From NCBI GenBank assembly GCA_949297305.1, contig CASFSG010000018.1, positions 4,901 through 68,900 of the forward strand: a stretch of DNA of 64,000 nt. Direction: 5' to 3'. The notes below the pieces were generated by a model. That model did not search any database, was not told where the DNA came from, and was given only the letters and a program-made list of their open reading frames with translations. The translations under genes were made by a program, and so were the position numbers. Shown here piece after piece: positions 1 through 64,000 of this stretch (the stretch's first letter is position 1; every line of letters begins with the position of its first letter). The DNA is from an uncultured bacterium (GTDB lineage: Bacteria; Bacillota_I; Bacilli_A; RFN20; CAG-826).

Positions 1-1528
1 TTCAAGAAAATCTATCTCTGCTTTGATGGATATTCGCCCTGATTACGCAAATAAGAAAGTCGATGGACTCTTACAAAAGGTTGATCCTAGTGAAATTAAA
101 GTAAACGATATAATCGTTGTTAATCCTGGTGAAAAAGTGCCATTAGATGGAATAGTTATCAAAGGTAATTCGACCTTAGATGTTAAAGCTTTAACTGGCG
201 AATCATTGCCAAAAGAAATCAATACAAATGATCAAATTATCAGTGGAGCAATCAATTTAACGACAAAATTAGAAATACGCGTCTTAAAAGAATTCTACGA
301 TTCAACTGTTTTTAAGATTTTAGAATTAGTCGAAAATGCTTCAAGTCAAAAATCTAAGACGGAAAATTTTATCTCGAAATTTGCTAAATTTTATACTCCG
401 CTTGTTTGCGTTATCGCTCTTTTATTAGCGATTATTCCTAGTTTAATTACTGGCGATTGGTCAACTTGGTTATATCGCGGCTTATCTTTTTTAGTCGTTT
501 CTTGTCCTTGTGCCTTAGTCATTTCAATTCCCTTATCGTTTTTTGCTGCGATTGGGGCGTCTTCGCGTCATGGCATATTAATTAAAGGTTCAACCTTTCT
601 TGAACAATTTAATCAAGTAAAAACATTTGTCTTTGATAAAACCGGAACATTGACAAAAGGCAATTTCGTCATTAAAGAAATTGTTAGCAGTAAAAAGGAT
701 GAAATTTTAAAATATGCTGCGACGGCTGAATGTGGTTCTTCTCATCCTATCGCTAAAGTCATTTTAGCGTCTTACCAAGGGAAAATTCCCCAAGATTATG
801 AAATAAATAATATCGCAGGGGAAGGTATTATCGCCTCTAAAGATAATGACATCATCTATGTCGGCAACGAACTCATGATGAAAAATCATCAAATCGATTA
901 CCAAAGAAACGATTCGGTTGGCAGCGTCATCTATGTCGCTCATAACGATGAGTTTTTAGGCTCGATTGTCATTCAAGATGAGATTAAAGAAGATGCTAAA
1001 GCATTAATCGCTGAATTTAATAAAAACAATATCGAAAGTATCATGCTAAGCGGTGACAATGAAAAAATTGTTCAAGCAGTCGCTAAAGAGATTGGGGTAA
1101 CTAGATATCAAGCCGAACTTTTGCCGCAAGATAAAGTTGCCGAGTTAGAAAAAATTATTCAAGTAAAAAATAAAAAAGATCAAGTTTGCTTTGTTGGTGA
1201 TGGAATCAATGATGCGCCTTCATTAATGCGCGCGGACATCGGTGTCGCGATGGGGGGAGTTGGTAGCGATGCATCAATTGAGGCTAGCGATATCGTTTTA
1301 ATGCACGATGATTTAACAAATCTAATGTTAACCAAAAAGATTGCAAAAAAAACGATGAGAATTGTCTATGAAAATATCATTTTCTCTTTATTAATTAAAG
1401 TAGCAATCTTAATATTATCAGCTTTTGGTATCACCAATATGTGGGTAGCAATTTTTGGTGATGTTGGGGTTGCGATTATCGCCATTTTGAATGCTTTAAG
1501 AGTTAATAGCAAATATAAAATTAAGTAA
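1..1528 (+). CDS. Heavy-metal (Cd/Zn/Co-type) translocating P1B-type ATPase, 5'-truncated by the window edge
   Basis: The reading frame is open to position 1, and the track starts at TTG 23. It carries TGES (actuator), SCPC (transmembrane metal site), DKTGTLT (phosphorylation), SSHP(I)A and GDGINDAP motifs. The N-terminal HMA domain and first helices are missing. Confidence 0.85.
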   Translation, partial: SRKSISALMDIRPDYANKKVDGLLQKVDPSEIKVNDIIVVNPGEKVPLDGIVIKGNSTLDVKALTGESLPKEINTNDQIISGAINLTTKLEIRVLKEFYDSTVFKILELVENASSQKSKTENFISKFAKFYTPLVCVIALLLAIIPSLITGDWSTWLYRGLSFLVVSCPCALVISIPLSFFAAIGASSRHGILIKGSTFLEQFNQVKTFVFDKTGTLTKGNFVIKEIVSSKKDEILKYAATAECGSSHPIAKVILASYQGKIPQDYEINNIAGEGIIASKDNDIIYVGNELMMKNHQIDYQRNDSVGSVIYVAHNDEFLGSIVIQDEIKEDAKALIAEFNKNNIESIMLSGDNEKIVQAVAKEIGVTRYQAELLPQDKVAELEKIIQVKNKKDQVCFVGDGINDAPSLMRADIGVAMGGVGSDASIEASDIVLMHDDLTNLMLTKKIAKKTMRIVYENIIFSLLIKVAILILSAFGITNMWVAIFGDVGVAIIAILNALRVNSKYKIK

Positions 1529-1630
1529 TGTTGGTGAATCAAATTGCTAATCAGCAGATTATATTTAATTTTAGAAGAAAAAATTTGATTAATGATTTAT
1601 TTATTTTGCTATTTATTTTAAAATTAAAAT

Positions 1631-2299
1631 ATGAAAAAAATCGACGAAAAATATTTTATTAAAGAAAAGCAAGTTAATTATAATCCAACCTTAGAATCGA
1701 CTTTAGAAGAAGGAGAATCGATCTTATGGCGAGCAAAGCCACTAAGAAAGTCCTTCCTCTTATCAGCTTTTTTCCGCTATTTCTTCTTCGCAATTATTTG
1801 GTTAATTTTTGACACATCTTTTGTCATAATGATGGTAATGTTTGGAGATGGAATGCCGTGGTTTGTTTATTTGATTTTAGGAATTGCTTTATTGCTCCAT
1901 CTAATGCCAGTATGGATGTGGGTAAGCGGGGTAATTTCGGCTAGTCGTAGACAAAAGATTGAAGAATATGCTTTTACTAATAAACGCATTTTAGTTAAAA
2001 AAGGTTTTATCGGTGCAAATATTATTACGATACCTTATTCTTCAATTACCAGCGTTAATTTTCGCGTTGGTCTAGTGGAAAGAATGTGTAAGGTTGGTGA
2101 TATCTATCTTGTTTATGGTAACCAAAAAGTTACATTGGAAGATATTGTTGACCCTTACTTTATTTATGAAAAACTGCAAGCAATCGCTAATGATATTAAA
2201 AGCGATATCATTTATCCTAACGCTTTAAGGCCCGATGTTAATCCTGGCTATAAGACATCTTATAAAGAAAAAGATTTTACCAAGCATATAAATAAATAA
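1631..2299 (+). CDS. Membrane protein with a bacterial PH (bPH_2/YdbS-YdbT-like) domain
   Basis: It has two hydrophobic helices followed by the KRILVKKGFIGANIITIPYSSITSVNFRVG pattern typical of the DUF304/bPH_2 family. Confidence 0.45.
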   Translation: MKKIDEKYFIKEKQVNYNPTLESTLEEGESILWRAKPLRKSFLLSAFFRYFFFAIIWLIFDTSFVIMMVMFGDGMPWFVYLILGIALLLHLMPVWMWVSGVISASRRQKIEEYAFTNKRILVKKGFIGANIITIPYSSITSVNFRVGLVERMCKVGDIYLVYGNQKVTLEDIVDPYFIYEKLQAIANDIKSDIIYPNALRPDVNPGYKTSYKEKDFTKHINK

Positions 2300-2439
2300 T
2301 ATGCATTTTTTGAATTTATTTTAATCTATACCTTTTAGACACTAATATTTTATTTTGATATAAATAGCGATAGATTATTGCTTTTAAAATTTTAGATATG
2401 TTATGGTATGAATTATAAATAGCAAACAATCTAGTAAAT

Positions 2440-2467
2440 TTGACCCTGGGGGTGGGCTCATTATAAT
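2440..2467 (+). promoter_or_regulatory. Sigma-70-type promoter for the tasA-like/sipW operon
   Basis: The -35 is TTGACC (2440-2445), the spacer is 16 nt and unusually GC-rich (ctgggggtgggctcat), and the -10 is TATAAT (2462-2467). An ACACAT-N4-ATGTGT palindrome (2475-2490) lies in the 5'UTR and an AAGGAG RBS precedes the ATG at 2510. Confidence 0.55.
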
Positions 2468-2509
2468 ATAGACAACACATATAAATGTGTGGAAAAGGAG
2501 AAATAATTT

Positions 2510-3271
2510 ATGCAAAAATCTTACAAAAAAGCCCTAACAATTGGTATTGCTACCTTTAGTGCAGTGGCTTTAATTGCCACAGGTACTGCTGCCTTTATTC
2601 TTATGACGGGCGGAAGTGATTCATTGGACGGATCTGTCACAGTTGGTGAGGTTGAAGATAATAGTATCGTCGTTGATGCTTATATTGGTGATGCCGGTAC
2701 CAATTCGTTTAGTTATATTTTTGATTCAAAAGAAAACGATACAACTGGTCGCGTTCAATGGGACGGATCAACTCATGAGTCTTTAACTAACACAATTACT
2801 GTTTCGATTACTCCAGCCGCAGGTGCGGATATTACTCAAACAGATATTAATAACGGTTATTCATTAAGTTATACGGTGGAAGTTGTCGCTACTGGTGATG
2901 AAGCTACTACTTTTGCTAAGTATGTTACTACTAAAGGTGCATCGAGCGAAACAGCTGCTAGTGAAAAAGAATTTTTACAACTTACTAGTGGTACGTCGAC
3001 TGGCGATATTAGCAATGAAAATTTAGTAAGTGTCGGTGCATCTAACGCAATCACGATGCCTACTGAAACGAACACAACGACTACTTTTAGTGTAAATTTT
3101 GCTTGGGGTAGTTATTTCAATTATCAAAACCCATCGGAATATTATGATGGTGATGGTGCTAGTGTCTCTTTGGGCGATTCGACAACCGGCGTTAAAGGTG
3201 CTCTTAACAAATTACATTTATTAAACGGTATTAAGTTAAAGATTACCGTTAATGCTGTCAAAAATAGGTAA
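2510..3271 (+). CDS. Secreted TasA/CalY (camelysin)-like protein with a SipW-cognate-type signal peptide
   Basis: The N-terminus MQKSYKKALTIGIATFSAVALIATGTAAF...SLDGSVTVGEV resembles TasA/camelysin (K-rich start, hydrophobic core, GGGTWAAF...TGTLDL). The mature part is Thr/Ser-rich. The gene sits directly upstream of the sipW-like gene. Confidence 0.5.
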   Translation: MQKSYKKALTIGIATFSAVALIATGTAAFILMTGGSDSLDGSVTVGEVEDNSIVVDAYIGDAGTNSFSYIFDSKENDTTGRVQWDGSTHESLTNTITVSITPAAGADITQTDINNGYSLSYTVEVVATGDEATTFAKYVTTKGASSETAASEKEFLQLTSGTSTGDISNENLVSVGASNAITMPTETNTTTTFSVNFAWGSYFNYQNPSEYYDGDGASVSLGDSTTGVKGALNKLHLLNGIKLKITVNAVKNR

Positions 3272-3297
3272 TTTAGTGTTTGTTTGTTAATTAATAA

Positions 3298-3326
3298 ATG
3301 ACGCATGGAGTTAATCTATGCGTCAT
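3298..3326 (+). terminator. Stem-loop (partial terminator or attenuator) after the tasA-like gene
   Basis: ATGACGCAT (3298-3306) pairs with ATGCGTCAT (3318-3326) as a 9-bp perfect stem with an 11-nt loop. The downstream T-tract is weak, so read-through into sipW is likely. Confidence 0.4.
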
Positions 3327-3464
3327 ATGTGTTATTAAAATACCTAATTTTACTTCAAAAAAATTGTTCTTTATATATAATATAAAAACACCAAATTTTG
3401 CTTATGAAATCTAATAGGCGAGAAAGGAATTGATTGCAAGAAATATTTCGCGACATGAAAGATT

Positions 3465-4484
3465 ATGAGTAGTAGCCAAAAAGAACTTTTAGTGCTCATC
3501 GTCACCTCGTTGTGCGTCATTTCTTTAGCGATTGTTTTCACCCTTTTTTATCTTCATTATTATAAAAATTCCCTCGATGCGATTAAAGAAGGTCGCAGGG
3601 ACATCGAATTAATTGATGATAATATCAACGAACAAATCAAGGCAAAATCTAAAAAGCACAAAGCCTTTAAAATTGCGATGAAGGTTTTATCCTATTTAAT
3701 CAGCGCGATGGTCTTAGCGATTTTTATCATCGCTTTAATTAATCGTTTTAGCGGTGGTGATATCGTCGTTGGTAATTCGACAGTCATCGTCGTTAAGACC
3801 GGTTCAATGAGTGAAGTTAATGCCGCTAATAGGGAAGAATTAACTGGTTATGATAACCAAATCCCAACTTGGTCATTGATCGGAATTAGTAAGGTTAATG
3901 AAGAAGATTTAAAACCTTACGATGTCATTGCTTTTTTTGAAAGTAATTCTAATCAAATCATCATCCATCGCATCATTGATATTATGGAAGATGCAAATGG
4001 GCATTATTATGTAACTAGAGGCGATGCCTTAGCAAGTGAAGATGGTTATCATCCGCGTTATGAAGCGATTATTGGTCGCTATAACAACTTCCATATTCCC
4101 TATGTTGGTTTGTTTATCTACTTTTTACAGACTAATTCTGGGATTGTTACTATCTTATCAATTATTTACTGCTTAGTGCTCTTTGGTGTCTTAAGCGATA
4201 AAATCGCCAAAAAAGAAAAAGAAAGAAAAGATGAATTAATTTCTGTCATTGATATTGATTTAGCAATCAAAGAAGTCAATCACGATATCATCGAAAAGAT
4301 TTATTATCACGGTTATGTCTATTCATTTAAAAATAATGAGTTTATATCGAAAGAGAAAATTTTAGAAGGAGATGAACACCTACCATCTAAAAAGAACGAA
4401 TTGATTAAGGTTATTGAAAACCAAGACGAGACAAAAGTGATGTCGAGTATTATTGAGATATCTTTCAAGGAGGAAAATAAATGA
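3465..4484 (+). CDS. sipW: SipW/ER-type signal peptidase I (S26B)
   Basis: VVKTGSMSEV carries the Ser nucleophile, the IIIHRIID...YVTRGDA region carries the catalytic His as in SipW/archaeal-type SPase, and there is a C-terminal TM helix (GLFIYFLQTNSGIVTILSIIYCLVLFGVL). It has an extra N-terminal TM and a roughly 100-aa C-terminal extension. The start codon is uncertain because there is no clear RBS. Confidence 0.6.
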   Translation: MSSSQKELLVLIVTSLCVISLAIVFTLFYLHYYKNSLDAIKEGRRDIELIDDNINEQIKAKSKKHKAFKIAMKVLSYLISAMVLAIFIIALINRFSGGDIVVGNSTVIVVKTGSMSEVNAANREELTGYDNQIPTWSLIGISKVNEEDLKPYDVIAFFESNSNQIIIHRIIDIMEDANGHYYVTRGDALASEDGYHPRYEAIIGRYNNFHIPYVGLFIYFLQTNSGIVTILSIIYCLVLFGVLSDKIAKKEKERKDELISVIDIDLAIKEVNHDIIEKIYYHGYVYSFKNNEFISKEKILEGDEHLPSKKNELIKVIENQDETKVMSSIIEISFKEENK

Positions 4485-6292
4485 AAAAAGTTTACTTCAC
4501 GCGCAAGAATTTAATTGAACTAGGACTAGTTTTTCTCTTCTATGTCCTATTTTTATTTATCTATGTTTGCGTCGATGGCAAGCATCTATTTTTCGCTGAA
4601 GAAAATCCAATTGAATTACTTTATTTAGGATTTAGTTTCCCATCTATTTCTTTAGGAAGTGTCGGCTATTTACTCGGCTTCTTGTTTTGCATCTATGGCG
4701 TTCTTTATGACGCTGGATTAATTCTAATTAGAAGGTTAATTAAATTTAGACGCGAAAGATTTTTCTCTACTAAATGGGTTTTAATTAATGTTGGTTGGGG
4801 AGCGGTTTGTTTGCTTTTAGGCTTTGGCTTAGGGACTATTTTGGCTGCGATTATTAGCAAAGATAATCTTCAACCACTTTTGATGGCTTTTGGTGGTACT
4901 CTCTTATTAACAGTTCTTTTATATCTGCTTTTAGCTTTAGTTATCGGGGCAATCTTTATGCTCATCATCAACTTTAAAAATATCGATAAACCATATCGCT
5001 TCTTTAATATTAGCGAAGAAGAACAATATGAACGCAAAATCGATTTAGAAGAAGAAAAAGATGAAGCTAAACAAAATGACGTCGGGGCTTCCTTTGGTGA
5101 AAGTAGCCTTACTAGTATCAATAATGTCGTTAGTGGAGTAAGTGCTGCCTCACCTACTGAAAGTGTTGTCTCAACCGAATTTAAACTAGGCGATCGCGAA
5201 AAAGTTTTCCCATCTTTATCGATGATTGATCGCGATTATTCTGGTTTTGAAGAAGATAAATTGCCCGATATCGATATCACTTTAGAAAATCTATGTCTTT
5301 TGTTTAGAAATTATTTATGTAAGAAAGAAAATCTATATTTCGACATTGAAACAATTCGTAGTTTCATTTCTGCCTTAGGGACGAGTAGAATTGTCATTTT
5401 AGAAGGTTTAAGTGGTACTGGTAAATCATCTTTACCGCGTTATTTTGCTAAATTTATTTCTTCGGAGCCAACCTTTATTGCTGTCCAAACAACTTTTAGA
5501 GATAAATCATCCCTAATTGGTTATTTTAATGATTTTAGTCAAACATATAATGAGACGGATTTTTTAAAAGCCTTATATCGCGCAAATTATCAAAAAGATC
5601 ATCTCAATTTTATGGTTTTAGACGAATTTAATATCGCGCGTGTCGAATATTATTTTGCCGATTTCTTATCTTTGCTTGAATATCCAAAACAAGATTGGAA
5701 AATTCGCGTGATGAATTTGCCTTATGATTTTAACGCTCCGGTGATGCTCCATGATGGCTTATTAAAAATTGAAGAAAATACCTTCTTTATTTGCACGGCC
5801 AATAAAGATGATTCAACCTTCACAATTTCTGATAAAGTTTATGACCGCGCGATCATTTTAGACTTTGATGATCGCAATGAAGAATTTAGTGTCGATGAAG
5901 AAGTTAGTGAGATTCATTTAAGTTATCACCAATTAATGGATTTATTTAACGCTGCTAAAAAAGAAAAGAAAAATAATTTGACGAGTGATGATTTAAGAAG
6001 ATTTAAGATTTTAACCGATTTTGTTTTAGATAATTTTGATGTTGCCTTCGGTAACCGCGTCCTCAATCAAATTGAAAATTTCGTGCCGATTTATGTTAAA
6101 ACTGGCGGTAATAAAGCCGAAGCTTTAGATTTTATGTTCGCGCGCAAGATTTTATATAAGATTGAAGGTCGTTATGAAGATTATATTAAAAATAGTCTCA
6201 TCGCTTTGAAGAAGTTAATTGAAAAAACTTATGCAAAAGATGAATTTAAGATGAGCAAGCATCTCATCGAAAGGATGATTAAGAGATTATAA
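4481..6292 (+). CDS. Membrane-anchored McrB-like AAA+ (AAA_5) NTPase
   Basis: The first ~170 aa carry 4-5 predicted TM helices, followed by an acidic linker (EEEQYERKIDLEEEKDEAKQND) and an AAA+ core. The core has Walker A GLSGTGKSS, FMVLDEFNIARVEYYFADFLSLLE (compare McrB DEINRAN...F..LLE) and DKVYDRAIILDF (compare McrB DxALxRRF). A GGAGG RBS is present and the ATGA start overlaps the sipW stop. Confidence 0.6.
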   Translation: MKKVYFTRKNLIELGLVFLFYVLFLFIYVCVDGKHLFFAEENPIELLYLGFSFPSISLGSVGYLLGFLFCIYGVLYDAGLILIRRLIKFRRERFFSTKWVLINVGWGAVCLLLGFGLGTILAAIISKDNLQPLLMAFGGTLLLTVLLYLLLALVIGAIFMLIINFKNIDKPYRFFNISEEEQYERKIDLEEEKDEAKQNDVGASFGESSLTSINNVVSGVSAASPTESVVSTEFKLGDREKVFPSLSMIDRDYSGFEEDKLPDIDITLENLCLLFRNYLCKKENLYFDIETIRSFISALGTSRIVILEGLSGTGKSSLPRYFAKFISSEPTFIAVQTTFRDKSSLIGYFNDFSQTYNETDFLKALYRANYQKDHLNFMVLDEFNIARVEYYFADFLSLLEYPKQDWKIRVMNLPYDFNAPVMLHDGLLKIEENTFFICTANKDDSTFTISDKVYDRAIILDFDDRNEEFSVDEEVSEIHLSYHQLMDLFNAAKKEKKNNLTSDDLRRFKILTDFVLDNFDVAFGNRVLNQIENFVPIYVKTGGNKAEALDFMFARKILYKIEGRYEDYIKNSLIALKKLIEKTYAKDEFKMSKHLIERMIKRL

Positions 6293-7662
6293 TGCGCCTC
6301 AGCAATGCGATAAGTTTATTTAATCAAGCCTCATCGTTAAAAAGTTCGCTTTTAATCGCGAATAGTTTTGAAGATTATTTCGCTACGCTTAACAAGATGA
6401 AAGTTATAGATCTTAATCAAGATAGTTATCGCATTGATTTTTTGACATTACAAGAATTGAACTCTTTATTAAATACCATTTTATCGATTACGCGTCGCCA
6501 TTATCGCTCTTTTAAAAATAATGAAATCGTTTTGCGAAGTGAACTCGTTAGAAACTTCGACAATGAATCATTTATTAAAACGACGAAAGAGATGTCGTTT
6601 TGGCATCAAAAAGATTTTAGCGTCAAGCCGATGTGGGTTTATACTTATGAAATGGTCGATGATTTAAATACTTATGAAAATCGTCTTGTTATTTCCGCTT
6701 TAAGACGCATTGAATTAATTATTAAAAATTATGATTATTACTACGCGCATCAAGTCGCAATATTAGAAAATAATTTAAACAAAAACGATTTTAGTTACGC
6801 TTCCTTTTTATATAAAGATAATCGCATCTTAAATGCGAATTTATTATCGAAGGAAAATGCTTCATCTAAGGAGATTGATGAATATATCTTAAAACTTAAA
6901 GCGAAGATTAAGAAAATTCAAAATACGCCTTTTTATCTCGCGTTAAAAGATATTCCTCTAGTTATAGGAAAAGTAGCGATGACAAACATCTTTAAAGAAA
7001 ATCATCTTTATAACAAAGTCTATCGCTTTTATTATCAAACCCATCAATATTTAAATCAAACATTAGGCGATGAATCATTAATAGATTATAGTTATTTTTT
7101 AATCATTAAAACTTTAATCAAACAGGGCTATCAAATTAAACAAGATAATTTAGCATTTCATTTGTTAAATGAAAAATCCATCATTTTAGCGACACCGATA
7201 AGGTTTTTAGGAAAAGATTTTAATTTAGAATTATCTTATCTAAAGGAGAAAAAAGCCTTTTTAATTAAAGTTATTAATGCCTGGCGAAAGAGTGATGAAT
7301 CGACAAATTTAATCTATCTTCATTATAGCTTCAATGATAACGAGGTTAATTTAACTCCTTTAAAAAGTGGCGAATATAATAATATCTATTTATATAGTTA
7401 TGACAAATTATGGGTTTATCAAAACGATCAATGGTCAGTTGCTAAATTTTCTTTAGAACAAACCGATCAAGATATTATTGACATTATTTTAAAATCATTC
7501 ACTAATATCATCGAAGGTAAAGATGAAATATATGCAACTATTTGTCCTTATTGTGGTAGTCGTTATCTTTTAGAAGAAAATAAAAGCTACCATTGTTTAA
7601 ATTGTCACAAAAATTATGTGATTTTGCGCAAAAATCAAATCTGGATTAAAGAAAATATATAG
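6292..7662 (+). CDS. Zinc-ribbon protein in the McrC position (putative partner of the McrB-like NTPase)
   Basis: A TAATG stop/start overlap couples it to the upstream gene. The C-terminus has CPYCGSRYLLEENKSYHCLNCHK (CxxC-x15-CxxC). I could not recognise a PD-(D/E)xK nuclease motif with confidence. Confidence 0.35.
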   Translation: MRLSNAISLFNQASSLKSSLLIANSFEDYFATLNKMKVIDLNQDSYRIDFLTLQELNSLLNTILSITRRHYRSFKNNEIVLRSELVRNFDNESFIKTTKEMSFWHQKDFSVKPMWVYTYEMVDDLNTYENRLVISALRRIELIIKNYDYYYAHQVAILENNLNKNDFSYASFLYKDNRILNANLLSKENASSKEIDEYILKLKAKIKKIQNTPFYLALKDIPLVIGKVAMTNIFKENHLYNKVYRFYYQTHQYLNQTLGDESLIDYSYFLIIKTLIKQGYQIKQDNLAFHLLNEKSIILATPIRFLGKDFNLELSYLKEKKAFLIKVINAWRKSDESTNLIYLHYSFNDNEVNLTPLKSGEYNNIYLYSYDKLWVYQNDQWSVAKFSLEQTDQDIIDIILKSFTNIIEGKDEIYATICPYCGSRYLLEENKSYHCLNCHKNYVILRKNQIWIKENI

Positions 7663-7672
7663 GTAAAAATGT

Positions 7673-8425
7673 ATGGAAAATAGCGAAAAACAGGTGGCGA
7701 TAAAAATTGAGCATTTAAAAAAATCTTACGGCAAAAAAGAAGTTTTGCACGATTTAAATCTAGAAGTCTATCGCGGCGAACTCTTTGGCTATGTTGGAAA
7801 AAATGGCGTCGGTAAATCGACGACAATCGATTGTTTAATCGGAGCGAAGAAATTTGATGAAGGCCATATTTATCTTGGTGGCTATGAGATTAATAAAGAA
7901 CCTTTCCGCGCGAAAAAACAATTCGGCTATGTTAGCAGTGAGCCAGTGACATATGAAATGATGACTGGTTATGAATATTTGCAGTTTATTGGCTCAGTGT
8001 ACGCTATTAGTGATGAAGCCTATAAAAATAATCTTGCCTATTTATCTAATAAATTTGATTTACCATCGCGCGACTTGAATAGTGTCATCTCTTCCTATTC
8101 GCATGGGATGAAGCAAAAATTGTGTCTAATTGCTTCTTTAATGCATAATCCGGAGATTTGGATTTTAGATGAACCGACTGTTGGCTTAGACATTATGGTC
8201 TTTGAAACATTAAAGAATATGATGATGGAATTTACAAAACATGGTCGAACAATTTTTATTACTTCCCATAATATCGATTTAGTTGCTAAGATTTGTGACC
8301 GCGTCGCATTGATTAATAACGGGAAAATTGAAAAGATTGTCGATTTAAAAAACGATCCCGACAAACGTTATCAATTGCATAAAATATTTTTAGATATGTA
8401 CGCTTATAAGGAGAAAAATGCTTAG
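7673..8425 (+). CDS. ABC transporter ATP-binding protein
   Basis: It has Walker A GKNGVGKST, the signature YSHGMKQKL, Walker B ILDEPTVGLD and the H-loop TSHNI. Confidence 0.85.
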   Translation: MENSEKQVAIKIEHLKKSYGKKEVLHDLNLEVYRGELFGYVGKNGVGKSTTIDCLIGAKKFDEGHIYLGGYEINKEPFRAKKQFGYVSSEPVTYEMMTGYEYLQFIGSVYAISDEAYKNNLAYLSNKFDLPSRDLNSVISSYSHGMKQKLCLIASLMHNPEIWILDEPTVGLDIMVFETLKNMMMEFTKHGRTIFITSHNIDLVAKICDRVALINNGKIEKIVDLKNDPDKRYQLHKIFLDMYAYKEKNA

Positions 8426-10016
8426 TTTAATTAAAAAAGAATTTAAATTAAATCCCTTCTTTTTAATTCCTAATAAAAAGAACTGGTTTTCTTTTATTAT
8501 CTTTTTCATTTTACTAATTGGCTTAATTTTATTAGAATCATTCATTTTTAATACTCTTTATCATCGTTTTGATGAATACGAAAATGGCGCTTTTGCTTTT
8601 AGCAATATTTTCTTAATTATCATCGCTTTTATTTCGTTATTAATTGCCATTTTTTATATTCAAAAAATATATTTTAATCAATTAGATATGTTTTTAATCA
8701 TCAATAAGCCTTTAGATTATGTCAAAATTTTATTATCGAAATTTCTATATGCTTTATTAGTTAATTACTTATCGTCCTTGCTCTTTACTTTGCCACTTTT
8801 TATCCTTTTAGCGACCTATCAAGAGGTTTTTAACTTCTTCACCTTCTTTATTGGTTTATTCTTCCCCTTGTTTTTATCTATCTTTAATCTTGGCCTAGCT
8901 TTAATTTTAGCGGTTCCCATTCAATATGCTTATAAATTCTTAAAGCAATTCCCTTTGTTACAATTATTAGTAGTTGCCATCTTTTTAGGTTTCTTCTGCT
9001 ATGGCTATTCCCTCGTTCTCAATTTGTTTATTGATTTAATTAATAACAATTCTTTAGGTACTTTATTTTCTGTCGATAGTTTAACGCGAATGACTTATCT
9101 TTCGACGCATTTTTATCCTTATTCTTTGCTGACGAATGGCTTTATTCATTATCATTATGGTCTATCCTTTACCGTCTTTTTATTAATCGCTATTAACCTA
9201 ATCTTGTTAGGTCTAATTCTCGTTGGTTTATTTTACCTAAAGCTCAACCAATTTACTTTTGTTTTAAAGCACCATAATAAAAGTCAATATCCCATTTTAA
9301 AAGATACGAAAGCAATCATTAAAAAAGAGTTTATTTTATTATTTAAAGAGAACAATACGACATATTCTTTCACCTCTTTATTAATTTTAGAACCAGTTTT
9401 AACTTATTTAGTAATCAACGCGATTAATGTCGCTCTTTTAAGAGGTAATCTATCAATTTATTTAGGTATTATGCCTTATTTATTAAATAATATCGATTTG
9501 TTAATTGCTCTATTATTTTCTAGCGTCATCTCTTTAAATGCAATCAACATTTATCAAAGTGAAAATAAAGCGATTAGAGTGATGAAATTTATCCCCTATT
9601 CGTTATATAAACATATCTATATTAAATTATTAATTCCTTATTTTGTCAGCGCGATAGCGACTATCATCGCCTTTATTATTTTAGTTTCTACCTCGTTAAT
9701 TGGAGTAGACACTTTCTTGATGGGTCTTTTGTTTGCCTTAGCAATTAATTTTGTTTTGATGGTCTTACTAATGCGCGCGCAATTAAGAAATGATAAATAT
9801 AAAAAGGTTAATAATTCTTTACCTTCTTTTATTTCATTTCTCGTTCCTTTAGCGATGGTGGTAATCAACGTTTTATTAGGTGCTTTTTTAGGCTTAAAAA
9901 ATATTTACACTTATTTAATTGATTTATTCATTATCGCTTTGCCTTTAGGTTATGTTATTTATTATTTAATCAAACGTTTTAAAGATGATGTTTACGCTTT
10001 GGAGGTCATCAATTGA
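8418..10016 (+). CDS. Polytopic membrane protein, putative ABC permease partner (unusually long)
   Basis: Roughly 12 hydrophobic segments, an AAGGAG RBS, and a start that overlaps the ATPase stop. I could not assign a family. Confidence 0.5.
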   Translation: MLSLIKKEFKLNPFFLIPNKKNWFSFIIFFILLIGLILLESFIFNTLYHRFDEYENGAFAFSNIFLIIIAFISLLIAIFYIQKIYFNQLDMFLIINKPLDYVKILLSKFLYALLVNYLSSLLFTLPLFILLATYQEVFNFFTFFIGLFFPLFLSIFNLGLALILAVPIQYAYKFLKQFPLLQLLVVAIFLGFFCYGYSLVLNLFIDLINNNSLGTLFSVDSLTRMTYLSTHFYPYSLLTNGFIHYHYGLSFTVFLLIAINLILLGLILVGLFYLKLNQFTFVLKHHNKSQYPILKDTKAIIKKEFILLFKENNTTYSFTSLLILEPVLTYLVINAINVALLRGNLSIYLGIMPYLLNNIDLLIALLFSSVISLNAINIYQSENKAIRVMKFIPYSLYKHIYIKLLIPYFVSAIATIIAFIILVSTSLIGVDTFLMGLLFALAINFVLMVLLMRAQLRNDKYKKVNNSLPSFISFLVPLAMVVINVLLGAFLGLKNIYTYLIDLFIIALPLGYVIYYLIKRFKDDVYALEVIN

Positions 10017-12466
10017 TGTCAAAAAAAGCCCTGCCTTTATTATTAGCTTTACCATTTGTCATCTCGCTGGTGTCAATTTATGTCATCGACTATAATGTCA
10101 TCCAAGTGAGTGAAGATTTGACTGATATCCGTCTACCATATCAGCAAAACGCTGGATTTTTAATTAATACAAAACACGAATTAAATGCGACCCCACTAGG
10201 CAGTCAAAAGGCTCTTTCTGATTTAGGAAACGCTTTAATTTGGACTAGTAGCAACGAAGATATTGCGACTATTCTTCAAGAAGATGATAAATATTATTTA
10301 GTTGCTAACTTAGAAGGGGAAGCGACAATCAGCGTCTCAAATCTTCGTCAAACTATTTCGCGTTCCTTCAATGCAATTATTTATGATGATGGGGCAATTA
10401 TCATTAACCCTAAGGAAAATTATTCTAATGCGATGATCGATGATGTTCAATATTTTGGTGAATATGATTTTAATGGTGATTATAGTGGATCTATCGATAA
10501 AACATTAGGCTTAGATATCGAGGTTCTTCCTAGCGATTTAACCCCAAGCTTAATCGTCAAAGAAACTAGCATGAATATCGCCTATATGCAAGAGAGCATC
10601 TCCTTTGGTTTAATTCGTAATCCAGTTGAAGAAGCTTACATCACTTTTGCACTTGCCGGTTCAAAAATTGAATCCACCTATGAATTTAAAATCGTTAAAG
10701 ATGGTTATAACATCTATTCTTATAATGATTTGCTCCATGCGACGAATTATTCTATTAGTGGCGAAATTGCTGTTATGCAAGTTAATTTAGAATCATTAGA
10801 AAAAACTTATCAAGTCGATGAAGATGGTCGCTATCTTAACCAATTGCTAAACGAAGATACTTTATTATTTGGAAATTATGATTTCGCACAGAAAAAATTT
10901 AATTTTGCGAAGGAAATTTATCGCTATGAAACGACTTATAACGATAATTTTATTAGCGAATGGAATAAGAAATACCCCGATGAATTAAGCCGAATTGACA
11001 ATCGATTAAATGTGGGTATTCATGTTCAAAAATCATTTTACGGGAACGGTTTTATTATCAACGGGCACAATTTGACTTATCCTAGCGGTCGACAAATCAC
11101 TAGCGAGGGCGAAGCACCTTTATTAATGAAAGATGATTTGTTCCGTGGGCCATTACCTTTTGTCGCTTTAGGTAATCATAACTACTCATCTAATCTCATT
11201 ATCGAGGCTTATGGTCAAGATAATTCCTTAATTTATCTTGATGGTGACAATATTACCATCAACGATTTAAATATTCGCTCGTGCGATTTTGGTGATAATT
11301 TAAACAATTTAAATACGGTTGGGACTTGCATTGATGTTTTAGGTGATAATATCACGATTAAAAATAGTCAAATTCGCAACGCGAAAAATAATTTGCGAGT
11401 TTATTCCTCGAAGAATTTTCTTTTAGATAATTCGCTTTTAACGAACGCACGACAATTTTTATTAGCAATTGGGACGAATGAATTCGCCAAAATTGATCAT
11501 CAAAAAGAAATTAATATTCATTCTTTAGATAACAAGGTGATTAAAACGACGATTGATAATTATTTCGCTCGCGAAGGAATTGCAGATAATCTTCTAATGG
11601 TGATGGCTTCTTATGGTTTGATGGAAAATAATATCACTTATGATAATTTGATGGTTTATCTAAATGAATTAGATAGCTTATTAAACGATCAAGGCTATTT
11701 GGTGGAAGAAGATGGCTCTTTATATCGCTCAAGCGTCAATGTTAACGATACTTATTTTTACCAAAGCGGTATCGCTTCGATATCTTTAGAGACGATGTTT
11801 AATGGCCCATATATTTATAATAATGTTCCATCTTTAATTAATGATTTATTGGGTGGCGGTGGCTTATATCAAATGTTAGATATGCATCATCTTTCAGGTG
11901 TTAATTACCCTAGTGAATTAACTCTAGGTGGCAACACAAAATTTTATGATTATAAAGACATTGAAAATTTAGATGTTTCTTCAATCATTTCACAAAATAT
12001 TGTCAATGTCTTAAAGACTTTGTTTGGGGAAGAATTTGATGAAATGTTTGGAAATGTCGATGAAGTTAATGTCGATAACTTCTTCCCATATCGCTCGATC
12101 ATTAAAGAAAACGCCGATAAATTGAATTTTGCTACTTATGAGTTAGATGAAAATAGTGGTGAATTAAAGATGCATGTCAATACCCCTATCGTCTATTATG
12201 GCGGTGGTTTAAATTTATCAAAAGTGATTGATAATTCTATTTCTAGCAAGTACTTAAGTTCGACTTTTAATGTTGATATCGTCGAATATTCTTTGAATAA
12301 TTTAAGCGGGAATGTTGGCGAGATGTTATTTACCTTGCTCGCTAGATGTGTCCCGATTGCTATTGGCTTTCAGCCTTTTAAAGTGCAAGGCTATTTAGAT
12401 GGATATTTATATGGGGAGACCCCTTCAATAAACGATTTAAAAATAAATGCGGAGGAAAATTTATGA
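10013..12466 (+). CDS. Large secreted/anchored protein with right-handed parallel beta-helix repeats
   Basis: An N-terminal signal anchor (KKALPLLLALPFVISLVSIYVI) is followed by repeated N-I-T-I-x-N/D-S segments (NITINDLNIRSC, NITIKNSQIRNA, LLDNSLLTNA) typical of PbH1 beta-helices. The true start is probably ATG 10016 (GGAGG at 10001), overlapping the upstream TGA. Confidence 0.5.
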   Translation: MMSKKALPLLLALPFVISLVSIYVIDYNVIQVSEDLTDIRLPYQQNAGFLINTKHELNATPLGSQKALSDLGNALIWTSSNEDIATILQEDDKYYLVANLEGEATISVSNLRQTISRSFNAIIYDDGAIIINPKENYSNAMIDDVQYFGEYDFNGDYSGSIDKTLGLDIEVLPSDLTPSLIVKETSMNIAYMQESISFGLIRNPVEEAYITFALAGSKIESTYEFKIVKDGYNIYSYNDLLHATNYSISGEIAVMQVNLESLEKTYQVDEDGRYLNQLLNEDTLLFGNYDFAQKKFNFAKEIYRYETTYNDNFISEWNKKYPDELSRIDNRLNVGIHVQKSFYGNGFIINGHNLTYPSGRQITSEGEAPLLMKDDLFRGPLPFVALGNHNYSSNLIIEAYGQDNSLIYLDGDNITINDLNIRSCDFGDNLNNLNTVGTCIDVLGDNITIKNSQIRNAKNNLRVYSSKNFLLDNSLLTNARQFLLAIGTNEFAKIDHQKEINIHSLDNKVIKTTIDNYFAREGIADNLLMVMASYGLMENNITYDNLMVYLNELDSLLNDQGYLVEEDGSLYRSSVNVNDTYFYQSGIASISLETMFNGPYIYNNVPSLINDLLGGGGLYQMLDMHHLSGVNYPSELTLGGNTKFYDYKDIENLDVSSIISQNIVNVLKTLFGEEFDEMFGNVDEVNVDNFFPYRSIIKENADKLNFATYELDENSGELKMHVNTPIVYYGGGLNLSKVIDNSISSKYLSSTFNVDIVEYSLNNLSGNVGEMLFTLLARCVPIAIGFQPFKVQGYLDGYLYGETPSINDLKINAEENL

Positions 12467-13548
12467 AAAAATTACGAACTTTAATGTTGAGTTTTTTAGC
12501 GTTGTTATCTTTAGGCACTTTATCTTTAACTAGTTGCAGTAGTTTTTTAAAAAGCGATGTTGTCATGATTGATGATATTATCGCTAGTTATGATAGCGAA
12601 GGTAATCTAGTTTTAACAATCACTTTCACCGATGATGCCGAAGAGCCAATTCAAGTGAAAGTTCCGCAAGGTAAAACGGGAAATGGTATTGCCAATATCA
12701 CCCATACACCTAGCGATAATAATTCGACCATTATCACGATTACTTATACTGATAGTTCAATTAGTCCAACGACATTTGAAGTTTTAAATGGTTCTTATAT
12801 TGTTTCAATTACTGAAAATATTGATCCAATTAGCGGCAACAATACAATTGAAGTTACCTTAAGTAATGGAGAAACATTTTCTTTTGTAGTTCCGCGCGGC
12901 GAACCAGGAAAAGATGGCGTGTCAATTACTGATATCACTAGCGAAGTTTTAGAAGATAAATCGACCATCATTACAATTACTTTATCAGAAGGCGATCCTG
13001 TTACAGTAACGATTCCTTCTCCGCTTGATGGTAAAGACGGTCGCGGGATTGATTATATTACGATGACAACTTCTACTGAAGGTGATGAATACATTTTAAC
13101 TATTTATTATGATCAAGGTGATTCGCAATCATTTAGTTTTGATAAACCTAATACTTGGCATAGCGGTAACACCAGCCCGCTTAATTCATTGGGTATCGAT
13201 GGCGACTTTTATTATTGGACGAGCCAATATCGCATTTATCAAAAGATTGCTGGGGAGTGGGTTTTAGTCGCAGATTTAGGTTCAACCCCCGAACTAGAAT
13301 CTTATGTCGTTTCTTTTGATTTAGTTAGCGAAGAAGCGGTGATGAATGGGAATATGGCTTATGAAATACCATATGGTCACTATTTCTATAGTGAAGGTTA
13401 TGATTTGCCGATTCCTTATTTAGCAAATTATAATTTCTTAGGGTGGTATACTTCTAAAGATGATAAACCGACAAGCGGCATCTTTACCGATACGACCCCA
13501 GTCTATCGCAATATGACTTTATACGCGCGTTGGGAGGAAATCATTTAA
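12463..13548 (+). CDS. Lipoprotein with three G-x-x-G-x-D-G collagen-like modules and a C-terminal Listeria-Bacteroides (Flg_new) repeat
   Basis: The lipobox is LTSCSS. The three modules are GKTGNGIANITHT, GEPGKDGVSITDIT and GKDGRGIDYITMT. The C-terminus YNFLGWYTSKDD...TLYARWEE matches the Flg_new repeat. The ATGA start overlaps the upstream stop. Confidence 0.55.
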   Translation: MKKLRTLMLSFLALLSLGTLSLTSCSSFLKSDVVMIDDIIASYDSEGNLVLTITFTDDAEEPIQVKVPQGKTGNGIANITHTPSDNNSTIITITYTDSSISPTTFEVLNGSYIVSITENIDPISGNNTIEVTLSNGETFSFVVPRGEPGKDGVSITDITSEVLEDKSTIITITLSEGDPVTVTIPSPLDGKDGRGIDYITMTTSTEGDEYILTIYYDQGDSQSFSFDKPNTWHSGNTSPLNSLGIDGDFYYWTSQYRIYQKIAGEWVLVADLGSTPELESYVVSFDLVSEEAVMNGNMAYEIPYGHYFYSEGYDLPIPYLANYNFLGWYTSKDDKPTSGIFTDTTPVYRNMTLYARWEEII

Positions 13549-13555
13549 AAAAGCA

Positions 13556-14239
13556 ATGAAATATAAGAAATCGCTTTTTATTGTCGCTACATTCTTTTCA
13601 TCTTTAGCCCTTTTAAGTGCAGGTTTTTCTGCTTTTACAATTATTAATAGCGAAGATGAAATTAGTGGTGAGATCTTAGCGGCGAATGTCTTAGCGGTTA
13701 ATTATGTCACTAGCGGCGACGATATCACTAATGGCATAAAAAGCTTTAAATATAACGAATATGGTTTTGAGCAAGAAACTACCTACAGTAATAAAACCTA
13801 CAAATATTGGTCGAAAACTGAAGACGTTAATTTAGGGTTATATTTTTACGTTAATTGTGCGCGAACATCAACTTTTAATATTTCCTTTAGTGTCAACTTT
13901 AAGCAGAATAACACCTCGTTAAATTTTATTAATTCTTATTATAAAAGTGATGATGGTTATGGTGCTGCTTGTTATGGTGATGGTAGTTTAACTAATTTAA
14001 CTAATAGTCAAAATCTTCTTAATAGCGCGACAACTATTAACGACAACTCATTAACGACAACATTTACCATCAATAATTTAGAACTAAACGCTCATAGTAA
14101 TTACTTTTTTGCTGTCAATTATACTTTTGGTAATTTTGTTAGTAGCGATTATTCGTCAGTAAAAAACTTTCTAGATTCAGGTAACATTTTTACTTTTTCT
14201 ATCAACGCGACAGCGAGTGAACTAGGAGGCAATAGTTAA
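13556..14239 (+). CDS. Secreted protein with a SipW-cognate-like signal peptide
   Basis: The N-terminus MKYKKSLFIVATFFSSLALLSAGFSAFTIINSEDEISGEILAANVLAV resembles the TasA-class signal region. The mature part is Asn/Ser/Thr-rich. Confidence 0.45.
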   Translation: MKYKKSLFIVATFFSSLALLSAGFSAFTIINSEDEISGEILAANVLAVNYVTSGDDITNGIKSFKYNEYGFEQETTYSNKTYKYWSKTEDVNLGLYFYVNCARTSTFNISFSVNFKQNNTSLNFINSYYKSDDGYGAACYGDGSLTNLTNSQNLLNSATTINDNSLTTTFTINNLELNAHSNYFFAVNYTFGNFVSSDYSSVKNFLDSGNIFTFSINATASELGGNS

Positions 14240-14240
14240 A

Positions 14241-16535
14241 ATGAAATATCGCAAGACTGTTGCATCTTTAATCCTTTCCTCACTAGCTTTATCTTTAACA
14301 ATAAGCGGTTTAGGTACATGGGTAGTTTTAACTAACGAACGAACATTTAAACCCAATACTTCAAGCGATAAAGCTGTTTGTTATATCGAATCGACGGGAG
14401 TATATTATAACGATATTGAGCCAGCGATCGCTCGGGCAAATTATTTAGCAAATACTTTAGGCGGCGATCAAAGAATAGTTGTTATTCCTGATTCCATAGT
14501 GACTTTAAACGAATCGATGTCATTAAATGCGAATGTTGATTTATTGTTGCCATATAACACTTATTATGAGACGGATGTCGACCAATCGAGTGGTAATCGC
14601 ATTGAAATTAAAGATGGCACAATGACAGAAATTAGAGAAGAAAATGGCCGTTATATTGCTAAATATCTTTACTCTTATGGAAAGGACACTAGTGGAAATC
14701 CTAAATATCCTTATGATCCAGATAACAAATATAGTTTTGATGAGTTAGATGAATATGACGATTATAAAACAACATTTGCTGATAATTATTCAAACAACCT
14801 TTTATCATCTACTTTAATAATTGACAATAATGTGACTTTAACATTAAAAGAAAACTCACAATTAGTTGTATATGGCCAACTAGGACGCGTTGGTAATAAT
14901 TTAAGCGGTTTCACTAGTGGTTATTATTCACAAGTTATTTTGTTAGAAAACGCAAAAATTAATGTCAATGATGGGGCAATATTAGATTGTCGCGGTTATA
15001 TAAAGGAAGGTTATTCGGCAATTCCTAGTGATAAGAAGGACAACAATGGTAGTCAAATAATTAATCATGGAAAAGTTTATTCGCCATTTGTAATCTATGA
15101 TTATCCTGGTGGTAGTGCGACTATTGCTATTTACGCTGCCAGTCGAGAATGTCCATTTACGATGTATGATATGCCCAATATTCATCCTACGATTAATACA
15201 TATATCGATGGTGAAATTTATGGTATGGTGGATTTATATACTGGTTATGAAAAATTGGGTTTTGCGAATGTAGTTGAAATAACAACATATCCTCAGCATA
15301 ATGCTGCCACACTTTCAATTTTTAGTAGTGATACATCTATTGGACCGCTCTTAGCTATGGAAGACGACATAAGCGAAACAAGTGAGCCTAAAATTATTAG
15401 CAAATATCACCCTAATAAGTATTCAAATTTCAATAATATTTATATTGGAATTAATGAAGATTTGTCCTCTAGCGGCCGTAGTGAAATAAACCAAGATGGT
15501 GGCACTACATCGATAAAAGTTCAAACAAATTCATCGTTTAATTATTTATCTATCGGCTTACCTGTTTTAGGAAAAAATGTTGTTATTAAAACCGAAGGTG
15601 TTTATTTTCCGCTTCCGTGGCAATATGACATTACCTTCGATAATGTGACATTTAATGCTCGCGGTGACATTAAATTAATGCAAGGAAGTAAAGTAAGGTT
15701 TATTAATAACTCGAATGCTTCAATTTCGGAAAAACTTGTTTTATATAAACGATCAAATATTTTTACTGGTTATCCTTGCTCGCAATCTCCTGATGCCGAA
15801 CTTATCTTAAGTGATTCTAATCTAACTATTGCTTCTTCTAGTACATTTGGTGGCATGGTGTCGACAACCGGTGGTTCTTATATTACCGTTTTATCGAATT
15901 CTTTATCAACTAGTACAACTGAAACAAGTTCTGGCAAGCTCGATTCTAGTAAGCTGGGCTTTAATGGACCTACATTCGCGGTAGGAACTTGGTATCTTGG
16001 TTCTAGTTCATCGATTGATGGAATTATTGATGATTTAGGTGCACTTTGCACGATTAGTAATAAAACTGATATAAGCGGAATCGCAGCGCAGACGCGAATA
16101 AATAATGAAAACAATATTCAAAACCTAGTTTCTTTAAAAGAATATCAAAGTGATGCAAACACTGTGTTTTTTAATGAATACGATTTACCAACCATTAGTT
16201 TTAAGATTGTGACAAATAAGGATTTAGGTGAATTTTGGTTTGAAGGATGGAATCTTGTTTACGCTAAGTCGCATTTCACCATTAATGTCTATATTAATGA
16301 AGTTTCTAATACACCGTATTTCACACGATACATCACCGGTGAAGATGGAGTGGAACATGGTTTCACAATAATCGAAGATTCTTATATCGAAATTGTAGGT
16401 GATCAAGACATGGATTCTATTAAATCAATTTCTGGTTTGCCTGGTGTTTCTTATAACAATTTTACAACTGGTAAATTCAAAGTTAGCGATGGAGCTGAAA
16501 TTAAAATTACGGCACAAGTCGGCAATCAACATTAA
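14241..16535 (+). CDS. Large secreted protein with a SipW-cognate-like signal peptide (beta-helix-like, Asn/Ser-rich)
   Basis: The N-terminus MKYRKTVASLILSSLALSLTISGLGTWVVLTNERTF matches TasA-type GGGTWAAFND. A GGAGG RBS is present. It is the last gene before the nadE promoter region. Confidence 0.5.
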   Translation: MKYRKTVASLILSSLALSLTISGLGTWVVLTNERTFKPNTSSDKAVCYIESTGVYYNDIEPAIARANYLANTLGGDQRIVVIPDSIVTLNESMSLNANVDLLLPYNTYYETDVDQSSGNRIEIKDGTMTEIREENGRYIAKYLYSYGKDTSGNPKYPYDPDNKYSFDELDEYDDYKTTFADNYSNNLLSSTLIIDNNVTLTLKENSQLVVYGQLGRVGNNLSGFTSGYYSQVILLENAKINVNDGAILDCRGYIKEGYSAIPSDKKDNNGSQIINHGKVYSPFVIYDYPGGSATIAIYAASRECPFTMYDMPNIHPTINTYIDGEIYGMVDLYTGYEKLGFANVVEITTYPQHNAATLSIFSSDTSIGPLLAMEDDISETSEPKIISKYHPNKYSNFNNIYIGINEDLSSSGRSEINQDGGTTSIKVQTNSSFNYLSIGLPVLGKNVVIKTEGVYFPLPWQYDITFDNVTFNARGDIKLMQGSKVRFINNSNASISEKLVLYKRSNIFTGYPCSQSPDAELILSDSNLTIASSSTFGGMVSTTGGSYITVLSNSLSTSTTETSSGKLDSSKLGFNGPTFAVGTWYLGSSSSIDGIIDDLGALCTISNKTDISGIAAQTRINNENNIQNLVSLKEYQSDANTVFFNEYDLPTISFKIVTNKDLGEFWFEGWNLVYAKSHFTINVYINEVSNTPYFTRYITGEDGVEHGFTIIEDSYIEIVGDQDMDSIKSISGLPGVSYNNFTTGKFKVSDGAEIKITAQVGNQH

Positions 16536-16612
16536 ACTAAGTTGCTTATATTAAAAAATATTTAATCGTCTTTTACATAAATATGTATATAATTATGTAG
16601 GAGGCTTTTATT

Positions 16613-18721
16613 ATGAAAATAATTCCTATTAAAGATTTAAGAGATACTAAAAAAATCGTTGAATTAACCCATGCATCATCGCCTATTTTTGTTACTAAGA
16701 ACGGCTATGAAGATTTAGTTATTTTAACTCACAATGATTACCAGCAATTATTAAAGAAAAGTGTTATTGATGTTAAAAAGAATAATCTATCTTTAAATAA
16801 CAATATTATTCCTCTTAAAAATCCAAATGAACATTATGGATTTATTAAAGTTGGAGCGGCTAATTTTTTGGGGGATGTCGCGAATGTTGAATATAATTAT
16901 CAAGAAATTATTAAGCTCATAATAGAAGCTAATAATCGTAAAATACAAGTCTTAGTGTTCCCTGAATTATCGTTAACTTCATATACTGCTAACGATATGT
17001 TTTTTCATGACGATTTATATCAAGAAAACATTAAGTATCTTTTGAAAATCAAAGAATTTAGTAAAGATTACAATATGCTAATTGTGATTGGGTCTTACTT
17101 AAGAAAAGATAATTATTTATATGATGTAGCGATTGCATATTTTAAAGGCGAGATATTGGGTGTTGTGCCTAAATCTAATCTTTCTTTTTATGAGCAGAGG
17201 TATTTTGAGTCTTCGCCATCTAATAATGATGAAATTACAATTGGAGATCGAAACTATCCTTTTGGCACTAAATTAATTTTTGTTGATCAATATTGTTTAG
17301 ATTTAAAAATTGCGATTGAGTTAGGTAACGATTTATTTAGCAATCTTTCTCCTTCAGAGTTTCATTCCTCTTATGGTGCGACTATCATTTTAAATTTAAG
17401 TGCGAAAGAGGAAACTATTAACGAAGAACAAAGAAGAAGAGAAATAATTAAAACAATTTCCTACAAAGAAAATAGTGCCTATATTTATTGTTCTGCTAGT
17501 TATATGGAAAGTACGACGGACGCTCTTTATAGTGGCCATTCCCTCATTTGTGAAAATGGTTTGCTTTTAAAAGAAAATGAATTATTTAGCGCAGGTTTGC
17601 TCGATAGCGACATCGATCTTCAAACTTTAATTAATGCCCGACATAAAAACGACTTTGTTAATCTTTCATCTGATAACGAATATATGTATATTCCTTTTAA
17701 AATGGAAATAAATCAGCCTGATTTGACTAGAAAAATATCGCAAAACCCATTTATTTTATCTTTTTTTGATAGTGGGAAAAAGAATTATCAAACCATTATA
17801 AAGATGCAATCTTATAGTTTATTAAAAAGGTTTAAAAGCGCTAGGGCAAAGAAATTAATCGTTGGCTTAAGTGGTGGTTTAGACTCCACTTTAGCGTTTT
17901 TAGTTTCCTTAGAAACATTAAAATTATTAGATTTAGATAGCAAACATTTAATTGCTATTTCCTTACCTTCTTTTGGTACTTCTAAACGAACCTACTCTAA
18001 TGCGGAGAAACTCGCAAAAAGGATGAATGTTGATTATCGCGAAATCAATATTTCAGAGACGATTAAATCGCATTTTAATGATATAAATCATCGCATCGAT
18101 AACCATAATGCATGCTATGAAAACGCACAAGCTCGTGAAAGAACGCAAGTTTTACTCGATATTGCTAATGATGAAAATGCCTTGATGGTTGGTACTGGCG
18201 ATTTAAGCGAATTGTGTTTAGGGTGGTGTACATATAACGGCGATCATATGTGTAATTATGGCGTTAATGGCTCTTTACCCAAAACGGTTATCCGCGAAAT
18301 AGTGCGTTTATATGCTTTAGACCATCAAGAAATTAAAGATGTCCTTTTAGATATTGTGCTTACACCTATTTCGCCAGAATTGCTTCCTCCTAAAGAAGGT
18401 CAAATTGCTCAAAAAACTGAAGATAGTGTCGGGCCTTATGAACTTCACGATTTCTTTATTTATTATTTCTTAAAAGAGCATTTTTCGATGAAAAAAATAC
18501 TCTATTTAGCTAAAATTGCTTTTCGCGATAAATACGATGAAGAAACAATTAAAAAATGGTTGACTATTTTTATTAAAAGATTTTTTGCAAGCCAATTTAA
18601 AAGATCTTGCTCGGTCGATGGAATTAGAATTGGCGAAGTCGATGTCTCTCCGCGCGCTGGCTTAAGGATGAGCAGCGACACATCTTGTCAAACATTTATC
18701 GATGAGCTAGAAAAAGAATAA
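16613..18721 (+). CDS. nadE: Glutamine-dependent-type NAD+ synthetase (CN-hydrolase domain plus NAD synthetase domain) with an N-terminal Phd/YefM-like extension
   Basis: VFPELSLTSY (Glu) and VPKSNLSFYEQRYFE (Lys) match the nitrilase-domain motifs, and GLSGGLDSTLAF is the PP-loop. The first ~50 aa (KIIPIKDLRDTKKIVELTHASSPIFVTKNGYEDLVILTHNDYQQLLKK) resemble a Phd/YefM antitoxin fold. Confidence 0.85.
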   Translation: MKIIPIKDLRDTKKIVELTHASSPIFVTKNGYEDLVILTHNDYQQLLKKSVIDVKKNNLSLNNNIIPLKNPNEHYGFIKVGAANFLGDVANVEYNYQEIIKLIIEANNRKIQVLVFPELSLTSYTANDMFFHDDLYQENIKYLLKIKEFSKDYNMLIVIGSYLRKDNYLYDVAIAYFKGEILGVVPKSNLSFYEQRYFESSPSNNDEITIGDRNYPFGTKLIFVDQYCLDLKIAIELGNDLFSNLSPSEFHSSYGATIILNLSAKEETINEEQRRREIIKTISYKENSAYIYCSASYMESTTDALYSGHSLICENGLLLKENELFSAGLLDSDIDLQTLINARHKNDFVNLSSDNEYMYIPFKMEINQPDLTRKISQNPFILSFFDSGKKNYQTIIKMQSYSLLKRFKSARAKKLIVGLSGGLDSTLAFLVSLETLKLLDLDSKHLIAISLPSFGTSKRTYSNAEKLAKRMNVDYREINISETIKSHFNDINHRIDNHNACYENAQARERTQVLLDIANDENALMVGTGDLSELCLGWCTYNGDHMCNYGVNGSLPKTVIREIVRLYALDHQEIKDVLLDIVLTPISPELLPPKEGQIAQKTEDSVGPYELHDFFIYYFLKEHFSMKKILYLAKIAFRDKYDEETIKKWLTIFIKRFFASQFKRSCSVDGIRIGEVDVSPRAGLRMSSDTSCQTFIDELEKE

Positions 18722-18728
18722 GCACTAA

Positions 18729-19871
18729 GTGCTTTTAAATAATTTCTTGCTATTTTTAATAATTTTATTTATATTATTTGTCGATATGATTAATGTTGAT
18801 CCTCCTCTTGACCCTCTGATATTAACTAGCGTAGATAGTACCGTCTACGGCATGCCTAGTTGGGTCGTTTGGATTTTAGTTGCAATTTTATTAATTGTTA
18901 GCGCTCTTTTTAGCGCCTCCGAAAACGCTTTTTCTAATTGTAATAAGTATCACTTTAAAGTTTTAGCTGATGAAGGCAAAGTCACTGCCAAAATCATCGT
19001 TTTTCTCACTGAGAAATTTGAACATACTTTAGTGACTATTTTAATTGGCAACAATATTGTCCAAACTCTCATTTCGACGATGACAGCGGTCTTATTTTAT
19101 AACTTATTAATGGGCACTTCTTTAGCAAATTATGAAGCCATTATCTCCTCCATTTTGGTTGGTGCTTTAGTTTATGTCGTTAGTGATACCGTCCCAAAAA
19201 TACTTTCAAAAGCGATTCCTAATAAGATGGCCATTTTACTTGCTTGGCCTGATTTTATCTTTTACATTTTGTTATTCCCATTATCTTATATTTTTAAACT
19301 CATCCTCGCTTTAACTCATAAAATTTTCCATATTAAAGAGAAAAATACTTTGACAAAAGAAGAATTTATCGATCAAGCTGATGAAGCAATTAGTGAAGAA
19401 AACATTTTAAATGAGGGTGAGCAATTATTTGAACCCAATGAAATTGGGATGATTAAAAAGGCTTTGAGCTTTGATGAAATCAGTGCGAAAGATGTTTATA
19501 CGCCTTTAGATAGAATTATATCTTTAAGTGCTGATAATTTATCAATTAAAGATGTTAATGATTTTATCATTAATAATAAGTACTCTCGTTATCCGGTCTA
19601 TGAAGATGATAAAGATAATATTGTTGGGGTTTTAAGTGTCAATGCCTATTTTAAAGAATATGCTTTAGATAATCATTTAGATGTACGTTCTTCTTTAAGT
19701 CAGCCGCTTTTTGTTAAAGAGGATGAAAAAGTTGATGATATCTTTAAAAAGCTCAACAACGAAAAGACGCATGTCGCCTTTGTTAAAAACGAGGAAGAAA
19801 AAGTTATTGGGATGTTGACGATGGAAGATATTCTCGATCAACTCGTAGTTACCAAAAAGGAGGCTAAATAA
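18729..19871 (+). CDS. CNNM/HlyC/CorC-family transporter (DUF21 plus CBS pair)
   Basis: It has an N-terminal 4-TM DUF21 region followed by CBS-like segments. It is the first of two tandem paralogs. Confidence 0.7.
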   Translation: MLLNNFLLFLIILFILFVDMINVDPPLDPLILTSVDSTVYGMPSWVVWILVAILLIVSALFSASENAFSNCNKYHFKVLADEGKVTAKIIVFLTEKFEHTLVTILIGNNIVQTLISTMTAVLFYNLLMGTSLANYEAIISSILVGALVYVVSDTVPKILSKAIPNKMAILLAWPDFIFYILLFPLSYIFKLILALTHKIFHIKEKNTLTKEEFIDQADEAISEENILNEGEQLFEPNEIGMIKKALSFDEISAKDVYTPLDRIISLSADNLSIKDVNDFIINNKYSRYPVYEDDKDNIVGVLSVNAYFKEYALDNHLDVRSSLSQPLFVKEDEKVDDIFKKLNNEKTHVAFVKNEEEKVIGMLTMEDILDQLVVTKKEAK

Positions 19872-19873
19872 TT

Positions 19874-21181
19874 ATGGTTTTAATAATTGTTTATAGTGTA
19901 GTCCTCCTTCTTTTACTCATTTTATCAATGTTTTTTTCTAGTGCGGATATGGCTTATGGCTCGGCTAGTTTAAATCGTATTAGTAAATTGCAAGACGATA
20001 ATCCCAAAAAGAAAAAATTTGCTCGCGCCTATAAATTATCAAAGAATTATGATAAGACGATTTCGACGATTCTTTTATTTAATGACACAATTAACGCTGG
20101 GCTAGATACAGTCGCGACATTGCTCGGCATTCAAATTGCCTTGCAAGTTGGTATCACAAATAACGATACATCTGAACTCTATGGTTTAGTCGCTTCTTTA
20201 ATCGTCTTAGTGCTCAAAGTTATTTTTGGTGAGATGATCGCTAAATCGTTAGGGAAAATTTATAATTATAAGGCTGTTGGGGCTTATTCTTTCATTATCC
20301 AACTATGTTATTGGATAACTATTCCAATTACTTTTCTAGTTGGTGGTTTTGGTCATATTGTCGCCTATCCTTTCATTCATTCAAAAAACGACATTCAAGT
20401 TAAGGATGAAGAACTCCATGAAATGGTCGATGAAATTGAAGAAGAAGGCGTTATCGATGAAGACAAAGCCGATATTTTAAGAGGGACGATTGATTATGCG
20501 ACGACAGAAGTTTATGAAATCATGACTCCGCGGGCTAAATTATGCGCGATTGAAAAGGAAACGACGATTGAAGAAATTATGGAAAATAACCGCATCTTCT
20601 CTTTCTCGCGCATCTTAATTTATGAAGAAAATATCGATAATATTATCGGTTATGTTGAGACTAAATCGTTAATTAAAGCTTCTTTAGAAAATAATGAATC
20701 TATTCCTTCAAATAGCATCAAAGAAATTAAGTTTGTACCGCGAACGACCGAAATTAATGATGTCTTAAATTATTTTATTGAAACTCATCACCATATGGTA
20801 ATTGTTTTAGATGAATATGGTGGGGTTGAAGGTCTAGTGACTAAAGAAGATATTTATGAAGAATTAGTTGGCGAAATTTGGGATGAAACCGATCAAACCA
20901 ATAATATTGTCTCTGAGCAAGACGAGGATACCTTTATTATCGATGGCGGGATGAATTTAGAAGATTTTTGTCAATTATTCGATCTCGATTTTGATGAAAT
21001 TGATACAGAATATGTGACAATTGGTGGTTTTATTATCGAATTATTAGATGATAAGTTCGCGGAACTTAATCAAGTGATTGAATATCAAAATTTATCGATG
21101 AAAGTTATTGCGATGGGCAAACACCATACCATCAAGAAATTATTGGTAAAAAAGATGAAAGATAAAAACGAGAAAGAATAA
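19874..21181 (+). CDS. CNNM/HlyC/CorC-family transporter (DUF21, CBS pair and CorC_HlyC C-terminal domain)
   Basis: It has a DUF21 TM region and CBS domains. DEYGGVEGLVTKEDIYEELVGEIWDE is the CorC_HlyC transporter-associated domain. Confidence 0.8.
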   Translation: MVLIIVYSVVLLLLLILSMFFSSADMAYGSASLNRISKLQDDNPKKKKFARAYKLSKNYDKTISTILLFNDTINAGLDTVATLLGIQIALQVGITNNDTSELYGLVASLIVLVLKVIFGEMIAKSLGKIYNYKAVGAYSFIIQLCYWITIPITFLVGGFGHIVAYPFIHSKNDIQVKDEELHEMVDEIEEEGVIDEDKADILRGTIDYATTEVYEIMTPRAKLCAIEKETTIEEIMENNRIFSFSRILIYEENIDNIIGYVETKSLIKASLENNESIPSNSIKEIKFVPRTTEINDVLNYFIETHHHMVIVLDEYGGVEGLVTKEDIYEELVGEIWDETDQTNNIVSEQDEDTFIIDGGMNLEDFCQLFDLDFDEIDTEYVTIGGFIIELLDDKFAELNQVIEYQNLSMKVIAMGKHHTIKKLLVKKMKDKNEKE

Positions 21182-21258
21182 TTTATCATTGTTCATTATT
21201 TTTATAATGAAAAAAATTTCCCTCTTGTTATAATAAGATTGTCTATGAGGAAGAACTT

Positions 21259-22611
21259 ATGAAAAATAAATTTATCTTAATTAATTCTTTAATTAGCCTC
21301 TTTTTGCTTAGTGGCTGTATCTCAAAAGAAGCTTTGACTCCTAATACCTTAAAAGTTTTAACAAATCCAAGCGATTCGACAACTTTAAATGATGAAGAGA
21401 TGGAAATAGTTTTAAGTGAAGCTAGGAAAAACCTAAAAGATGTTTCGATGATGCGTTATACCGTCAACGAAGTTGATGATAACTCACGATTATACACGGG
21501 TGCTTTAAGCACTTTAGCCAATCGACGAACATCGTATACTCAATTAGAATTAACCCCCTTTAGCAATGATGTTTTAGTTTCATCTATTTCTAATTCGGTC
21601 GTTTCTACTGGCAACACGGTTTATTCTTCCTATTATTCCAATTCAAACATTTTTTATATTAATGAAGTTCCTTCTTTAGAGGAAAACGAAGATCCTTCTT
21701 ATCAAATTTCCTATAATGTTAAATCGACAATTAATAATCAGTCTTCCTCTTATAGTGGCAAAACGGTTGATTTACCTTCATTAGAATATGGCCGCATGTT
21801 CCTCAATCAATTATTAGAAAGTTTAATTTTTGATGAAAGCTATACGGAAGGAATCGATTTATTTTCAGTCACTTCTTTGAAGAAATATGTTTTGACGAAT
21901 AATGGTTTTGCTTTCTCACAGAGTTCGCGGAATGTTTACGCTACATATTATAATGTAGAAGTTGATTATATTGATAATCCCATTAAGGGCAATAATGAAA
22001 ATCAACTTTTATTAGCGAAGATCGATAACTTCCAAATTTGTTACGCTTATGATATGACAAGCGGCTATCGTTTAGATAATTTCCAATATATTCGTTCGAG
22101 CGGTTATTTAAGCGATTATCAAGGCAATATCAATAGCGATATCTTGATCGTTTCACAAATGACGAAAAATATCAAAGTTAATTATGGTCCTAGAGATGTT
22201 TATGAAGGAGAAATTGTTCCTTATGAAAATGTCGATCCCTTCTTAGATTATGAATTAGTATCAGTTAATGAGGTGGGTGAATATACATTAGTTGATAATT
22301 TTATCGATACATCGATGAGTTATGTCGCTTTATATGGAGCCTCCTCTATTGATGGATATGTGGCAATTAAACATTTCAATTTAGCGACTGGTAATTATGC
22401 CCTTCGAGGTGTAGATGATAAAATTATCCCTTATGATGATATCGAAATTGTTTCCAACCGCTTTAATTCAATTAAGCCCCAAATTATTAATAACGTTGAA
22501 TATATTAATCTTTTAGAAGGCGAATATGAAATGAGAATTTATCTAGATCAAGATGGTCATCTCATCAATGTTGAATTATCTTGTCTAGAAGTGACGATGA
22601 ATATAGCATGA
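21259..22611 (+). CDS. Lipoprotein of unknown function
   Basis: The signal peptide ends in a LLSGCIS lipobox and an RBS is present (gaggaag). The body is Ser/Asn-rich with no recognisable domain. Confidence 0.5.
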   Translation: MKNKFILINSLISLFLLSGCISKEALTPNTLKVLTNPSDSTTLNDEEMEIVLSEARKNLKDVSMMRYTVNEVDDNSRLYTGALSTLANRRTSYTQLELTPFSNDVLVSSISNSVVSTGNTVYSSYYSNSNIFYINEVPSLEENEDPSYQISYNVKSTINNQSSSYSGKTVDLPSLEYGRMFLNQLLESLIFDESYTEGIDLFSVTSLKKYVLTNNGFAFSQSSRNVYATYYNVEVDYIDNPIKGNNENQLLLAKIDNFQICYAYDMTSGYRLDNFQYIRSSGYLSDYQGNINSDILIVSQMTKNIKVNYGPRDVYEGEIVPYENVDPFLDYELVSVNEVGEYTLVDNFIDTSMSYVALYGASSIDGYVAIKHFNLATGNYALRGVDDKIIPYDDIEIVSNRFNSIKPQIINNVEYINLLEGEYEMRIYLDQDGHLINVELSCLEVTMNIA

Positions 22612-23648
22612 AAGAAAAAAATTCCATAATTGTTTTGCCTAGCTATCAGCCAGATGAAAAACTAATTAAAGTAGTTAACGAACTTTTTATTAACCGCTTT
22701 AAAGTTTTAGTAATTAATGATGGTAGCGACCCTTCTTATGATAAAATTTTCGATCAAATTAAAGATAAAGCAATTGTCGTCGGCTATCAAGGTAATAAGG
22801 GTAAAGGTTTCGCTTTAAAATACGGTTATAAATATATTTATGAACATTTACAAGAATATCCTTATTTAATTACGGCGGATGGCGATGGACAACACGCGAC
22901 GGAAGATATTATTAAAATGGATGAAATCGTCACTTCTTTAAAAAGACCAGTTATCGGTGTTCGCGACTTTAAAACGAAGGTCCCAATTAAATCGCGAATT
23001 GGTAATAATCTATCTTGTTTAACTCAAACTCTGATAACTTCGCGTTATCTACGTGATAATCAATGCGGTTTAAGGGCTTTTACTAGAGAAGATATTCCTT
23101 GGATGATGAAGGTAAAAGGCAATCGCTATGAATATGAAATGAATATCATCTCTTATTTACAACTAAAAGAGATGAAGTACGCTCCGATGCACATTCAAAC
23201 AATTTATGAAAATAATAATGAGGGTTCACACTTTCGTCCTTTCCGCGACACTGTTCGCATTCAAAAAATAATTTTAAAATTTGGTTTACCAAAACTAATT
23301 AGTTTTATTGTTGGTATCGTTTTATCTTATATTTATTTCCAATTTGCATTTTCAAATATTAATTTAAATTACGAAATTTCCACTCTTTTAGCTGCTTTGA
23401 CTTCATTCTTATTTTATTTATTAATCTATTTTATCATTTATCGTCCATTGATACCTTATCGCCCTTTACTTAGAAATGTTGTCATCAAAATGCTTAGTTT
23501 TATCGGTGTTTTCCTATTTGTCGAATTATTTTCTCGCCTTTTAAATTTACCAATAGCTTTATCGTATTTTTTAGCTTCATTTGTTATGATTTTCCCTTCG
23601 CATTATCTTTTAAAAGCAATGGCGATGGTCTACGAATCTCAAATTTAA
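22608..23648 (+). CDS. Family-2 glycosyltransferase (polyprenyl-phosphate sugar transferase-like) with C-terminal TM helices
   Basis: IVLPSYQPDE and TADGDGQH (DxD) are GT2 motifs and there is a C-terminal multi-TM region. The probable start is ATG 22608, overlapping the upstream TGA. The track's 22581 start is likely an upstream extension. Confidence 0.75.
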   Translation: MKEKNSIIVLPSYQPDEKLIKVVNELFINRFKVLVINDGSDPSYDKIFDQIKDKAIVVGYQGNKGKGFALKYGYKYIYEHLQEYPYLITADGDGQHATEDIIKMDEIVTSLKRPVIGVRDFKTKVPIKSRIGNNLSCLTQTLITSRYLRDNQCGLRAFTREDIPWMMKVKGNRYEYEMNIISYLQLKEMKYAPMHIQTIYENNNEGSHFRPFRDTVRIQKIILKFGLPKLISFIVGIVLSYIYFQFAFSNINLNYEISTLLAALTSFLFYLLIYFIIYRPLIPYRPLLRNVVIKMLSFIGVFLFVELFSRLLNLPIALSYFLASFVMIFPSHYLLKAMAMVYESQI

Positions 23649-23716
23649 AATTAATGTTGATTAATTTATAAAATAAATATATTATTTTCTTGTTTATGAA
23701 AGGATTTTTATTTTAA

Positions 23717-24658
23717 ATGAAAAAATTTGAAATTATTCTCGATAGTGGCGCGGATATGCCATTAGAATTACGCCAAAAATATGATATTTATCCTGAAATT
23801 TTTAAAGGGATCGTTTATAACCCTGATGGTTCTGAAATGCTTCGAGCAGATATCGATTATCAAAATATATCTGCCGAAAATTATTTTGCTATTATCAAAA
23901 AGAATGCTGGTAAAATCAAAACATCTTTTACTCCGATTGGTGAAATGGTGACGATTATGGACAAAATTGCCAAAGAGGGAAAAGATATCTTAGTTATAAC
24001 TATTTCTAGTGGTATTTCTGGCACTTATGGCGCTGCCATTGAGGCGAGCGAACTAGTTAAAGAAGATAACCCAGATGTCAATATCAAAATCGTTGATTCT
24101 TTAAAATATTCTTCTGGTATTGCTATTTTAGCTATTAGGGCGAGCGAAATGCGTTTACAAGGCGCATCGATAGAAGAAGTTGAAAAACATCTCAACGAAT
24201 TGCGTTATCAAATTCATGAAAGTGGTCCGATGGATGATTTAATGTTTTTAGCTAAAAGTGGTCGTCTAAAAGGAGTGAAAGCTTTCTTTGGCCAAATGGT
24301 TGGTGTTCGTCCTTTAGCGGATTTTAATTTTAAAGGTGAAAACGAACCCATTGGGACAGTTAAAGGTAAAGATAAAGTAGATAATATTTGTTTAACTTAT
24401 ATGGAACAGTTAATTGAAAACCCCTTAGACCAAATCATTTTCATTTCTCATAGTAATCGCTACGAAAAGGCTCTTAAATATCAAGAATTGATTCAAAAGA
24501 AATTTAATCCTAAAGCAATTTATATCACCAATTTAAGTCAATCTTGTGGAGCGAATGTTGGCCCTGGTTTATGCGCGGCTTTTTATATCGGCAAACCAAT
24601 TACTCCTGATAGAAAAACGCAATTAGATGCATTCGCTTATGCCTTAAAGGTTAATTGA
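23717..24658 (+). CDS. DegV-family fatty-acid-binding protein
   Basis: ILDSGADMP and ITISSGISGTY are DegV hallmarks. Confidence 0.85.
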   Translation: MKKFEIILDSGADMPLELRQKYDIYPEIFKGIVYNPDGSEMLRADIDYQNISAENYFAIIKKNAGKIKTSFTPIGEMVTIMDKIAKEGKDILVITISSGISGTYGAAIEASELVKEDNPDVNIKIVDSLKYSSGIAILAIRASEMRLQGASIEEVEKHLNELRYQIHESGPMDDLMFLAKSGRLKGVKAFFGQMVGVRPLADFNFKGENEPIGTVKGKDKVDNICLTYMEQLIENPLDQIIFISHSNRYEKALKYQELIQKKFNPKAIYITNLSQSCGANVGPGLCAAFYIGKPITPDRKTQLDAFAYALKVN

Positions 24659-24674
24659 GTGTTATAATAAGTTT

Positions 24675-25703
24675 GTGAATTTATTATATTTAGTTACATT
24701 ATCTAATTGGATGATCGCCTTAATCGTTATTGGGGCAATTGTCCTTTTTATTTTGTTAAATTTAGTAATTATGCTGCTTTATACAAATAAAATTGCTACA
24801 CGGCTATTTTATAATCAGTGGCGAAGAGATGACTTAAGTAAATATATGCGAGGATGTTCCGATAAGGATTTTGACTACCATGTCGATATGTTCAATCAGG
24901 GAATGGCTTATCGCAAAACGATTTTAGATAAAGTTCATGAAGTCAAAATCTTAGTTAATGAAGATCGACTAACAGGCGAATATTATGATTTCGGTTTTAA
25001 TCGAACAATTATTATTATGCCTGGTAGAATGGAAACGGCCTTATATGGGGCTTTTTATGCCGAGCCATTAATTAAAGCTGGCTATAATGTTTTGTGTCCC
25101 GATCCTTACGCTCATGGTTTAAGCGATGGTAAAGTAATCTCGTTAGGTTCAAAAGAAGGTGATGATGTCTTAAGTTGGGCAAAATATCTTCACGAAGAAA
25201 AAGGTCAAGAAGATATTGGACTATTTGGAATATGTGGTGGCTCTACCGGAGCGCTTTATGCTTTAAAAAATCAACATCCTAATTATTTGCGCTTTATGAT
25301 TGCTGATTCAATGTTCATTACTTTTTTTGATATGTATCGACGACATATTATTGATGAACGTAAACCAGTGTTCCCGGTCATTTATCAAGTTTTACATAAA
25401 ATTAAAAAATATAATAAAGTCAATCCATATCGAGTCACGCCTAAAAAAATCATTAAAAATGTTCGAGAACCAATTCTCTTTTTAAGCGGCGAAAAAGACA
25501 TTTTTGCGGTTAGTAAGAATGCAAGTAAATTATTTAAACTTTCCCGATCAGTTCATAAGGAAATAGTTTATTTACCGCATGGTCGTCATTCGCATTTACG
25601 ATATGATGATAAAGAAATATATGACCAGGCTATCGAGAAATTTTTAAAGAATTTAGACGAAAATAATTATTATTTTAACCAACTTAATAATATCGCTAAT
25701 TGA
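24675..25703 (+). CDS. Membrane-anchored alpha/beta-hydrolase
   Basis: An N-terminal TM helix is followed by a GICGGSTGA nucleophile elbow (GxSxG-like) and a later HGRHSH. Confidence 0.55.
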   Translation: MNLLYLVTLSNWMIALIVIGAIVLFILLNLVIMLLYTNKIATRLFYNQWRRDDLSKYMRGCSDKDFDYHVDMFNQGMAYRKTILDKVHEVKILVNEDRLTGEYYDFGFNRTIIIMPGRMETALYGAFYAEPLIKAGYNVLCPDPYAHGLSDGKVISLGSKEGDDVLSWAKYLHEEKGQEDIGLFGICGGSTGALYALKNQHPNYLRFMIADSMFITFFDMYRRHIIDERKPVFPVIYQVLHKIKKYNKVNPYRVTPKKIIKNVREPILFLSGEKDIFAVSKNASKLFKLSRSVHKEIVYLPHGRHSHLRYDDKEIYDQAIEKFLKNLDENNYYFNQLNNIAN

Positions 25704-26226
25704 TAAAGTTAATAAATGTTATCTTCATATATAAAGGAAGAATATTGTAATGACTGTGTTTTTTTATTTAATATTGCCAAAACGGAGATCCCTTATGAAC
25801 TTATAACGCAAAAAAGAATAGAAATAATGAAGTTTTACCTATATTATTTAAATAATTTATTAAAAATAAATAGAAGAAAAAAATCTTCTATTGCGCATTT
25901 AATCACGCAAAAATAGGATTTTTGATTAAAAATCTAGAAAAATTTCTATAATCTTATCTATTGTAAATCCTTTCTTAGAAAAAAATAAAATATCGTTATA
26001 ATAATGAGCGATAGGAGTATTCCTAATATGATAAATATTTTAAGATGAATTATAAAGATGGAATTATTAAGACATTACTCAATTAAATTCCTGTAAAAAA
26101 TCTTTAATATTTTTGTATAATTTTATTTGAAAAGAATATGCTTAAAAATATTTTATCATTATTTCCTAATAACAAATATCTGTTTAACCAGTAAAATATT
26201 ACTTAATAAAATAATTTTATTCTATC

Positions 26227-26255
26227 TTGCATAAATGTCGTTTGATAAATATAAT
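26227..26255 (+). promoter_or_regulatory. Sigma-70-type promoter driving tRNA-Trp
   Basis: TTGCAT (26227-26232), a 17-nt spacer and TATAAT (26250-26255). The tRNA starts about 12 nt downstream. Confidence 0.6.
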
Positions 26256-26266
26256 AATTCGAGCAT

Positions 26267-26337
26267 AGGGGCGTAGTTAAACGGCATAGCAACGGTCTCC
26301 AAAACCGTTATTGCGGGTTCGATTCCTGCCGCCCCTG
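26267..26337 (+). tRNA. tRNA-Trp (anticodon CCA)
   Basis: The acceptor stem AGGGGCG pairs with CGCCCCT, the anticodon loop is CTCCAAA and the T-loop is TTCGATT. A CCA anticodon implies UGA is a stop codon, consistent with the long standard-code ORFs. Confidence 0.85.
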
Positions 26338-26446
26338 GATGAAGAGCTCTATCTTGAGCCTTTTTATTTTATAAAAATTTACAAGACATTTCCTAACCTT
26401 AAATTACTTATATTAATTTCATTATTTATTTGTTAAAATTTCTTTT

Positions 26447-27157
26447 GTGAAGAAAAAAACATTATCTGCAAAAGGTCAAGATTCTCTCTCTTTTAGGTTT
26501 TTAAAATTGCTTACTCGCATCGCGATTCATCAACCAAATTTTATTTTTCTTGGTGATAAAATAACTCGACCTTCATTAATTTTATCTAATCATGTTGGCT
26601 CAAGAGCGCCATTGACTTTAGAAGTATATGCACCTTTTAAGACAAGAATTTTAGGTGCCTACCAAATGACCGGTTCATTAAAAGAAGTATATCATTATTT
26701 AGCACATATTTATTGGCATCAAAAAGGCAAGATGTCTTTGCCGCTTGCTAAGTTTTGTGCTTTTTTTGCCTGCCCTTTAGTGTATGCTACATACAAAGGT
26801 TTAAAAGTCATTCCCTCATATAGTGATTATAATTTTATAAAAAGTATTAAAGCTTGTTATCGCGTGTTTAATGATTTTCAGGAAAATTTGGTTATCTTTC
26901 CTGAAGATAGCAGCAATGGTTATTTTGATCGAATAACACATTTTTATAGCGGTTTTGCCGTTTTAGCCGACTATTGCTTAAAGCAAGGACTAGATTTAGA
27001 TATCTATTTAGCATATTTTTGTAAAGCAAGTCGCAATTATTATTTTGATAAGCCAATAAAATATTCCGAATTAAAAAAACTCTATCCTAATAAAGATGAA
27101 ATGGCAGAGGCTTTAAGAAGACGTTGTAACCAATTAGGGGAATTAGATAAAAAATAA
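26447..27157 (+). CDS. Putative lysophospholipid acyltransferase-like protein (GTG start)
   Basis: LILSNHVGSRAP and VIFPEDSSNGY resemble PlsC-family motifs I and III. The canonical Asp after NHxxxx is absent, so the family assignment is tentative. Confidence 0.4.
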   Translation: MKKKTLSAKGQDSLSFRFLKLLTRIAIHQPNFIFLGDKITRPSLILSNHVGSRAPLTLEVYAPFKTRILGAYQMTGSLKEVYHYLAHIYWHQKGKMSLPLAKFCAFFACPLVYATYKGLKVIPSYSDYNFIKSIKACYRVFNDFQENLVIFPEDSSNGYFDRITHFYSGFAVLADYCLKQGLDLDIYLAYFCKASRNYYFDKPIKYSELKKLYPNKDEMAEALRRRCNQLGELDKK

Positions 27158-27165
27158 ATTCATTT

Positions 27166-28392
27166 ATGAATAAAACATTTATTAGTAAATTTATTTTCAA
27201 GCAACTTCCCAAAGATGTTTTTTATCTTATGGAAAAAATTGAAAAGAATGGTTTTCAATGTTATGTTGTCGGCGGTGCTTTACGAGATATTCTTTTAAAA
27301 AAGAAAATTAATGATATTGATTTAGCGACGAACGCTAGACCTATCGATATCAAAAACATTTTTCCTAAAACTATTGATACAGGAATAAAACACGGAACAA
27401 TTTCGATTTATTTTCGACGAAAAATTTATGAAATTACAACATTTCGTCATGAAGATAACTATTTCGATCATCGACACCCATCTTTAGTAAAATTTGTTTC
27501 TTCATTAAAAGAGGATTTAATTAGACGAGACTTCACCATTAATGCTTTTGCTTTCAATCCACGCGTTGGGTTAATCGATTTATTTAATGGTCTAGAAGAT
27601 TTAAAGCATCGTCTAATTAAAGCAATCGGAAATCCTGCTGAACGATTTAATGAAGATGCTTTAAGAATGCTTAGAGCCTTTCGCTTCGCTTCTCAAATTG
27701 ATGGTAAAATTGAAACCAACACTTTTTTAGCCATTGGAAAATTGGCATATCTAATTAATAGCATATCAGTTGAAAGAATTCGTGAAGAGCTTGATAAAAT
27801 TCTTTTAAATAATCACCCCGAAGTTCTTTTGAATTGTCCATTAAACCCCTTTATTTTATTAAATGATAAACTTAAAAAAACTAAACGTAATTTGTTTGCT
27901 TTTAATCTATTAAAAAAATCCCCGCATAATTTAGTTTCTCGTTTGGTTCTCTTTTATGATTTAATGGATTTCTCGCTTAATGACATTGCAATGATATTAA
28001 AGCATTATAAATATTCGAATTATACAATTTCTAGAGTTAATTTATTTTCAAAATATTTAAGTTTTGTAATACCTATCGATAAGATAAAAATCAAATTTTT
28101 AATTAAAGATTTAGGTGGTTATGATGTCCTAAATCAATTAATTTTATTAAAAAAGTACTCGATTCACCATTATCAAGAAAAGATTGATTTATCATATTTA
28201 AAATCTCTTCATTTAGATGAGTGTATCTATAATATCAGCGATTTAGCAATTGGTGGCAATGATTTAGTAAACTTAGGATTTATGGGAAAAAATATTTCAT
28301 TAATTTTAAACGCTATTTTAGATTTAGTTATAGCGGAAAAAATTCCTAATCAAAAAGAAAATCTTCTTTCCTATATTAAAGATAATTTTTAA
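27166..28392 (+). CDS. cca: CCA-adding tRNA nucleotidyltransferase
   Basis: CYVVGGALRDILL, DIDLAT and RRDFTINA are polymerase-beta superfamily head-domain motifs. Confidence 0.85.
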   Translation: MNKTFISKFIFKQLPKDVFYLMEKIEKNGFQCYVVGGALRDILLKKKINDIDLATNARPIDIKNIFPKTIDTGIKHGTISIYFRRKIYEITTFRHEDNYFDHRHPSLVKFVSSLKEDLIRRDFTINAFAFNPRVGLIDLFNGLEDLKHRLIKAIGNPAERFNEDALRMLRAFRFASQIDGKIETNTFLAIGKLAYLINSISVERIREELDKILLNNHPEVLLNCPLNPFILLNDKLKKTKRNLFAFNLLKKSPHNLVSRLVLFYDLMDFSLNDIAMILKHYKYSNYTISRVNLFSKYLSFVIPIDKIKIKFLIKDLGGYDVLNQLILLKKYSIHHYQEKIDLSYLKSLHLDECIYNISDLAIGGNDLVNLGFMGKNISLILNAILDLVIAEKIPNQKENLLSYIKDNF

Positions 28393-28562
28393 AAAAACTA
28401 AAAAGATTTTTCTTGTTATTTAATTGTTTGTTTTATTGTCATAAATTTTTTATTGCTATTCTTAACATATACAAAGAATAACATTCTTATTTTTAACAAT
28501 ATTTTTAATGTAAATGTCACCTTTTCTTATCTAAGTTATGCGACAAAATATTAGTGTCTTAA

Positions 28563-30032
28563 ATGAGTAAACCTAATCGCCTGATTAACTTTATTAAAAA
28601 AGTATTCGCCTTCCATGATCTCACTAGTGGTAGTCCATTTAAAGTTATCTTACTTTTTGCTATTCCTATTTTTATCTCATCTTTATTAAATAATTCTTTG
28701 TCTTTATTAAATTCGTTAGTTTTACGTTCCACGGTTGGGGGAGTAGGTGTAACTGCTATTAATCAAACAGGTAGTTTATCCTCAATTCTTTTTCAATTTG
28801 CTTTTGGAGCATCGAGTGGTTTTGCTATTTTAGCTAGTCAAAGAAAAGGAGATAACGATCAAGAAGGGATTAAAAAAGTATTTTTTTCTTCTATCTTTTT
28901 ATCAATAATTCTTGCCCTTGTTATCACTATTGTTGGCGTTTTTGCATTAAAGCCCCTTTTAAGGCTACTAAATGTTGGTGACACTTATTTTAATTATTCA
29001 TATATTTATTTTTTAGTTTTGTTGATTGGATTTGTAATTACCTTAATAAATAACTTTTTTGGTAATTTTTTACGAGCTTTAGGGAATTCAACCTTTCCCC
29101 TTTTTGTTTCGCTAGGCACAACATTATTACATATTTTCTTCGTTTATTTATTAACCGCTCCATATTTGCTTAATATGAATACACTTGGTTGCGGTATCGC
29201 AGTTATTTTTACTAACTTAATTTCTTTATTAATTAATTATTTTTATATCATCAAAAAATATCCGTCTTTAAAAAGTCTAAAGGGTTTATGGCAATTTGAT
29301 AAAAAGATTTATAGTGGTTTATTGAAGTTTGGTCTCCCTTTAGGTTTACAGTGGTCAATTTTATTTATTGGTTCTTTTGTTCAGAATAGTCAAGTTAATC
29401 TTTTTGGTGATGATGCTTCAAAAGCGATGGCCTGTTATAGCAACTTTGAAGGTTATATTACGATGCCTTTTTCGGCTTTATCAAGCGCGATAACGACTTT
29501 CGTTGGACAAAATTATGGGGCTAAACTCTATCGTCGCATTAAACTTGGATTGCGTGATGGTTTATTTATAACACTCATCATTTATGCGGCGATTTTATGC
29601 ATTGCTCTTCCTTTAACACCATATGTGTCATATATATTTTTAAATGTCGATGAAGTAAATGATAATGTCATTTATTATACCTCCACTTATTCGATTATCA
29701 TTATTGCTAGTCTAATTTTACAAGGCACATTGATGTTATCGCGATCTGCTCTACAAGGCACAAAGCACGCTTTGATTCCCTTTTTAGCAGGCGTAGGAGA
29801 ACTAGGAGCGAGAATTTTAATAAGTCTATATATTCCTTCTTTAATCGATCCTAGTTTCGCTATTAATCATTCGCAATCAGCCTATCTTGGTTTATCTTTT
29901 TCTACTCCTAGTGCTTGGCTAATATCTTTTTTGGTAATGGGGATATCAACTCTCGTTTTAATCATCTTTAATAAAAATTATCAAAGCGACCAAAGAACTA
30001 GTGTTTTACCTAATGAAAAAAACAATCATTAA
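28563..30032 (+). CDS. MOP/MATE-superfamily polytopic transporter (efflux or flippase)
   Basis: About 12 TM helices over 489 aa with MATE-like N- and C-lobes. I could not call a specific family. Confidence 0.55.
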   Translation: MSKPNRLINFIKKVFAFHDLTSGSPFKVILLFAIPIFISSLLNNSLSLLNSLVLRSTVGGVGVTAINQTGSLSSILFQFAFGASSGFAILASQRKGDNDQEGIKKVFFSSIFLSIILALVITIVGVFALKPLLRLLNVGDTYFNYSYIYFLVLLIGFVITLINNFFGNFLRALGNSTFPLFVSLGTTLLHIFFVYLLTAPYLLNMNTLGCGIAVIFTNLISLLINYFYIIKKYPSLKSLKGLWQFDKKIYSGLLKFGLPLGLQWSILFIGSFVQNSQVNLFGDDASKAMACYSNFEGYITMPFSALSSAITTFVGQNYGAKLYRRIKLGLRDGLFITLIIYAAILCIALPLTPYVSYIFLNVDEVNDNVIYYTSTYSIIIIASLILQGTLMLSRSALQGTKHALIPFLAGVGELGARILISLYIPSLIDPSFAINHSQSAYLGLSFSTPSAWLISFLVMGISTLVLIIFNKNYQSDQRTSVLPNEKNNH

Positions 30033-30163
30033 TAATGTCGTTTATTGATTGTTACGAATAATAACATTCGATAAAATCTTATTTTTTGCCTATTAAATTC
30101 TTGAGTATTTTTACATTATTTATAATGTTAGTAATTACTTTTAAGACTTTTTAACATAATAAG

Positions 30164-30177
30164 TGTAAACGCTTACA
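30164..30177 (+). promoter_or_regulatory. Catabolite-responsive element (cre) upstream of the 30246 lipoprotein gene
   Basis: TGTAAACGCTTACA matches the cre consensus TGWAANCGNTNWCA at every constrained position, about 70 bp upstream of the start. Confidence 0.6.
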
Positions 30178-30245
30178 TTTTCTTAAATTCGTTTTTGAAT
30201 TAATGAACAAAAAGCGTAATTAAAGGAGGATCGAAAGGAGAATTT

Positions 30246-32729
30246 ATGAAAAAAAGATTACCTTTAAGTATCTTATCTATCGCTCTTGCTTCCGTGATGA
30301 TGCTCACTAGTTGTCCTGGTGAAACAAGTAATAGTGGCTCAGAATCGACTGGTGGCGGTGGATCAAGTGATACTACCCCTAGTGTCGTCATCAATTCAGT
30401 CGACATTTTGGACGCTGATGGTTATGAAATAACCGAACTCGATATCTTAGATAATAATGTCTACGAATTGACGGCAAAAGTTGATACTGATAGTTCTCAA
30501 TCTTCAGCGCGTCGTGTCGATTGGTCTACTAGTGATGATACAATCGCTGAAATTGATAATGGCTATTTAACAATTGGAAATGTTTTAGAAGAAGATAAAA
30601 CATTGACCGTTACAGCGACTAGCCGGGCCGACGCAACTAAATCCGACAGTGTGACTTTCACGCTTCATCATTCACCAATTGATTTAGTTAATTCTCGTCC
30701 ACTCTCAACTATTGATACTTATGATTTCCTTGAAGAAGGTATCATGGCTCAAACTGATGATTTAAGTGATACGAGTATGATTTTTGCTGGTGTTCATTCA
30801 ACAAAATGGTATGTCCAAGCCGACATTCGTATTACTTCTTTAAATGAATCTGATAATTATCCTAAATTTGGTTTAATGACTGGTACTAATGAATATGGTG
30901 TTTGGCAAGATGGTCAAAACCCCTTCTCAATGTTCTTTATTGACTCACAAAGATTACTGTCTAGTTGGAATTCCCTAGGCTGGGTCAATAGCAACGATGC
31001 GATGACCGACTGGAATTGGGGTGGCGCTAAATATAATAGTGTCTCACCAGCCGTTGAAATGCGTCAATGGTTCCGTTTAGGTTTGCTTAGAGACGGGACA
31101 ACTTATTCCGTTTTCTTTGGTCATTCTAGCGATGAATACAAGTCATATAAACGTTTAGCTACCTACACTTGGACTGGTGTAGCAGCCGATCAACCATCCT
31201 ACGCTTGGATTGGTGGTTTTAAAGCTGCGGTCGAAGTTCAAAATGTTAACGCCTATGTTGATGATGCAGTAAATACTTGCTTTGCTGAACCAAATGAGTT
31301 TGCTTTCACAGCTCCTATGATGCTTCTTCAACCTGGTGAAACATATCAAACCGCCTTTAATTATGATACCGATTATCTTGATATGTCTAAGGTTACATAT
31401 GCCAGTGATAACAGCGATGTTGTAACCGTTTCTGAAACTGGTTTAATTACCGTCAATAGCGAATATAGTGGCACAACCAATGTCACAGTTACTGCTACTT
31501 ATGATAAAGTCGAAGGTGAAGATTTAGTCGCGACAATGACCGTTACAGCCACCAATGATCAAGAAATGATTTTCGTTGTCGATGGCAAAATGGATGATGC
31601 TGGTTATCAAAAGGTTCTCGCTAATTCCTTCACTTTAAGAAAAGACCCAAGCAACTGGATTACCTTCTATGCTGCCCGCAATATTAATGGTATCTATTTA
31701 TTTGCCGATTATAATGTCAATGCTATTAAAAACAACAACAATAATGATTGGTGGGAAAATGATAACTTTGAATTTTATTTAGGCACCGATGGTAATACCA
31801 ACATGACTAATCAAATTTGGGCTTCGGTTTTAGGCGCTGGTGGTAGTTCTAACGCCGATAATCACTTTGTGACCGAATTAACTAAAAATGAAGATACTGG
31901 TTTATATCACGCCAATTTCGAAGTATATGTTTCATATGCTCGCATTGGTAAAGGTATTGATAATGATACATTATTAACCTTCTGTGTCGGTTCTAATCCT
32001 GCTGCTGGTTGGTATAATACTGGTGCTTTCTGGGCTCCAGAAGCTGGTAAAGATCCTGTCAATGCTGATGCTAATAGTTTCATCCGTATCGGCGCTAATG
32101 GCTTTGAATGGTTTAATGAAAAAGATATTAATATCGAATGTGATGGCCACAATTTTGTTGAAGGTGTTTGCACTAAATGTGGTGAAACGATTGAAACGCC
32201 AGTTAATAGTGGCGATTTAAGCTCAATCAAATTTGATGTCGTTCAATGCGAAGTAAATATGGCTGAAGATTTTGAAGTCGTCGTCAAGATGAATTCTGTC
32301 GTTACTGAAGGTGATCATGCTAAATGTAATATGCTCGACCATACTTGGGTTGGTGAAATTACATCAACTGATGGCCAAGGTGCAGTTAATACTGATGGTT
32401 GCTGGTCATTTAGAGGTGACTGGTGGAGTTGGGGTAGTTGGTCTTCTACTGGCGGTGATGCTTCGGCCGGTAAAGAATTTGGTAACTTCCCTGATCGCAA
32501 TTCTGCCTTTAGAGATTTAGATATTACCTTGTTAATGCGTTGGGATGCTGAAACTGGCTATTTCACCGTTAAAGGTCAATATCACTCTAATGTCGAAGGT
32601 CAAGACGGCAGTGTTTACCAATATATTAATTACAAATCAGGTCATATCGATTATCGAGGACTTGCCTACATTAATGTTGGTGGAAATAGCCACACTAATG
32701 TCACAATTAATAGCTTGGTTATTCGTTAA
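30246..32729 (+). CDS. Large surface lipoprotein with Ig-like (Big_2-type) and carbohydrate-binding-like domains
   Basis: The lipobox is LTSCPG, followed by a Gly/Ser linker. The VHSTKWY...PKFGLMTG domain is shared with the 35808 lipoprotein, and VVDGKMDDAGYQ is CBM9/DOMON-like and shared with 33962. An AAAGGAG RBS is present. Confidence 0.6.
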   Translation: MKKRLPLSILSIALASVMMLTSCPGETSNSGSESTGGGGSSDTTPSVVINSVDILDADGYEITELDILDNNVYELTAKVDTDSSQSSARRVDWSTSDDTIAEIDNGYLTIGNVLEEDKTLTVTATSRADATKSDSVTFTLHHSPIDLVNSRPLSTIDTYDFLEEGIMAQTDDLSDTSMIFAGVHSTKWYVQADIRITSLNESDNYPKFGLMTGTNEYGVWQDGQNPFSMFFIDSQRLLSSWNSLGWVNSNDAMTDWNWGGAKYNSVSPAVEMRQWFRLGLLRDGTTYSVFFGHSSDEYKSYKRLATYTWTGVAADQPSYAWIGGFKAAVEVQNVNAYVDDAVNTCFAEPNEFAFTAPMMLLQPGETYQTAFNYDTDYLDMSKVTYASDNSDVVTVSETGLITVNSEYSGTTNVTVTATYDKVEGEDLVATMTVTATNDQEMIFVVDGKMDDAGYQKVLANSFTLRKDPSNWITFYAARNINGIYLFADYNVNAIKNNNNNDWWENDNFEFYLGTDGNTNMTNQIWASVLGAGGSSNADNHFVTELTKNEDTGLYHANFEVYVSYARIGKGIDNDTLLTFCVGSNPAAGWYNTGAFWAPEAGKDPVNADANSFIRIGANGFEWFNEKDINIECDGHNFVEGVCTKCGETIETPVNSGDLSSIKFDVVQCEVNMAEDFEVVVKMNSVVTEGDHAKCNMLDHTWVGEITSTDGQGAVNTDGCWSFRGDWWSWGSWSSTGGDASAGKEFGNFPDRNSAFRDLDITLLMRWDAETGYFTVKGQYHSNVEGQDGSVYQYINYKSGHIDYRGLAYINVGGNSHTNVTINSLVIR

Positions 32730-32751
32730 TTATTGAATATTAATATAAAGG

Positions 32752-32784
32752 GATGGCTAGCAATAGCCATCTTTTTATTATTTT
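32752..32784 (+). terminator. Rho-independent terminator
   Basis: GATGGCTA-gcaa-TAGCCATC is an 8-bp stem followed by TTTTTATTATTTT. Confidence 0.75.
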
Positions 32785-32852
32785 ATATAATAACGGTTTC
32801 AAACGAATTTTTCTTCTTTTCAAAGAAGATAAATTGTGTTTAATTTTATAAT

Positions 32853-33839
32853 ATGAGTTTATTAAAACCGGTTGGATTAAAAGAAATAGCTTATGAATTA
32901 GGGGTCTCGGTCAACACCGTCTCACGCGCTTTAAGAGATTGCGATGATATCTCCTTAGAAATGAAAAAGAAAGTTCGTTCAAAAGCGATAGAAATGGGTT
33001 ATTCTCCTAACGCCGTCGAAGAATTTGTTAAAAAAGACTACAAAAAGAACATCGCTTTTTTAGGTTCAAATTTCGACAATTTATATTTCACAATCATGTG
33101 CAATGAATTTTTAAAATATTTAGATAGCGATAAATATAATTTCACTGTTGTCGTTTCTAATGGCAATCATTTAGATGTTGAAGGCGTCAAAAGATGCATT
33201 TTACAAAGAGTTGATGCAATTATTTCTTTTATTGAACCGCTTCCGGAAGCGATTAACTTAACTAAGTTATATAAAATTCCCATGCTCTTAGTTGGTCGTA
33301 GAGTAGAAAATGCTGATATTGATCAAATTTATACAGATGACCGCCGGGGAGGGGCGCTTGCCGGCGAATATTTAATTGAAAGACATCAATGTAAGAAGCT
33401 ATGCTTCTTATCGTTTAAAGATATCGAATGTGCAGAAAGAAGATATCTCGGCTTTAATAGCGTCGCAAAGGAACATTCTTTGCATGTTGATAAAATTTAT
33501 GTTTCAAGTATCGACGAAGTTAATGCTGATTATTTTATTAAGCAAGGATATGATGGCATCTTTTGTTTTAATGACGAACTAGCTTACTATCTTTTATATA
33601 ATGCCTCAACTAGTAAAGACGAAATTGACACTAAATTTAAAGATGTTCATATCGTAGGTTATGATGCTTTGGCTCACCGAATTCGCGGGTTAAAGCGCAT
33701 TACTTCCATCAATTCAAACTATCATGAAATTGCTAAAGAATCGATTGATTTAATTGTCCGCCGTTTAGAAAGTAAAGATAGCGGCCTATCTTTTGCGAAT
33801 GTAACATTTCCCGTTGCATTATATTTACGCCTCCATTAA
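32853..33839 (+). CDS. LacI-family transcriptional regulator
   Basis: The N-terminal HTH is LKEIAYELGVSVNTVSRALRD, followed by a periplasmic-binding-protein-like sugar-binding core. Confidence 0.75.
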   Translation: MSLLKPVGLKEIAYELGVSVNTVSRALRDCDDISLEMKKKVRSKAIEMGYSPNAVEEFVKKDYKKNIAFLGSNFDNLYFTIMCNEFLKYLDSDKYNFTVVVSNGNHLDVEGVKRCILQRVDAIISFIEPLPEAINLTKLYKIPMLLVGRRVENADIDQIYTDDRRGGALAGEYLIERHQCKKLCFLSFKDIECAERRYLGFNSVAKEHSLHVDKIYVSSIDEVNADYFIKQGYDGIFCFNDELAYYLLYNASTSKDEIDTKFKDVHIVGYDALAHRIRGLKRITSINSNYHEIAKESIDLIVRRLESKDSGLSFANVTFPVALYLRLH

Positions 33840-33961
33840 TTTAGGATTATTTTTTTCATAAATTTCGATGAAATCTAATATTTTATAGCGTTATTTTTAA
33901 TGTAAAAATCTCTTTAAGAAAGCCCTTACAATAAAAATGTAAATAAAGGAGGTTTTTTCTT

Positions 33962-35770
33962 ATGAATATTAAACCGCTCGCTTTAGCTGGCTTATCATTG
34001 TTCCTTCTTGCTAGTTGCGATGACCCTAATAGCGAATCAACCTCGCGTGATGGTAGTTCAACTAGTATCGTTGAAACAATCCCAGAGGATGATAAAGTTC
34101 ACTTAGTTATTTTAGCGGGGGCTAGTAACGCGCGAGGGAAAGCACTCAATAGCGACTTAAGCGCCGCCGATAAAGCTGAAAACGAATTAGTTCAAATTTT
34201 AAATGATGGTTATCGGATGGAAAATTTGGGTTTTGTTGGCGATGAGCCAAATAATGTTCGTTTGCAAAACGTAACCTCTTCTTTAGGCGATGGTACCACT
34301 GAATTTGGTCCTGAGGTTGGTATGGCGCAAGTGATGGGTAAAAGGTATGGCTTAACCGAATACGATGAACCGCGTTCATCAATCGTTAAATATTCGGCTT
34401 GTGGTTCAACCTTTTATGACCATTGGATGAGTGAAACAAGCGTCAAAGATTCATCGCTTCACCTCAATTTGAATGATGTAAGGACAAATCCGAAATTAAA
34501 TGAAGAAGTTGGTCCATTGACAAATAATTATTATCAATTAATCGATAAAGCAATCGAAGAATATAATGCATTAGGCTATGATGTAAAAATCGATGGTGTC
34601 GTTTTTCTTCATGGCGAACAAGACGCGAAATTTAGCGATAACATGGAAGATTATGAAACAGTTTTTACTAACTTTATTCATGATACTAGAAACTATGTTG
34701 GCGATGACGATTTACCCTTTGTAATTGTCGAGTCTCTCACTAATAGCGCTCGCTATGGCAATGAACTTAGAGTAATTCAAAAAAGAGTCGCTACAAACAC
34801 TAATTCCATCTTTGTTGAAACCGCTGATTTACATGTTAATAATTTTGAGCCTTGGCATTTTGATGCTAGTAGTACCATCGAATTAGGAAAAAGAGTCGCT
34901 AGCGAATTAATCGCCTTAACCGATAACCGCGTCATCAGTGAAGTTACCGAAGAAAATATTGAGATTACTATTGGTGGTTCTTCTAATTTACCCCAATATC
35001 TTCAAGTGATGTTTTTAGATGGAGAAGAAGAAATTGTTCCCGTTTCTTCTTATGAAGAATTTGATGATTCAACTAGCGGAATAAAAACGACCAAAGTCAA
35101 TTTCGATTACAATGGTCATCATTTCGATTTTGATATCGAAATTAATGTTAAGGAAACCCCTTTTGTTGATGGTGATTTATCCGAAAGCGCCTACGCTAGT
35201 GCTAAAGCATTTAAACTTGGCGAAAAAGTCAATGTTAAATTGGTTAATAGCGACAAAGGATTATTTGTTGCTACAGATATCGATGATGATGACATCTCAA
35301 CTGATGGAGAAGATTGGCATAACAATGATTTAGGTCAAATGAATGTCAATGACGATTTAGAAATTTATATAACTGATAGCGATGTAGATAATCGTTATTC
35401 AATCATGTTATCAAGCGCGAATCTATTAAGAGTTTACGATCGCGGCTTTGATACAACTAATATTACATCTACGATGCCTACTAATAATTTAGTTATTCAA
35501 GGCAGGACAACTAATTTTTCACATCAAGTAAAAACTCAAGGAGAAATGAATGGTGGTGTCGCAAATGGCATGAAGATGGAATTATTTATTTCTTATGAAG
35601 ATTTAGGTTTTACTGAAACAAGTAATCTTAAAGTTTTATTTGAGTATAATGATGTTTCGTTCGATGGTACGTCTAAAACTAATTCCTCATCTTATTATGG
35701 TGCTTCTAGCATCAACGATAGCTATGAATTAGATATTTCTAATTATATTAACTTAACTGAATTACTTTAA
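33962..35770 (+). CDS. Lipoprotein carbohydrate esterase (SASA/DUF303 sialate-O-acetylesterase-like) with a C-terminal CBM9-like domain
   Basis: The lipobox is LLASCDD. HLVILAGASNARGK matches the SASA GQSNMxG-type motif and PFVDGDLSESAYASAKAF is CBM9-like. An RBS is present (AAAGGAGG). Confidence 0.55.
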   Translation: MNIKPLALAGLSLFLLASCDDPNSESTSRDGSSTSIVETIPEDDKVHLVILAGASNARGKALNSDLSAADKAENELVQILNDGYRMENLGFVGDEPNNVRLQNVTSSLGDGTTEFGPEVGMAQVMGKRYGLTEYDEPRSSIVKYSACGSTFYDHWMSETSVKDSSLHLNLNDVRTNPKLNEEVGPLTNNYYQLIDKAIEEYNALGYDVKIDGVVFLHGEQDAKFSDNMEDYETVFTNFIHDTRNYVGDDDLPFVIVESLTNSARYGNELRVIQKRVATNTNSIFVETADLHVNNFEPWHFDASSTIELGKRVASELIALTDNRVISEVTEENIEITIGGSSNLPQYLQVMFLDGEEEIVPVSSYEEFDDSTSGIKTTKVNFDYNGHHFDFDIEINVKETPFVDGDLSESAYASAKAFKLGEKVNVKLVNSDKGLFVATDIDDDDISTDGEDWHNNDLGQMNVNDDLEIYITDSDVDNRYSIMLSSANLLRVYDRGFDTTNITSTMPTNNLVIQGRTTNFSHQVKTQGEMNGGVANGMKMELFISYEDLGFTETSNLKVLFEYNDVSFDGTSKTNSSSYYGASSINDSYELDISNYINLTELL

Positions 35771-35807
35771 TCTCATGATGAGATTTAAAGATAAATAGGA
35801 GGAAAAT

Positions 35808-36887
35808 ATGAAAACAAAATTATTGTGTAGTTTATTTGGATTATTTGCCCTAACTTTTGGATTAGTAGGTTGCGATGATCCAACTACTTCTAGTGGTGGT
35901 GGCACTAGTGAAGGTCCTAGCATTTCGCAAGGTGATTCGGAAGAGGAAGAGCCTTCAACAATTCAATCGATTACCATTACTGATGAATACCAAAATTATC
36001 AAGTTGGTGTCGGCGAAATTATCTATATTACAAATGCGATGTATGAAATTCATCCTAGTGGTCTACCTTCATCTCAAAGACGCGTTGAATTATCGCTCGT
36101 CGATGGTGAAGAATATTTTGAAGCTAACGATGACGAATTTACTGCAATTGCTCCAGGAGTTGGAACATTTAGAATTTCTAGCCGAGTTAGTAAAGAAATC
36201 TATGCTGATTTTAATGTGACGGTTATTGAAACATTCTTTGCCCGCACCGACGGTTTTGCAAGTGTCGATTTAACTCATGAAAATGATGAAACTAATCCTT
36301 ATGTTACCACCCGCGGTGTCACGACTGATTTAATGGTAGCTGGCATCGATAGTACAAAGTGGTATGCGGAAACCACAATTAATATTAAGGAAGTTACAAC
36401 GAGTGAAAAATTCCCGAAAGTAGGCATTTTCTCACGCGCTAGCGACGGCTCTTTAAATCGCGCTTTCTTCTTTATGAATGCTGAAATTGGTGATAATAAT
36501 AATAGCGAATGGAAGAATTTTGGTGTTTGTGAAGTTCAAGGTCAAGATGGTTGGGCTTGGAATCCTGGAGTCACTAATGACGAAGCTCGTCACGTCGATA
36601 ATTGCTATGTACACGAAAGCGTTTTAACTTATAATACTGAATTTAAGATGGGTTTAGCCCGTTCTGGCTTAAGATATTATATGTATGTCAATGATGTTTA
36701 TGTTGGTGAATTTGATATTTTACCAACTTTGATTGCTGCTGATCAAAATAGTAATATTGGTTTCTTCCAATTTAATTCAACTGTCGTTTTCTCTAATTAT
36801 AGTGCGACCGATGATGCAGACGAAGTCGATGCTAGAATCAATGCTATTAGTGAACACAAAGTTGTTGAAAATTGGGCTGCTGATTAA
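35808..36887 (+). CDS. Lipoprotein with an Ig-like domain and a lectin/CBM-like domain
   Basis: The lipobox is LVGCDD. The IDSTKWYAETTINIKEV...FPKVGIF domain is shared with the 30246 lipoprotein. Confidence 0.5.
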   Translation: MKTKLLCSLFGLFALTFGLVGCDDPTTSSGGGTSEGPSISQGDSEEEEPSTIQSITITDEYQNYQVGVGEIIYITNAMYEIHPSGLPSSQRRVELSLVDGEEYFEANDDEFTAIAPGVGTFRISSRVSKEIYADFNVTVIETFFARTDGFASVDLTHENDETNPYVTTRGVTTDLMVAGIDSTKWYAETTINIKEVTTSEKFPKVGIFSRASDGSLNRAFFFMNAEIGDNNNSEWKNFGVCEVQGQDGWAWNPGVTNDEARHVDNCYVHESVLTYNTEFKMGLARSGLRYYMYVNDVYVGEFDILPTLIAADQNSNIGFFQFNSTVVFSNYSATDDADEVDARINAISEHKVVENWAAD

Positions 36888-36905
36888 GTAAAATTTTAAA
36901 AGTGG

Positions 36906-36934
36906 GGCTATAGGCAACTATAGCCTCTTTTATT
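36906..36934 (+). terminator. Rho-independent terminator
   Basis: GGCTATAG-gcaa-CTATAGCC is an 8-bp stem followed by TCTTTTATT. Confidence 0.7.
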
Positions 36935-36940
36935 AAAACA

Positions 36941-38134
36941 ATGAAATTATTTAAGTCGCGAATTGATTTATATAAAGATAAGGGTGATGCTTCATTATCG
37001 AAGCGTCTCATCGCTTTAATTATCGATTTCTTTTTATTACTTATGACGACGCTTTTGCTTTATTTAGGAACGAATCAAATCGTCATAAATAACCAAATGT
37101 ATCAAAGATATGAAAAGCAAGTTAAAGATGAAATCGCTTATTATAATCATCTTTTGAATGAGACGCATATCATCGATTTTAACGACGATGATTTAATGGT
37201 TCGTTATGATGTTGATTCGATGGCTTTAAAATTATTAAGCCTACATATCTCTTTATCTTATCAAAAAGACGCGAACAATGATTTTACGGTTGTGCCTAAA
37301 GAATGTTTAGATGTCGGTATCGCATCAATTAATGAGGATTTTCTCTCATATTTTTATACTGTGTATGTGCCTAAACATAACACGAATAATGCTTTTATTG
37401 ATTTTGGCGGCGTCGATCCTCTAATTTATTATAAAAACTTAATGAAGGGGTACGCTGGCAATCAATTTGATAATTATTTCATTTTTGGTGAAGAGGACGA
37501 GCTATTTTATTTAAGACCTTATGTGGCGAATCGGATCTACCATTATTATTTTCTTGAAGAGGATAAGGGAGAATCCGAATATCAATACATTTCACAATTA
37601 TTTTACTATGCAATTGAAGAGGCTGAATTGACTCTAATTAATTCTTCGCCATATTATGAGGAACACTATCTACCTTATCGAGAAGCGTATGCAAATCAAG
37701 GTAATATCATCAACTTAGCGTTCCTTTTAACAAGTTATGTCGCTTACTTAATTATTATTGTTTTGCCTCAATTAGTTTTTAATGATGCGGTTACTTTAGG
37801 TAAATTAGCGATGGGTATTGCTATCATCTCGAAAAGAAGACAAAAACTTAAATGGTACTTTAAGTTAATTAGGATGATAGGGGGATTACTTATTAGCCCT
37901 TTATCCTCGCTTCTTATTCCAGTATTACCGATGTTTAATTTTAATTTCACAACCTTTAATCTACCATTATTAGGGTCAGGTTTCACTTACGGATGGTTTT
38001 TAGTAATTCTTGCAAGTTTGTTATTAATTAATGGCTTAGTTGCCCTATTTAATCACCGTCATTTTTCTTTGATGGATTATCTAACATCATCGATTGTAAT
38101 CGATAAAAATAAAATGCAAGAATACGCTGAATAA
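36941..38134 (+). CDS. RDD-family-like membrane protein
   Basis: KRLIALIIDFFLLLMTTLL is an RDD-type first helix, and further TM helices occur near the C-terminus. Confidence 0.4.
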   Translation: MKLFKSRIDLYKDKGDASLSKRLIALIIDFFLLLMTTLLLYLGTNQIVINNQMYQRYEKQVKDEIAYYNHLLNETHIIDFNDDDLMVRYDVDSMALKLLSLHISLSYQKDANNDFTVVPKECLDVGIASINEDFLSYFYTVYVPKHNTNNAFIDFGGVDPLIYYKNLMKGYAGNQFDNYFIFGEEDELFYLRPYVANRIYHYYFLEEDKGESEYQYISQLFYYAIEEAELTLINSSPYYEEHYLPYREAYANQGNIINLAFLLTSYVAYLIIIVLPQLVFNDAVTLGKLAMGIAIISKRRQKLKWYFKLIRMIGGLLISPLSSLLIPVLPMFNFNFTTFNLPLLGSGFTYGWFLVILASLLLINGLVALFNHRHFSLMDYLTSSIVIDKNKMQEYAE

Positions 38135-38210
38135 ATATCGATAAAATCTATGATTTTCCCTCATTATTTTTAATGTTATAAATGCATAGATTTTTCTTTT
38201 AATATGATAA

Positions 38211-38224
38211 TGTAAGCGTTTACA
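38211..38224 (+). promoter_or_regulatory. Catabolite-responsive element (cre) upstream of the sugar ABC operon
   Basis: TGTAAGCGTTTACA matches TGWAANCGNTNWCA at every constrained position and is the near reverse complement of the cre at 30164. It lies about 28 bp upstream of the ATG at 38252. Confidence 0.6.
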
Positions 38225-38251
38225 TATTTTATGGACGCATAAGGAGGAAAT

Positions 38252-39868
38252 ATGAAAATTAATAAAAGTTATCCTATTGCCTTAGGCGCTTTGCTAGTTG
38301 CTGGAGCTTGTGCTTTAACTAGTTGCCCAGGTGGTTCGAGCAGTGGTGGTGGCACCGGTGGCGGTTCTGGTGGAGGTAGTGATATTGACACAATCGTCAA
38401 TGATGTGGAAATGGAAGAGGATAAAGTAATTTTTGCCAATGAAGAAATTTATGTCTGGACGATCGTTGGTGATCCCGACTTAGCCGGGCAAAAAGTTCTT
38501 TTTGAAGAATTCAACCGCGAATACCGTGGGGAAATTGCTTTAAGTTATCGCAATGTTGGTCACTATGACTTCTATAACACTTTAGAAGATACTTGGGCGA
38601 ACGATCCTGAATCTTTCCCTGATTTAATCATTATGCATAATGAAAAAACTGCGCAATACGCTCATCAAGGAATGATTCGTCAAATCGATTCGATTTTAGA
38701 AAATCCGGAATGGTCATCTTATTATGAATACGATTTTTCACAAGCTTATGAAAATATCGATCGTTCACAATTTTATAATGGCCATCGCTATGGCATTCCA
38801 ATGGATGCCCATGGTTTCTTAACCCACATTCGTCAAGATATCATTAAGAAAAATAATTTAGGCTTTGACAATAATACGCGTTTTGTTCCTGAATCGCGCG
38901 CTGAATATCAACAATTACTTGAAGGTCTACGTCAAAAAGCTGATTCGAGCGAAGGACTATTAGTTCGCAATCTCAACAAAGGTCAAAATCACGCTTGGAA
39001 GAAAGTTAATGCTAGCGTTTTCCTTCCAGAATTCAACCAATCGACCGATCCTGATGGTTTAGGTGCTATCTATGCCAATGGCGGTCGCCTCGCTAGCGAA
39101 GATGGTTTAACAATTGAATTCCATCAAAATCAAGGTTTCCAAACATACTTAACTGATTTAGTCGATCGCTGGAACAATCGTTTAATGGGTGAGCCAGGCA
39201 CTAATGTTGAATCCTTCTCACAAGGTAATACAGTCATGTTCTCCGAAGGTCCTTGGTGGACATATGGTCAATATGATAATGATATGAATAACGATGAATT
39301 AAAGACTGCGAATTCGGCTTTAGGCGTCACGGAAGATGATGCAAATGATCCTGTCTATTCTAACCCAATGATTGCTGTTAATTCAGCAGGTTTTTGGACG
39401 CTAGATGATAATTTAAGTAGTGAAAATGGTCATAAATGGTACGCGAATGGCCATGCCTTTAGCATCTCTTCAAGAGTTACCTCTTTGACGAAGATTTATG
39501 CCTGTTTAGAATTCATCAATTGGTATACTCAAGGTCAAGAGGAAGATGGTTCCTATCGTTTGGCAGAATGGTGCCGTTATGGTCATATGCCTGCTTATAA
39601 AAATGTTTATGAATCGCAAGGCTATCAAGATTTAATGGCTGAAAACCTCACCGTTCGCGGCTTAGGTTCTCCTGAAGACGTCATTTCGATGGAAGCATTG
39701 CCATATCAAGTGACAATCTTTGATTGCGTCGCTAACTGCGTAAATAATGTCATTATGGGCTTAAAAGGCGGCACGATTACTGATACCGCCGGAGCACTTC
39801 AAGCGATGAATGAAACTGTCACCAGTGCTCAAACGATGCTCGACTTAATGTCTAGCGGTATTTTCTAA
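38252..39868 (+). CDS. ABC sugar transporter substrate-binding lipoprotein
   Basis: The lipobox is LTSCPGG and a Gly/Ser linker follows. The fold is consistent with a family-1 solute-binding protein. An AAGGAGG RBS is present. Confidence 0.7.
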   Translation: MKINKSYPIALGALLVAGACALTSCPGGSSSGGGTGGGSGGGSDIDTIVNDVEMEEDKVIFANEEIYVWTIVGDPDLAGQKVLFEEFNREYRGEIALSYRNVGHYDFYNTLEDTWANDPESFPDLIIMHNEKTAQYAHQGMIRQIDSILENPEWSSYYEYDFSQAYENIDRSQFYNGHRYGIPMDAHGFLTHIRQDIIKKNNLGFDNNTRFVPESRAEYQQLLEGLRQKADSSEGLLVRNLNKGQNHAWKKVNASVFLPEFNQSTDPDGLGAIYANGGRLASEDGLTIEFHQNQGFQTYLTDLVDRWNNRLMGEPGTNVESFSQGNTVMFSEGPWWTYGQYDNDMNNDELKTANSALGVTEDDANDPVYSNPMIAVNSAGFWTLDDNLSSENGHKWYANGHAFSISSRVTSLTKIYACLEFINWYTQGQEEDGSYRLAEWCRYGHMPAYKNVYESQGYQDLMAENLTVRGLGSPEDVISMEALPYQVTIFDCVANCVNNVIMGLKGGTITDTAGALQAMNETVTSAQTMLDLMSSGIF

Positions 39869-39905
39869 AAGTAATCTAATTCTTTAAATAAAGGAGTAGC
39901 AAATT

Positions 39906-40991
39906 ATGGGGAGTAAGGCAGTCGTTTTAGAAGAATACTCTAAAAAACATTCGAAATTCATTTCGTTATTAAAAAAATATGGATTGGTAATCCTCTTCCT
40001 TTCTCCCTTTATGATTTGCTTCCTCATCTTCTTTGTTTATCCTTTATTTTATGGCATTTATATTTCGCTCACTAATTACAAATTATCTTCACCAGGTGCT
40101 GAAACATTAAATGATTTTTTATGGTATAAGATTATTTTTGGCACAACAGGAAATAAAGCCTATGGCTTAATTAGTGAAGCTTTCTGGCGATCATTTTTAC
40201 ACACGATAATCTTTGCGATTATTATGGTTCCTGTCGCCGTTATTGTTCCTACTTTATTAGCTATTTTAGTCAACTCTAAACCAATTGGTTATAAGGTGTT
40301 TAGATGCTTAATTTATATGCCATCAATCGTGCCTTTAACCGCTGCCGGCACAGTCTTCGTTCTTTTGTTTTTACCGCCGCAAACCCATGGTTTACTCGCA
40401 ACTTGGTTCCCAGGGATTGGACCAACCGAGTGGTTCCTTGAATCGTGGTTTACTTTTAAAATCGGTGATATCACTTTCGATGTTGCTTACGCATGGATTC
40501 CAATTTTCTTAATGTGCTTCTGGGGTGGATGGGGTTCTAACTTCATCATCATCTCAGCTGGTCTACAAAACATTCCTAAGTCTTTATATGAGGCCGCTAG
40601 TATCGATGGATGTGGTGCCTTTAAGAAAATGATGAAAGTGACGATTCCAGGAATTAAAGGTCAATTAGTCTTGTGTTTATTTACGACTATTATTGGTTAT
40701 ATGGGTTTATATGGTCAAAACTATGTCTTATCAAGCGGTGGCCCCGATTTTACTTGGTTAGCGGCTTTACCAGCTGGTGGTAAGACTTCGACAATTATTT
40801 ATTTTATTCAAGATATCGTTGCAAATAATTCGAACTTCCGTACAAACCTTTATGGCTTAGGGGCGGCTGCTAGTATTATCTTTGCTATTTCAGTAGCCAT
40901 CATTACTGGCGTTCAAATGTATTTTACCCGCGATAAGAAAAGTGGCGCGGTCTTAAAGAAGGAGTTTTTACGATGGAAGGAAGTAGCGTAA
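39906..40991 (+). CDS. ABC sugar transporter permease (MalF/UgpA-type)
   Basis: Six TM helices and the EAA-like loop EAASIDGCGAFKKMMKVTIPGIK. Confidence 0.85.
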   Translation: MGSKAVVLEEYSKKHSKFISLLKKYGLVILFLSPFMICFLIFFVYPLFYGIYISLTNYKLSSPGAETLNDFLWYKIIFGTTGNKAYGLISEAFWRSFLHTIIFAIIMVPVAVIVPTLLAILVNSKPIGYKVFRCLIYMPSIVPLTAAGTVFVLLFLPPQTHGLLATWFPGIGPTEWFLESWFTFKIGDITFDVAYAWIPIFLMCFWGGWGSNFIIISAGLQNIPKSLYEAASIDGCGAFKKMMKVTIPGIKGQLVLCLFTTIIGYMGLYGQNYVLSSGGPDFTWLAALPAGGKTSTIIYFIQDIVANNSNFRTNLYGLGAAASIIFAISVAIITGVQMYFTRDKKSGAVLKKEFLRWKEVA

Positions 40992-41917
40992 TTCAATATT
41001 TTGCCTTACCCACTAGAGATAATCGTAAGGCTCCAAAATTAAAAGTTAATTATAGTAAAATAATTTCCTTTATCTTTTTAACATTATTTTGTTTACTTTG
41101 GATTTCACCATTTATCATCATGATATTTGGTTCTTTAAGAGGTCATTATGATACGACTTATTATCCTGGTGAACTCTTTCCGCCTCATAGTGGTTTTACC
41201 CTTGAAAACTACAAGATGATTTTGCTAGGGATTTATCCAGATGATGTCGTTCATAATACTTCGCAAGATGCTCAAATTGGCTATTGGTTTTTAAATAGTT
41301 GTTATTCGGCTATAGGAGGGACATTACTTTATTTATTTATCGCCTCATTAACTGCTTATGTCTTTGTCTTTGTCGATTTTAAATATCGCAAAGTTTTATT
41401 TGCTATTTTAATTGCCAGTATGGTCGTTCCTGGCACTGCGACTAGCATCGGTAACCAAACGACGATTTTCCATACTGGATTAAATACCTCGATGTTAGGT
41501 TTAATTATTCCGTCTTTATGTGGCGTTTACGGCATGTATTTAATTAAAACTTTCTTTGAAGGTATTCCAAAAGAGCTCGTCGAATCTGCTAAAATGGATG
41601 GTTGCTCTAACATTGAAATATTCGTAAAAATTATTCTTCCATTAGGTAAAACAGTTTTATATGTTCAAGGTCTATTTGGCTTTATGGGCGGCTGGAATGA
41701 TTTGGTGTGGCCACAAATGTTATTTGGTACACAAGATTCAAAGCTTTGGACTTTGCAAGTAGGTATTTCATATATCATTAACAATTCGCGAACATCTGAC
41801 TTAATTGGTAGCGCGCTCGCTAGTGGTGTCATCTGTTTATTACCAGTTTTAGTCGTTTATTTAATTGCTCAAAATAAGATTATAGAAGGTATGTCTAGTG
41901 CAGGCATAAAGAGGTAA
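40973..41917 (+). CDS. ABC sugar transporter permease (MalG/UgpE-type)
   Basis: Six TM helices and the EAA loop ESAKMDGCSNIEIFVKIILPLGK. Confidence 0.85.
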   Translation: MEGSSVIQYFALPTRDNRKAPKLKVNYSKIISFIFLTLFCLLWISPFIIMIFGSLRGHYDTTYYPGELFPPHSGFTLENYKMILLGIYPDDVVHNTSQDAQIGYWFLNSCYSAIGGTLLYLFIASLTAYVFVFVDFKYRKVLFAILIASMVVPGTATSIGNQTTIFHTGLNTSMLGLIIPSLCGVYGMYLIKTFFEGIPKELVESAKMDGCSNIEIFVKIILPLGKTVLYVQGLFGFMGGWNDLVWPQMLFGTQDSKLWTLQVGISYIINNSRTSDLIGSALASGVICLLPVLVVYLIAQNKIIEGMSSAGIKR

Positions 41918-41922
41918 AAAAG

Positions 41923-43680
41923 ATGCGTAATGAATATCCACGTCCATTAAAAAGAAGAGATTCTTTCATTTCCTTAAACAAAGAATGGGAATTTGCTTTT
42001 GATGATTTAAATGTTGGACATAAGGAAAAATGGTTTAACAATCATCACTATGATAAAAAAATCAATGTGCCATTTTGCTTTCAAGCTAAACTAAGTGGTA
42101 TCGGTGATACTTCCTTTCATGATCATGTTTGGTATAAAACAAAACTCGATCATCTTCCTTTAAAAGAGGATGAACGACTTTTAATTAATTTTATGGGTGT
42201 CGATTATTATTGCGAAGTTTATCTTAACGGAATGATGATTAAGACCCATTATGGAGCAGCGGGAATGTTTTACGCGGATTTAACGGATTACTTATCGCAA
42301 GAAGACAATATTCTCGTCGTTTATTGCTATGATCCTAGCGTAGATAAATCGATTCCACGTGGTAAACAAGATTGGGAACTCATTGGACATGCGATTTGGT
42401 ATACGAGAACAACTGGGATTTATAAGCCCGTTTTTCTCGAAGTGGTTAATGAAAAACATTTAGAAAATTTCTATCTTAAAACCGATGTCGATAATTTAGA
42501 AGTGACCATCGATTTAGAAACTAATTTTTCTAGTGGTTATGCCAATTTTGTCGTGAGTGACTCTCATCGCGCGATTAACTATGAAATGCCGATTAAGAAA
42601 AATAAAGATTTTTATAATTTTAAATTAGATGAGAATTTCGTTAACGGACGATTATATTCTTATCAGCACCCTTTCTTATTTGATTTAAAGATTGAGTTAT
42701 ATGATGAAGGTCATCAACTAAAAGATGTCGTTTATTCATATTTTGGTCTACGCAAAATCGAAACGCGCGATAAAAAGGTCTACATTAATAACGAATATGT
42801 TTACCAAAAGTTAGTCTTAAATCAAGGCTATAACATCGAAGGAATCTTAACTTATCCAACTATTGAGATGATGGAGCAAGATATTCGCTATATGATGGAG
42901 ATGGGCTTCAATGGTTGTCGCATTCATCAAAAAGTTGAAGATCAATATTTCCTTTATTTGTGCGACAAAATGGGCTTTATTGTTTGGCAAGAGCAAGGCA
43001 GCGCCTATGGCTATACTTCTTTAAATCCCCGTCGAATGCTCAATGAATGGATTGACATTGTTAAAGAAAACTATAATCATCCATCGATTATTGCTTACAC
43101 ACCTTTAAATGAATCTTGGGGAATCGAAGGCATTCCTAATTCAAAAATTATTCAAGCACATGCTTTAAGTTTATATTATCTAATTAAATCGCTCGATGAT
43201 ACACGCTTAGTTATTTCTAATGATGGTTGGGAACATTGCAAAACTGATTTAATTACAATTCATAATTATGATCACGGGGCAAAAGATGAACAAGCAAAGC
43301 AAAAACGCTTTGAAGATCTTTTATCGACACGCGAAAAGATTTTGCGTAAAGAAAATATCAATCGTTATATTCTTCTTCCTGGCTATCTTGACGAAGGTCA
43401 GCCGATTTTATTGACAGAATTTGGTGGTGTAGCCTATCGCGTGCAAGCATATAACGGACAAGATTGGGGATATACTACCTCGGCAAACCTAGATGAATAT
43501 AAAGCCGATTTAAAGCGCATTTATTTAGCGATTAGTAAATCGCAATGTATCGAAGGTATTTGTTATACCCAATTTAGTGATGTTGAACAAGAAATTAATG
43601 GTTTGATGACTTATGATCGCAAATACAAAGTCGATCCCAAATACATCAAGGAATTGAATGATTCTTTAGGAGGAAAATAA
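41923..43680 (+). CDS. Glycoside hydrolase, GH2-like (cytoplasmic)
   Basis: There is no signal peptide. The N-terminal sugar-binding-like region ([11 protein letters not shown]) and the TIM-barrel segment [30 protein letters not shown] resemble GH2, but the family call is tentative. Confidence 0.5.
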
Positions 43681-43681
43681 A

Positions 43682-46435
43682 ATGGCAAATGAAATTCGTG
43701 GCGATATGGTTGTCTCAAAGAAAGAAGCAAGGCGCATTTTAAAAGCAAATGAACACCGCATACAAGATACGAATGTCACTTCTTTTGTTTCTTTAAAAGA
43801 TATCAATAAGATTTACCCTAATGGAGTGCAGGCGGTTTATGATTTTAATCTCGATATCGATAAGCATGATTTTGTCGTTTTAGTTGGGCCTAGTGGTTGT
43901 GGTAAATCGACAACTTTAAGAATGATTGCTGGTTTAGAAGATATCACTAGTGGTTATTTATATATCGATAAAGTTTTAAGCAATTATCTCGAAAGCAAAA
44001 ACCGCGATATTTCGATGGTCTTCCAAAGTTATGCCCTCTATCCTCAAATGACCGTTTATGATAACATCGCCTTCCCTTTAAAAGTGAGGAAATACCCGAA
44101 AGTAGTTGTCAATTATAAACTTAAGTATAGTCATCAATTAATCGATATTTTAAATAATATTTCAAAAGCGCGCGTCGCAATTATTAATTCTTTAAATCTA
44201 GATGATAAAAAAATTAATAAAATACGTTATTTATCTAAAGCTTTAAAGGTTGATTTTAAAGTTGGTAAAGAATTACTAGGCTTTGCTAGTCAAGTGATTG
44301 ATCAATTATCTCTTAATCGCACGCGCCTCGAGATATTAGCAAAAGAACGCATCGAAAAAGAAGAAGCGAATTTAAGAAAGAATAATACAATTTGGAATGA
44401 TAAATTTGAAATTGTTTATGATGGTTCTAAGCATGGGTCTATCGATGTCATTTTACTTCGTAATCACGAATTAATCTATTTATTAGAAAAGCGTTACGAA
44501 GACATCTTAGACGCTTTAGACGATGCCTATGATCCAAAAGTTAAAGTACGCGACAAGGCTTCTTTTGTTGCTAAAAAATTAAAAATTAATCTCAATTCTG
44601 CACGTTTTATTTGCGAAAATAACGTTATTTTAATTAAGCGCGATGCGAATGACATCACTAATTTACTCGCCAAATTAAAAGCGGAAATAGTCTCGCGCGA
44701 AGAAGATATTAAAAATAGTGGTAAATTTATTAACGACCATTTTGAAATCGTTGATTCGCTTGATGAAAAGCATGAAATTAAAGTTAATGAGGTTTTGAAA
44801 GTCAATCACCAAATTTTAGATATTTTGGAAAATCATTTCGATGAATTTAGACTCGAAGATAAAGATGCGAGTTATGAGGATTTAGCGAATAAATATCACG
44901 TTGAAATTCAAACGATTAGTGAACTTCGTAAATATCGTACATTATCGAACGCTGAAATCGAAAATAATATCGCTATAAAGATTAAAGAATTAAATGAACG
45001 CATCGCTAGCGAGGAAGCCTCTATAAAAGAAAAAGGTATCAAAATTAACGAGCGATATGAAATCTTAGACGATAACAATCAACCATTAGTCAAAAAAGTT
45101 AAGCTCAATAAAGAAGAAATTCGCGAGAAAGTTTTTAACGCTGCTAATGTTCTCGATTTAGGACCTTATTTAGATCGCCGTCCAAAAGAACTTTCTGGCG
45201 GTCAAATGCAACGTGTCGCTTTAGGTAGAGCGATTGTTAGGAACGCGAAATTATTCTTGATGGATGAACCTTTATCAAACTTAGATGCGAAACTACGCGT
45301 TCAAATGCGTTCGGAAATCGTTTTGCTCCATGAACGCATTGGAGCGACGACAATTTACGTTACACATGACCAAACTGAAGCGATGACGATGGGAACAAAA
45401 ATCGTCGTTATGTCTAAAGGATGGGTGCAACAAGTTGGCACGCCGCAATATGTCTATGATCATCCTTCGAATCTTTTTGTGGCTACATTTATCGGCTCGC
45501 CTTCGATGAATATTTTAGAAGCGAATATCAACAAAAATAAATTGACATTAAATAACGGTTATTCTGTCGATTTAGGTAAAGATTTTAAAAAGATTCATGA
45601 TGATTTCTATAAGCGCAAAATCATGGAATGCGAAAAAATGTTAATCACCCTAGATAAGAAGGTGGAAGTGCAATGTTTAAATATTTTTAACTATATTAAA
45701 GAACTTGCTCGTAGCGACTTCATTAATAAAAAAGATGAAATCATTACTAACTTTGATTTCATGCTTGAAAAGATTAAACTTTCGAAAAAAGATAGTTCCA
45801 CTAATTTGTTTAAAGCGACTGAGCAAGCTAAAAAGTTTACTAGCGAAGCGGATAAATTTGATGGCGATGTCGTTGAAACTTACGACATCTTAGAAAGCTT
45901 ATTAAAGAATTATGAATCGATTCATAAATCTGATATTGCAAAGATTTTCTCTGCTCAAGCTTTTGAAAAAGAAAATAAAGAAAATAAAGAAGTTAAAGAA
46001 TTATCCTATGATGGTCGTAAGCATGAGAACATCTTTGCTCGTCTATCTAATAAGATTAAAAATGTTCAAGTTAAACATAAATTACCCGATTTAGAAATCG
46101 GCGATCCCTATGAATATTTAACTAATCTTAAAAAGACATACGAAGACGCCTTAAAAGGCGAACATATGATTAAAGTTGGTATTCGTCCTGAAAATATTCA
46201 TTTAGCTAGAGAATATAATAAAGAAACGAAGACCGATAATTTTAAAGTCAAAATTGAAGTTGTTGAACTTATGGGTAATGAAGCGTTAATTCATGCACCT
46301 TTTGCTGGTGTCGATTTATTAGCAAAAATAGTCAATGGTCGCAAATCGCTAAAAGCCCATGACGAGGTCGAATTAACTTGCAACAAAGAAAAACTTCATA
46401 TCTTTGATGCTTCTAGTGGAGAAACAATAATTTAA
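43682..46435 (+). CDS. MalK/MsmK-like ABC sugar-import ATPase carrying two giant insertions (917 aa)
   Basis: Walker A is GPSGCGKST and the Q-loop is [10 protein letters not shown] ~340-aa Lys/Glu-rich insert follows, then [14 protein letters not shown], Walker [13 protein letters not shown] and H-loop VTHDQ. A second ~270-aa insert follows, then the TOBE-like C-terminus (GIRPENIHL...[11 protein letters not shown]). Confidence 0.8.
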
Positions 46436-46438
46436 ATA

Positions 46439-48586
46439 ATGGAGCGACTTCTTTTTGAACACAATTCATTCATCTTTCATGAAGTGGGTTCCTTAGAAGT
46501 CGCTGATCCTTTCTTTTATCGCTATTTAGGTCGATATTATCTCATCTTTACTTCTCAAAAAGGCATTCGCTCATTTGTGAGTGAAGATTTAATCAATTAT
46601 TATCCGGTCGATAATAAAATTAATCCCCGCGGTTATATTTACTATCAAGACGATGATTTATCGTTTTACGCTCCAGAAATATTTTATTTTGATGGTGAAT
46701 ATTATTTGATTACTTCCCCTAATGGTGGTGGTCATATCGTTTTAAAATCATCGTCTTTGATTGGTCCTTATCTAAAAATCAGCGAAAATCTTCACGAAAT
46801 GATTGATGGCTCGTATTTTGTCGATAGCGATTTTAAAAAATATTTATTAAGAGCAGATGAAAATGGCATCATAATCGACAAAGTAGATAATTTCAATCGT
46901 TTAAAATTTAATAAAAATGGCCAAATTTCTTCTTTTAATATTAATAAGGCAAAACTAGGTGGATGGAATGAAGGTCCGATGATGATAAAAAGAATGGGCC
47001 GCTATTATTTAACCTTCACCGGCACGCATTTTCTTTCTAGTGCCTATCGCGTCGCTTATTTATCTAGCGATAAATTAAAGGCTAATAGTTTTTCTAAATG
47101 CCAGTTTCTTTTATTAAATACGCGTCGAGAATTTTGTGGCTTAGGTCATTCATCATTCTTTTTAGGTCCTGATTTAGATTCCTATTATATTGCCTATCAT
47201 CATTTAGATGAAAATAATCATCGCCATTTATCTATCTCGCGTTTAGTGTTTGATAAAGAAAAAATGTATGTTAATGATTACCATGATTTTCGCGATTGTG
47301 ATTTTAATTTTCAAGGGGAAAAATTATCCTATTTACAAGAGGGAAATTATATCTATCTAGATCAAAAATTAAATGATTATTCTTTTGAAGTATCTTTTTT
47401 AAACGCTCCAAGAATTTTATTGAGTTTAACAATCGATTCGTCTATCACCTTCGAACTCTCTTCTTCTCATTTGGCGATTAGAAAAAGAAGACTTTCGGAT
47501 GAAGCTATTTTAAAATCGCAAATCATCCCCTTTAAGAAAAAAATAAATATTGGTGTTTTGCATACCTTAAGAGTGCAAAAACGCGATAATTTATTGAATA
47601 TTTATTTAGATAATATTGAACTTGTGACGCATTTTAAATTAGATTTCTCACTCAATAATAAGATTGGTTATTTAAAAGAAGAACAAAACGATATCCTTTC
47701 TTTCAACTATTCAAAATATAGTTTTGGTAATAGCGATGCTTCCTTAAATAAAGTCGATATCATTATCCCTTTTTTATTTAATGATAAAGACGAAGAATAT
47801 TCACTTTATAGGGTGAAGAAAATTTGCGATGATAAATATCATTTTGATGTTTTGTTAAATGATAATATTACTGATTTTTCAATCTTTATCAATAAGAAAG
47901 AATATCGTTTTAATTCCTTGAATAAGGGTTTACATTCCTTAGGAGCTTTCTTTTTAAAAGCAGGGCTTAATGAGATTAAATTAAGTCGCGCGATAATCGA
48001 TAAGATTAATCTAATAAAAATAGATGAACATTTTGCGATTAGCCGCGATTTAGACATTAACTTTAATAGCTTTAATAAAGATGATTTCAATATTTTTCAT
48101 CGCTACCTCATCATTAATGATTATCTTTATTTTGAAAACGACCGCAATATCGTGCTCACTAAAGACATTTATGAAAATTTTATTTTGGCATGCACTTTTA
48201 ATTTAAGAAGCATTACAAGCGAAGGCCATTTTATCTCCTTGGTAATCTTAAATAAAAATTACGGTGAGAATAATGCTTATGAAGGTCCTTATTCCTTGGA
48301 TGGTTATCTTATTAATCTAGAAGGACATCATTTGAAGATCATCGATAATAATTTCGATCAAAAAGAAATTTTGCTATCAAAAAAAGTTAATTCTTTAAAA
48401 CCTCAAAATATCAAAGTTATCAAAAGCGATAATCTTTTAATCTTTTATTTAAATGAAAAAGAACTTTTAAGAACATCGATTAAATCGAATAACTTACGCG
48501 GTGCGGTAGGATTATATTCTTACCATGCGAGCGGTTATTATAAAAATTTAAAAATTTCAAATTTAGGAGGAGGAAAAAATGAATAA
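46439..48586 (+). CDS. GH43-like glycoside hydrolase (cytoplasmic, five-bladed beta-propeller type) with C-terminal beta-sandwich domains
   Basis: ADPFFYRYLGRYYLIFTS and LGGWNEGPMMIKRMGRYYLTFTG are paralogous to the 51438 protein. No signal peptide. Confidence 0.55.
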   Translation: MERLLFEHNSFIFHEVGSLEVADPFFYRYLGRYYLIFTSQKGIRSFVSEDLINYYPVDNKINPRGYIYYQDDDLSFYAPEIFYFDGEYYLITSPNGGGHIVLKSSSLIGPYLKISENLHEMIDGSYFVDSDFKKYLLRADENGIIIDKVDNFNRLKFNKNGQISSFNINKAKLGGWNEGPMMIKRMGRYYLTFTGTHFLSSAYRVAYLSSDKLKANSFSKCQFLLLNTRREFCGLGHSSFFLGPDLDSYYIAYHHLDENNHRHLSISRLVFDKEKMYVNDYHDFRDCDFNFQGEKLSYLQEGNYIYLDQKLNDYSFEVSFLNAPRILLSLTIDSSITFELSSSHLAIRKRRLSDEAILKSQIIPFKKKINIGVLHTLRVQKRDNLLNIYLDNIELVTHFKLDFSLNNKIGYLKEEQNDILSFNYSKYSFGNSDASLNKVDIIIPFLFNDKDEEYSLYRVKKICDDKYHFDVLLNDNITDFSIFINKKEYRFNSLNKGLHSLGAFFLKAGLNEIKLSRAIIDKINLIKIDEHFAISRDLDINFNSFNKDDFNIFHRYLIINDYLYFENDRNIVLTKDIYENFILACTFNLRSITSEGHFISLVILNKNYGENNAYEGPYSLDGYLINLEGHHLKIIDNNFDQKEILLSKKVNSLKPQNIKVIKSDNLLIFYLNEKELLRTSIKSNNLRGAVGLYSYHASGYYKNLKISNLGGGKNE

Positions 48587-49745
48587 GAAATTTGTTTCAA
48601 TGATGGGCGTGATGGCAATTGCTACTACGTCTTTTGTGTCGAGCTGCGTGACAAACGAAGGCGAGGATAGTAGTGGCGGAGGTTCAAATAATTCCTCGAG
48701 TGTCGATGATCGCAATTATTATAGCGAATATTATGAAAACGCTATTTATCCTCGTACAGCTGGTGGACAATTATATATGTCAGAAGCTCCTGACCCATCA
48801 ATTGTTCGCGGCGATGACGGCTATTTTTATATTTTTACTACCGGCAATGGTGGTGGTAAATGTTTCCGTTCAACCGACTGTGTCAATTGGGAAGTCCATT
48901 TAGAAACGGTTATTCCTCGACCCACTTGGGGTGATACACCGACGACACCTAGCGACAAAATACCTTCAGTTTGGGCGCCTGATGCTGTGAAGATTAAAGA
49001 TAAATGGATTTATTATTATTCACTTAGCGGTTGGGGCAATGCGATTGGTGTTGGCTATGCTGTTGCCGATGAAATTGCTGGACCCTATAAAGATAAAGGC
49101 AAATTATTTACCTGTGGTGAAATCGGTTTAGCAAACGCGATCGATCCATGCATTTTTATCGAAGATGAACATGTCTATATGGCGGTTGGCTCTTTCCAAG
49201 GCATTGATTTAATTGAACTAAGTAGCGATGGTATGTCGCTTTTAAATGGTGCAGCCTATCAAAGAGAACATAAAACCTTAATTGCAGGCACCTATGGCCA
49301 ATGGAATGCGGGTAGCTTTGAAGGTTCTTATATCATTAAGAAAGATGGTTATTATTATTACTTTGGTAGTCATGGCACTTGTTGTGATGGTACCGATAGC
49401 TCCTATAATGTAGCCGCTGCTAGATCAACTAGTATCACTGGTCCATATATGGATGCGCAGGGTCGTCCAATCGCCCATAATAACAACAATTACGGCACGA
49501 CGGTAGTGTGCGCTGACTATGAAGGCGGCGATCCTTTTGCAGGCCCAGGTCACTGTTCAGTTTTCCAAGATGATCGCGGAGATTATTGGATGGTCTATCA
49601 TGCCTATGTCGAACGCGATAATTACGCCACTCGTCATTTGATGATGGATCGTTTGTTATGGGATGATAATGGTTTCCCTTATGTCGAAGGTAAAAAACCT
49701 TCTTACGGGGTTGAATTAGAAGGTCCCGCTTTATTAGATGAGTAA
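48579..49745 (+). CDS. GH43 lipoprotein (arabinanase/xylosidase-type)
   Basis: The lipobox is FVSSCVTN. DPSIVRGDDGYFYIFTTG, WAPDAVKIKDKWIYYYS and FEGSYIIKKDGYYYYFGS are GH43 blade motifs. Confidence 0.8.
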   Translation: MNKKFVSMMGVMAIATTSFVSSCVTNEGEDSSGGGSNNSSSVDDRNYYSEYYENAIYPRTAGGQLYMSEAPDPSIVRGDDGYFYIFTTGNGGGKCFRSTDCVNWEVHLETVIPRPTWGDTPTTPSDKIPSVWAPDAVKIKDKWIYYYSLSGWGNAIGVGYAVADEIAGPYKDKGKLFTCGEIGLANAIDPCIFIEDEHVYMAVGSFQGIDLIELSSDGMSLLNGAAYQREHKTLIAGTYGQWNAGSFEGSYIIKKDGYYYYFGSHGTCCDGTDSSYNVAAARSTSITGPYMDAQGRPIAHNNNNYGTTVVCADYEGGDPFAGPGHCSVFQDDRGDYWMVYHAYVERDNYATRHLMMDRLLWDDNGFPYVEGKKPSYGVELEGPALLDE

Positions 49746-49751
49746 TTAATT

Positions 49752-51434
49752 ATGAAAAAAGGTTTTGTTTTTTTACCTTTAGTGATGGTTTTATTAACTA
49801 GTTGCCCTGCTAGTGAGGAATCATCGAATGCTCCTTCCCTTACTTTGAGTGAAGAAGATAAAATCCGCCCTTCTTCTACGAATTTAGAATACGAAGATTA
49901 TGGTTTAAATAGCGATAATAATTTCGCTTATAACGAAGAAAAATTCTATCGTAACGATTTAGAAATTCGTCTCCCTGATCCAGCTGTATTTTATGAGGAC
50001 GGTTTATATTATATTTATGGGACAACTGATCGAACGGGAGCAAAATCATTCGATTGCTATACGACGAGCGATTTTAATAATTATATAGCGTATCACGATG
50101 TCTTTAAGCCGAGTGAAGATTCGTGGGGAAATGATTCTTTATTCGCTCCTGAATTATATAAATTTGATGATACTTATTATTTGTATTATTCCGCCAAAAA
50201 TGTCGGTAGCAGTGGCGTCTCTACTAATAGTGCAATTATGGTTGCGACTGCCGATAATCCTTTAGGCCCTTTTAAAGAATATCAAGGCGAAGACGCGAAT
50301 GGAAAATACCTTGATGGTAAAGCCGATGGGATGTTTTGGGATATCGATCGCGGAAAGATTAGCATATTAGATCAGACACTATTAGTGGATGGCCAAGATA
50401 TTTATATGTATTATTCGATATATGATACGAATGTCATGCAATATATCGTCGGGGTAAAAATGATTGACCCCGTGACACCTGATTGGGATAGTTATCAAAT
50501 ATTATTAAGACCGGGAGCTTTATCACCTGATAATGAATACGATAAAACTTTAACTTGGGAATGCTTCCAGGGCTTTAGAGTTGCTGAGGGTCCACAAGTC
50601 ACCAAAACTCCCGCTGGTAAATATATGCTCTCTTATAGCGTCAACCATTATCCTGATATGTATTACACCGTTTGTTATGCCTTGAGCGATTCGCCGTTAG
50701 GAACATATGTTAAACCTTATACTCGCGGAGGCTATTGGACGAATATTTTATTTGGTTATGGTGGCACAAAAAGTGGAACTACATATAACCAATGGCAGGG
50801 CTTTATGGGTGGAACTGCCCATCATTTTATTTTTAAAGTTGGCGAACAATATATGATTGCTTATCATGCTTTAGTCAACCGTAAAGATATCTCTAGCGGT
50901 CGAGGTGTCGGTATTGATTATTTATTCTTTGACGAGGAAGGTAATCCTTATGTTCATGGTCCTTCTTATGCGGTGATGCCTCTTCCTAGTGCACTTAGCG
51001 GTTATTCCAATATTGCCCTAGGTGCTGCAATTGCTAGTGAAGGTGTCACCAATCCTGAAAGATTAAATGATAATTTTATCGTTGAACATTACAATTTAGC
51101 AGCCGAACAAGACAAAGAAGCTTCTTTAAGTCGTACTTCTTATGTCAAGCTTCAGTTTGACCGAGAATATCATGTTGGTGGTATCTTAATTTATAATTCG
51201 GCATATTTTGATTATTTTATTGAAGAAATAAGTTTTATTAAGTTTAGCGATAATCAAGCAATTTTAGATGGACAATTTTTAAATAGTCACATCAATAATC
51301 GTTATGAATTTGTTAATCCTTGCACTTCCTTTGCCTTTGATTTAGCTGAAGATGTTTTAACCGATTCAATTGTTATTGGTTTTGATAATTCATATGATTT
51401 TCAATTAAATGAAATTATAGTTATGGGGTATTAA
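49752..51434 (+). CDS. GH43 lipoprotein
   Basis: The lipobox is LLTSCPAS. PDPAVFYEDGLYYIYGTTD, FAPELYKFDDTYYLYYSAKN and AEGPQVTKTPAGKYMLSYS are GH43 motifs. Confidence 0.75.
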   Translation: MKKGFVFLPLVMVLLTSCPASEESSNAPSLTLSEEDKIRPSSTNLEYEDYGLNSDNNFAYNEEKFYRNDLEIRLPDPAVFYEDGLYYIYGTTDRTGAKSFDCYTTSDFNNYIAYHDVFKPSEDSWGNDSLFAPELYKFDDTYYLYYSAKNVGSSGVSTNSAIMVATADNPLGPFKEYQGEDANGKYLDGKADGMFWDIDRGKISILDQTLLVDGQDIYMYYSIYDTNVMQYIVGVKMIDPVTPDWDSYQILLRPGALSPDNEYDKTLTWECFQGFRVAEGPQVTKTPAGKYMLSYSVNHYPDMYYTVCYALSDSPLGTYVKPYTRGGYWTNILFGYGGTKSGTTYNQWQGFMGGTAHHFIFKVGEQYMIAYHALVNRKDISSGRGVGIDYLFFDEEGNPYVHGPSYAVMPLPSALSGYSNIALGAAIASEGVTNPERLNDNFIVEHYNLAAEQDKEASLSRTSYVKLQFDREYHVGGILIYNSAYFDYFIEEISFIKFSDNQAILDGQFLNSHINNRYEFVNPCTSFAFDLAEDVLTDSIVIGFDNSYDFQLNEIIVMGY

Positions 51435-51437
51435 ATT

Positions 51438-53909
51438 ATGAAAATGAATATTAAGTCGATCTTTTTTCTCCTTTTAGCGATGTTAGTGATTCCTAGTTGC
51501 GATGATCATAATTCATCCTCGAGCGAATCACTAACGCCGCCGAGCGATTCTTTACTAAGCGAACATGATGAAATTTATGATTTTTATGATAATAGCATCG
51601 CTGTTCCCGCAGTCGGAGGTGGTGAGGCAACTTTAGCTGCTGATCCTTTCGTCTTCCGTTATAATGGTATGTATTACTTATACGCGACAACTTCAAATGG
51701 ATTTGTTCGCGGCTATCAATCACTAGACATGATTCATTGGGAGAAAGTTAATAATGGTGAATTAACACCAGGATATGTTTATGATTATTCGCGCGATCCT
51801 AATCGCCCTGCTAGTAGCAATCCCTTCGCTCCAGAAGTGACATATTATAATGGTTATTTTTATATGATAATGTCTCCTTCTGGCAATGGACATTACGTTT
51901 TAAAAAGTCGAACTCCCGATGGCCCGTTTGAAGCTGTTAGCGGCAATATTGGACATAGCATCGATGGTCATTATTTTATCGATAATAATGATGGCGAAGA
52001 TGAAGTTTATATGTTTTACGCTGGCGCTGGTGGCATCAATATCACCAAAATGGAAAAGGATTTCTATTCTTTAAAAGCTGAAAACGGTTCGACACGAGAA
52101 GTAACTTTGCTCGAAGCTAAAATCGGTGGTTGGAATGAAGGACCTTATATGTTAAAGAAAGATGGTAACTATTATCTAACCTTTACTGGTTCTCATTATT
52201 TGACCCCCTCTTATCGCGTTGACTACGCTTTTGTTCCTAGTGGTGAAGATATTATGAAAAATTCTTCTTATACGAACAAAGGTCACGTTTTAGTGAATAC
52301 CGATAATCGTCAATTTATGGCGACTGGTCATTCTTCGACAGTTTTAGGTCCAGATTTAGATTCATACTATATTGTTTATCATAATTTAACGAGCTCGAAT
52401 CAAAGATTTTATAATTTTTCTCGTTTATCGTTTAATGGTTCGAGAATGGTTGCAAATAGTGTGCGTGTCGAAGAAAATATCGCGCCTAATTTGCCTGAAT
52501 TTTCTTCCTATGAAGGTGAAGGTATGTCGCGAAATGGTGATTTCTTATTATCTAATTTTGCTAGCGAAGACACTTTCAGTGCTGAATATAATGTTAGTGG
52601 CACCGGAAAAATGATTTTCTCTTATCATGACGATAATAATTATGGATATGCTCAAATTACTGATGATTGCACCTTAGATGTTTATAGTGTTAATAATGGT
52701 AGCGCTAGTGAAGTAGCATCTATTTATTTTAATAGCGATATTGACCCTTATGTTAATCACACTGTGCGTTTATCTTATCGCGATGGTTTGATGGATATTT
52801 ATTTTGATACGATGGAAATGGCTAATGATGTCACTTGTTCATTTAAAGGCGGGAAGGTCGGCATTAGTGAAGACGATTTTGATGAATATGGTTATCTAGC
52901 TTTTTCTAATGTCGGTAATGGCTCTAGTGATAATTTAGCTTATAACACCGACATCATTTTAGCTAACGCTTATGACAAAGAGCGCTCTTATTTAACTAAC
53001 GGTTCTTCTTTGGTGGAAGTTAATGAAGAAGGAGAATATTTAGATACATATTCTTATAATTTAAATTTAAAAAATCAAAACGATCGAGCAGTTTATCGCG
53101 TCTATATTCCTTCTAGTGCGACTGAATTCTACAATTTAGAATTCCGCCTACCGGCCGCTAATTTGAATAAGACTGTTGGCATTCGTTTGGATGATGGGGA
53201 AATTATTAATTATACTTTCGAAGGTCAAACCCCTGTTTTTAGAAACGGCGATGTCACCATTTCACTAAATGATATTTATATTCCAGAAGGACAACATTAT
53301 TTAAGTGTTTATAATGTTGGTGAGGAGATTTCTTTTTCTAAAATTGAACTCAAACCTTGCTATGATTCACCTGAATTTGATTTAGATTTTGCTTCTATGA
53401 CGAATTATACAACTGTCGGTAATCTATCCTTTAACGGTAGTAGCGTTTCTTTTAATGAACAAAGTGCCGCGGGTGCTTTATATAATAACGATTATGTTAG
53501 CGGCACCTATACTATTGAGGCTAATGTCAAAGTTAACTCACTAGCGACTAGTGGTTATGTTGGCTTATTATTTAATGCCCAATATTTATCGCAAGCTTAT
53601 CGTGAAGACGCTGATCGCGGTAGCAATGCGAACTCATTTAATGGCTATCGTCTACAATTGGAAGATGGTTCTTTGACCCTAAACTATGTTGATTTTAATA
53701 ATGTTGAATTTATTGATAGTTATGATTTAGATGTGACATTAAATCGTAGCTATGACCTTTATGTTGAACTTCATAACAACACAATTACCGTCTTTTTAGG
53801 TGAGGAAGAAGTTATTTCAACTGCCTTAAATGTTGGTCCTCTTTCTGGTAAGGTTGGATTTATGGCTATGAACGCGAGTGGAGAAGTAGCCAATTTTAGC
53901 GTTTATTAA
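51438..53909 (+). CDS. GH43-like lipoprotein with C-terminal concanavalin/laminin-G-like domains
   Basis: The lipobox is VIPSCDD. ADPFVFRYNGMYYLYATTS and IGGWNEGPYMLKKDGNYYLTFTGSHY are GH43-like, followed by a long beta-sandwich tail. Confidence 0.65.
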   Translation: MKMNIKSIFFLLLAMLVIPSCDDHNSSSSESLTPPSDSLLSEHDEIYDFYDNSIAVPAVGGGEATLAADPFVFRYNGMYYLYATTSNGFVRGYQSLDMIHWEKVNNGELTPGYVYDYSRDPNRPASSNPFAPEVTYYNGYFYMIMSPSGNGHYVLKSRTPDGPFEAVSGNIGHSIDGHYFIDNNDGEDEVYMFYAGAGGINITKMEKDFYSLKAENGSTREVTLLEAKIGGWNEGPYMLKKDGNYYLTFTGSHYLTPSYRVDYAFVPSGEDIMKNSSYTNKGHVLVNTDNRQFMATGHSSTVLGPDLDSYYIVYHNLTSSNQRFYNFSRLSFNGSRMVANSVRVEENIAPNLPEFSSYEGEGMSRNGDFLLSNFASEDTFSAEYNVSGTGKMIFSYHDDNNYGYAQITDDCTLDVYSVNNGSASEVASIYFNSDIDPYVNHTVRLSYRDGLMDIYFDTMEMANDVTCSFKGGKVGISEDDFDEYGYLAFSNVGNGSSDNLAYNTDIILANAYDKERSYLTNGSSLVEVNEEGEYLDTYSYNLNLKNQNDRAVYRVYIPSSATEFYNLEFRLPAANLNKTVGIRLDDGEIINYTFEGQTPVFRNGDVTISLNDIYIPEGQHYLSVYNVGEEISFSKIELKPCYDSPEFDLDFASMTNYTTVGNLSFNGSSVSFNEQSAAGALYNNDYVSGTYTIEANVKVNSLATSGYVGLLFNAQYLSQAYREDADRGSNANSFNGYRLQLEDGSLTLNYVDFNNVEFIDSYDLDVTLNRSYDLYVELHNNTITVFLGEEEVISTALNVGPLSGKVGFMAMNASGEVANFSVY

Positions 53910-53920
53910 GGCGAGGTTAA

Positions 53921-54910
53921 ATGATGTTTAAACTAGAAAAAATATTTTGTTTATCCCTAGGGGTAATTAGTTTAATGGGTAGTGGTTGTGCCGATAATAA
54001 TCTTTCTAGCGAATCTAGTCAATCTAATAGTGAATCGACTATGGAAGTACCTTTAGGTCAAGTCTATTTTGGTAAGATGTATTTATATGGTTCAACATAT
54101 TCCTCATTAGAAGTGAGACCAATTTTTAGTGTAGCAAAAAGAGCGGAGCTTGAACATTTTGTTTATTCATCGGAAAGCGATATTGTCGAAATTGTTGGCG
54201 ATGTGATTACTTATGTAAAACCAGGAAGGGCGACAATTAATGCTAAAAGTGAAAATTTTGAAAAAACTTTCACGGTGCAATGTGTAGAAAACTATAATTT
54301 TGTTAATCAAGTTAATAATATTCACACTTTATATCGACAAGATGATTCTTCTAGTAACGCGACGTTATTTTTAGGTGATTCTTTCTTTGAGTTTTGGCGA
54401 AATAATGTTAATAACCGAAGTTTTAAAGAAGATTTTAAGGGGTACGATGTCTTTAATGCTGGTATAAGCGCGACCCAAACTCATCACTTGCGACCTTTTA
54501 TTCAAAACGATTTGCTTAATATGTTTGATGTACCAAAAAACATCATCGTCAATATTGGTATCAATAATGTCGACGATAACTACGAAAACGGTCTCGATTG
54601 TGGCGTTAATGTTTTATCGTTATTAGAAGACTTGCATCACTACTTTCCTGATTCAAATATTTATTATTTTTCAATTACGCGTTGCACTGGTCTATTTGCT
54701 GCGAATTGGGATGATCATTCATTATCTAATACTTTTGTAAGTAATTATATTGCTAGTCGTTCATATTTGAACTATTTAGATGTGATGTCGCTATATGGTG
54801 ATGATTATGCTTTATATTTAGCCGATGGTCTTCACCCCAACAAAGAAGGTTATCAACATTTCTATGATTTAATTATGGCGAATGTTGAGTTAGAATTATT
54901 AGATGAATAA
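53921..54910 (+). CDS. Lipoprotein SGNH/GDSL-type esterase with an N-terminal Ig-like domain
   Basis: The lipobox is LMGSGCADN. LFLGDSFFEFW is block I (the GDS Ser) and DGLHPNKEGY is block V (DxxH). Confidence 0.65.
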   Translation: MMFKLEKIFCLSLGVISLMGSGCADNNLSSESSQSNSESTMEVPLGQVYFGKMYLYGSTYSSLEVRPIFSVAKRAELEHFVYSSESDIVEIVGDVITYVKPGRATINAKSENFEKTFTVQCVENYNFVNQVNNIHTLYRQDDSSSNATLFLGDSFFEFWRNNVNNRSFKEDFKGYDVFNAGISATQTHHLRPFIQNDLLNMFDVPKNIIVNIGINNVDDNYENGLDCGVNVLSLLEDLHHYFPDSNIYYFSITRCTGLFAANWDDHSLSNTFVSNYIASRSYLNYLDVMSLYGDDYALYLADGLHPNKEGYQHFYDLIMANVELELLDE

Positions 54911-55703
54911 AACAATATACTTAAATAACTATTTAAAACTTGAATATTTTTTTACTAGCAACGCTTTAAGGGATAATTATCATGCGATTTTAATTTTACC
55001 CGGTGGTGGCTATGGATTTTTGGCCAGCGACCGTGAAGGGGAAAGCTATGCGAATTATTTTTCACAATTAGGGTTTGTTGCTTTCGTTTTAAATTATTCG
55101 GTTTATCCTAAGACATTTCCTACGCAAATCCTGGAAGTTTATCAAGCTTTAAAATTCATTAAAGAAGATTTTAAAGAAGTAAAATTAAGTGATAAATTAT
55201 TCATTATTGGTTCAAGTGCTGGAGGGCATCTCGCTCTTAATTCTCAAACGATAACAAATCATCAAGATTTTTTAGATAAACATCATTTAAAGAAAGAAAT
55301 TTTTAAGATTAGTGGTCTCATTTTATGTTATCCAGTAACTAGCCCTCATCGAGCAATAACGCACGGAAAGACTTACGATAATCTTTTAAGTGACGTCAAT
55401 AGCAAAGAAGCAATCTCTTTAACAAATTTAGTTGAAGAAATACACGAAGAGATTTCACCTATTTTTTGTTATGCGACTTATCAGGATGACTTGATTGAAA
55501 TAGAAAATTCTTTGTTGCTCGCTTTAAGTGCTAAAAAGCACCATGTCAATATTGAATTGCATATCTTTTCGTTGGGTCAGCATGGCTTATCGCTGGGCGA
55601 TAAATTCAATAATCCTGGAACTGAAGATAATGTTATTGAATTAGTGAGTTCTTGGCCGTTATTATTAAAAAAATGGTTAAAGGCTAATTTCGATATTTTT
55701 TAA
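54903..55703 (+). CDS. Alpha/beta-hydrolase esterase (acetyl-esterase/lipase type)
   Basis: ILPGGGYGFLAS is the HGGG-type oxyanion region and IIGSSAGGHLA is GxSxG. Its 3' end overlaps the stop of the convergent exoA. Confidence 0.7.
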   Translation: MNKTIYLNNYLKLEYFFTSNALRDNYHAILILPGGGYGFLASDREGESYANYFSQLGFVAFVLNYSVYPKTFPTQILEVYQALKFIKEDFKEVKLSDKLFIIGSSAGGHLALNSQTITNHQDFLDKHHLKKEIFKISGLILCYPVTSPHRAITHGKTYDNLLSDVNSKEAISLTNLVEEIHEEISPIFCYATYQDDLIEIENSLLLALSAKKHHVNIELHIFSLGQHGLSLGDKFNNPGTEDNVIELVSSWPLLLKKWLKANFDIF

Positions 55704-56455
55704 ATATTTATTTCTAGTAGAACCGGACAATGATCCGACCCATGAATTTCATTTATTATTTCAGCGCATCTAATCTTTTCTTTCAAGCAATTGCTTACTA
55801 AATAATAATCAATTCGCCAACCGATATTCCTTTCTCTTGATTTATAGCGATATGACCACCAAGAATATTTTATTTTTTCGGGATGTAAATAACGGAAAGT
55901 GTCTAAAAAGCCATTTTCTAACAAGATAGAAAATTTTTCTCTTTCTTCGTTTGTAAAACCCGGATTCAAATGATTCGCTTGTGGGTTTTTTAAATCAATT
56001 TCTTGATGTGCGACATTTAAATCGCCAGTGTATATCACTGGCTTTTTTAGATTTAATGCATTTAAATATGAACGCATCTCGTCTTCAAATTCTAAGCGAA
56101 AATTTATGCGTTTAAGAGCTTCGCCGCTATTTGGAACATAAGCAGCGACAAAATAAAACATTGGATATTCTAAAGTGATAACCCTTCCTTCTATGTCATA
56201 GCGATGATCTTTTAAGCCATAATGGATGGATAATGGTTCCTTTTTTGTTAATATAGCGACTCCCGAATAGCCCTTTTTAATTTTAGAATTAGTAAAATAT
56301 ACATGATAACCTTCTATATAAAAAGGAAAATTCTCATCGCTTAGTTTAGTTTCTAATAAAACAAAAATATCAGCGTTAAGCGCTTGGAAATCTTTGATAA
56401 AATCTTTTTTTAAAATGGCTCTTAGACCATTGACATTAAATGTGACGCATTTCAT
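55700..56455 (-). CDS. exoA: Exodeoxyribonuclease III (AP endonuclease, EEP family)
   Basis: MKCVTFNVNGLRA starts the protein, with TGDLNVAHQEIDL and a C-terminal SDHCPV. Confidence 0.85.
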   Translation of the reverse strand: MKCVTFNVNGLRAILKKDFIKDFQALNADIFVLLETKLSDENFPFYIEGYHVYFTNSKIKKGYSGVAILTKKEPLSIHYGLKDHRYDIEGRVITLEYPMFYFVAAYVPNSGEALKRINFRLEFEDEMRSYLNALNLKKPVIYTGDLNVAHQEIDLKNPQANHLNPGFTNEEREKFSILLENGFLDTFRYLHPEKIKYSWWSYRYKSRERNIGWRIDYYLVSNCLKEKIRCAEIINEIHGSDHCPVLLEINI

Positions 56456-57750
56456 TTTTTAAATAAATATAAGGGTAAAGATGTTTTAAGAAGATGGTTG
56501 GAGATGATAACTTCTTTATTCGTTAAATAGTTAATATAAATCCCATCTTCTAAATCATCATCAAAAATCTTTACATTGTTTTTTAATGGAAAAATTCCAT
56601 AAGCTTTTTGACCATTTGAATAATAGTTAGTAATTAATAAATAAGCGCCATCTTTTAATGAAGGGAGCGATAAGAGAAGTTCGCGACTAATTTGATCCTT
56701 TTTATAAACGATTAGTCTTCTAATAAAGTTGAACCAATCTTCATCAATTGACCAATCTAGTGAATCTTTGTTAAAAAGATTTAAGACCTTTTTAGCTTTG
56801 GTTTCTAAGCCGTTATAAATAAACATTGGACCTTTCATAAAAGGTGTCATAGCGGCTAAAGACATCATTATATTTTTCTTTTTACTAAATTCGTAGATGC
56901 GTTTTTGATCATGGTTTTCTAGACCACGAATTCGTAAAGAATCTTTAGGATTTGCACTGTTTTCGTGCAAAAGCGCCATTTTAAAAACATTTAAATCGTT
57001 TAAATTGCCGTTTTCTAAATAGGAGCGAAGATATGGATAACAATCATACATATATAACATGTCAAAACCTAGTTGATACAATTCACCATCGCTTAAACAA
57101 CTAATATTACGACTCCTTAAATACCCATTGAAACTAGGTTCCACACTTTCTCCTAATAAAATTGTATTTGGATATTTCTCTAGGAGCATTTTTTGTAATT
57201 TTTCTAAAAATTTTCTGCTCAATAATGAAACGACATCGAAACGATATCCATCAATTCCTAAAGAACTATAATAATCGATTACATCAACTAAATAATTGCA
57301 TAGTTCATCGTTTTCTAAATCTAAATCGTAAACATCTGACCAATCACCCACCTTGTTAGCCATTTGGCCATTTTTATCACGATACATCCAATCTGGATGA
57401 ACTAAAGAAATTTTTGAATCGCGCGAGGTATGATTAAAGACGATATCAATGATGATTTTCATCTTTTTTGCGTGAGTATTGATTATTAAATTAGTTAAAT
57501 CATCCAAAGTGCCTAATTCAGGATTAATCGCTAAATAATCTTCAATAGCATAAGGGCTTCCTAGTTTACCTTTGCGATTTAATTTTCCGATTGGAGAGAT
57601 TGGTAATAAATAGATTATATCTACACCTAAATCTTTTAGATAATCTAATTTTTCGCTTATAGCATTAAATGTTCCTTCGCGCGTAAAGTTGCGAGTGTAT
57701 ATTTGATAAATAACTTTATTTGCTAATTCATCTTTGTAATTATTAAACAT
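56452..57750 (-). CDS. GH13 alpha-amylase-family enzyme (cytoplasmic; sucrose/oligoglucan active type)
   Basis: GVDIIYLLPISP, IIIDIVFNHTS, GYRFDVVS, LLGESVEP and LENHDQ correspond to GH13 conserved regions I-IV. Confidence 0.75.
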   Translation of the reverse strand: MFNNYKDELANKVIYQIYTRNFTREGTFNAISEKLDYLKDLGVDIIYLLPISPIGKLNRKGKLGSPYAIEDYLAINPELGTLDDLTNLIINTHAKKMKIIIDIVFNHTSRDSKISLVHPDWMYRDKNGQMANKVGDWSDVYDLDLENDELCNYLVDVIDYYSSLGIDGYRFDVVSLLSRKFLEKLQKMLLEKYPNTILLGESVEPSFNGYLRSRNISCLSDGELYQLGFDMLYMYDCYPYLRSYLENGNLNDLNVFKMALLHENSANPKDSLRIRGLENHDQKRIYEFSKKKNIMMSLAAMTPFMKGPMFIYNGLETKAKKVLNLFNKDSLDWSIDEDWFNFIRRLIVYKKDQISRELLLSLPSLKDGAYLLITNYYSNGQKAYGIFPLKNNVKIFDDDLEDGIYINYLTNKEVIISNHLLKTSLPLYLFKK

Positions 57751-57755
57751 CTTTT

Positions 57756-58373
57756 TTACCTAATAAAATTTGTCACTTGGTGAGAAACTTTCTCATCTAG
57801 TAGAATTTCTTCCTTTCCTTTAGCGATACTTTTTACTAAAAAATCGACATTATTGATTAATTCATAAATGTTGCTAAGTCCCTCTTTGTCATATTTAACC
57901 TCACCTTTATCTCTACCGAAGACATTATTCCAATAAAAGGATGAAGCAACTGGCATTTCGGTGATAGTAAAAAACTTGTTGAGACAATCTAATGCAAAAG
58001 TTGTGCCAGCTCGACGGGCGATTGCAATGCTTGCGCCTACTTTCATTCTTTTATCGAAATGAGTTGAATAAAATAACCTTTGCATAAAAGAAATTAGATT
58101 GCCATTTGGCATAGCATAATAAACTGGTGTTACAACAATTAAGGCATCAGCATTATCAAATAGTGGAGCGGTTTGATTCACTAAGTCATCAATCGCACAT
58201 TTTGCGTGTTGATAGCAATAAGCGCAATCTAAACAACCACGAATATTAGCCCTTCCTACTTCGATCGTATCGACATGATAATCTTTCTTTTCAAATTCGC
58301 TTTTTAATAAATTAGTAATGTGTTCACTATTGCCATTTTTTCTAGCGCTTCCATTTAAAATTAAGATATTCAT
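57756..58373 (-). CDS. Flavodoxin-fold NADPH-dependent FMN reductase / iron-sulfur flavoprotein-like
   Basis: MNILILNGSARKNGNS is the FMN_red start, and a compact Cys cluster (CLDCAYCYQHAKC) follows as in Isf-type flavoproteins. Confidence 0.55.
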   Translation of the reverse strand: MNILILNGSARKNGNSEHITNLLKSEFEKKDYHVDTIEVGRANIRGCLDCAYCYQHAKCAIDDLVNQTAPLFDNADALIVVTPVYYAMPNGNLISFMQRLFYSTHFDKRMKVGASIAIARRAGTTFALDCLNKFFTITEMPVASSFYWNNVFGRDKGEVKYDKEGLSNIYELINNVDFLVKSIAKGKEEILLDEKVSHQVTNFIR

Positions 58374-58494
58374 TTAATCACCTCTTTTTAATTATAAAAA
58401 AGATATCAATCCATTTCATTAAGAATGATTTACTTCATTCGGGCGATAAATTGCTTATATGAATATTGAAAATATTTATATATTATGGTTAAAT

Positions 58495-58575
58495 AACTTC
58501 GTTTAGGGGAGTAGCTAGCGAGGACTTCGTCAGCACGATTTATATCCGGAGCTCGTTTAAGGCAAGACCTAATGA
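58495..58575 (+). ncRNA. Candidate yybP-ykoY (Mn2+) riboswitch in the ATPase leader
   Basis: TTTAGGGGAGTAGC matches the conserved GGGGAGUAG block, and downstream CCGGAGC...GGCAAGACC resembles the GGAGAGACC 3' block. It sits immediately upstream of the RBS (GGAGG, 58579) of a P-type ATPase, a known yybP-ykoY-regulated gene class. Confidence 0.4.
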
Positions 58576-58589
58576 AATGGAGGTATTTT

Positions 58590-61340
58590 ATGTTTGAAAC
58601 CAAATCGCTTAAGCAAGTTGGTGAGGAGCTTAATGTTGATTTTAAACGTGGCCTTAGTTCTATAGAAGCTAAAGAACGTTTAAATAAGTATGGCAAAAAC
58701 GCTTTAGAAGAGAAGAAAAAGAAAAATGTCTTTTTAGTTTTCTTATCGCAACTTAATGACCCGATGATTTATGTTTTAATTGCCGCTGCTTTGATTTCTT
58801 TAGGCATTGCAATTTTTGAAACTATTCGTGGTGGCGAAGGAGGCGTTGCTGAATTTGCTGATGTCATCATCATCTTTGCGGTTATTTTACTTAATGCCAT
58901 TATTGGAACTGTACAAGAAGTTAAAGCCGAGCACGCTTTAGAGGCGCTAAAAAAATTATCTTCTCCTGAATCGCTTGTTCGTCGCGATGGACAATTAATT
59001 AAAATTAAATCGGAAGAGTTAGTTCCTGGCGATGTCATCATCATCGAAGAGGGCGATACGATTGGGGCAGATGTTCGTTTGATCGAAACTTTTAATTTTA
59101 AAAGTGACGAATCTTCTTTGACTGGTGAATCTTTACCAATCGAAAAAGATGCTTCGATTGTTTTTAGTGAAGAAGTAGGCGTTGGTGATCGCGTCAATTG
59201 TGCTTATTCTTCTACTCCTTGCGTTTATGGTCGCGGTGAAGGCGTTGTTATCAATACTGGTATGAATACCGAAATTGGTAAGATAGCTACTTTATTACAA
59301 AACGAAAAAGAAGAGCAAACACCCTTGCAAAAACGCTTAGCTGATTTATCGAAACTATTAGGCATTTTAGCAATCGTCATCGTCGTTTTGATGTTTGGCG
59401 TTGGCCTTATCTATGCTTGGGTCGGTGAGAATTTAGGTTTAGACTCTGTTATTGAATTATTCATGAACGCGATTGCTTTAGCGGTAGCAGCGGTGCCAGA
59501 AGGGTTACCAGCTGTAGTAACGATCGTTTTAGCATTCGGTGTCCAAAGAATGGTAAAGGCTAATACGATTGTGCGAAAATTGCCATCGGTAGAAACCCTC
59601 GGCGCTGTTAGTTATGTATGTTCGGATAAAACCGGAACCTTAACGCAAAACAAGATGACTGTTGTCAAAACTTTCTATGATGGCAAAGTTTATACACAAG
59701 AAGAATTTAATCAAGATAATTCTTATGAGTTGGCTAGCGGCATGGCTCTAAGTAGCAATGCCTCAATTGAAAATGGCGTTCATGGTGATCCGACCGAAGT
59801 TGCCTTAGTGACTTTTCTCGATCAAATTGGCTTTAAAAAATCGCAAGTCGAGAATCTTATGCCGCGCATCGATGAATATCCTTTCGATTCTAATCGCAAG
59901 ATGATGTCAACACTTCATCAAGATAAGAATGAAAAAGTTATGTATACGAAAGGGGCTATCGATAATATCTTAAAACATACAACCCATCTCATTAAAAATG
60001 GTAAAGTCGTTAAAATTACTAAAGAAGATATTACTTTTATCGAAAAGAAGGCAAGCGAATTTTCAAAAGATGCCTTGCGCGTTTTAGCTCTAGCAAAGCG
60101 CTACATCGATAAAATTGAAGAAGATAATTTAATCTTTGTTGGTTTTGTTGGAATGGTCGATCCGGCTCGTCCAGAGGCTAAGCATGCCGTCGATATCTTT
60201 AAAGGCGCGGGTATTACTACGATTATGATTACTGGCGATCACAAAGATACGGCATACGCCATCGCGAGTGAACTTGGTATTTGTTCTAGACCTGAAGAAT
60301 GTTTAAGTGGTTATGAACTCGATGGTTTAACTGATTTAGAAGTGCAGGAAAAAGTTAAAAATGTTCGTGTTTTTGCTCGTGTCTCACCAGAAAATAAAGT
60401 CCAAATTGTTAAAGCTTTTAAAGCAAACGGCTCAATCGTTGCAATGACAGGCGATGGCGTTAATGACGCGCCTTCATTAAAAGCGGCCGATATTGGTATT
60501 GCAATGGGCATCACTGGTACTGATGTCGCTAAAGGGGCTGCTGATATGGTTTTAACCGATGATAACTTTGCCTCAATTGAAAAGGCAGTTGAAGAGGGTA
60601 GAGGCATATATGCGAATATCAAAAAGACCGTTTGGTTCTTACTTTCGAGCAATATTGGTGAGGTTGTTGCGATGTTTGTGGCGGCTATTTTAGGTTTGCC
60701 TTCACCTCTTATTGCCACTCAAATTCTGTGGGTTAATTTAATTACTGACTCTTTACCTGCTATTGCTTTAGGTAGCGATGATAAAGATCCTGATATTATG
60801 AAAGAAAAACCCCGCGGCATCAAAGAGTCGCTATTTAGTCATGGTGGTTATTATGCCATCTTTGGTTATGGAGCTTTAATTGGTGTTTTAACTTTAATTG
60901 CTTTCTTGTTCTTACCTCTAGTGGAAATCGGACAAGGTCTCCATCCTGAAGTTAATAGTCTATCGACTTTTATTACCATGCTTAATAGCGAAGATAATTT
61001 TGAGTTATTACAAAAGGCTGAAACGATGGCCTTCTCGGTCCTAGGCATTTCACAATTATTTCACATGTTAGGAATGCGCAATATCCATAAATCTTTCATC
61101 CATGTTTTTAAGAGTAAAAACTGGGTGATGCTTCTCGCTTTTATTCTTGGCATCGGACTACAATTCTTCGTTGTGGAAGTTCCAGGTGTTTCGACTTTCT
61201 TTGGTTGCTATCAGATTGATGGTGTTGAATGGCTTTATGTTATCGCTTTAGCCATTGTACCTTTACTCATTCATGAAGTTGCCGTCTTTATTGCATGGAT
61301 TGTTAAGAAAATTCATCATAGAAATAAAAAAGCGCATTAG
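58590..61340 (+). CDS. P-type ATPase type IIA (Ca2+/Mn2+-transporting, PMR1/SERCA-like)
   Basis: CSDKTGTLTQN, TGDHKDTA, GDGVNDAPSLK and 10 TM helices. The likely true start is ATG 58590 (MFETK) with GGAGG 6 nt upstream. The track's 58572 start lacks an RBS. Confidence 0.85.
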   Translation: MFETKSLKQVGEELNVDFKRGLSSIEAKERLNKYGKNALEEKKKKNVFLVFLSQLNDPMIYVLIAAALISLGIAIFETIRGGEGGVAEFADVIIIFAVILLNAIIGTVQEVKAEHALEALKKLSSPESLVRRDGQLIKIKSEELVPGDVIIIEEGDTIGADVRLIETFNFKSDESSLTGESLPIEKDASIVFSEEVGVGDRVNCAYSSTPCVYGRGEGVVINTGMNTEIGKIATLLQNEKEEQTPLQKRLADLSKLLGILAIVIVVLMFGVGLIYAWVGENLGLDSVIELFMNAIALAVAAVPEGLPAVVTIVLAFGVQRMVKANTIVRKLPSVETLGAVSYVCSDKTGTLTQNKMTVVKTFYDGKVYTQEEFNQDNSYELASGMALSSNASIENGVHGDPTEVALVTFLDQIGFKKSQVENLMPRIDEYPFDSNRKMMSTLHQDKNEKVMYTKGAIDNILKHTTHLIKNGKVVKITKEDITFIEKKASEFSKDALRVLALAKRYIDKIEEDNLIFVGFVGMVDPARPEAKHAVDIFKGAGITTIMITGDHKDTAYAIASELGICSRPEECLSGYELDGLTDLEVQEKVKNVRVFARVSPENKVQIVKAFKANGSIVAMTGDGVNDAPSLKAADIGIAMGITGTDVAKGAADMVLTDDNFASIEKAVEEGRGIYANIKKTVWFLLSSNIGEVVAMFVAAILGLPSPLIATQILWVNLITDSLPAIALGSDDKDPDIMKEKPRGIKESLFSHGGYYAIFGYGALIGVLTLIAFLFLPLVEIGQGLHPEVNSLSTFITMLNSEDNFELLQKAETMAFSVLGISQLFHMLGMRNIHKSFIHVFKSKNWVMLLAFILGIGLQFFVVEVPGVSTFFGCYQIDGVEWLYVIALAIVPLLIHEVAVFIAWIVKKIHHRNKKAH

Positions 61341-61355
61341 TAATTAATAATTTTT

Positions 61356-61382
61356 CTTAGGGCGAGGAAGTTTCGCCCTAAG
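61356..61382 (+). terminator. Terminator stem-loop after the ATPase gene
   Basis: CTTAGGGCGA-ggaagtt-TCGCCCTAAG is a 10-bp perfect stem. The downstream T-run is short (gaaagtttt). Confidence 0.55.
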
Positions 61383-61404
61383 AATGAAAGTTTTAAAATA
61401 ATTA

Positions 61405-61432
61405 TTGATATCTAAAAATTACGATATATAAT
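61405..61432 (+). promoter_or_regulatory. Sigma-70-type promoter for the tRNA-Thr/tRNA-Val pair
   Basis: TTGATA (61405-61410), a 16-nt spacer and TATAAT (61427-61432). The tRNA begins at 61446. Confidence 0.55.
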
Positions 61433-61445
61433 ATAAAAGCGCTCC

Positions 61446-61522
61446 GCCGTCGTGGCTCAACTCGGTAGAGCAACTGTCTCGTAATCAGTAGGTTGAAGGT
61501 TCAAATCCTTTCGACGGCACCA
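61446..61522 (+). tRNA. tRNA-Thr (anticodon CGT), CCA encoded
   Basis: The acceptor GCCGTCG pairs with CGACGGC, followed by A and CCA. The anticodon loop is CTCGTAA, the T-loop is TTCAAAT, and the 31-39 pair is T-T. Confidence 0.75.
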
Positions 61523-61551
61523 TTTTGAGCAATACTCACTGAGATAAATAT

Positions 61552-61627
61552 GGATGTTTAGCTCAGCTGGGAGAGCATCTGTTTGACGTACAGAAGGTCA
61601 CAGGTTCGAGCCCTGTAGCATCCACCA
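61552..61627 (+). tRNA. tRNA-Val (anticodon GAC), CCA encoded
   Basis: The acceptor GGATGTT pairs with AGCATCC (one G-U), followed by A and CCA. The anticodon stem TCTGT/ACAGA is perfect and the loop is TTGACGT, with an unusual G at position 37. Confidence 0.7.
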
Positions 61628-61643
61628 TCTTAGCGCATAAAAT

Positions 61644-61672
61644 ATCTGGCTTAGTCCAGATTTTTTTATTTT
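61644..61672 (+). terminator. Rho-independent terminator after the tRNA pair
   Basis: ATCTGG-cttagt-CCAGAT is followed by TTTTTTTATTTTT. Confidence 0.75.
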
Positions 61673-61770
61673 TGCATTCGATTTGCTATTTAAAACTTAC
61701 CATAAATAATAATTTTTTTCTTAATAATGTCCGTAAAATTCATATTTTTTATAATTAGGAAGAAAATTAT

Positions 61771-61790
61771 ATATTCAAATATTTGAATAT
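61771..61790. promoter_or_regulatory. Perfect 20-bp palindrome (candidate operator) upstream of the DUF2188 gene array
   Basis: ATATTCAAAT|ATTTGAATAT is exactly self-complementary and lies about 70 bp upstream of the first DUF2188 gene. Confidence 0.4.
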
Positions 61791-61858
61791 TGCGGTTAAT
61801 TTATTTAAAATAATAATGATTTAAATTGATTTTTAGTTAAACAATGGGGAGCGAGTTT

Positions 61859-62242
61859 ATGACTAAAAAGAATGAAACTATTTTAGATGATAATAGTGAT
61901 GGTGTTGTTTATATTGAAGAAGCTTTAAATAATAATGACACAACCCGTCCTTTAAAAACACCTCATCTTGACGAAAAGACTATTGCGACGGTGAAGAAAA
62001 TTCCTAGCGACGGTCGTTATTCGCTTTTCAAAGATAAAACAAAGGCTAATGAAGGTGATGTTTATCATATTGTTCGCCGCGATGATTTAGCTATTTATGA
62101 AATTCGTCGTTTGAAAGATGAATATCCTTTAAAGATTTTTGGTCGCGAAATTGAAGCGATTGAATATGGCAAATTATTAATTAAAAATTTTGGTGTCTCG
62201 GTTTTATTGCATGGTCGAGATGGTAAAGTACGAACTTTATAG
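61859..62242 (+). CDS. DUF2188-domain protein with an N-terminal extension
   Basis: The C-terminal ~65 aa (DVYHIVRRDD...AIEYGKLLIK...LLHGRDGKVRTL) match the DUF2188 signature HGRDGKIR. The probable start is ATG 61859 (GGGGAG RBS 7 nt upstream). The track's start at 61844 lacks an RBS. Confidence 0.6.
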   Translation: MTKKNETILDDNSDGVVYIEEALNNNDTTRPLKTPHLDEKTIATVKKIPSDGRYSLFKDKTKANEGDVYHIVRRDDLAIYEIRRLKDEYPLKIFGREIEAIEYGKLLIKNFGVSVLLHGRDGKVRTL

Positions 62243-62255
62243 GGGAGATTGAGTT

Positions 62256-63326
62256 ATGAAAAGTAAGAAAGCATCAATAGCATTAATTAGTGTCGCTAGC
62301 GCATTATCATTAGTGACTTTGCTTTTATTTCTATTATTTGAAAGCAACTATTTTACCGACTTTACTAGAGTCGTATCTTTGTTTCAAGGCTTGATAGATT
62401 TTAATAATTTTACTATTTATTCTGTTTCTTTGTTGGTTTATGCTCTCGCCTATGTTTTATTTGGCTTAGCAGCTTTTTTAACTTTAATAATCTTAGGAGC
62501 AAAGAAACATCGTTATATCGACATTTTATTTGCCTTTTTAATATGCATGGTATGCCTAATTAGTGCAGCAGAAACATCACTATTAATTTATTCGTTTGTT
62601 GCTCTAAGTCCAAATTTAGAAATATTTTTTATTGAAGTAATTATCATCAGTGTTTGCGAAATTTGCTTTATTTTATCAATCGTTTCTTTTGCTTTAGAAG
62701 TCAAAATTTTGATATCAATTAACTCAAGCAATGAATCTAAAACTCTTTTAGAGGAAGAGAAAGAAAGTTCAAATGAGGAAAATATTACTGATAATAATTC
62801 TTTAGCATCGAATGAAGCAGTATCAGAAAATAAAATTTCTTTAGCAGATTTAACTATTCGACAAAATTCGGTTGAAATCCAAGAAGAAAATAATGCGAAT
62901 GATAGTGAACAAAAGGTCGTCGAAGAATCTCAAGTGGTTGATTCTAATAACGAAAGTAACGCAGAAGTCGTCTCTGAAAATATTCAAGAAGACACTTCTA
63001 TGAAGAAAGCGACATCGAGAAATAGAGCTGATAAGAGACCAGTTTCTACTATAGAAAGTAAAGCCCAAGTTGCTAGTAAATATAATACGCGTTCAAAACC
63101 TCGCAAAAAAGTTGCTCCTAAACTTCCTAGTGGGGCGGTGAAGGCCTATCATATTTCTCAAAGAGCTGATTTGCATAAATGGCAAGTGAAAGCGAGTGGG
63201 GCTGAAAAGGCAATTAAATTGTTTTCAACTCAACAAGAAGCGATTCAATACGCTAAGACGATGGCGGCTAATCAAGGGATCTCAATTCGCGTTCATGGTC
63301 GCGATGGCAAAATAAGGAGTATATAA
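62256..63326 (+). CDS. Membrane-anchored DUF2188-domain protein (4-5 TM helices, acidic Ser/Glu/Asn linker, basic segment, then DUF2188)
   Basis: There are N-terminal TM helices, then a low-complexity linker (EEEKESSNEENITDNNS...), then KPRKKVAPK. The C-terminus VKAYHISQRADLHKWQVKASGAEKAIKLFSTQQEAIQYAKTMAANQGISIRVHGRDGKIRSI is a DUF2188 domain. A GGGAGA RBS is present. Confidence 0.6.
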   Translation: MKSKKASIALISVASALSLVTLLLFLLFESNYFTDFTRVVSLFQGLIDFNNFTIYSVSLLVYALAYVLFGLAAFLTLIILGAKKHRYIDILFAFLICMVCLISAAETSLLIYSFVALSPNLEIFFIEVIIISVCEICFILSIVSFALEVKILISINSSNESKTLLEEEKESSNEENITDNNSLASNEAVSENKISLADLTIRQNSVEIQEENNANDSEQKVVEESQVVDSNNESNAEVVSENIQEDTSMKKATSRNRADKRPVSTIESKAQVASKYNTRSKPRKKVAPKLPSGAVKAYHISQRADLHKWQVKASGAEKAIKLFSTQQEAIQYAKTMAANQGISIRVHGRDGKIRSI

Positions 63327-63348
63327 TAAAAAAAGGGGAGAAGAAATT

Positions 63349-63552
63349 ATGGGAAAGATATATCACATCTCTAAACGTAAAGAAGATGGCAAGTGGCAAG
63401 TTAAGGCTGAAAAGTCTGAAAAAGCAGTAAAACTCTTCTGGACAAAAGAAGAGGCGGTTAAATACGCTAAAGAATTGGCGGAACGCAACGATGCTTCAAC
63501 CGCCTTTCACGCTTCAAAAGGTAAAAATAAAGGTAAATTGCAAAAGCATTAA
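63349..63552 (+). CDS. Stand-alone DUF2188-domain protein (67 aa)
   Basis: MGKIYHISKRKEDGKWQVKAEKSEKAVKLFWTKEEAVKYAKELAERN matches the N-terminal half of the DUF2188 fold. A GGGGAG RBS is present. Confidence 0.6.
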   Translation: MGKIYHISKRKEDGKWQVKAEKSEKAVKLFWTKEEAVKYAKELAERNDASTAFHASKGKNKGKLQKH

Positions 63553-63567
63553 GCTTTTGCTTCTTGC
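63540..63567 (+). terminator. Terminator hairpin overlapping the stop of the 63349 gene
   Basis: GCAAAAGC-attaa-GCTTTTGC is an 8-bp stem, followed by TTCTT. Confidence 0.5.
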
Positions 63568-63639
63568 ATCCATAGTTTAATGGTAGAACTTTTGCTTCCC
63601 AAGCAAAAAGTACGAGTTCGATTCTCGCTGGATGCTCCA
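63566..63639 (+). tRNA. tRNA-Gly (anticodon CCC), CCA encoded
   Basis: The acceptor GCATCCA pairs with TGGATGC, followed by T and CCA. The anticodon stem TTTGC/GCAAA gives the loop TTCCCAA, and the T-loop is TTCGATT. There is one A-C mismatch at the base of the T-stem. Confidence 0.65.
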
Positions 63640-63686
63640 AACAACAACAATTTTTACTAAGATAAATGCAAGGAGAAGCTAAGACG

Positions 63687-64000
63687 ATGAACAAATTTAT
63701 GCGCGCAGCAATTAAAGAAGCCTATAAAGGAATTAATCGTGGTCATGGCGGTCCTTTTGGAGCGGTAATTGTTAAAGATGGTCAAATTGTTGGCCGAGGC
63801 CATAATCAAGTTGTCAAAAATAATGATCCAACTTGTCATGGTGAAATGATGGCGATTCATGCTGCTTGCAAAAAATTAAAAACTTTTGATTTATCTGGCT
63901 GCGAAATTTACACTACGGGCGAACCTTGTCCGATGTGTATGGGAGCAATTTTATGGTCTAATATCGATAAGATTTATTATGGTTGCAATATTATCGACAC
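63687..64000 (+). CDS. guaD: Guanine deaminase-like CDA-fold deaminase (GuaD/TadA family), 3'-truncated by the window edge
   Basis: GHGGPFGAVIVKDGQIVGRGHNQV...DPTCHGEMMAIH...GEPCPMCMGAI closely resembles B. subtilis GuaD (GHGGPFGAVIVKDG...DPTAHAE...CEPCPMC). Confidence 0.7.
   Translation, partial: MNKFMRAAIKEAYKGINRGHGGPFGAVIVKDGQIVGRGHNQVVKNNDPTCHGEMMAIHAACKKLKTFDLSGCEIYTTGEPCPMCMGAILWSNIDKIYYGCNIID

Follow-up and report, generated by a model that had tools for sequence, protein, structure and literature searches.

The closest described relatives of the locus reported here are operons in which an ER-type signal peptidase adjoins its own substrates, as in tapA-sipW-tasA of Bacillus subtilis and calY/tasA of the B. 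cereus group, where several substrates have a common signal and common first mature residues. The TasA donor strand comprises residues 28-38, immediately after the SipW cut, and TapA has this N-terminal segment in common with TasA (PMC9674648). An anaerobic Firmicute, Clostridium perfringens, encodes a SipW-dependent, polymer-forming matrix protein together with sipW (sipW-bsaA, TIGR04090; PMC7395162). Secreted beta-sandwich pilins which assemble by strand donation and need no chaperone-usher pathway are also found in archaeal bundling pili and Tafi (AbpA, TafE; PMC9245690, PMC12337348), these however use other secretion signals and lack McrBC or ABC genes. Finally, “CoCoPALM” systems link homologues of McrB and McrC to a gene of the signal peptidase family. 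Their defining features are an NxD GTPase motif and an FtsB-like TM with a coiled coil; the McrB homologue is membrane-anchored and the McrC homologue has DUF2357 and no working nuclease. The single paragraph that names these systems, giving neither component list nor substrates, was the sole earlier mention found in the literature.

We analysed a 64,000-nucleotide stretch of DNA (the window) from an uncultured bacterium, in which positions 2440-16535 are a single operon of ten genes for a conserved envelope system (Table 1). The ten closely spaced ORFs are coupled by ATGA start/stop overlaps at 4481 and 12463, a TAATG junction at 6292, TTGATG at 10013/10016 (the true start of H is probably the ATG at 10016) and an 8-nt overlap at 8418, with gaps of 1-10 nt at the remaining junctions. 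This gene chain, and the N-termini quoted from it, had been read correctly in the original prediction. GH43 and GH2 glycan-use genes are present elsewhere in the same window.

Table 1. Genes and sites of the operon, with positions in the window
Feature	Positions	Strand	Length	Basis
Putative promoter, sigma-70-type	2440-2467	+		TTGACC, 16-nt G+C-rich spacer, TATAAT
Inverted repeat ACACAT-ATAA-ATGTGT	2475-2490	.		directly 3' of -10 box
A, secreted subunit, candidate main structural subunit	2510-3271	+	253 aa	family profile, signal
Hairpin between A and S, 12-bp stem	3298-3326	+		terminator-like, -18.9 kcal/mol
S, ER/SipW-type (S26B) signal peptidase	3465-4484	+	339 aa	TIGR02228, SEC11A, invariant residues
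B, membrane McrB-like AAA+ (GTPase-type)	4481-6292	+	603 aa	AAA_5, PDB, PADLOC, TM
C, cytoplasmic McrC-like partner	6292-7662	+	456 aa	DUF2357-type N-terminal part, C-terminal CPxC...CxxC zinc ribbon
T, ABC transporter ATPase, DrrA/ABC-2 type	7673-8425	+		PF00005 88.9 bits; TIGR01188 E 7.5e-50
P, polytopic permease, about 12 TM helices	8418-10016	+	532 aa	hydropathy
H, exoprotein with N-terminal signal anchor	10013-12466	+	817 aa	TM at 2-30
L, repeat lipoprotein	12463-13548	+	361 aa	lipobox LTSC, TIGR02543, self-alignment
X, divergent A paralogue, candidate minor/adaptor subunit	13556-14239	+	227 aa	profile match, signal
Y, large secreted protein, candidate distal adhesin/cargo	14241-16535	+	764 aa	N-terminal signal as in A, X

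Dozens of uncultured gut Firmicutes carry the cluster, which was absent from the curated family libraries searched. Among 76 related loci sampled from gut Bacilli and Clostridia MAGs, 53 retained the order A(1-6)-S-B-C-T-P-H-L, the median distance between neighbouring genes being -1 to 4 nt, and the fixed order recurs in at least 53 species-level genomes. The ABC exporter and the McrB-like pair, previously described as insertions, are thus core genes. Wherever sequence was available beyond L, the order L-X-Y was also retained: in the 23 loci where the gene next to L belongs to the A/X family, it is of the X type; all 12 genes visible 3' of X showed a signal-like N-terminus by eye, eight of them passing a relaxed motif. 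The Bacilli MAGs carrying related loci belong, we presume, to the order RF39. The wall-less type suggested in the original prediction is unsupported: most species of RF39 and related orders are predicted to have peptidoglycan (PMC10868615).

A and X are full-length paralogues within a large, new and unnamed protein family. An iterative profile of this family matched A with an E-value of 3.6e-39, and the A-family profile matched X along its full length (E 7.3e-11, profile positions 27-224). The family comprises 1,561 clusters at E<=1e-3, every one about 200-250 aa. Each locus carries one to six copies of the A-type gene, comparable to pilin paralogues. No Pfam or NCBIfam family was matched by A, and none of these nor any PDB entry by Y, for which a single distant homologue was found (L055). 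Elsewhere among the related loci, X-type genes have as neighbours proteins of 1,000-1,900 aa that begin with this type of signal. The predicted models of A and X are both beta-rich, a weak structural hint.

As originally predicted, A, X and Y carry one class of N-terminal signal. Its motif, G[FLMYTIV][ASG][ASTG][WF].. within the first 70 residues, was detected in 182 of 198 family members and in 7 of 483 unrelated ORFs from the same loci, most of these seven being large Y-type neighbours; this is well above chance, and the signal is almost confined to proteins of the A, X and Y types. It opens with a basic n-region whose last residue is Lys, followed by a hydrophobic stretch fixed at 17 residues and then the motif, so the last Lys lies exactly 18 residues ahead of the motif Gly in A (K7-x17-G25-T-A-A-F29), X (K5-x17-G23-F-S-A-F27) and Y (K5-x17-G23-L-G-T-W27). 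The consensus, K-x17-G-F-A-[SA]-W-[VI]-I, continues into a strand-like G-N-[IV]-x-V-x-x-V segment, with K(-18) at 80%, G(0) at 100%, F(+1) at 93% and W(+4) at 90%. Conservation extends to about +25, well past what cleavage requires, in proteins whose remaining sequence mostly shows 11-40% identity to the window protein. The hydrophobic span has a fixed length of 24 residues and could stay in place as a membrane anchor instead of being a cleaved signal.

S is a dedicated ER/SipW-type Ser/His signal peptidase encoded beside its presumptive substrates A, X and Y, in line with the earlier assignment. It scored 62.6 bits against TIGR02228 (signal peptidase I, archaeal/ER type; curated cut-off 51.85), its top PDB match was SEC11A, and residues S114, H168, D187 and D193 are invariant across 19 homologues. 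Relative to the tapA-sipW-tasA peptidase it has an extra N-terminal TM helix with a loop on the cytoplasmic side, and it ends in a domain that is likewise cytoplasmic (TM segments at 8-26, 74-92 and ~216-244).

The remaining core genes, like Y, have no counterpart in the TasA operon. B consists of 4-5 N-terminal TM helices followed by a cytoplasmic McrB-like domain, and is the most conserved among the five families of the cluster that were aligned end to end, with a mean column identity of 57%. The sole PDB match to a profile of its NTPase part was E. coli McrB (E 2.8e-5), to whose NTAD the motif NKDD of B aligned ungapped; motif and multi-helix anchor both depart from the CoCoPALM definition, and the cluster is only a possible member of that group. 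DUF2357 was matched by 17 of 37 C homologues (best E 5.7e-7), in whose alignment four Cys are invariant. P matched no Pfam, NCBIfam or PDB entry; it is present in 68 related loci, and H in 67. The anchor of H, which includes invariant P14 and F15, agrees with the original prediction, the beta-helix fold assigned to the same protein less so, as homologues gave only weak Beta_helix and Big_2 matches (Pfam Beta_helix in 2 of 37, best E 0.0012). L was correctly called a repeat lipoprotein: its units of ~45 aa gave a self-alignment score of 85 against 32 +/- 5 in shuffles, and its C-terminal Listeria-Bacteroides repeat scored 26.9 bits against TIGR02543 (cut-off 20.95).

We put the probability at about 0.5 that the system, as judged from sequence, is a surface polymer, fibre or adhesin array which depends on a dedicated peptidase and works in the manner of TasA, TapA and SipW with extra machinery. 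The active site of S, the TasA-like geometry of the shared signal, the retained gene order, the variable A copy number and the hairpin behind A speak for this reading; the missing link between the mature domains and TasA, the six further conserved genes and the possibility of a retained anchor speak against it. Precursors of A, X and Y would enter the membrane via Sec and be cut by S within G(0) to +4, the predicted site following +2 or +3. Cleavage would expose an N-terminus whose conserved strand acts as a handle for assembly, in the simplest case a donor strand like those of TasA and TapA, by which beta-sandwich subunits would polymerise at the cell surface, with A as main subunit, X as adaptor and Y as an adhesin or enzyme at the distal end. 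A platform or anchor on the outer face may be formed by H and L, while B-C and T-P, acting from the cytoplasm, may provide energy or gating. In the operon, a dedicated SipW-type peptidase is thus combined with a new secreted family, a membrane-bound McrB-like GTPase and an ABC transporter.

The original prediction was a true tapA-sipW-tasA-type biofilm operon with foreign genes inserted, its subunits here being divergent TasA/camelysin proteins. The S26B peptidase among proteins with a conserved SipW-geometry signal holds from this comparison: plasmid TasA-family signals have K(-18) and G(0), followed by a small (+3), an aromatic (+4) and a hydrophobic residue (+5), as here, though the sequence words differ, and hhalign set both signals in one register. 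Foldseek with the A model also placed TasA entries 5of2 and 5of1 at ranks 2 and 6, 5of2 having the highest probability in the list (0.35), which is a weak hint for the surface polymer as well. However, neither TIGR04088 nor Peptidase_M73/TasA matched A, X, Y or 148 homologues at E<=1, while four genuine TasA-family proteins used as a positive control scored 40-51 bits with TIGR04088 (cut-off 19); the BsaA model, TIGR04090, likewise matched none of the window proteins or homologues, and the gene content differs from sipW-bsaA. The hhalign match to TasA was limited to the signal peptide (probability 1.4%), the supposed insertions are core genes, and S scored 66 bits against the Bacillus SipW equivalog, below its 190-bit cut-off. 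The mature domains, including that of the TasA/camelysin-like candidate A, had no sequence or profile link to TasA, camelysin, TafE, AbpA or any solved protein; a weak TafE match occurred in 2 of 148 homologues (best E 0.00069), with no significant match to archaeal bundling pili or Tafi. The structural proteins are thus not detectable TasA family members, and we consider a true TasA operon improbable. A filament like that of type IV pilins, in which the hydrophobic segment is kept as the pilus core helix while B-C and the ABC transporter extract and assemble subunits, is hardly less doubtful. Type IV pili and archaeal type IV pilins do resemble the cluster in their paralogous small subunits, conserved N-terminal hydrophobic segment and membrane-associated NTPase, and the fixed 24-residue span, the confident N-terminal helix of the X AlphaFold model (residues 1-31, pLDDT 75-92) and the top PDB match of the full-length family profile, archaeal type IV pilin PilA2 (8gi2, E 0.0088), all suit it. 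Yet that match was lost once the hydrophobic segment was removed, confining the likeness to this helix; no class III signal or prepilin-peptidase site precedes the hydrophobic stretch, the cluster has no gene for an A24 peptidase, a PilB-type ATPase or a PilC-type platform protein, and the S26B active site lies at the outer face, beside the small residues ending the stretch.

A sorting or secretion system rather than a fibre is possible but rather unlikely. The signal would mark A, X and Y for a dedicated machine that exports, processes and anchors them, made up of S, B-C, T-P, H and L, by a logic like that of exosortase, archaeosortase or T9SS, and the cargo would be monomeric or a coat. This accounts for one signal on unrelated mature domains, from small A/X proteins to Y-type proteins of 760-1,900 aa, and its fixed K(-18)-G(0) spacing resembles a membrane ruler with one recognition site in the cytoplasm and the other at the outer face; in A1-type proteins the n-region SYKRK is conserved too. 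Self-assembling fibres, moreover, leave six conserved machine genes unexplained, as TasA-type fibres need no NTPase or ABC transporter and these genes would be without a role in a simple fibre model. Surface enzymes are plausible cargo given the GH43 and GH2 genes. Cargo genes of known sorting systems are usually dispersed, whereas the two or three cargo types per genome seen in the loci covered here all adjoin the machine; tandem A paralogues and the conserved early mature strand better suit the subunit-subunit contacts of a surface polymer. We regard it as very improbable that the cluster derives from McrBC as a defence against phage, or a conflict system, whose effectors act in the membrane and at the surface. 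The McrB-like B and McrC-like C, the match of the B NTPase domain to the PADLOC defence candidate PDC-M26A (E 7.9e-40) and the variable flanking genes would speak for it. The C alignment has no invariant D...(D/E)xK nuclease motif, neither a methyltransferase nor a HEPN or other nuclease is encoded in the cluster, the products of eight of its ten genes are envelope or secreted proteins, and recurrence in fixed order is not patchy.

Upstream of gene A, both the G+C-rich promoter spacer and the palindrome at 2475-2490 reported earlier are present and conserved in two close relatives. The promoter-like site scores 11/12 matches, the top site within 2200-17000, and is near-invariant in these relatives, whose DNA further upstream is divergent. 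Their version of the palindrome is CCACACAT-AA/AT-ATGTGTGG; a role as operator or 5' UTR hairpin is speculative because just three close sequences were compared. The suggested SinR control found no counterpart, neither a sinR-like gene nor a SinR box being seen. The hairpin between A and S is a possible attenuator; of the 24 related loci in which 40 nt or more separate A from S, 19 have a hairpin there of -10 kcal/mol or stronger.

Ten plus-strand ORFs (A, S, B, C, T, P, H, L, X and Y) run from 2510 to 16535 in the window as the coupled gene chain with ATGA-type overlaps that had been predicted. Their junctions are ATGA, TAATG or TTGATG overlaps or gaps of 1–10 nt, the sole exception being a 193-nt gap 3' of A. 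Across 80 related loci drawn from species-representative genomes, in which ORFs were called, the order A (1–6 copies)-S-B-C-T-P-H-L is maintained with median intergenic gaps of −1 to 4 nt. The set from S to L is complete in 53 of 76 loci, and in many of the rest the locus sits close to the end of a contig or the contig is short. The original prediction had treated the McrB-like pair (B and C) and the ABC exporter (T and P) as insertions into a tapA-sipW-tasA-like operon; with this fixed order and degree of completeness they are instead core genes. Two A genes 5' of S are the usual state (47 loci), and five or six tandem A paralogues occur there in five loci (L063, L065, L070, L076, L080). Where the sequence runs past L, an X-type gene follows in 23 loci; the gene beyond X is visible in 12, with a signal-like start by eye in all 12 and a match to a relaxed motif pattern in 8. 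Loci labelled Clostridia differ in having the X-Y pair upstream, and their Y-type proteins measure 1,180–1,930 aa. The cluster recurs, its order fixed, in uncultured gut Bacillota, a group whose surface and whose attachment to host or glycans are little described.

Genes and DNA features of the cluster in window coordinates, with the number of related loci that carry a homologue of each gene
Feature	Position	Strand	Length	Description	Loci with homologue
Sigma-70-like site	2440-2467	+		TTGACC-16-TATAAT; top-scoring in region, G+C-rich spacer	
Palindrome	2475-2490			downstream of promoter-like site	
A	2510-3271	+	253 aa	secreted subunit	62
Hairpin	3298-3326		12-bp stem	3' of A, -18.9 kcal/mol	
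S	3465-4484	+	339 aa	signal peptidase	75
B	4481-6292	+	603 aa	membrane NTPase	73
C	6292-7662	+	456 aa	McrC-like partner	72
T	7673-8425	+	250 aa	ABC ATPase	66
P	8418-10016	+	532 aa	permease	68
H	10013-12466	+	817 aa	large exoprotein	67
L	12463-13548	+	361 aa	lipoprotein	60
X	13556-14239	+	227 aa	A paralogue	
Y	14241-16535	+	764 aa	large secreted protein	

The promoter-like site with its G+C-rich spacer and the downstream palindrome are both present in the sequence as described earlier, and both are nearly unchanged in two close relatives in which the DNA farther upstream has diverged. This comparison of three close sequences weakly suggests that the palindrome may be an operator; nothing links it to SinR, named earlier as the regulator of the Bacillus operon.

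A BLASTP match between A and X was confined to the first 44 residues, therefore an iterative profile was built from the related loci. This profile gathers 198 proteins and matches X over its full length (E = 7.3e-11, profile positions 27–224), hence A and X are true paralogues; the large protein Y falls outside the family. Searched against 1.84 billion representative proteins, the A/X profile retrieved 1,561 clusters at E ≤ 1e-3, of which 299 remained at E ≤ 1e-10, and among the 150 clusters listed nearly all were 190–280 aa long, with about fifteen shorter fragments. No Pfam or NCBIfam model matched the family (window proteins and 148 homologues), and a PDB profile search with the signal-free family matched no solved protein by sequence.

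What unites these proteins is an N-terminal signal of fixed geometry. When 176 members were aligned on an invariant glycine (position 0, 100%), a lysine stood at −18 (80%), followed by hydrophobic or small residues from −17 to −1, and beyond the glycine by F at +1 (93%), A or S at +2 (99%), S, A or T at +3 (97%), W at +4 (90%), V or I at +5 (72%) and I at +6 (64%), with further preferences for G at +16 (44%), V at +20 (43%) and V at +23 (38%). Members are otherwise mostly 11–40% identical to the window protein. The window proteins carry more degenerate versions of the motif with the same spacing (K7/G25/F29 in A, K5/G23/F27 in X, K5/G23/W27 in Y), so the common N-terminus claimed for the three proteins exists, in the form of one K-to-G-to-aromatic ruler. 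A regular expression for the motif matched 182 of 198 family members. Among 483 unrelated ORFs it matched 7, of which five were large Y-type proteins, or their truncated starts, beside a cluster and a sixth was a short X-position fragment. Conservation continues for some 20 residues beyond any possible cleavage site, which speaks for a function after maturation. The signal can also serve as a query for finding the cargo of such systems in metagenomes. Peptidase-proximal A copies have in addition a conserved cytoplasmic n-region, L-T-R-[NK]-S-Y-K-R-K (L007, L008, L011, L017, L020 and others), with Q-K-S-Y-K-K as its counterpart in the window; distal A copies and X types are without the SYKRK-type n-region, and its retention in the proximal copy alone suggests a second, cytoplasmic recognition element.

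The peptidase S scored 62.6 bits on TIGR02228 (archaeal/ER-type signal peptidase I; cut-off 51.85), its closest solved relative in a PDB sequence search was human SEC11A, and S114 (GSMS), H168 (IIHRI), D187 and D193 were invariant among 19 homologues. Judged by its sequence, S is an S26B signal peptidase of the SipW/Sec11/archaeal type, using Ser/His and not Ser/Lys, in agreement with the original prediction. The alternative raised there, a fold like that of LexA with a topology unlike a signal peptidase, is excluded; TM segment 74–92 precedes the catalytic serine. Against the Bacillus SipW equivalog NF046067, S reached 66 bits (cut-off 190), with a match over positions 2–160, and it is classed with the same enzyme type, yet not as an orthologue. 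The subfamily is longer, at about 330 aa, with parts beyond the catalytic domain: an extra first TM helix and a conserved cytoplasmic GxRDIELID loop come before the normal anchor and catalytic domain, and a C-terminal TM helix and a conserved cytoplasmic IYYKGYxYxF domain come after. Three loci (L024, L040, L078) encode longer S-like proteins (397–438 aa) and one A-like gene without the B-to-L genes, possibly as a pared-down or distinct version of the system.

B is the best conserved of five families aligned at full length (57% mean column identity). It has 4–5 N-terminal TM helices and a charged linker, and scored 22.3 bits on AAA_5 (cut-off 22). The sole PDB match of its NTPase-domain profile was E. 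coli McrB (E = 2.8e-5), and conserved GLSGTGKS, VLDE and TANKDD motifs supply a Walker A, a Walker B and an N-x-x-D signature, the invariant TANKDD aligning without a gap to MNTAD of McrB (NKDD on NTAD). B is accordingly predicted to be an McrB-like AAA+ protein of the GTPase type. Its partner C is McrC-like: DUF2357 (PF09823) was matched by 17 of 37 homologues, with a best E of 5.7e-7, and C of the window, itself under the detection limit, aligns with them. The C-terminus of C is an invariant four-Cys zinc ribbon, PDB searches with C returned zinc ribbons alone, and no invariant D...(D/E)xK of a PD-(D/E)xK nuclease was present among the 37 homologues. Two further features of B were observed. 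The start of its second TM helix (window 4640-4720, residues about 55–80) resembles the substrate signal, with PGFAGWIL or GGTAGFVMV as its form in the 12 of 74 homologues that pass a strict pattern (L022, L025, L065, L010, L028 and others) and LGSVGYLLGF in the window; it could act as a pseudo-substrate or as a common site at which the peptidase docks, or the likeness could be chance. Its membrane part (window 4790-5130, profile 103–216) also weakly matches the TM-plus-linker region of flagellar FlhB (8z5s, E = 2e-4), a match that is probably compositional.

McrBC homologues linked to a gene of a signal peptidase family, with an McrC that lacks the nuclease, have been named ‘CoCoPALM’ in one paragraph by Bell et al. 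(PMC11090510, section 7), who deferred a fuller account to a later paper; our literature search found neither that paper nor any on the present cluster. The present cluster shares this gene link and the nuclease-less McrC: the stop codon of S overlaps the start of B (ATGA) and S-B-C are adjacent in about 67 loci. CoCoPALM systems are, however, defined by an NxD motif with a one-residue deletion, whereas the invariant N-K-D-D of B can be read as NxD plus D, yet aligns gaplessly on NTAD. Their McrB has an FtsB-like TM segment with a coiled coil and their McrC has coiled coils; B has 4–5 TM helices and a charged linker. As far as the sequences allow, motif and anchor do not clearly fit the CoCoPALM definition, which leaves the cluster a possible member. 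It would offer a specific example, open to experiment, of McrBC at work outside nucleic-acid restriction, for which ‘CoCoPALM’ has been the hint in the literature so far.

The remaining core genes encode a DrrA/ABC-2-type ATPase (T; PF00005, 88.9 bits) and, overlapping it by 8 nt, a polytopic protein with about 12 TM helices (P) that matches no family known in the libraries and PDB searched; together they are a predicted ABC transporter. H was originally described as a beta-helix protein with a signal anchor; the anchor is there, the Beta_helix signal is weak, as is an Ig-like one. L is a lipoprotein whose predicted internal repeats are real, and it has a Listeria-Bacteroides repeat. No relation between H and Y was detected by hhalign. 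Six of the ten cluster proteins have no curated Pfam or NCBIfam match, and for B and C the matches go no further than the generic domains AAA_5 and DUF2357. PDB sequence and profile searches with A, A/X, H, P and Y turned up no match that informs on the structural proteins.

The claim that A, X and Y are SipW-cognate-type substrates, with A TasA/camelysin-like, was not upheld by profile searches: neither the three proteins nor 148 homologues matched TIGR04088 (cut-off 19 bits), the TasA equivalog NF046066, TIGR04090 (BsaA) or Peptidase_M73 at E ≤ 1. As a positive control, a TasA sequence was used purely as a probe of plasmid records, and the four annotated TasA-family genes from Bacillus plasmids that made up the control set scored 40.4–50.6 bits on TIGR04088. 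A/X family profiles, full or mature-only, did not retrieve TasA chains from the PDB, and hhalign of the family against the four TasA-family proteins aligned 27 signal-peptide columns alone (probability 1.4%). The register it picked is the K(−18)/G(0) geometry common to both groups: in the plasmid proteins the last lysine, K6, lies 18 residues before the third glycine, G24, which is followed by T-Y-A-Y-F (small at +3, aromatic at +4, hydrophobic at +5, as in the A/X signal) and then by a G-T-L-D-L strand. In TasA fibres, residues 28–38, which SipW cleavage leaves at the N-terminus, act as the donor strand that enters the neighbouring subunit, and the N-terminal segment of TapA is similar to that of TasA (PMC9674648). 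AlphaFold models built from shallow alignments were poor (pLDDT 48.5 for A, 56.2 for X), both beta-rich, with a confident N-terminal helix in X; Foldseek against the PDB with the A model placed TasA second (5of2; E = 0.086, probability 0.35, TM 0.28/0.34) and sixth (5of1), none significantly. The tapA-sipW-tasA likeness stands for the signal geometry and the dedicated peptidase; HMM, PDB profile and hhalign searches detected no mature-domain homology. We read the system as one that most likely works like a SipW-cognate system; a very remote relation to TasA is possible. With the A/X proteins, the TasA/SipW principle of a dedicated signal peptidase with cognate substrates would gain a further subunit family, new and about 1,500 clusters in size. 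In three of the four plasmids examined (L083, L084, L086) the TasA-family gene adjoins hfq, an AbrB/SpoVT-type regulator gene and an ArsR gene, and no sipW lies within 2.5 kb; these proteins presumably rely on a chromosomal SipW.

Building on the enzyme type, the signal, the paralogy of A and X and the conserved gene set, which the data support directly, we infer a mechanism of cleavage and polymerisation with roles for B, C, T, P, H and L. A, X and Y would be inserted into the membrane via Sec and held there by a hydrophobic segment of fixed length until S cleaves them near the G-F-A-[SA]-W motif. The cleaved proteins would then be joined at the surface via their conserved N-terminal segment, with A as main subunit, X as adaptor and Y as distal functional protein; H and L would act on the outer face, and B-C and T-P from the cytoplasmic side. 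We put the probability of this mechanism at about 0.5. A dedicated sorting or secretion system for surface proteins that do not polymerise is the main rival, and we think it unlikely. More tentative than the mechanism, and in our view rather doubtful, is the broader proposal that the cluster is an undescribed Gram-positive surface-filament/secretion machine, common in uncultured gut Bacilli and Clostridia. Here a membrane McrB-type GTPase ring, a nuclease-less McrC, an ABC transporter and an ER-type peptidase would export and assemble pilin-like subunits marked by K-x17-G-F-A-[SA]-W-[VI]-I and a large tip protein, McrBC having been recruited from restriction systems.

Known pilus and defence systems were also considered. 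A type IV pilin reading drew on a PDB match to PilA2, which was lost once the hydrophobic segment was removed and was rejected because the hydrophobic helix drives it; the cluster contains no class III signal, A24 prepilin peptidase, or PilB-type or PilC-type partner. Sortase-assembled pilins do not fit either: A, X and Y are without a C-terminal TM segment, no LPXTG motif was seen on reading their sequences, and no sortase family was found among the cluster proteins with Pfam and NCBIfam. A PADLOC scan did match the NTPase domain of B to the candidate model PDC-M26A (E = 7.9e-40), the remaining PADLOC matches in the cluster being generic ABC, and a literature search on PDC-M26 found nothing; given the lack of a nuclease and the envelope gene content, the defence reading was set aside.

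The closest related loci come from gut MAGs recorded under ‘uncultured Bacilli’ or ‘uncultured bacterium’, and more distant ones carry the labels Mollicutes, Acholeplasmatales, CAG:324, CAG:568, Candidatus Onthovivens, Christensenellaceae and Candidatus Scatosoma. Record titles of some carrier MAGs (L016, L029, L030, L011, L043, L050) include Escherichia coli, Prevotella sp., Bacteroidales, Staphylococcus sp. CAG:324, Clostridium sp. CAG:568 and Acidiphilium sp. CAG:727; the public names of these bins are unreliable for taxonomy. TGA serves as a stop codon and the anticodon of the tRNA-Trp is CCA, therefore the host is not a code-4 mycoplasma. The carriers among the Bacilli are presumably lineages of RF39 type. 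For most species of RF39, a peptidoglycan wall is predicted by published reconstructions (PMC10868615). A literature search for SipW with RF39 found nothing, and a scan of the rest of the 64-kb window for cell-wall genes gave none that was informative, revealing glycan-use and housekeeping genes instead; the description of the bacterium as wall-less-type thus gains no support. At 38252-55703 lies a glycan-utilisation block with a 538-aa ORF without a Pfam match (38252-39868), two BPD-type permeases, GH2, three GH43 enzymes and a MalK-like ABC ATPase with a TOBE domain that is unusually long at 917 aa, a content that fits a gut polysaccharide degrader. A few kb 3' of the cluster (21259-23648), a 450-aa lipoprotein without an assigned family is encoded ahead of an AglJ/PpgS-like polyprenyl-phosphate glycosyltransferase, which could glycosylate surface proteins.

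Follow-up and report, generated by a model that had tools for sequence, protein, structure and literature searches.

A putative membrane-anchored McrBC-like GTPase pair in a SipW surface-protein operon of uncultured gut Bacilli

Two overlapping genes on the forward strand of the window—the whole stretch of 64,000 nucleotides that was analysed, from an uncultured bacterium—encode what appears, on sequence comparison, to be a membrane-anchored derivative of the McrBC type, belonging to the NxD (CoCoNuT/CoCoPALM-like) branch. The genomic context points away from restriction, and the pair is probably a membrane-tethered GTPase machine for the biogenesis of SipW-dependent surface proteins. A sequence-only reading of this DNA had left two interpretations side by side, a membrane-associated defence module and an McrB-type GTPase repurposed for surface secretion or assembly; the evidence favours the second.

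The GTPase and its partner

The first gene (4481-6292, + strand) specifies a protein of 603 aa, and its ATG overlaps the TGA of the preceding gene, sipW (ATGA; AAATGAAA). The second gene (6292..7662, +; 456 aa) begins within the end of the first, its ATG overlapping the TAA (TAATG; TTATAATGCGC). The open reading frames and both junctions are as originally described. The N-terminal membrane domain of the 603-aa protein (4481..4990, +; aa 1-170) comprises four transmembrane (TM) helices, according to hydropathy and the AlphaFold2 (AF2) model (helices 8-30, 59-89, 97-125 and 127-166; pLDDT ~80-90), and from the positive-inside pattern both termini are predicted to be cytoplasmic (N-in/C-in). This is followed by a juxtamembrane and linker region (4991..5200, +), delimited by the AF2 model and by conservation among homologues. 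The motif NIDKPYRFF comes first, the acidic helix spans aa 177-204, and a linker that is disordered in the AF2 model (aa 200-233) ends in a conserved pre-GTPase motif, REKVFPxLSxID. The membrane tether and acidic linker proposed at the outset, in the place of a DNA-binding domain, are thus present. The AAA+ GTPase domain (5201..6292, +), classed as McrB-like and NxD by motif and sequence comparison, contains elements that are invariant in 120 homologues: Walker A (G309-LSGTGKS, aa 309-316, nt 5405-5428); Walker B (D381-E382, nt 5621-5626, then NIxRVEYYFADFLS); N441-K-D443-D444 (nt 5801-5812); and DKVYDR, which includes R456. The McrB motif matches first noticed in this domain align with E. coli McrB as proposed.

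The McrB character of the protein was initially called unmistakable, which does not hold at the level of fold or Pfam family. Pfam returns AAA_5 alone, barely over the cut-off (22.3 versus 22 bits), and the Foldseek matches are a mixture of MCM, NorQ and McrB; fold search by itself does not separate this NTPase from MoxR. Sequence comparison favours McrB and CnuB. The best PDB sequence match is McrB (E=0.003 for the single sequence, versus a weaker 0.32 for the family profile), and a published CnuB of the CoCoNuT systems shares 40% identity with the NTPase across 137 aa (E=1e-26), the NKDD of the 603-aa protein aligning to the NMDE signature of CnuB (NxD). Because of this close similarity to NxD-clade CnuB GTPases, and because its partner is of the DUF2357 kind, we place the NTPase among the McrB-like GTPases of the ‘NxD’ clade.

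The partner occupies the position of McrC, as first suggested, and by DUF2357 and its family profile it is classed as an McrC/CnuC-like protein, a putative homologue of McrC in which no nuclease is recognisable. It has neither a TM helix nor a signal peptide, and is therefore predicted to be cytoplasmic. Its N-terminal, DUF2357-type half (about aa 55-280, nt 6454-7131) contains invariant Y-E-N and T-N...Y-N..Y motifs in the family alignment; a beta-rich middle of about 135 aa comes next, and the C-terminus carries a zinc ribbon (C418-xx-C421-x13-C435-xx-C438, nt 7543-7605) that resembles L37Ae-type ribbons. The paired CxxC motifs had been recognised from the sequence, with the spacing given as x15 rather than x13. 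The partner's own sequence matches nothing in Pfam, PADLOC or the PDB. Its family comprises 541 clusters at 50% identity; of 60 diverse members, 31 match DUF2357, some with scores over the gathering cut-off, and a RefSeq DUF2357 protein encoded beside an NxD GTPase is matched by the family profile at 66.9 bits. No nuclease family was matched, and no acidic or lysine residue is conserved across the family at the expected nuclease region, in line with the first impression that a clear PD-(D/E)xK motif is absent. A divergent, cryptic nuclease or other effector fold may lie in aa 280-415; the partner model has a pLDDT of 44.

The operon and its relatives

Upstream of the pair is the gene for a secreted protein of 253 aa (2510..3271, +) with one N-terminal hydrophobic segment. 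Related loci carry 1-7 members of its paralogous family ahead of sipW. The signal peptide ends G-(T/F)-(A/S)-x-(F/W), resembling SipW-dependent signals, and the family alignment shows a signal end conserved as GFAxW, together with the motif WG..F..NP..YN; no family in Pfam, NCBIfam or the PDB is matched, and the protein is presumably a SipW substrate. Between this gene and sipW lies a terminator-like hairpin with a 12-bp stem (3298..3326, +), the top site of its kind in 1500-17000 by consensus scan only, and this predicted structure may be an attenuator that sets the stoichiometry of subunit to machinery. The product of sipW (3465..4484, +; 339 aa) is a SipW-type (archaeal/ER-type) signal peptidase I by NCBIfam and motifs (TIGR02228, 62.6 bits for a cut-off of 51.85; SipW model, E=3e-18), with GSM...HR...GD catalytic motifs visible; it is extended by an additional TM helix at the N-terminus and by a tail of ~95 aa at the C-terminus.

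Downstream of the pair is an ABC transporter ATPase of the DrrA/ABC-2 type (7673..8425, +), identified by its conserved position, by Pfam (ABC_tran, E=5.7e-25) and by NCBIfam (drrA subfamily, E=7.5e-50, under that model's cut-off). Then come a polytopic permease of 532 aa (8418..10016, +), with ~12 TM helices by hydropathy and syntenic homologues annotated with Pfam 12TM_1 (PF09847), and four translationally linked exported proteins (10013..16535, +), recognised by their open reading frames, N-termini and hydrophobic segments. These four are a protein of 817 aa with an N-terminal anchor, a lipoprotein of 361 aa with a Listeria-Bacteroides repeat (Flg_new / TIGR02543), and proteins of 227 aa and 764 aa whose signals end G-(F/L)-x-x-(F/W), the same type as in the substrates upstream of sipW. 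From the ATPase gene through the permease and the signal-peptide genes to 16535, spacing is -8 to +10 nt. The secreted proteins match no TasA or camelysin model; a short motif suggests that they are SipW substrates.

We compared 57 related loci, 36-93% identical, and termed the window's own family class A. In class A, sipW directly precedes the GTPase gene in 50 of 52 loci, and the partner directly follows it in 49 of 49, so the two genes keep together, and next to sipW, in many genomes. Downstream order is also constant in class A: ABC, permease, ~800-aa protein, lipoprotein. Housekeeping or carbohydrate-metabolism genes flank the operon, and no mobile or defence genes were found in its surroundings, consistent with the initial impression that this is no obvious defence island. 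In the sister clade, class B, the GTPase domains average 41% identity to the window's family and are attached to one TM helix and a coiled coil. These loci adjoin sipW, and their neighbours include proteins with classical GT(V/Y)AWF signal ends as well as membrane EAL and GGDEF-EAL proteins (c-di-GMP signalling). Class C comprises the nearest multi-TM relatives, in which no sipW occurs within 10 kb, implying that the pair can work without SipW, a point against the role proposed below. All three classes have the VFPxL..ID motif in common. The window's membrane domain is homologous to the multi-TM domain of class C (hhalign probability 87%, E=3.7e-6); the class-B domain of one TM helix and a coiled coil shows no detectable homology to it.

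Comparison with described systems

The sequence-only reading knew of no description of such a module, and in this it was wrong: Bell et al. (2024; PMC11090510) named CoCoPALM systems in one paragraph, deferred their analysis, and independently connected the branch with signal peptidases and the assembly of pili. What was published on CoCoPALM agrees with class B. Like the module in the window, CoCoPALM has a McrB-like GTPase of the NxD clade, fused at its N-terminus to a membrane-spanning segment, together with a DUF2357 partner, a conserved signal-peptidase-family (SipW-like) gene and putative fibre or pilus subunits. The window's form differs in having a four-helix TM domain rather than a single TM and a coiled coil (FtsB-like), a partner that ends in a zinc ribbon rather than a long coiled-coil tail, a sipW gene upstream and translationally coupled, and an additional ABC-2 exporter with four large exported proteins. 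With its four TM helices, zinc-ribbon partner and ABC exporter, it is, judged against the published description, a variant of the CoCoPALM-like kind.

CoCoNuT (CnuB/CnuC) systems are NxD-clade, McrBC-like and predicted to target RNA for restriction. Their GTPase core motifs are nearly identical to the window's (LDEMNLARVEYYFADFLSLLE; NxD then D/E; DRA), and CnuC-type partners likewise have DUF2357 and CPxC zinc ribbons, the nuclease often being inactivated or missing. Unlike them, the window pair has a membrane anchor, lacks the long coiled coil and the CSD, YTH or other nucleic-acid-binding domains, has no associated HEPN or other nucleases, and lies in a chromosomal surface-protein operon rather than on plasmids or islands. 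Canonical McrBC (E. coli, Thermococcus; type IV restriction) shares Walker A and B, Nx(x)D with a trailing arginine, the best solved-structure sequence match, and the two-gene arrangement with a DUF2357 partner downstream. The window's pair departs from it in having TM helices in place of the N-terminal DNA-binding domain, NxD rather than NxxD, a partner without a PD-(D/E)xK nuclease, and the weak sequence similarity given above. The TapA-SipW-TasA and SipW-BsaA operons (Bacillus, Clostridium) also pair a dedicated archaeal/ER-type peptidase with its own substrates, whose signal peptides end G-x-x-A-x-F-like; the substrates in the window fit no TasA/camelysin model. We know of no AAA+ GTPase, McrC-like protein or ABC exporter in those operons.

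Proposed function and alternatives

McrC stimulates GTP hydrolysis by McrB. By analogy, the 603-aa protein would assemble into an AAA+ ring on the cytoplasmic side, with four TM helices anchoring every subunit in the membrane, and the DUF2357 domain of the partner would plug into this ring and stimulate GTP hydrolysis. Since neither McrB's DNA-binding domain nor McrC's nuclease remains, we propose that the GTP-driven cycle acts on membrane or secretion components, not DNA. Together with the co-translated signal peptidase and the ABC-2 exporter, the pair would power or gate the steps by which a dedicated set of SipW-dependent surface proteins is processed, released and assembled.

A regulator rather than a motor fits the same data, although we regard it as unlikely. 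The membrane GTPase and its partner would then be a checkpoint, performing no mechanical work on substrates, that licenses SipW cleavage or ABC export or, alternatively, signals the state of the envelope to gene expression through the zinc-ribbon partner. B. subtilis SipW has a reported peptidase-independent regulatory role via its C-terminus, and the long cytoplasmic extensions of SipW in the window could be regulatory docking sites; the EAL and GGDEF-EAL proteins of class-B loci, and a ribbon of a type common among nucleic-acid-binding or regulatory proteins, point the same way. Yet AAA+ rings of the NxD/McrB-like clade are mechanochemical machines, the very strict conservation of the GTPase catalytic motifs suggests a demanding enzymatic cycle, and apart from the ribbon no DNA-binding domain was found.

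The pair might still be immune, a membrane-associated defence or abortive-infection module of the McrBC/CoCoNuT type, but this we doubt. Its ring would act at the membrane as a sensor of injection or of invading nucleic acid, with membrane damage or a change of cell surface as the effector and the sipW operon as a regulated output or a mere neighbour. McrBC ancestry, a defence-system ancestry that counts against a role in surface-protein biogenesis, supports this, as does the sole defence-database match, to the PADLOC candidate-defence model PDC-M26A (E=7.9e-40). That model, however, matches all NxD GTPases tested about equally (1e-32 to 1e-45), and no partner model was matched, so the match marks the clade only. 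On plasmids, relatives of the GTPase domain adjoin DUF2357 proteins, transposases and a methyltransferase, but no full-length homologue was found among 72,556 plasmids. The phage search gave two partial matches only. A homologue of 30% identity occurs on a faecal ‘Bacteriophage sp.’ contig, and binding of nucleic acid by the zinc ribbon is conceivable. What speaks against immunity is that no nuclease, no DNA- or RNA-binding specificity domain and no conserved catalytic residues were found. Defence islands are usually patchy and variable, whereas this pair keeps a fixed gene order, with translational coupling, in a 13-kb surface-protein operon across 36-93% identity, between housekeeping flanks.

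Least of all do we expect an AAA+ chaperone of the MoxR type whose adaptor is unrelated and which does not derive from McrBC: AAA_5 is the sole Pfam match, and MoxR-VWA modules (RavA-ViaA, NorQ-NorD, CbbQ-CbbO) are a functional analogy, being two-gene modules that act on protein complexes rather than DNA, but the sequence resembles NxD McrB-like CnuB far more closely than it resembles any MoxR, the NxD signature is at the sensor-1 position, and the partner is a DUF2357 protein rather than one of the VWA/MIDAS kind.

If the pair is indeed a machine for surface-protein biogenesis, the proteins it handles would be those of a fibre, pilus or coat of uncultured gut Bacilli. The sister form of this module was named in 2024 and never characterised, and the four-TM form in the window differs from that description.

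The GTPase and its partner

The pair lies in a forward-strand run of ORFs (window 2510-16535) whose spacers are very short or negative. A 253-aa protein with one hydrophobic segment at its N-terminus (2510-3271) comes first, followed by a SipW-like signal peptidase of 339 aa (sipW; 3465-4484), a 603-aa AAA+ protein (4481-6292; the 'GTPase'), a 456-aa 'partner' (6292-7662), an ABC ATPase (7673-8425), a permease of about 12 transmembrane (TM) helices (8418-10016) and four exported proteins (10013-16535). The AAA+ gene starts with an ATG that overlaps the sipW TGA, and the partner gene with one that overlaps the TAA of the AAA+ gene; the ORFs and both junctions are as an earlier, sequence-only reading described them. 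The pair is derived from McrBC, belongs to the NxD branch of McrB-like GTPases, and has lost the DNA-binding and nuclease modules and gained a four-helix membrane anchor.

McrBC is a textbook GTP-dependent restriction enzyme. Where canonical McrB has an N-terminal domain that binds modified DNA, the window GTPase has four TM helices (residues 8-30, 59-89, 97-125 and 127-166), on which hydropathy and AlphaFold2 (mean pLDDT 77) concur and which bear out the membrane segments proposed earlier. These helices make up residues 1-170, and no DNA-binding family matches the protein. Judging by basic residues at the N-terminus, within the loop 85-96 and past TM4, the NTPase domain lies on the cytoplasmic side; the partner is cytoplasmic as well. 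In the AlphaFold2 model, an acidic helix (177-204) and then a disordered linker precede a domain with the AAA+ fold. The GTPase-family profile also matches FlhB, the flagellar export gate (8z5s_x; E=4.3e-4), over aa 102-217 (TM3-TM4 and the juxtamembrane linker), and in both an ID-x-P-(F/Y) motif directly follows the final TM helix. Since no family member matches Pfam Bac_export_2, we set this relationship aside as probably an effect of TM and charge composition.

Walker A (GLSGTGKS, 309-316) and Walker B (LDE, 380-382) are invariant among 120 homologues, as are N441, K442 and D443; residue 444 is D in 119 of them and E in one. In BLASTP alignments, N441-K-D443-D444 pairs with N-M-D-E of CnuB, the GTPase of CoCoNuT systems, and with N-T-A-D of Escherichia coli McrB. 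'NxD followed by D/E' is the defining signature of the NxD branch (Bell et al. 2024, PMC11090510). Over 137 residues, the GTPase shares 40% identity (E=1e-26) with a Type I-A CoCoNuT CnuB whose sequence is given in a supplementary table by Bell et al. 2024. Within these residues lies a near-identical LDE(F/M)N(I/L)ARVEYYFADFLSLLE, and in a second aligned segment TANKDDSTFTISDKVYDRAI matches AVNMDETTHHLSPKVLDRAH. Similarity to accepted NxD-clade, CnuB-like members is significant and exceeds that to other AAA_5 families, and the best sequence match in the PDB is E. coli McrB (E=0.003). Fold and general models are not decisive: Pfam gives AAA_5 only, at 22.3 bits against a cut-off of 22, and by the earlier reading's own criterion structure alone would be equivocal. 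The McrB identity claimed earlier is thus settled at the level of sequence, and is not decided by fold or Pfam. That the protein is instead a MoxR AAA+ chaperone is very improbable, neither a VWA/MIDAS partner nor a MoxR-type sequence signature having been found.

The window partner itself matches nothing in Pfam, PADLOC or the PDB. It diverges fast, with 24-41% identity among relatives whose GTPases are 47-72% identical. A word-index homology search found only 4-5 partner proteins, even with an eight-sequence profile, and was replaced by an exhaustive representative search; this profile search yielded a family of 541 clusters at 50% identity, mostly of 410-490 aa. DUF2357 (PF09823) is matched by 31 of 60 diverse members (best E=1e-9; scores of 30.8, 29.1 and 25.6 bits where the cut-off is 23.3), over the region that holds an invariant Y-E-N(R) motif. 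The family profile also matches a RefSeq 'DUF2357 domain-containing protein' (WP_192930687.1; 66.9 bits, positions 55-287), whose gene directly follows that of an NxD GTPase in a Deinococcus plasmid and which likewise ends in a CPxC...CxxC ribbon. In McrC, DUF2357 is the N-terminal domain, the part that enters the McrB ring and activates it (PMC11090510, citing Niu et al. 2020).

The partner family keeps W104, E129, N130, N232, Y240 and four cysteines invariant. The C-terminal part is a beta-rich region plus a zinc ribbon; the ribbon had been recognized from the sequence, with a spacer of x15 that is in fact x13. PDB profile searches detected zinc ribbons and a weak PadR-like stretch only, and not E. 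coli McrC; with the AlphaFold2 model, built from five sequences, Foldseek returned nothing at E<=0.001. Canonical McrC carries a PD-(D/E)xK nuclease, whereas sequence searches recognize none in the partner family, for which the structural model is poor (pLDDT 44). No PD-(D/E)xK, McrBC or other nuclease model matches among the 60 diverse homologues, and the family alignment has no conserved acidic or lysine residue in aa 280-415. From the DUF2357 matches and these two negatives, the partner is a McrC/CnuC homologue that appears to have lost nuclease activity, and possibly the nuclease fold with it, in keeping with the earlier view of a protein in the place of McrC with no clear nuclease. It resembles those CoCoNuT CnuC proteins that have an inactivated nuclease and reduced CPxC motifs (PMC11090510). 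One homologue, P0124, on a single 5.2-kb contig, has a DivIVA-like segment (PF05103) in place of its first ~100 residues; this may reflect a genuine fusion or a chimeric assembly.

The operon and its relatives

Homologues at 47-50% identity that were looked up have the same gene order every time. A single-protein search of genome contigs gave four close relatives only; a metagenome scan gave 80 more loci, which were annotated with HMMs built from the window proteins and fall into three classes. Class A, the window's own, comprises 57 loci including the window (36-93% identity), from human-gut, rumen and other gut metagenomes and from MAGs labelled 'uncultured Bacilli bacterium'. Its order is one to seven paralogous secreted proteins of ~250 aa, sipW, the four-TM GTPase, the partner, ABC ATPase, permease, a protein of ~800 aa, a lipoprotein and more exported proteins. 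sipW is directly upstream of the GTPase gene in 50 of the 52 loci with enough flank, and the DUF2357 (McrC-type) partner gene directly downstream in 49 of 49, so the expected synteny, of the pair with itself and with sipW, holds. Tight operon linkage with a SipW-type peptidase, proteins whose signal peptides bear a matching motif, and an ABC-2 exporter has been kept over deep divergence.

Class B (about 25 loci; GTPase domain 41% identical on average), which occurs in Clostridia-like contigs, is arranged differently. The GTPase, of ~510 aa, has a single TM helix and, after it, a coiled coil; the partner has DUF2357, lacks a zinc ribbon and bears a long E/K/R-rich tail. A SipW-like gene of ~270 codons adjoins the pair, and several proteins of 280-400 aa have signal peptides ending GT(V/Y)AWF. 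These loci also hold membrane EAL and GGDEF-EAL proteins, which link the module to c-di-GMP signalling. In L064 (10513-15829), for example, and in L062, L063, L068, L086 and L087, sipW is followed by a two-TM EAL protein, a PNP_UDP_1 phosphorylase-like protein and a membrane GGDEF-EAL protein of ~1010 aa. This sister clade has its own, independent linkage to sipW and to c-di-GMP enzymes.

Class C (five loci; average identity 48%) has GTPases with multi-TM N-termini homologous to those of class A (hhalign probability 87%), and zinc-ribbon partners that align with the class-A profile over its full length. No sipW was found within 10 kb of the pair in these five loci; in three (L054, L056 and L059, rumen and gut contigs) the pair, a GTPase of 800-870 aa and a partner of 1050-1190 aa, has a conserved setting between gatA/gatB, epimerase and polysaccharide genes. 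C-terminal repeats of the L056 partner match a PADLOC candidate, PDC-S18 (E=1e-8). In a rough neighbour-joining tree with plasmid NxD-E proteins as outgroup, A and C group together as sister to B. Among 72,556 plasmids, relatives were found of the GTPase domain only, at 29-38% identity among the matches listed, and none of the records covers as much as 80% of the query. A phage collection gave two partial matches to the GTPase. An unannotated 'Bacteriophage sp.' contig from human faeces (MT835511.1, 39776-41107) encodes a relative with 30.5% identity to query residues 189-561 (E=2e-49).

The window peptidase exceeds the cut-off of the NCBIfam archaeal/ER-type model TIGR02228 (62.6 against 51.85 bits) and scores 66 bits (E=3e-18) with the SipW equivalog model, under its cut-off of 190; it is therefore SipW-like and not an orthologue. 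Compared with the SipW-TasA fibre system, the signal peptidase is present, but a TasA/camelysin-family substrate was not found. None of the secreted proteins matches Peptidase_M73/TasA in Pfam, NCBIfam or the PDB, and a TasA identity has no support from these sources; TIGR04088 gives a sub-threshold match only, on one class-B protein.

The operon is flanked by genes for a P-type ATPase, a bacterial PH-domain membrane protein, NAD synthase and CNNM transporters, with glycoside hydrolases farther out. No mobile or defence-related genes were seen near it in the window, and its non-defence setting, proposed earlier, is upheld. The PH-domain protein (bPH_2, 222 aa, 1631-2299) is encoded directly upstream of the operon, as it is in two related loci, L001 (3042-3710; GTPase 93% identical) and L004 (7157-7825; 47%), and may be part of the system. 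The best sigma-70-like site, TTGACC-16-TATAAT (2440-2467), precedes the 253-aa protein gene, and a terminator-like hairpin with a 12-bp stem (3298-3326) separates this gene from sipW, a layout that recalls the major-subunit gene and attenuator of pilus operons. Site counts in the promoter and terminator scan are not above those in shuffled controls, so we use these sites descriptively only. Downstream, the N-terminal 50 aa of the NAD synthase/CN-hydrolase protein (16613-18721) are Phd/YefM antitoxin-like (E=9e-5, under the Pfam cut-off). Farther away, among GH43 and GH2 genes, a MalK-like ABC ATPase (43682-46435) is unusually long for its family at 917 aa, with ABC_tran matched in two stretches, and MalK OB and TOBE domains.

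Comparison with CoCoPALM

The earlier statement that no such module had been described does not stand: CoCoPALM is already named in a survey of McrBC systems, which leaves its analysis for later publication (Bell et al., eLife 2024, PMC11090510). We found no follow-up on CoCoPALM in the literature, and no other description of such a module. Two of the four stated CoCoPALM features occur in the window family, namely an NxD-clade GTPase and association with a signal-peptidase-family gene; the other two appear not to. In CoCoPALM the GTPase carries a fused FtsB-like domain (a single TM helix with a coiled coil), whereas the window GTPase has four TM helices and a short acidic helix only. Pfam gives no DivIC/FtsB match, and hhalign aligns the window-family N-terminus with the single-TM/coiled-coil N-termini of class B over the pre-GTPase motif only (probability 71%). 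CoCoPALM also has coiled coils on each of the two proteins, the McrB homologue and the McrC homologue. The window partner ends instead in a beta-rich region and a zinc ribbon, in contrast to class B partners with their long E/K/R-rich tails. Finally, the window family adds an ABC exporter block. Judged by the published description, class B fits CoCoPALM. With two features shared, two apparently lacking and the exporter added, the window family, compared by the same description, is a variant of a named but uncharacterized kind, neither a member of canonical McrBC nor categorically new.

Function and significance

We infer that the GTPase probably forms a ring beneath the membrane, stimulated by the partner, and that the cycle of this ring would drive or gate the processing, release or polymerization of the operon's surface proteins. 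A regulatory switch would fit the same data as this surface-protein role, and is unlikely. That the pair is a defence system is quite unlikely too, and keeps its weight from McrBC ancestry and from the class C pairs that exist without sipW. The PADLOC match says nothing about defence here. PDC-M26A, from the unpublished candidate system PDC-M26, matches the GTPase core only (E=8e-40; profile 299-439 of 724), and neither partner nor sipW has a PADLOC match; no other PDC-M26 component is matched. Plasmid CoCoNuT-like proteins and every relative detected, NxD GTPases all, score alike with PDC-M26A, which thus marks the whole clade.

A bolder form of the surface-protein role is offered tentatively. 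Exaptation of a McrBC-type restriction motor may have supplied the engine for a protein-export or fibre-assembly machine not recognized before, in which a membrane-embedded GTPase ring (6 x 4 TM helices), a DUF2357 'plunger', the SipW peptidase and the ABC-2 exporter would build a surface fibre or coat. This would be a new GTP-powered class of secretion or assembly system, widespread among uncultured Bacilli of the gut and rumen and, as CoCoPALM, in other Firmicutes.

The exaptation is striking and experimentally tractable, although already flagged in the literature and of inferred function; invariant motifs offer targets for mutagenesis, three architectural classes can be compared, and class B provides a c-di-GMP link. 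Here a two-protein McrBC motor, with neither of its DNA-related domains, is fixed in a surface-biogenesis operon of many gut and rumen bacteria. If the proposed role is true, envelope or fibre assembly would clearly have taken over an immune machine, or the other way round. The CoCoPALM branch, named but not analysed, would gain a function and SipW/TasA-type fibre biology a GTP-driven component, and the role would point to a major uncharacterized surface structure in abundant uncultured Bacilli of the human gut.
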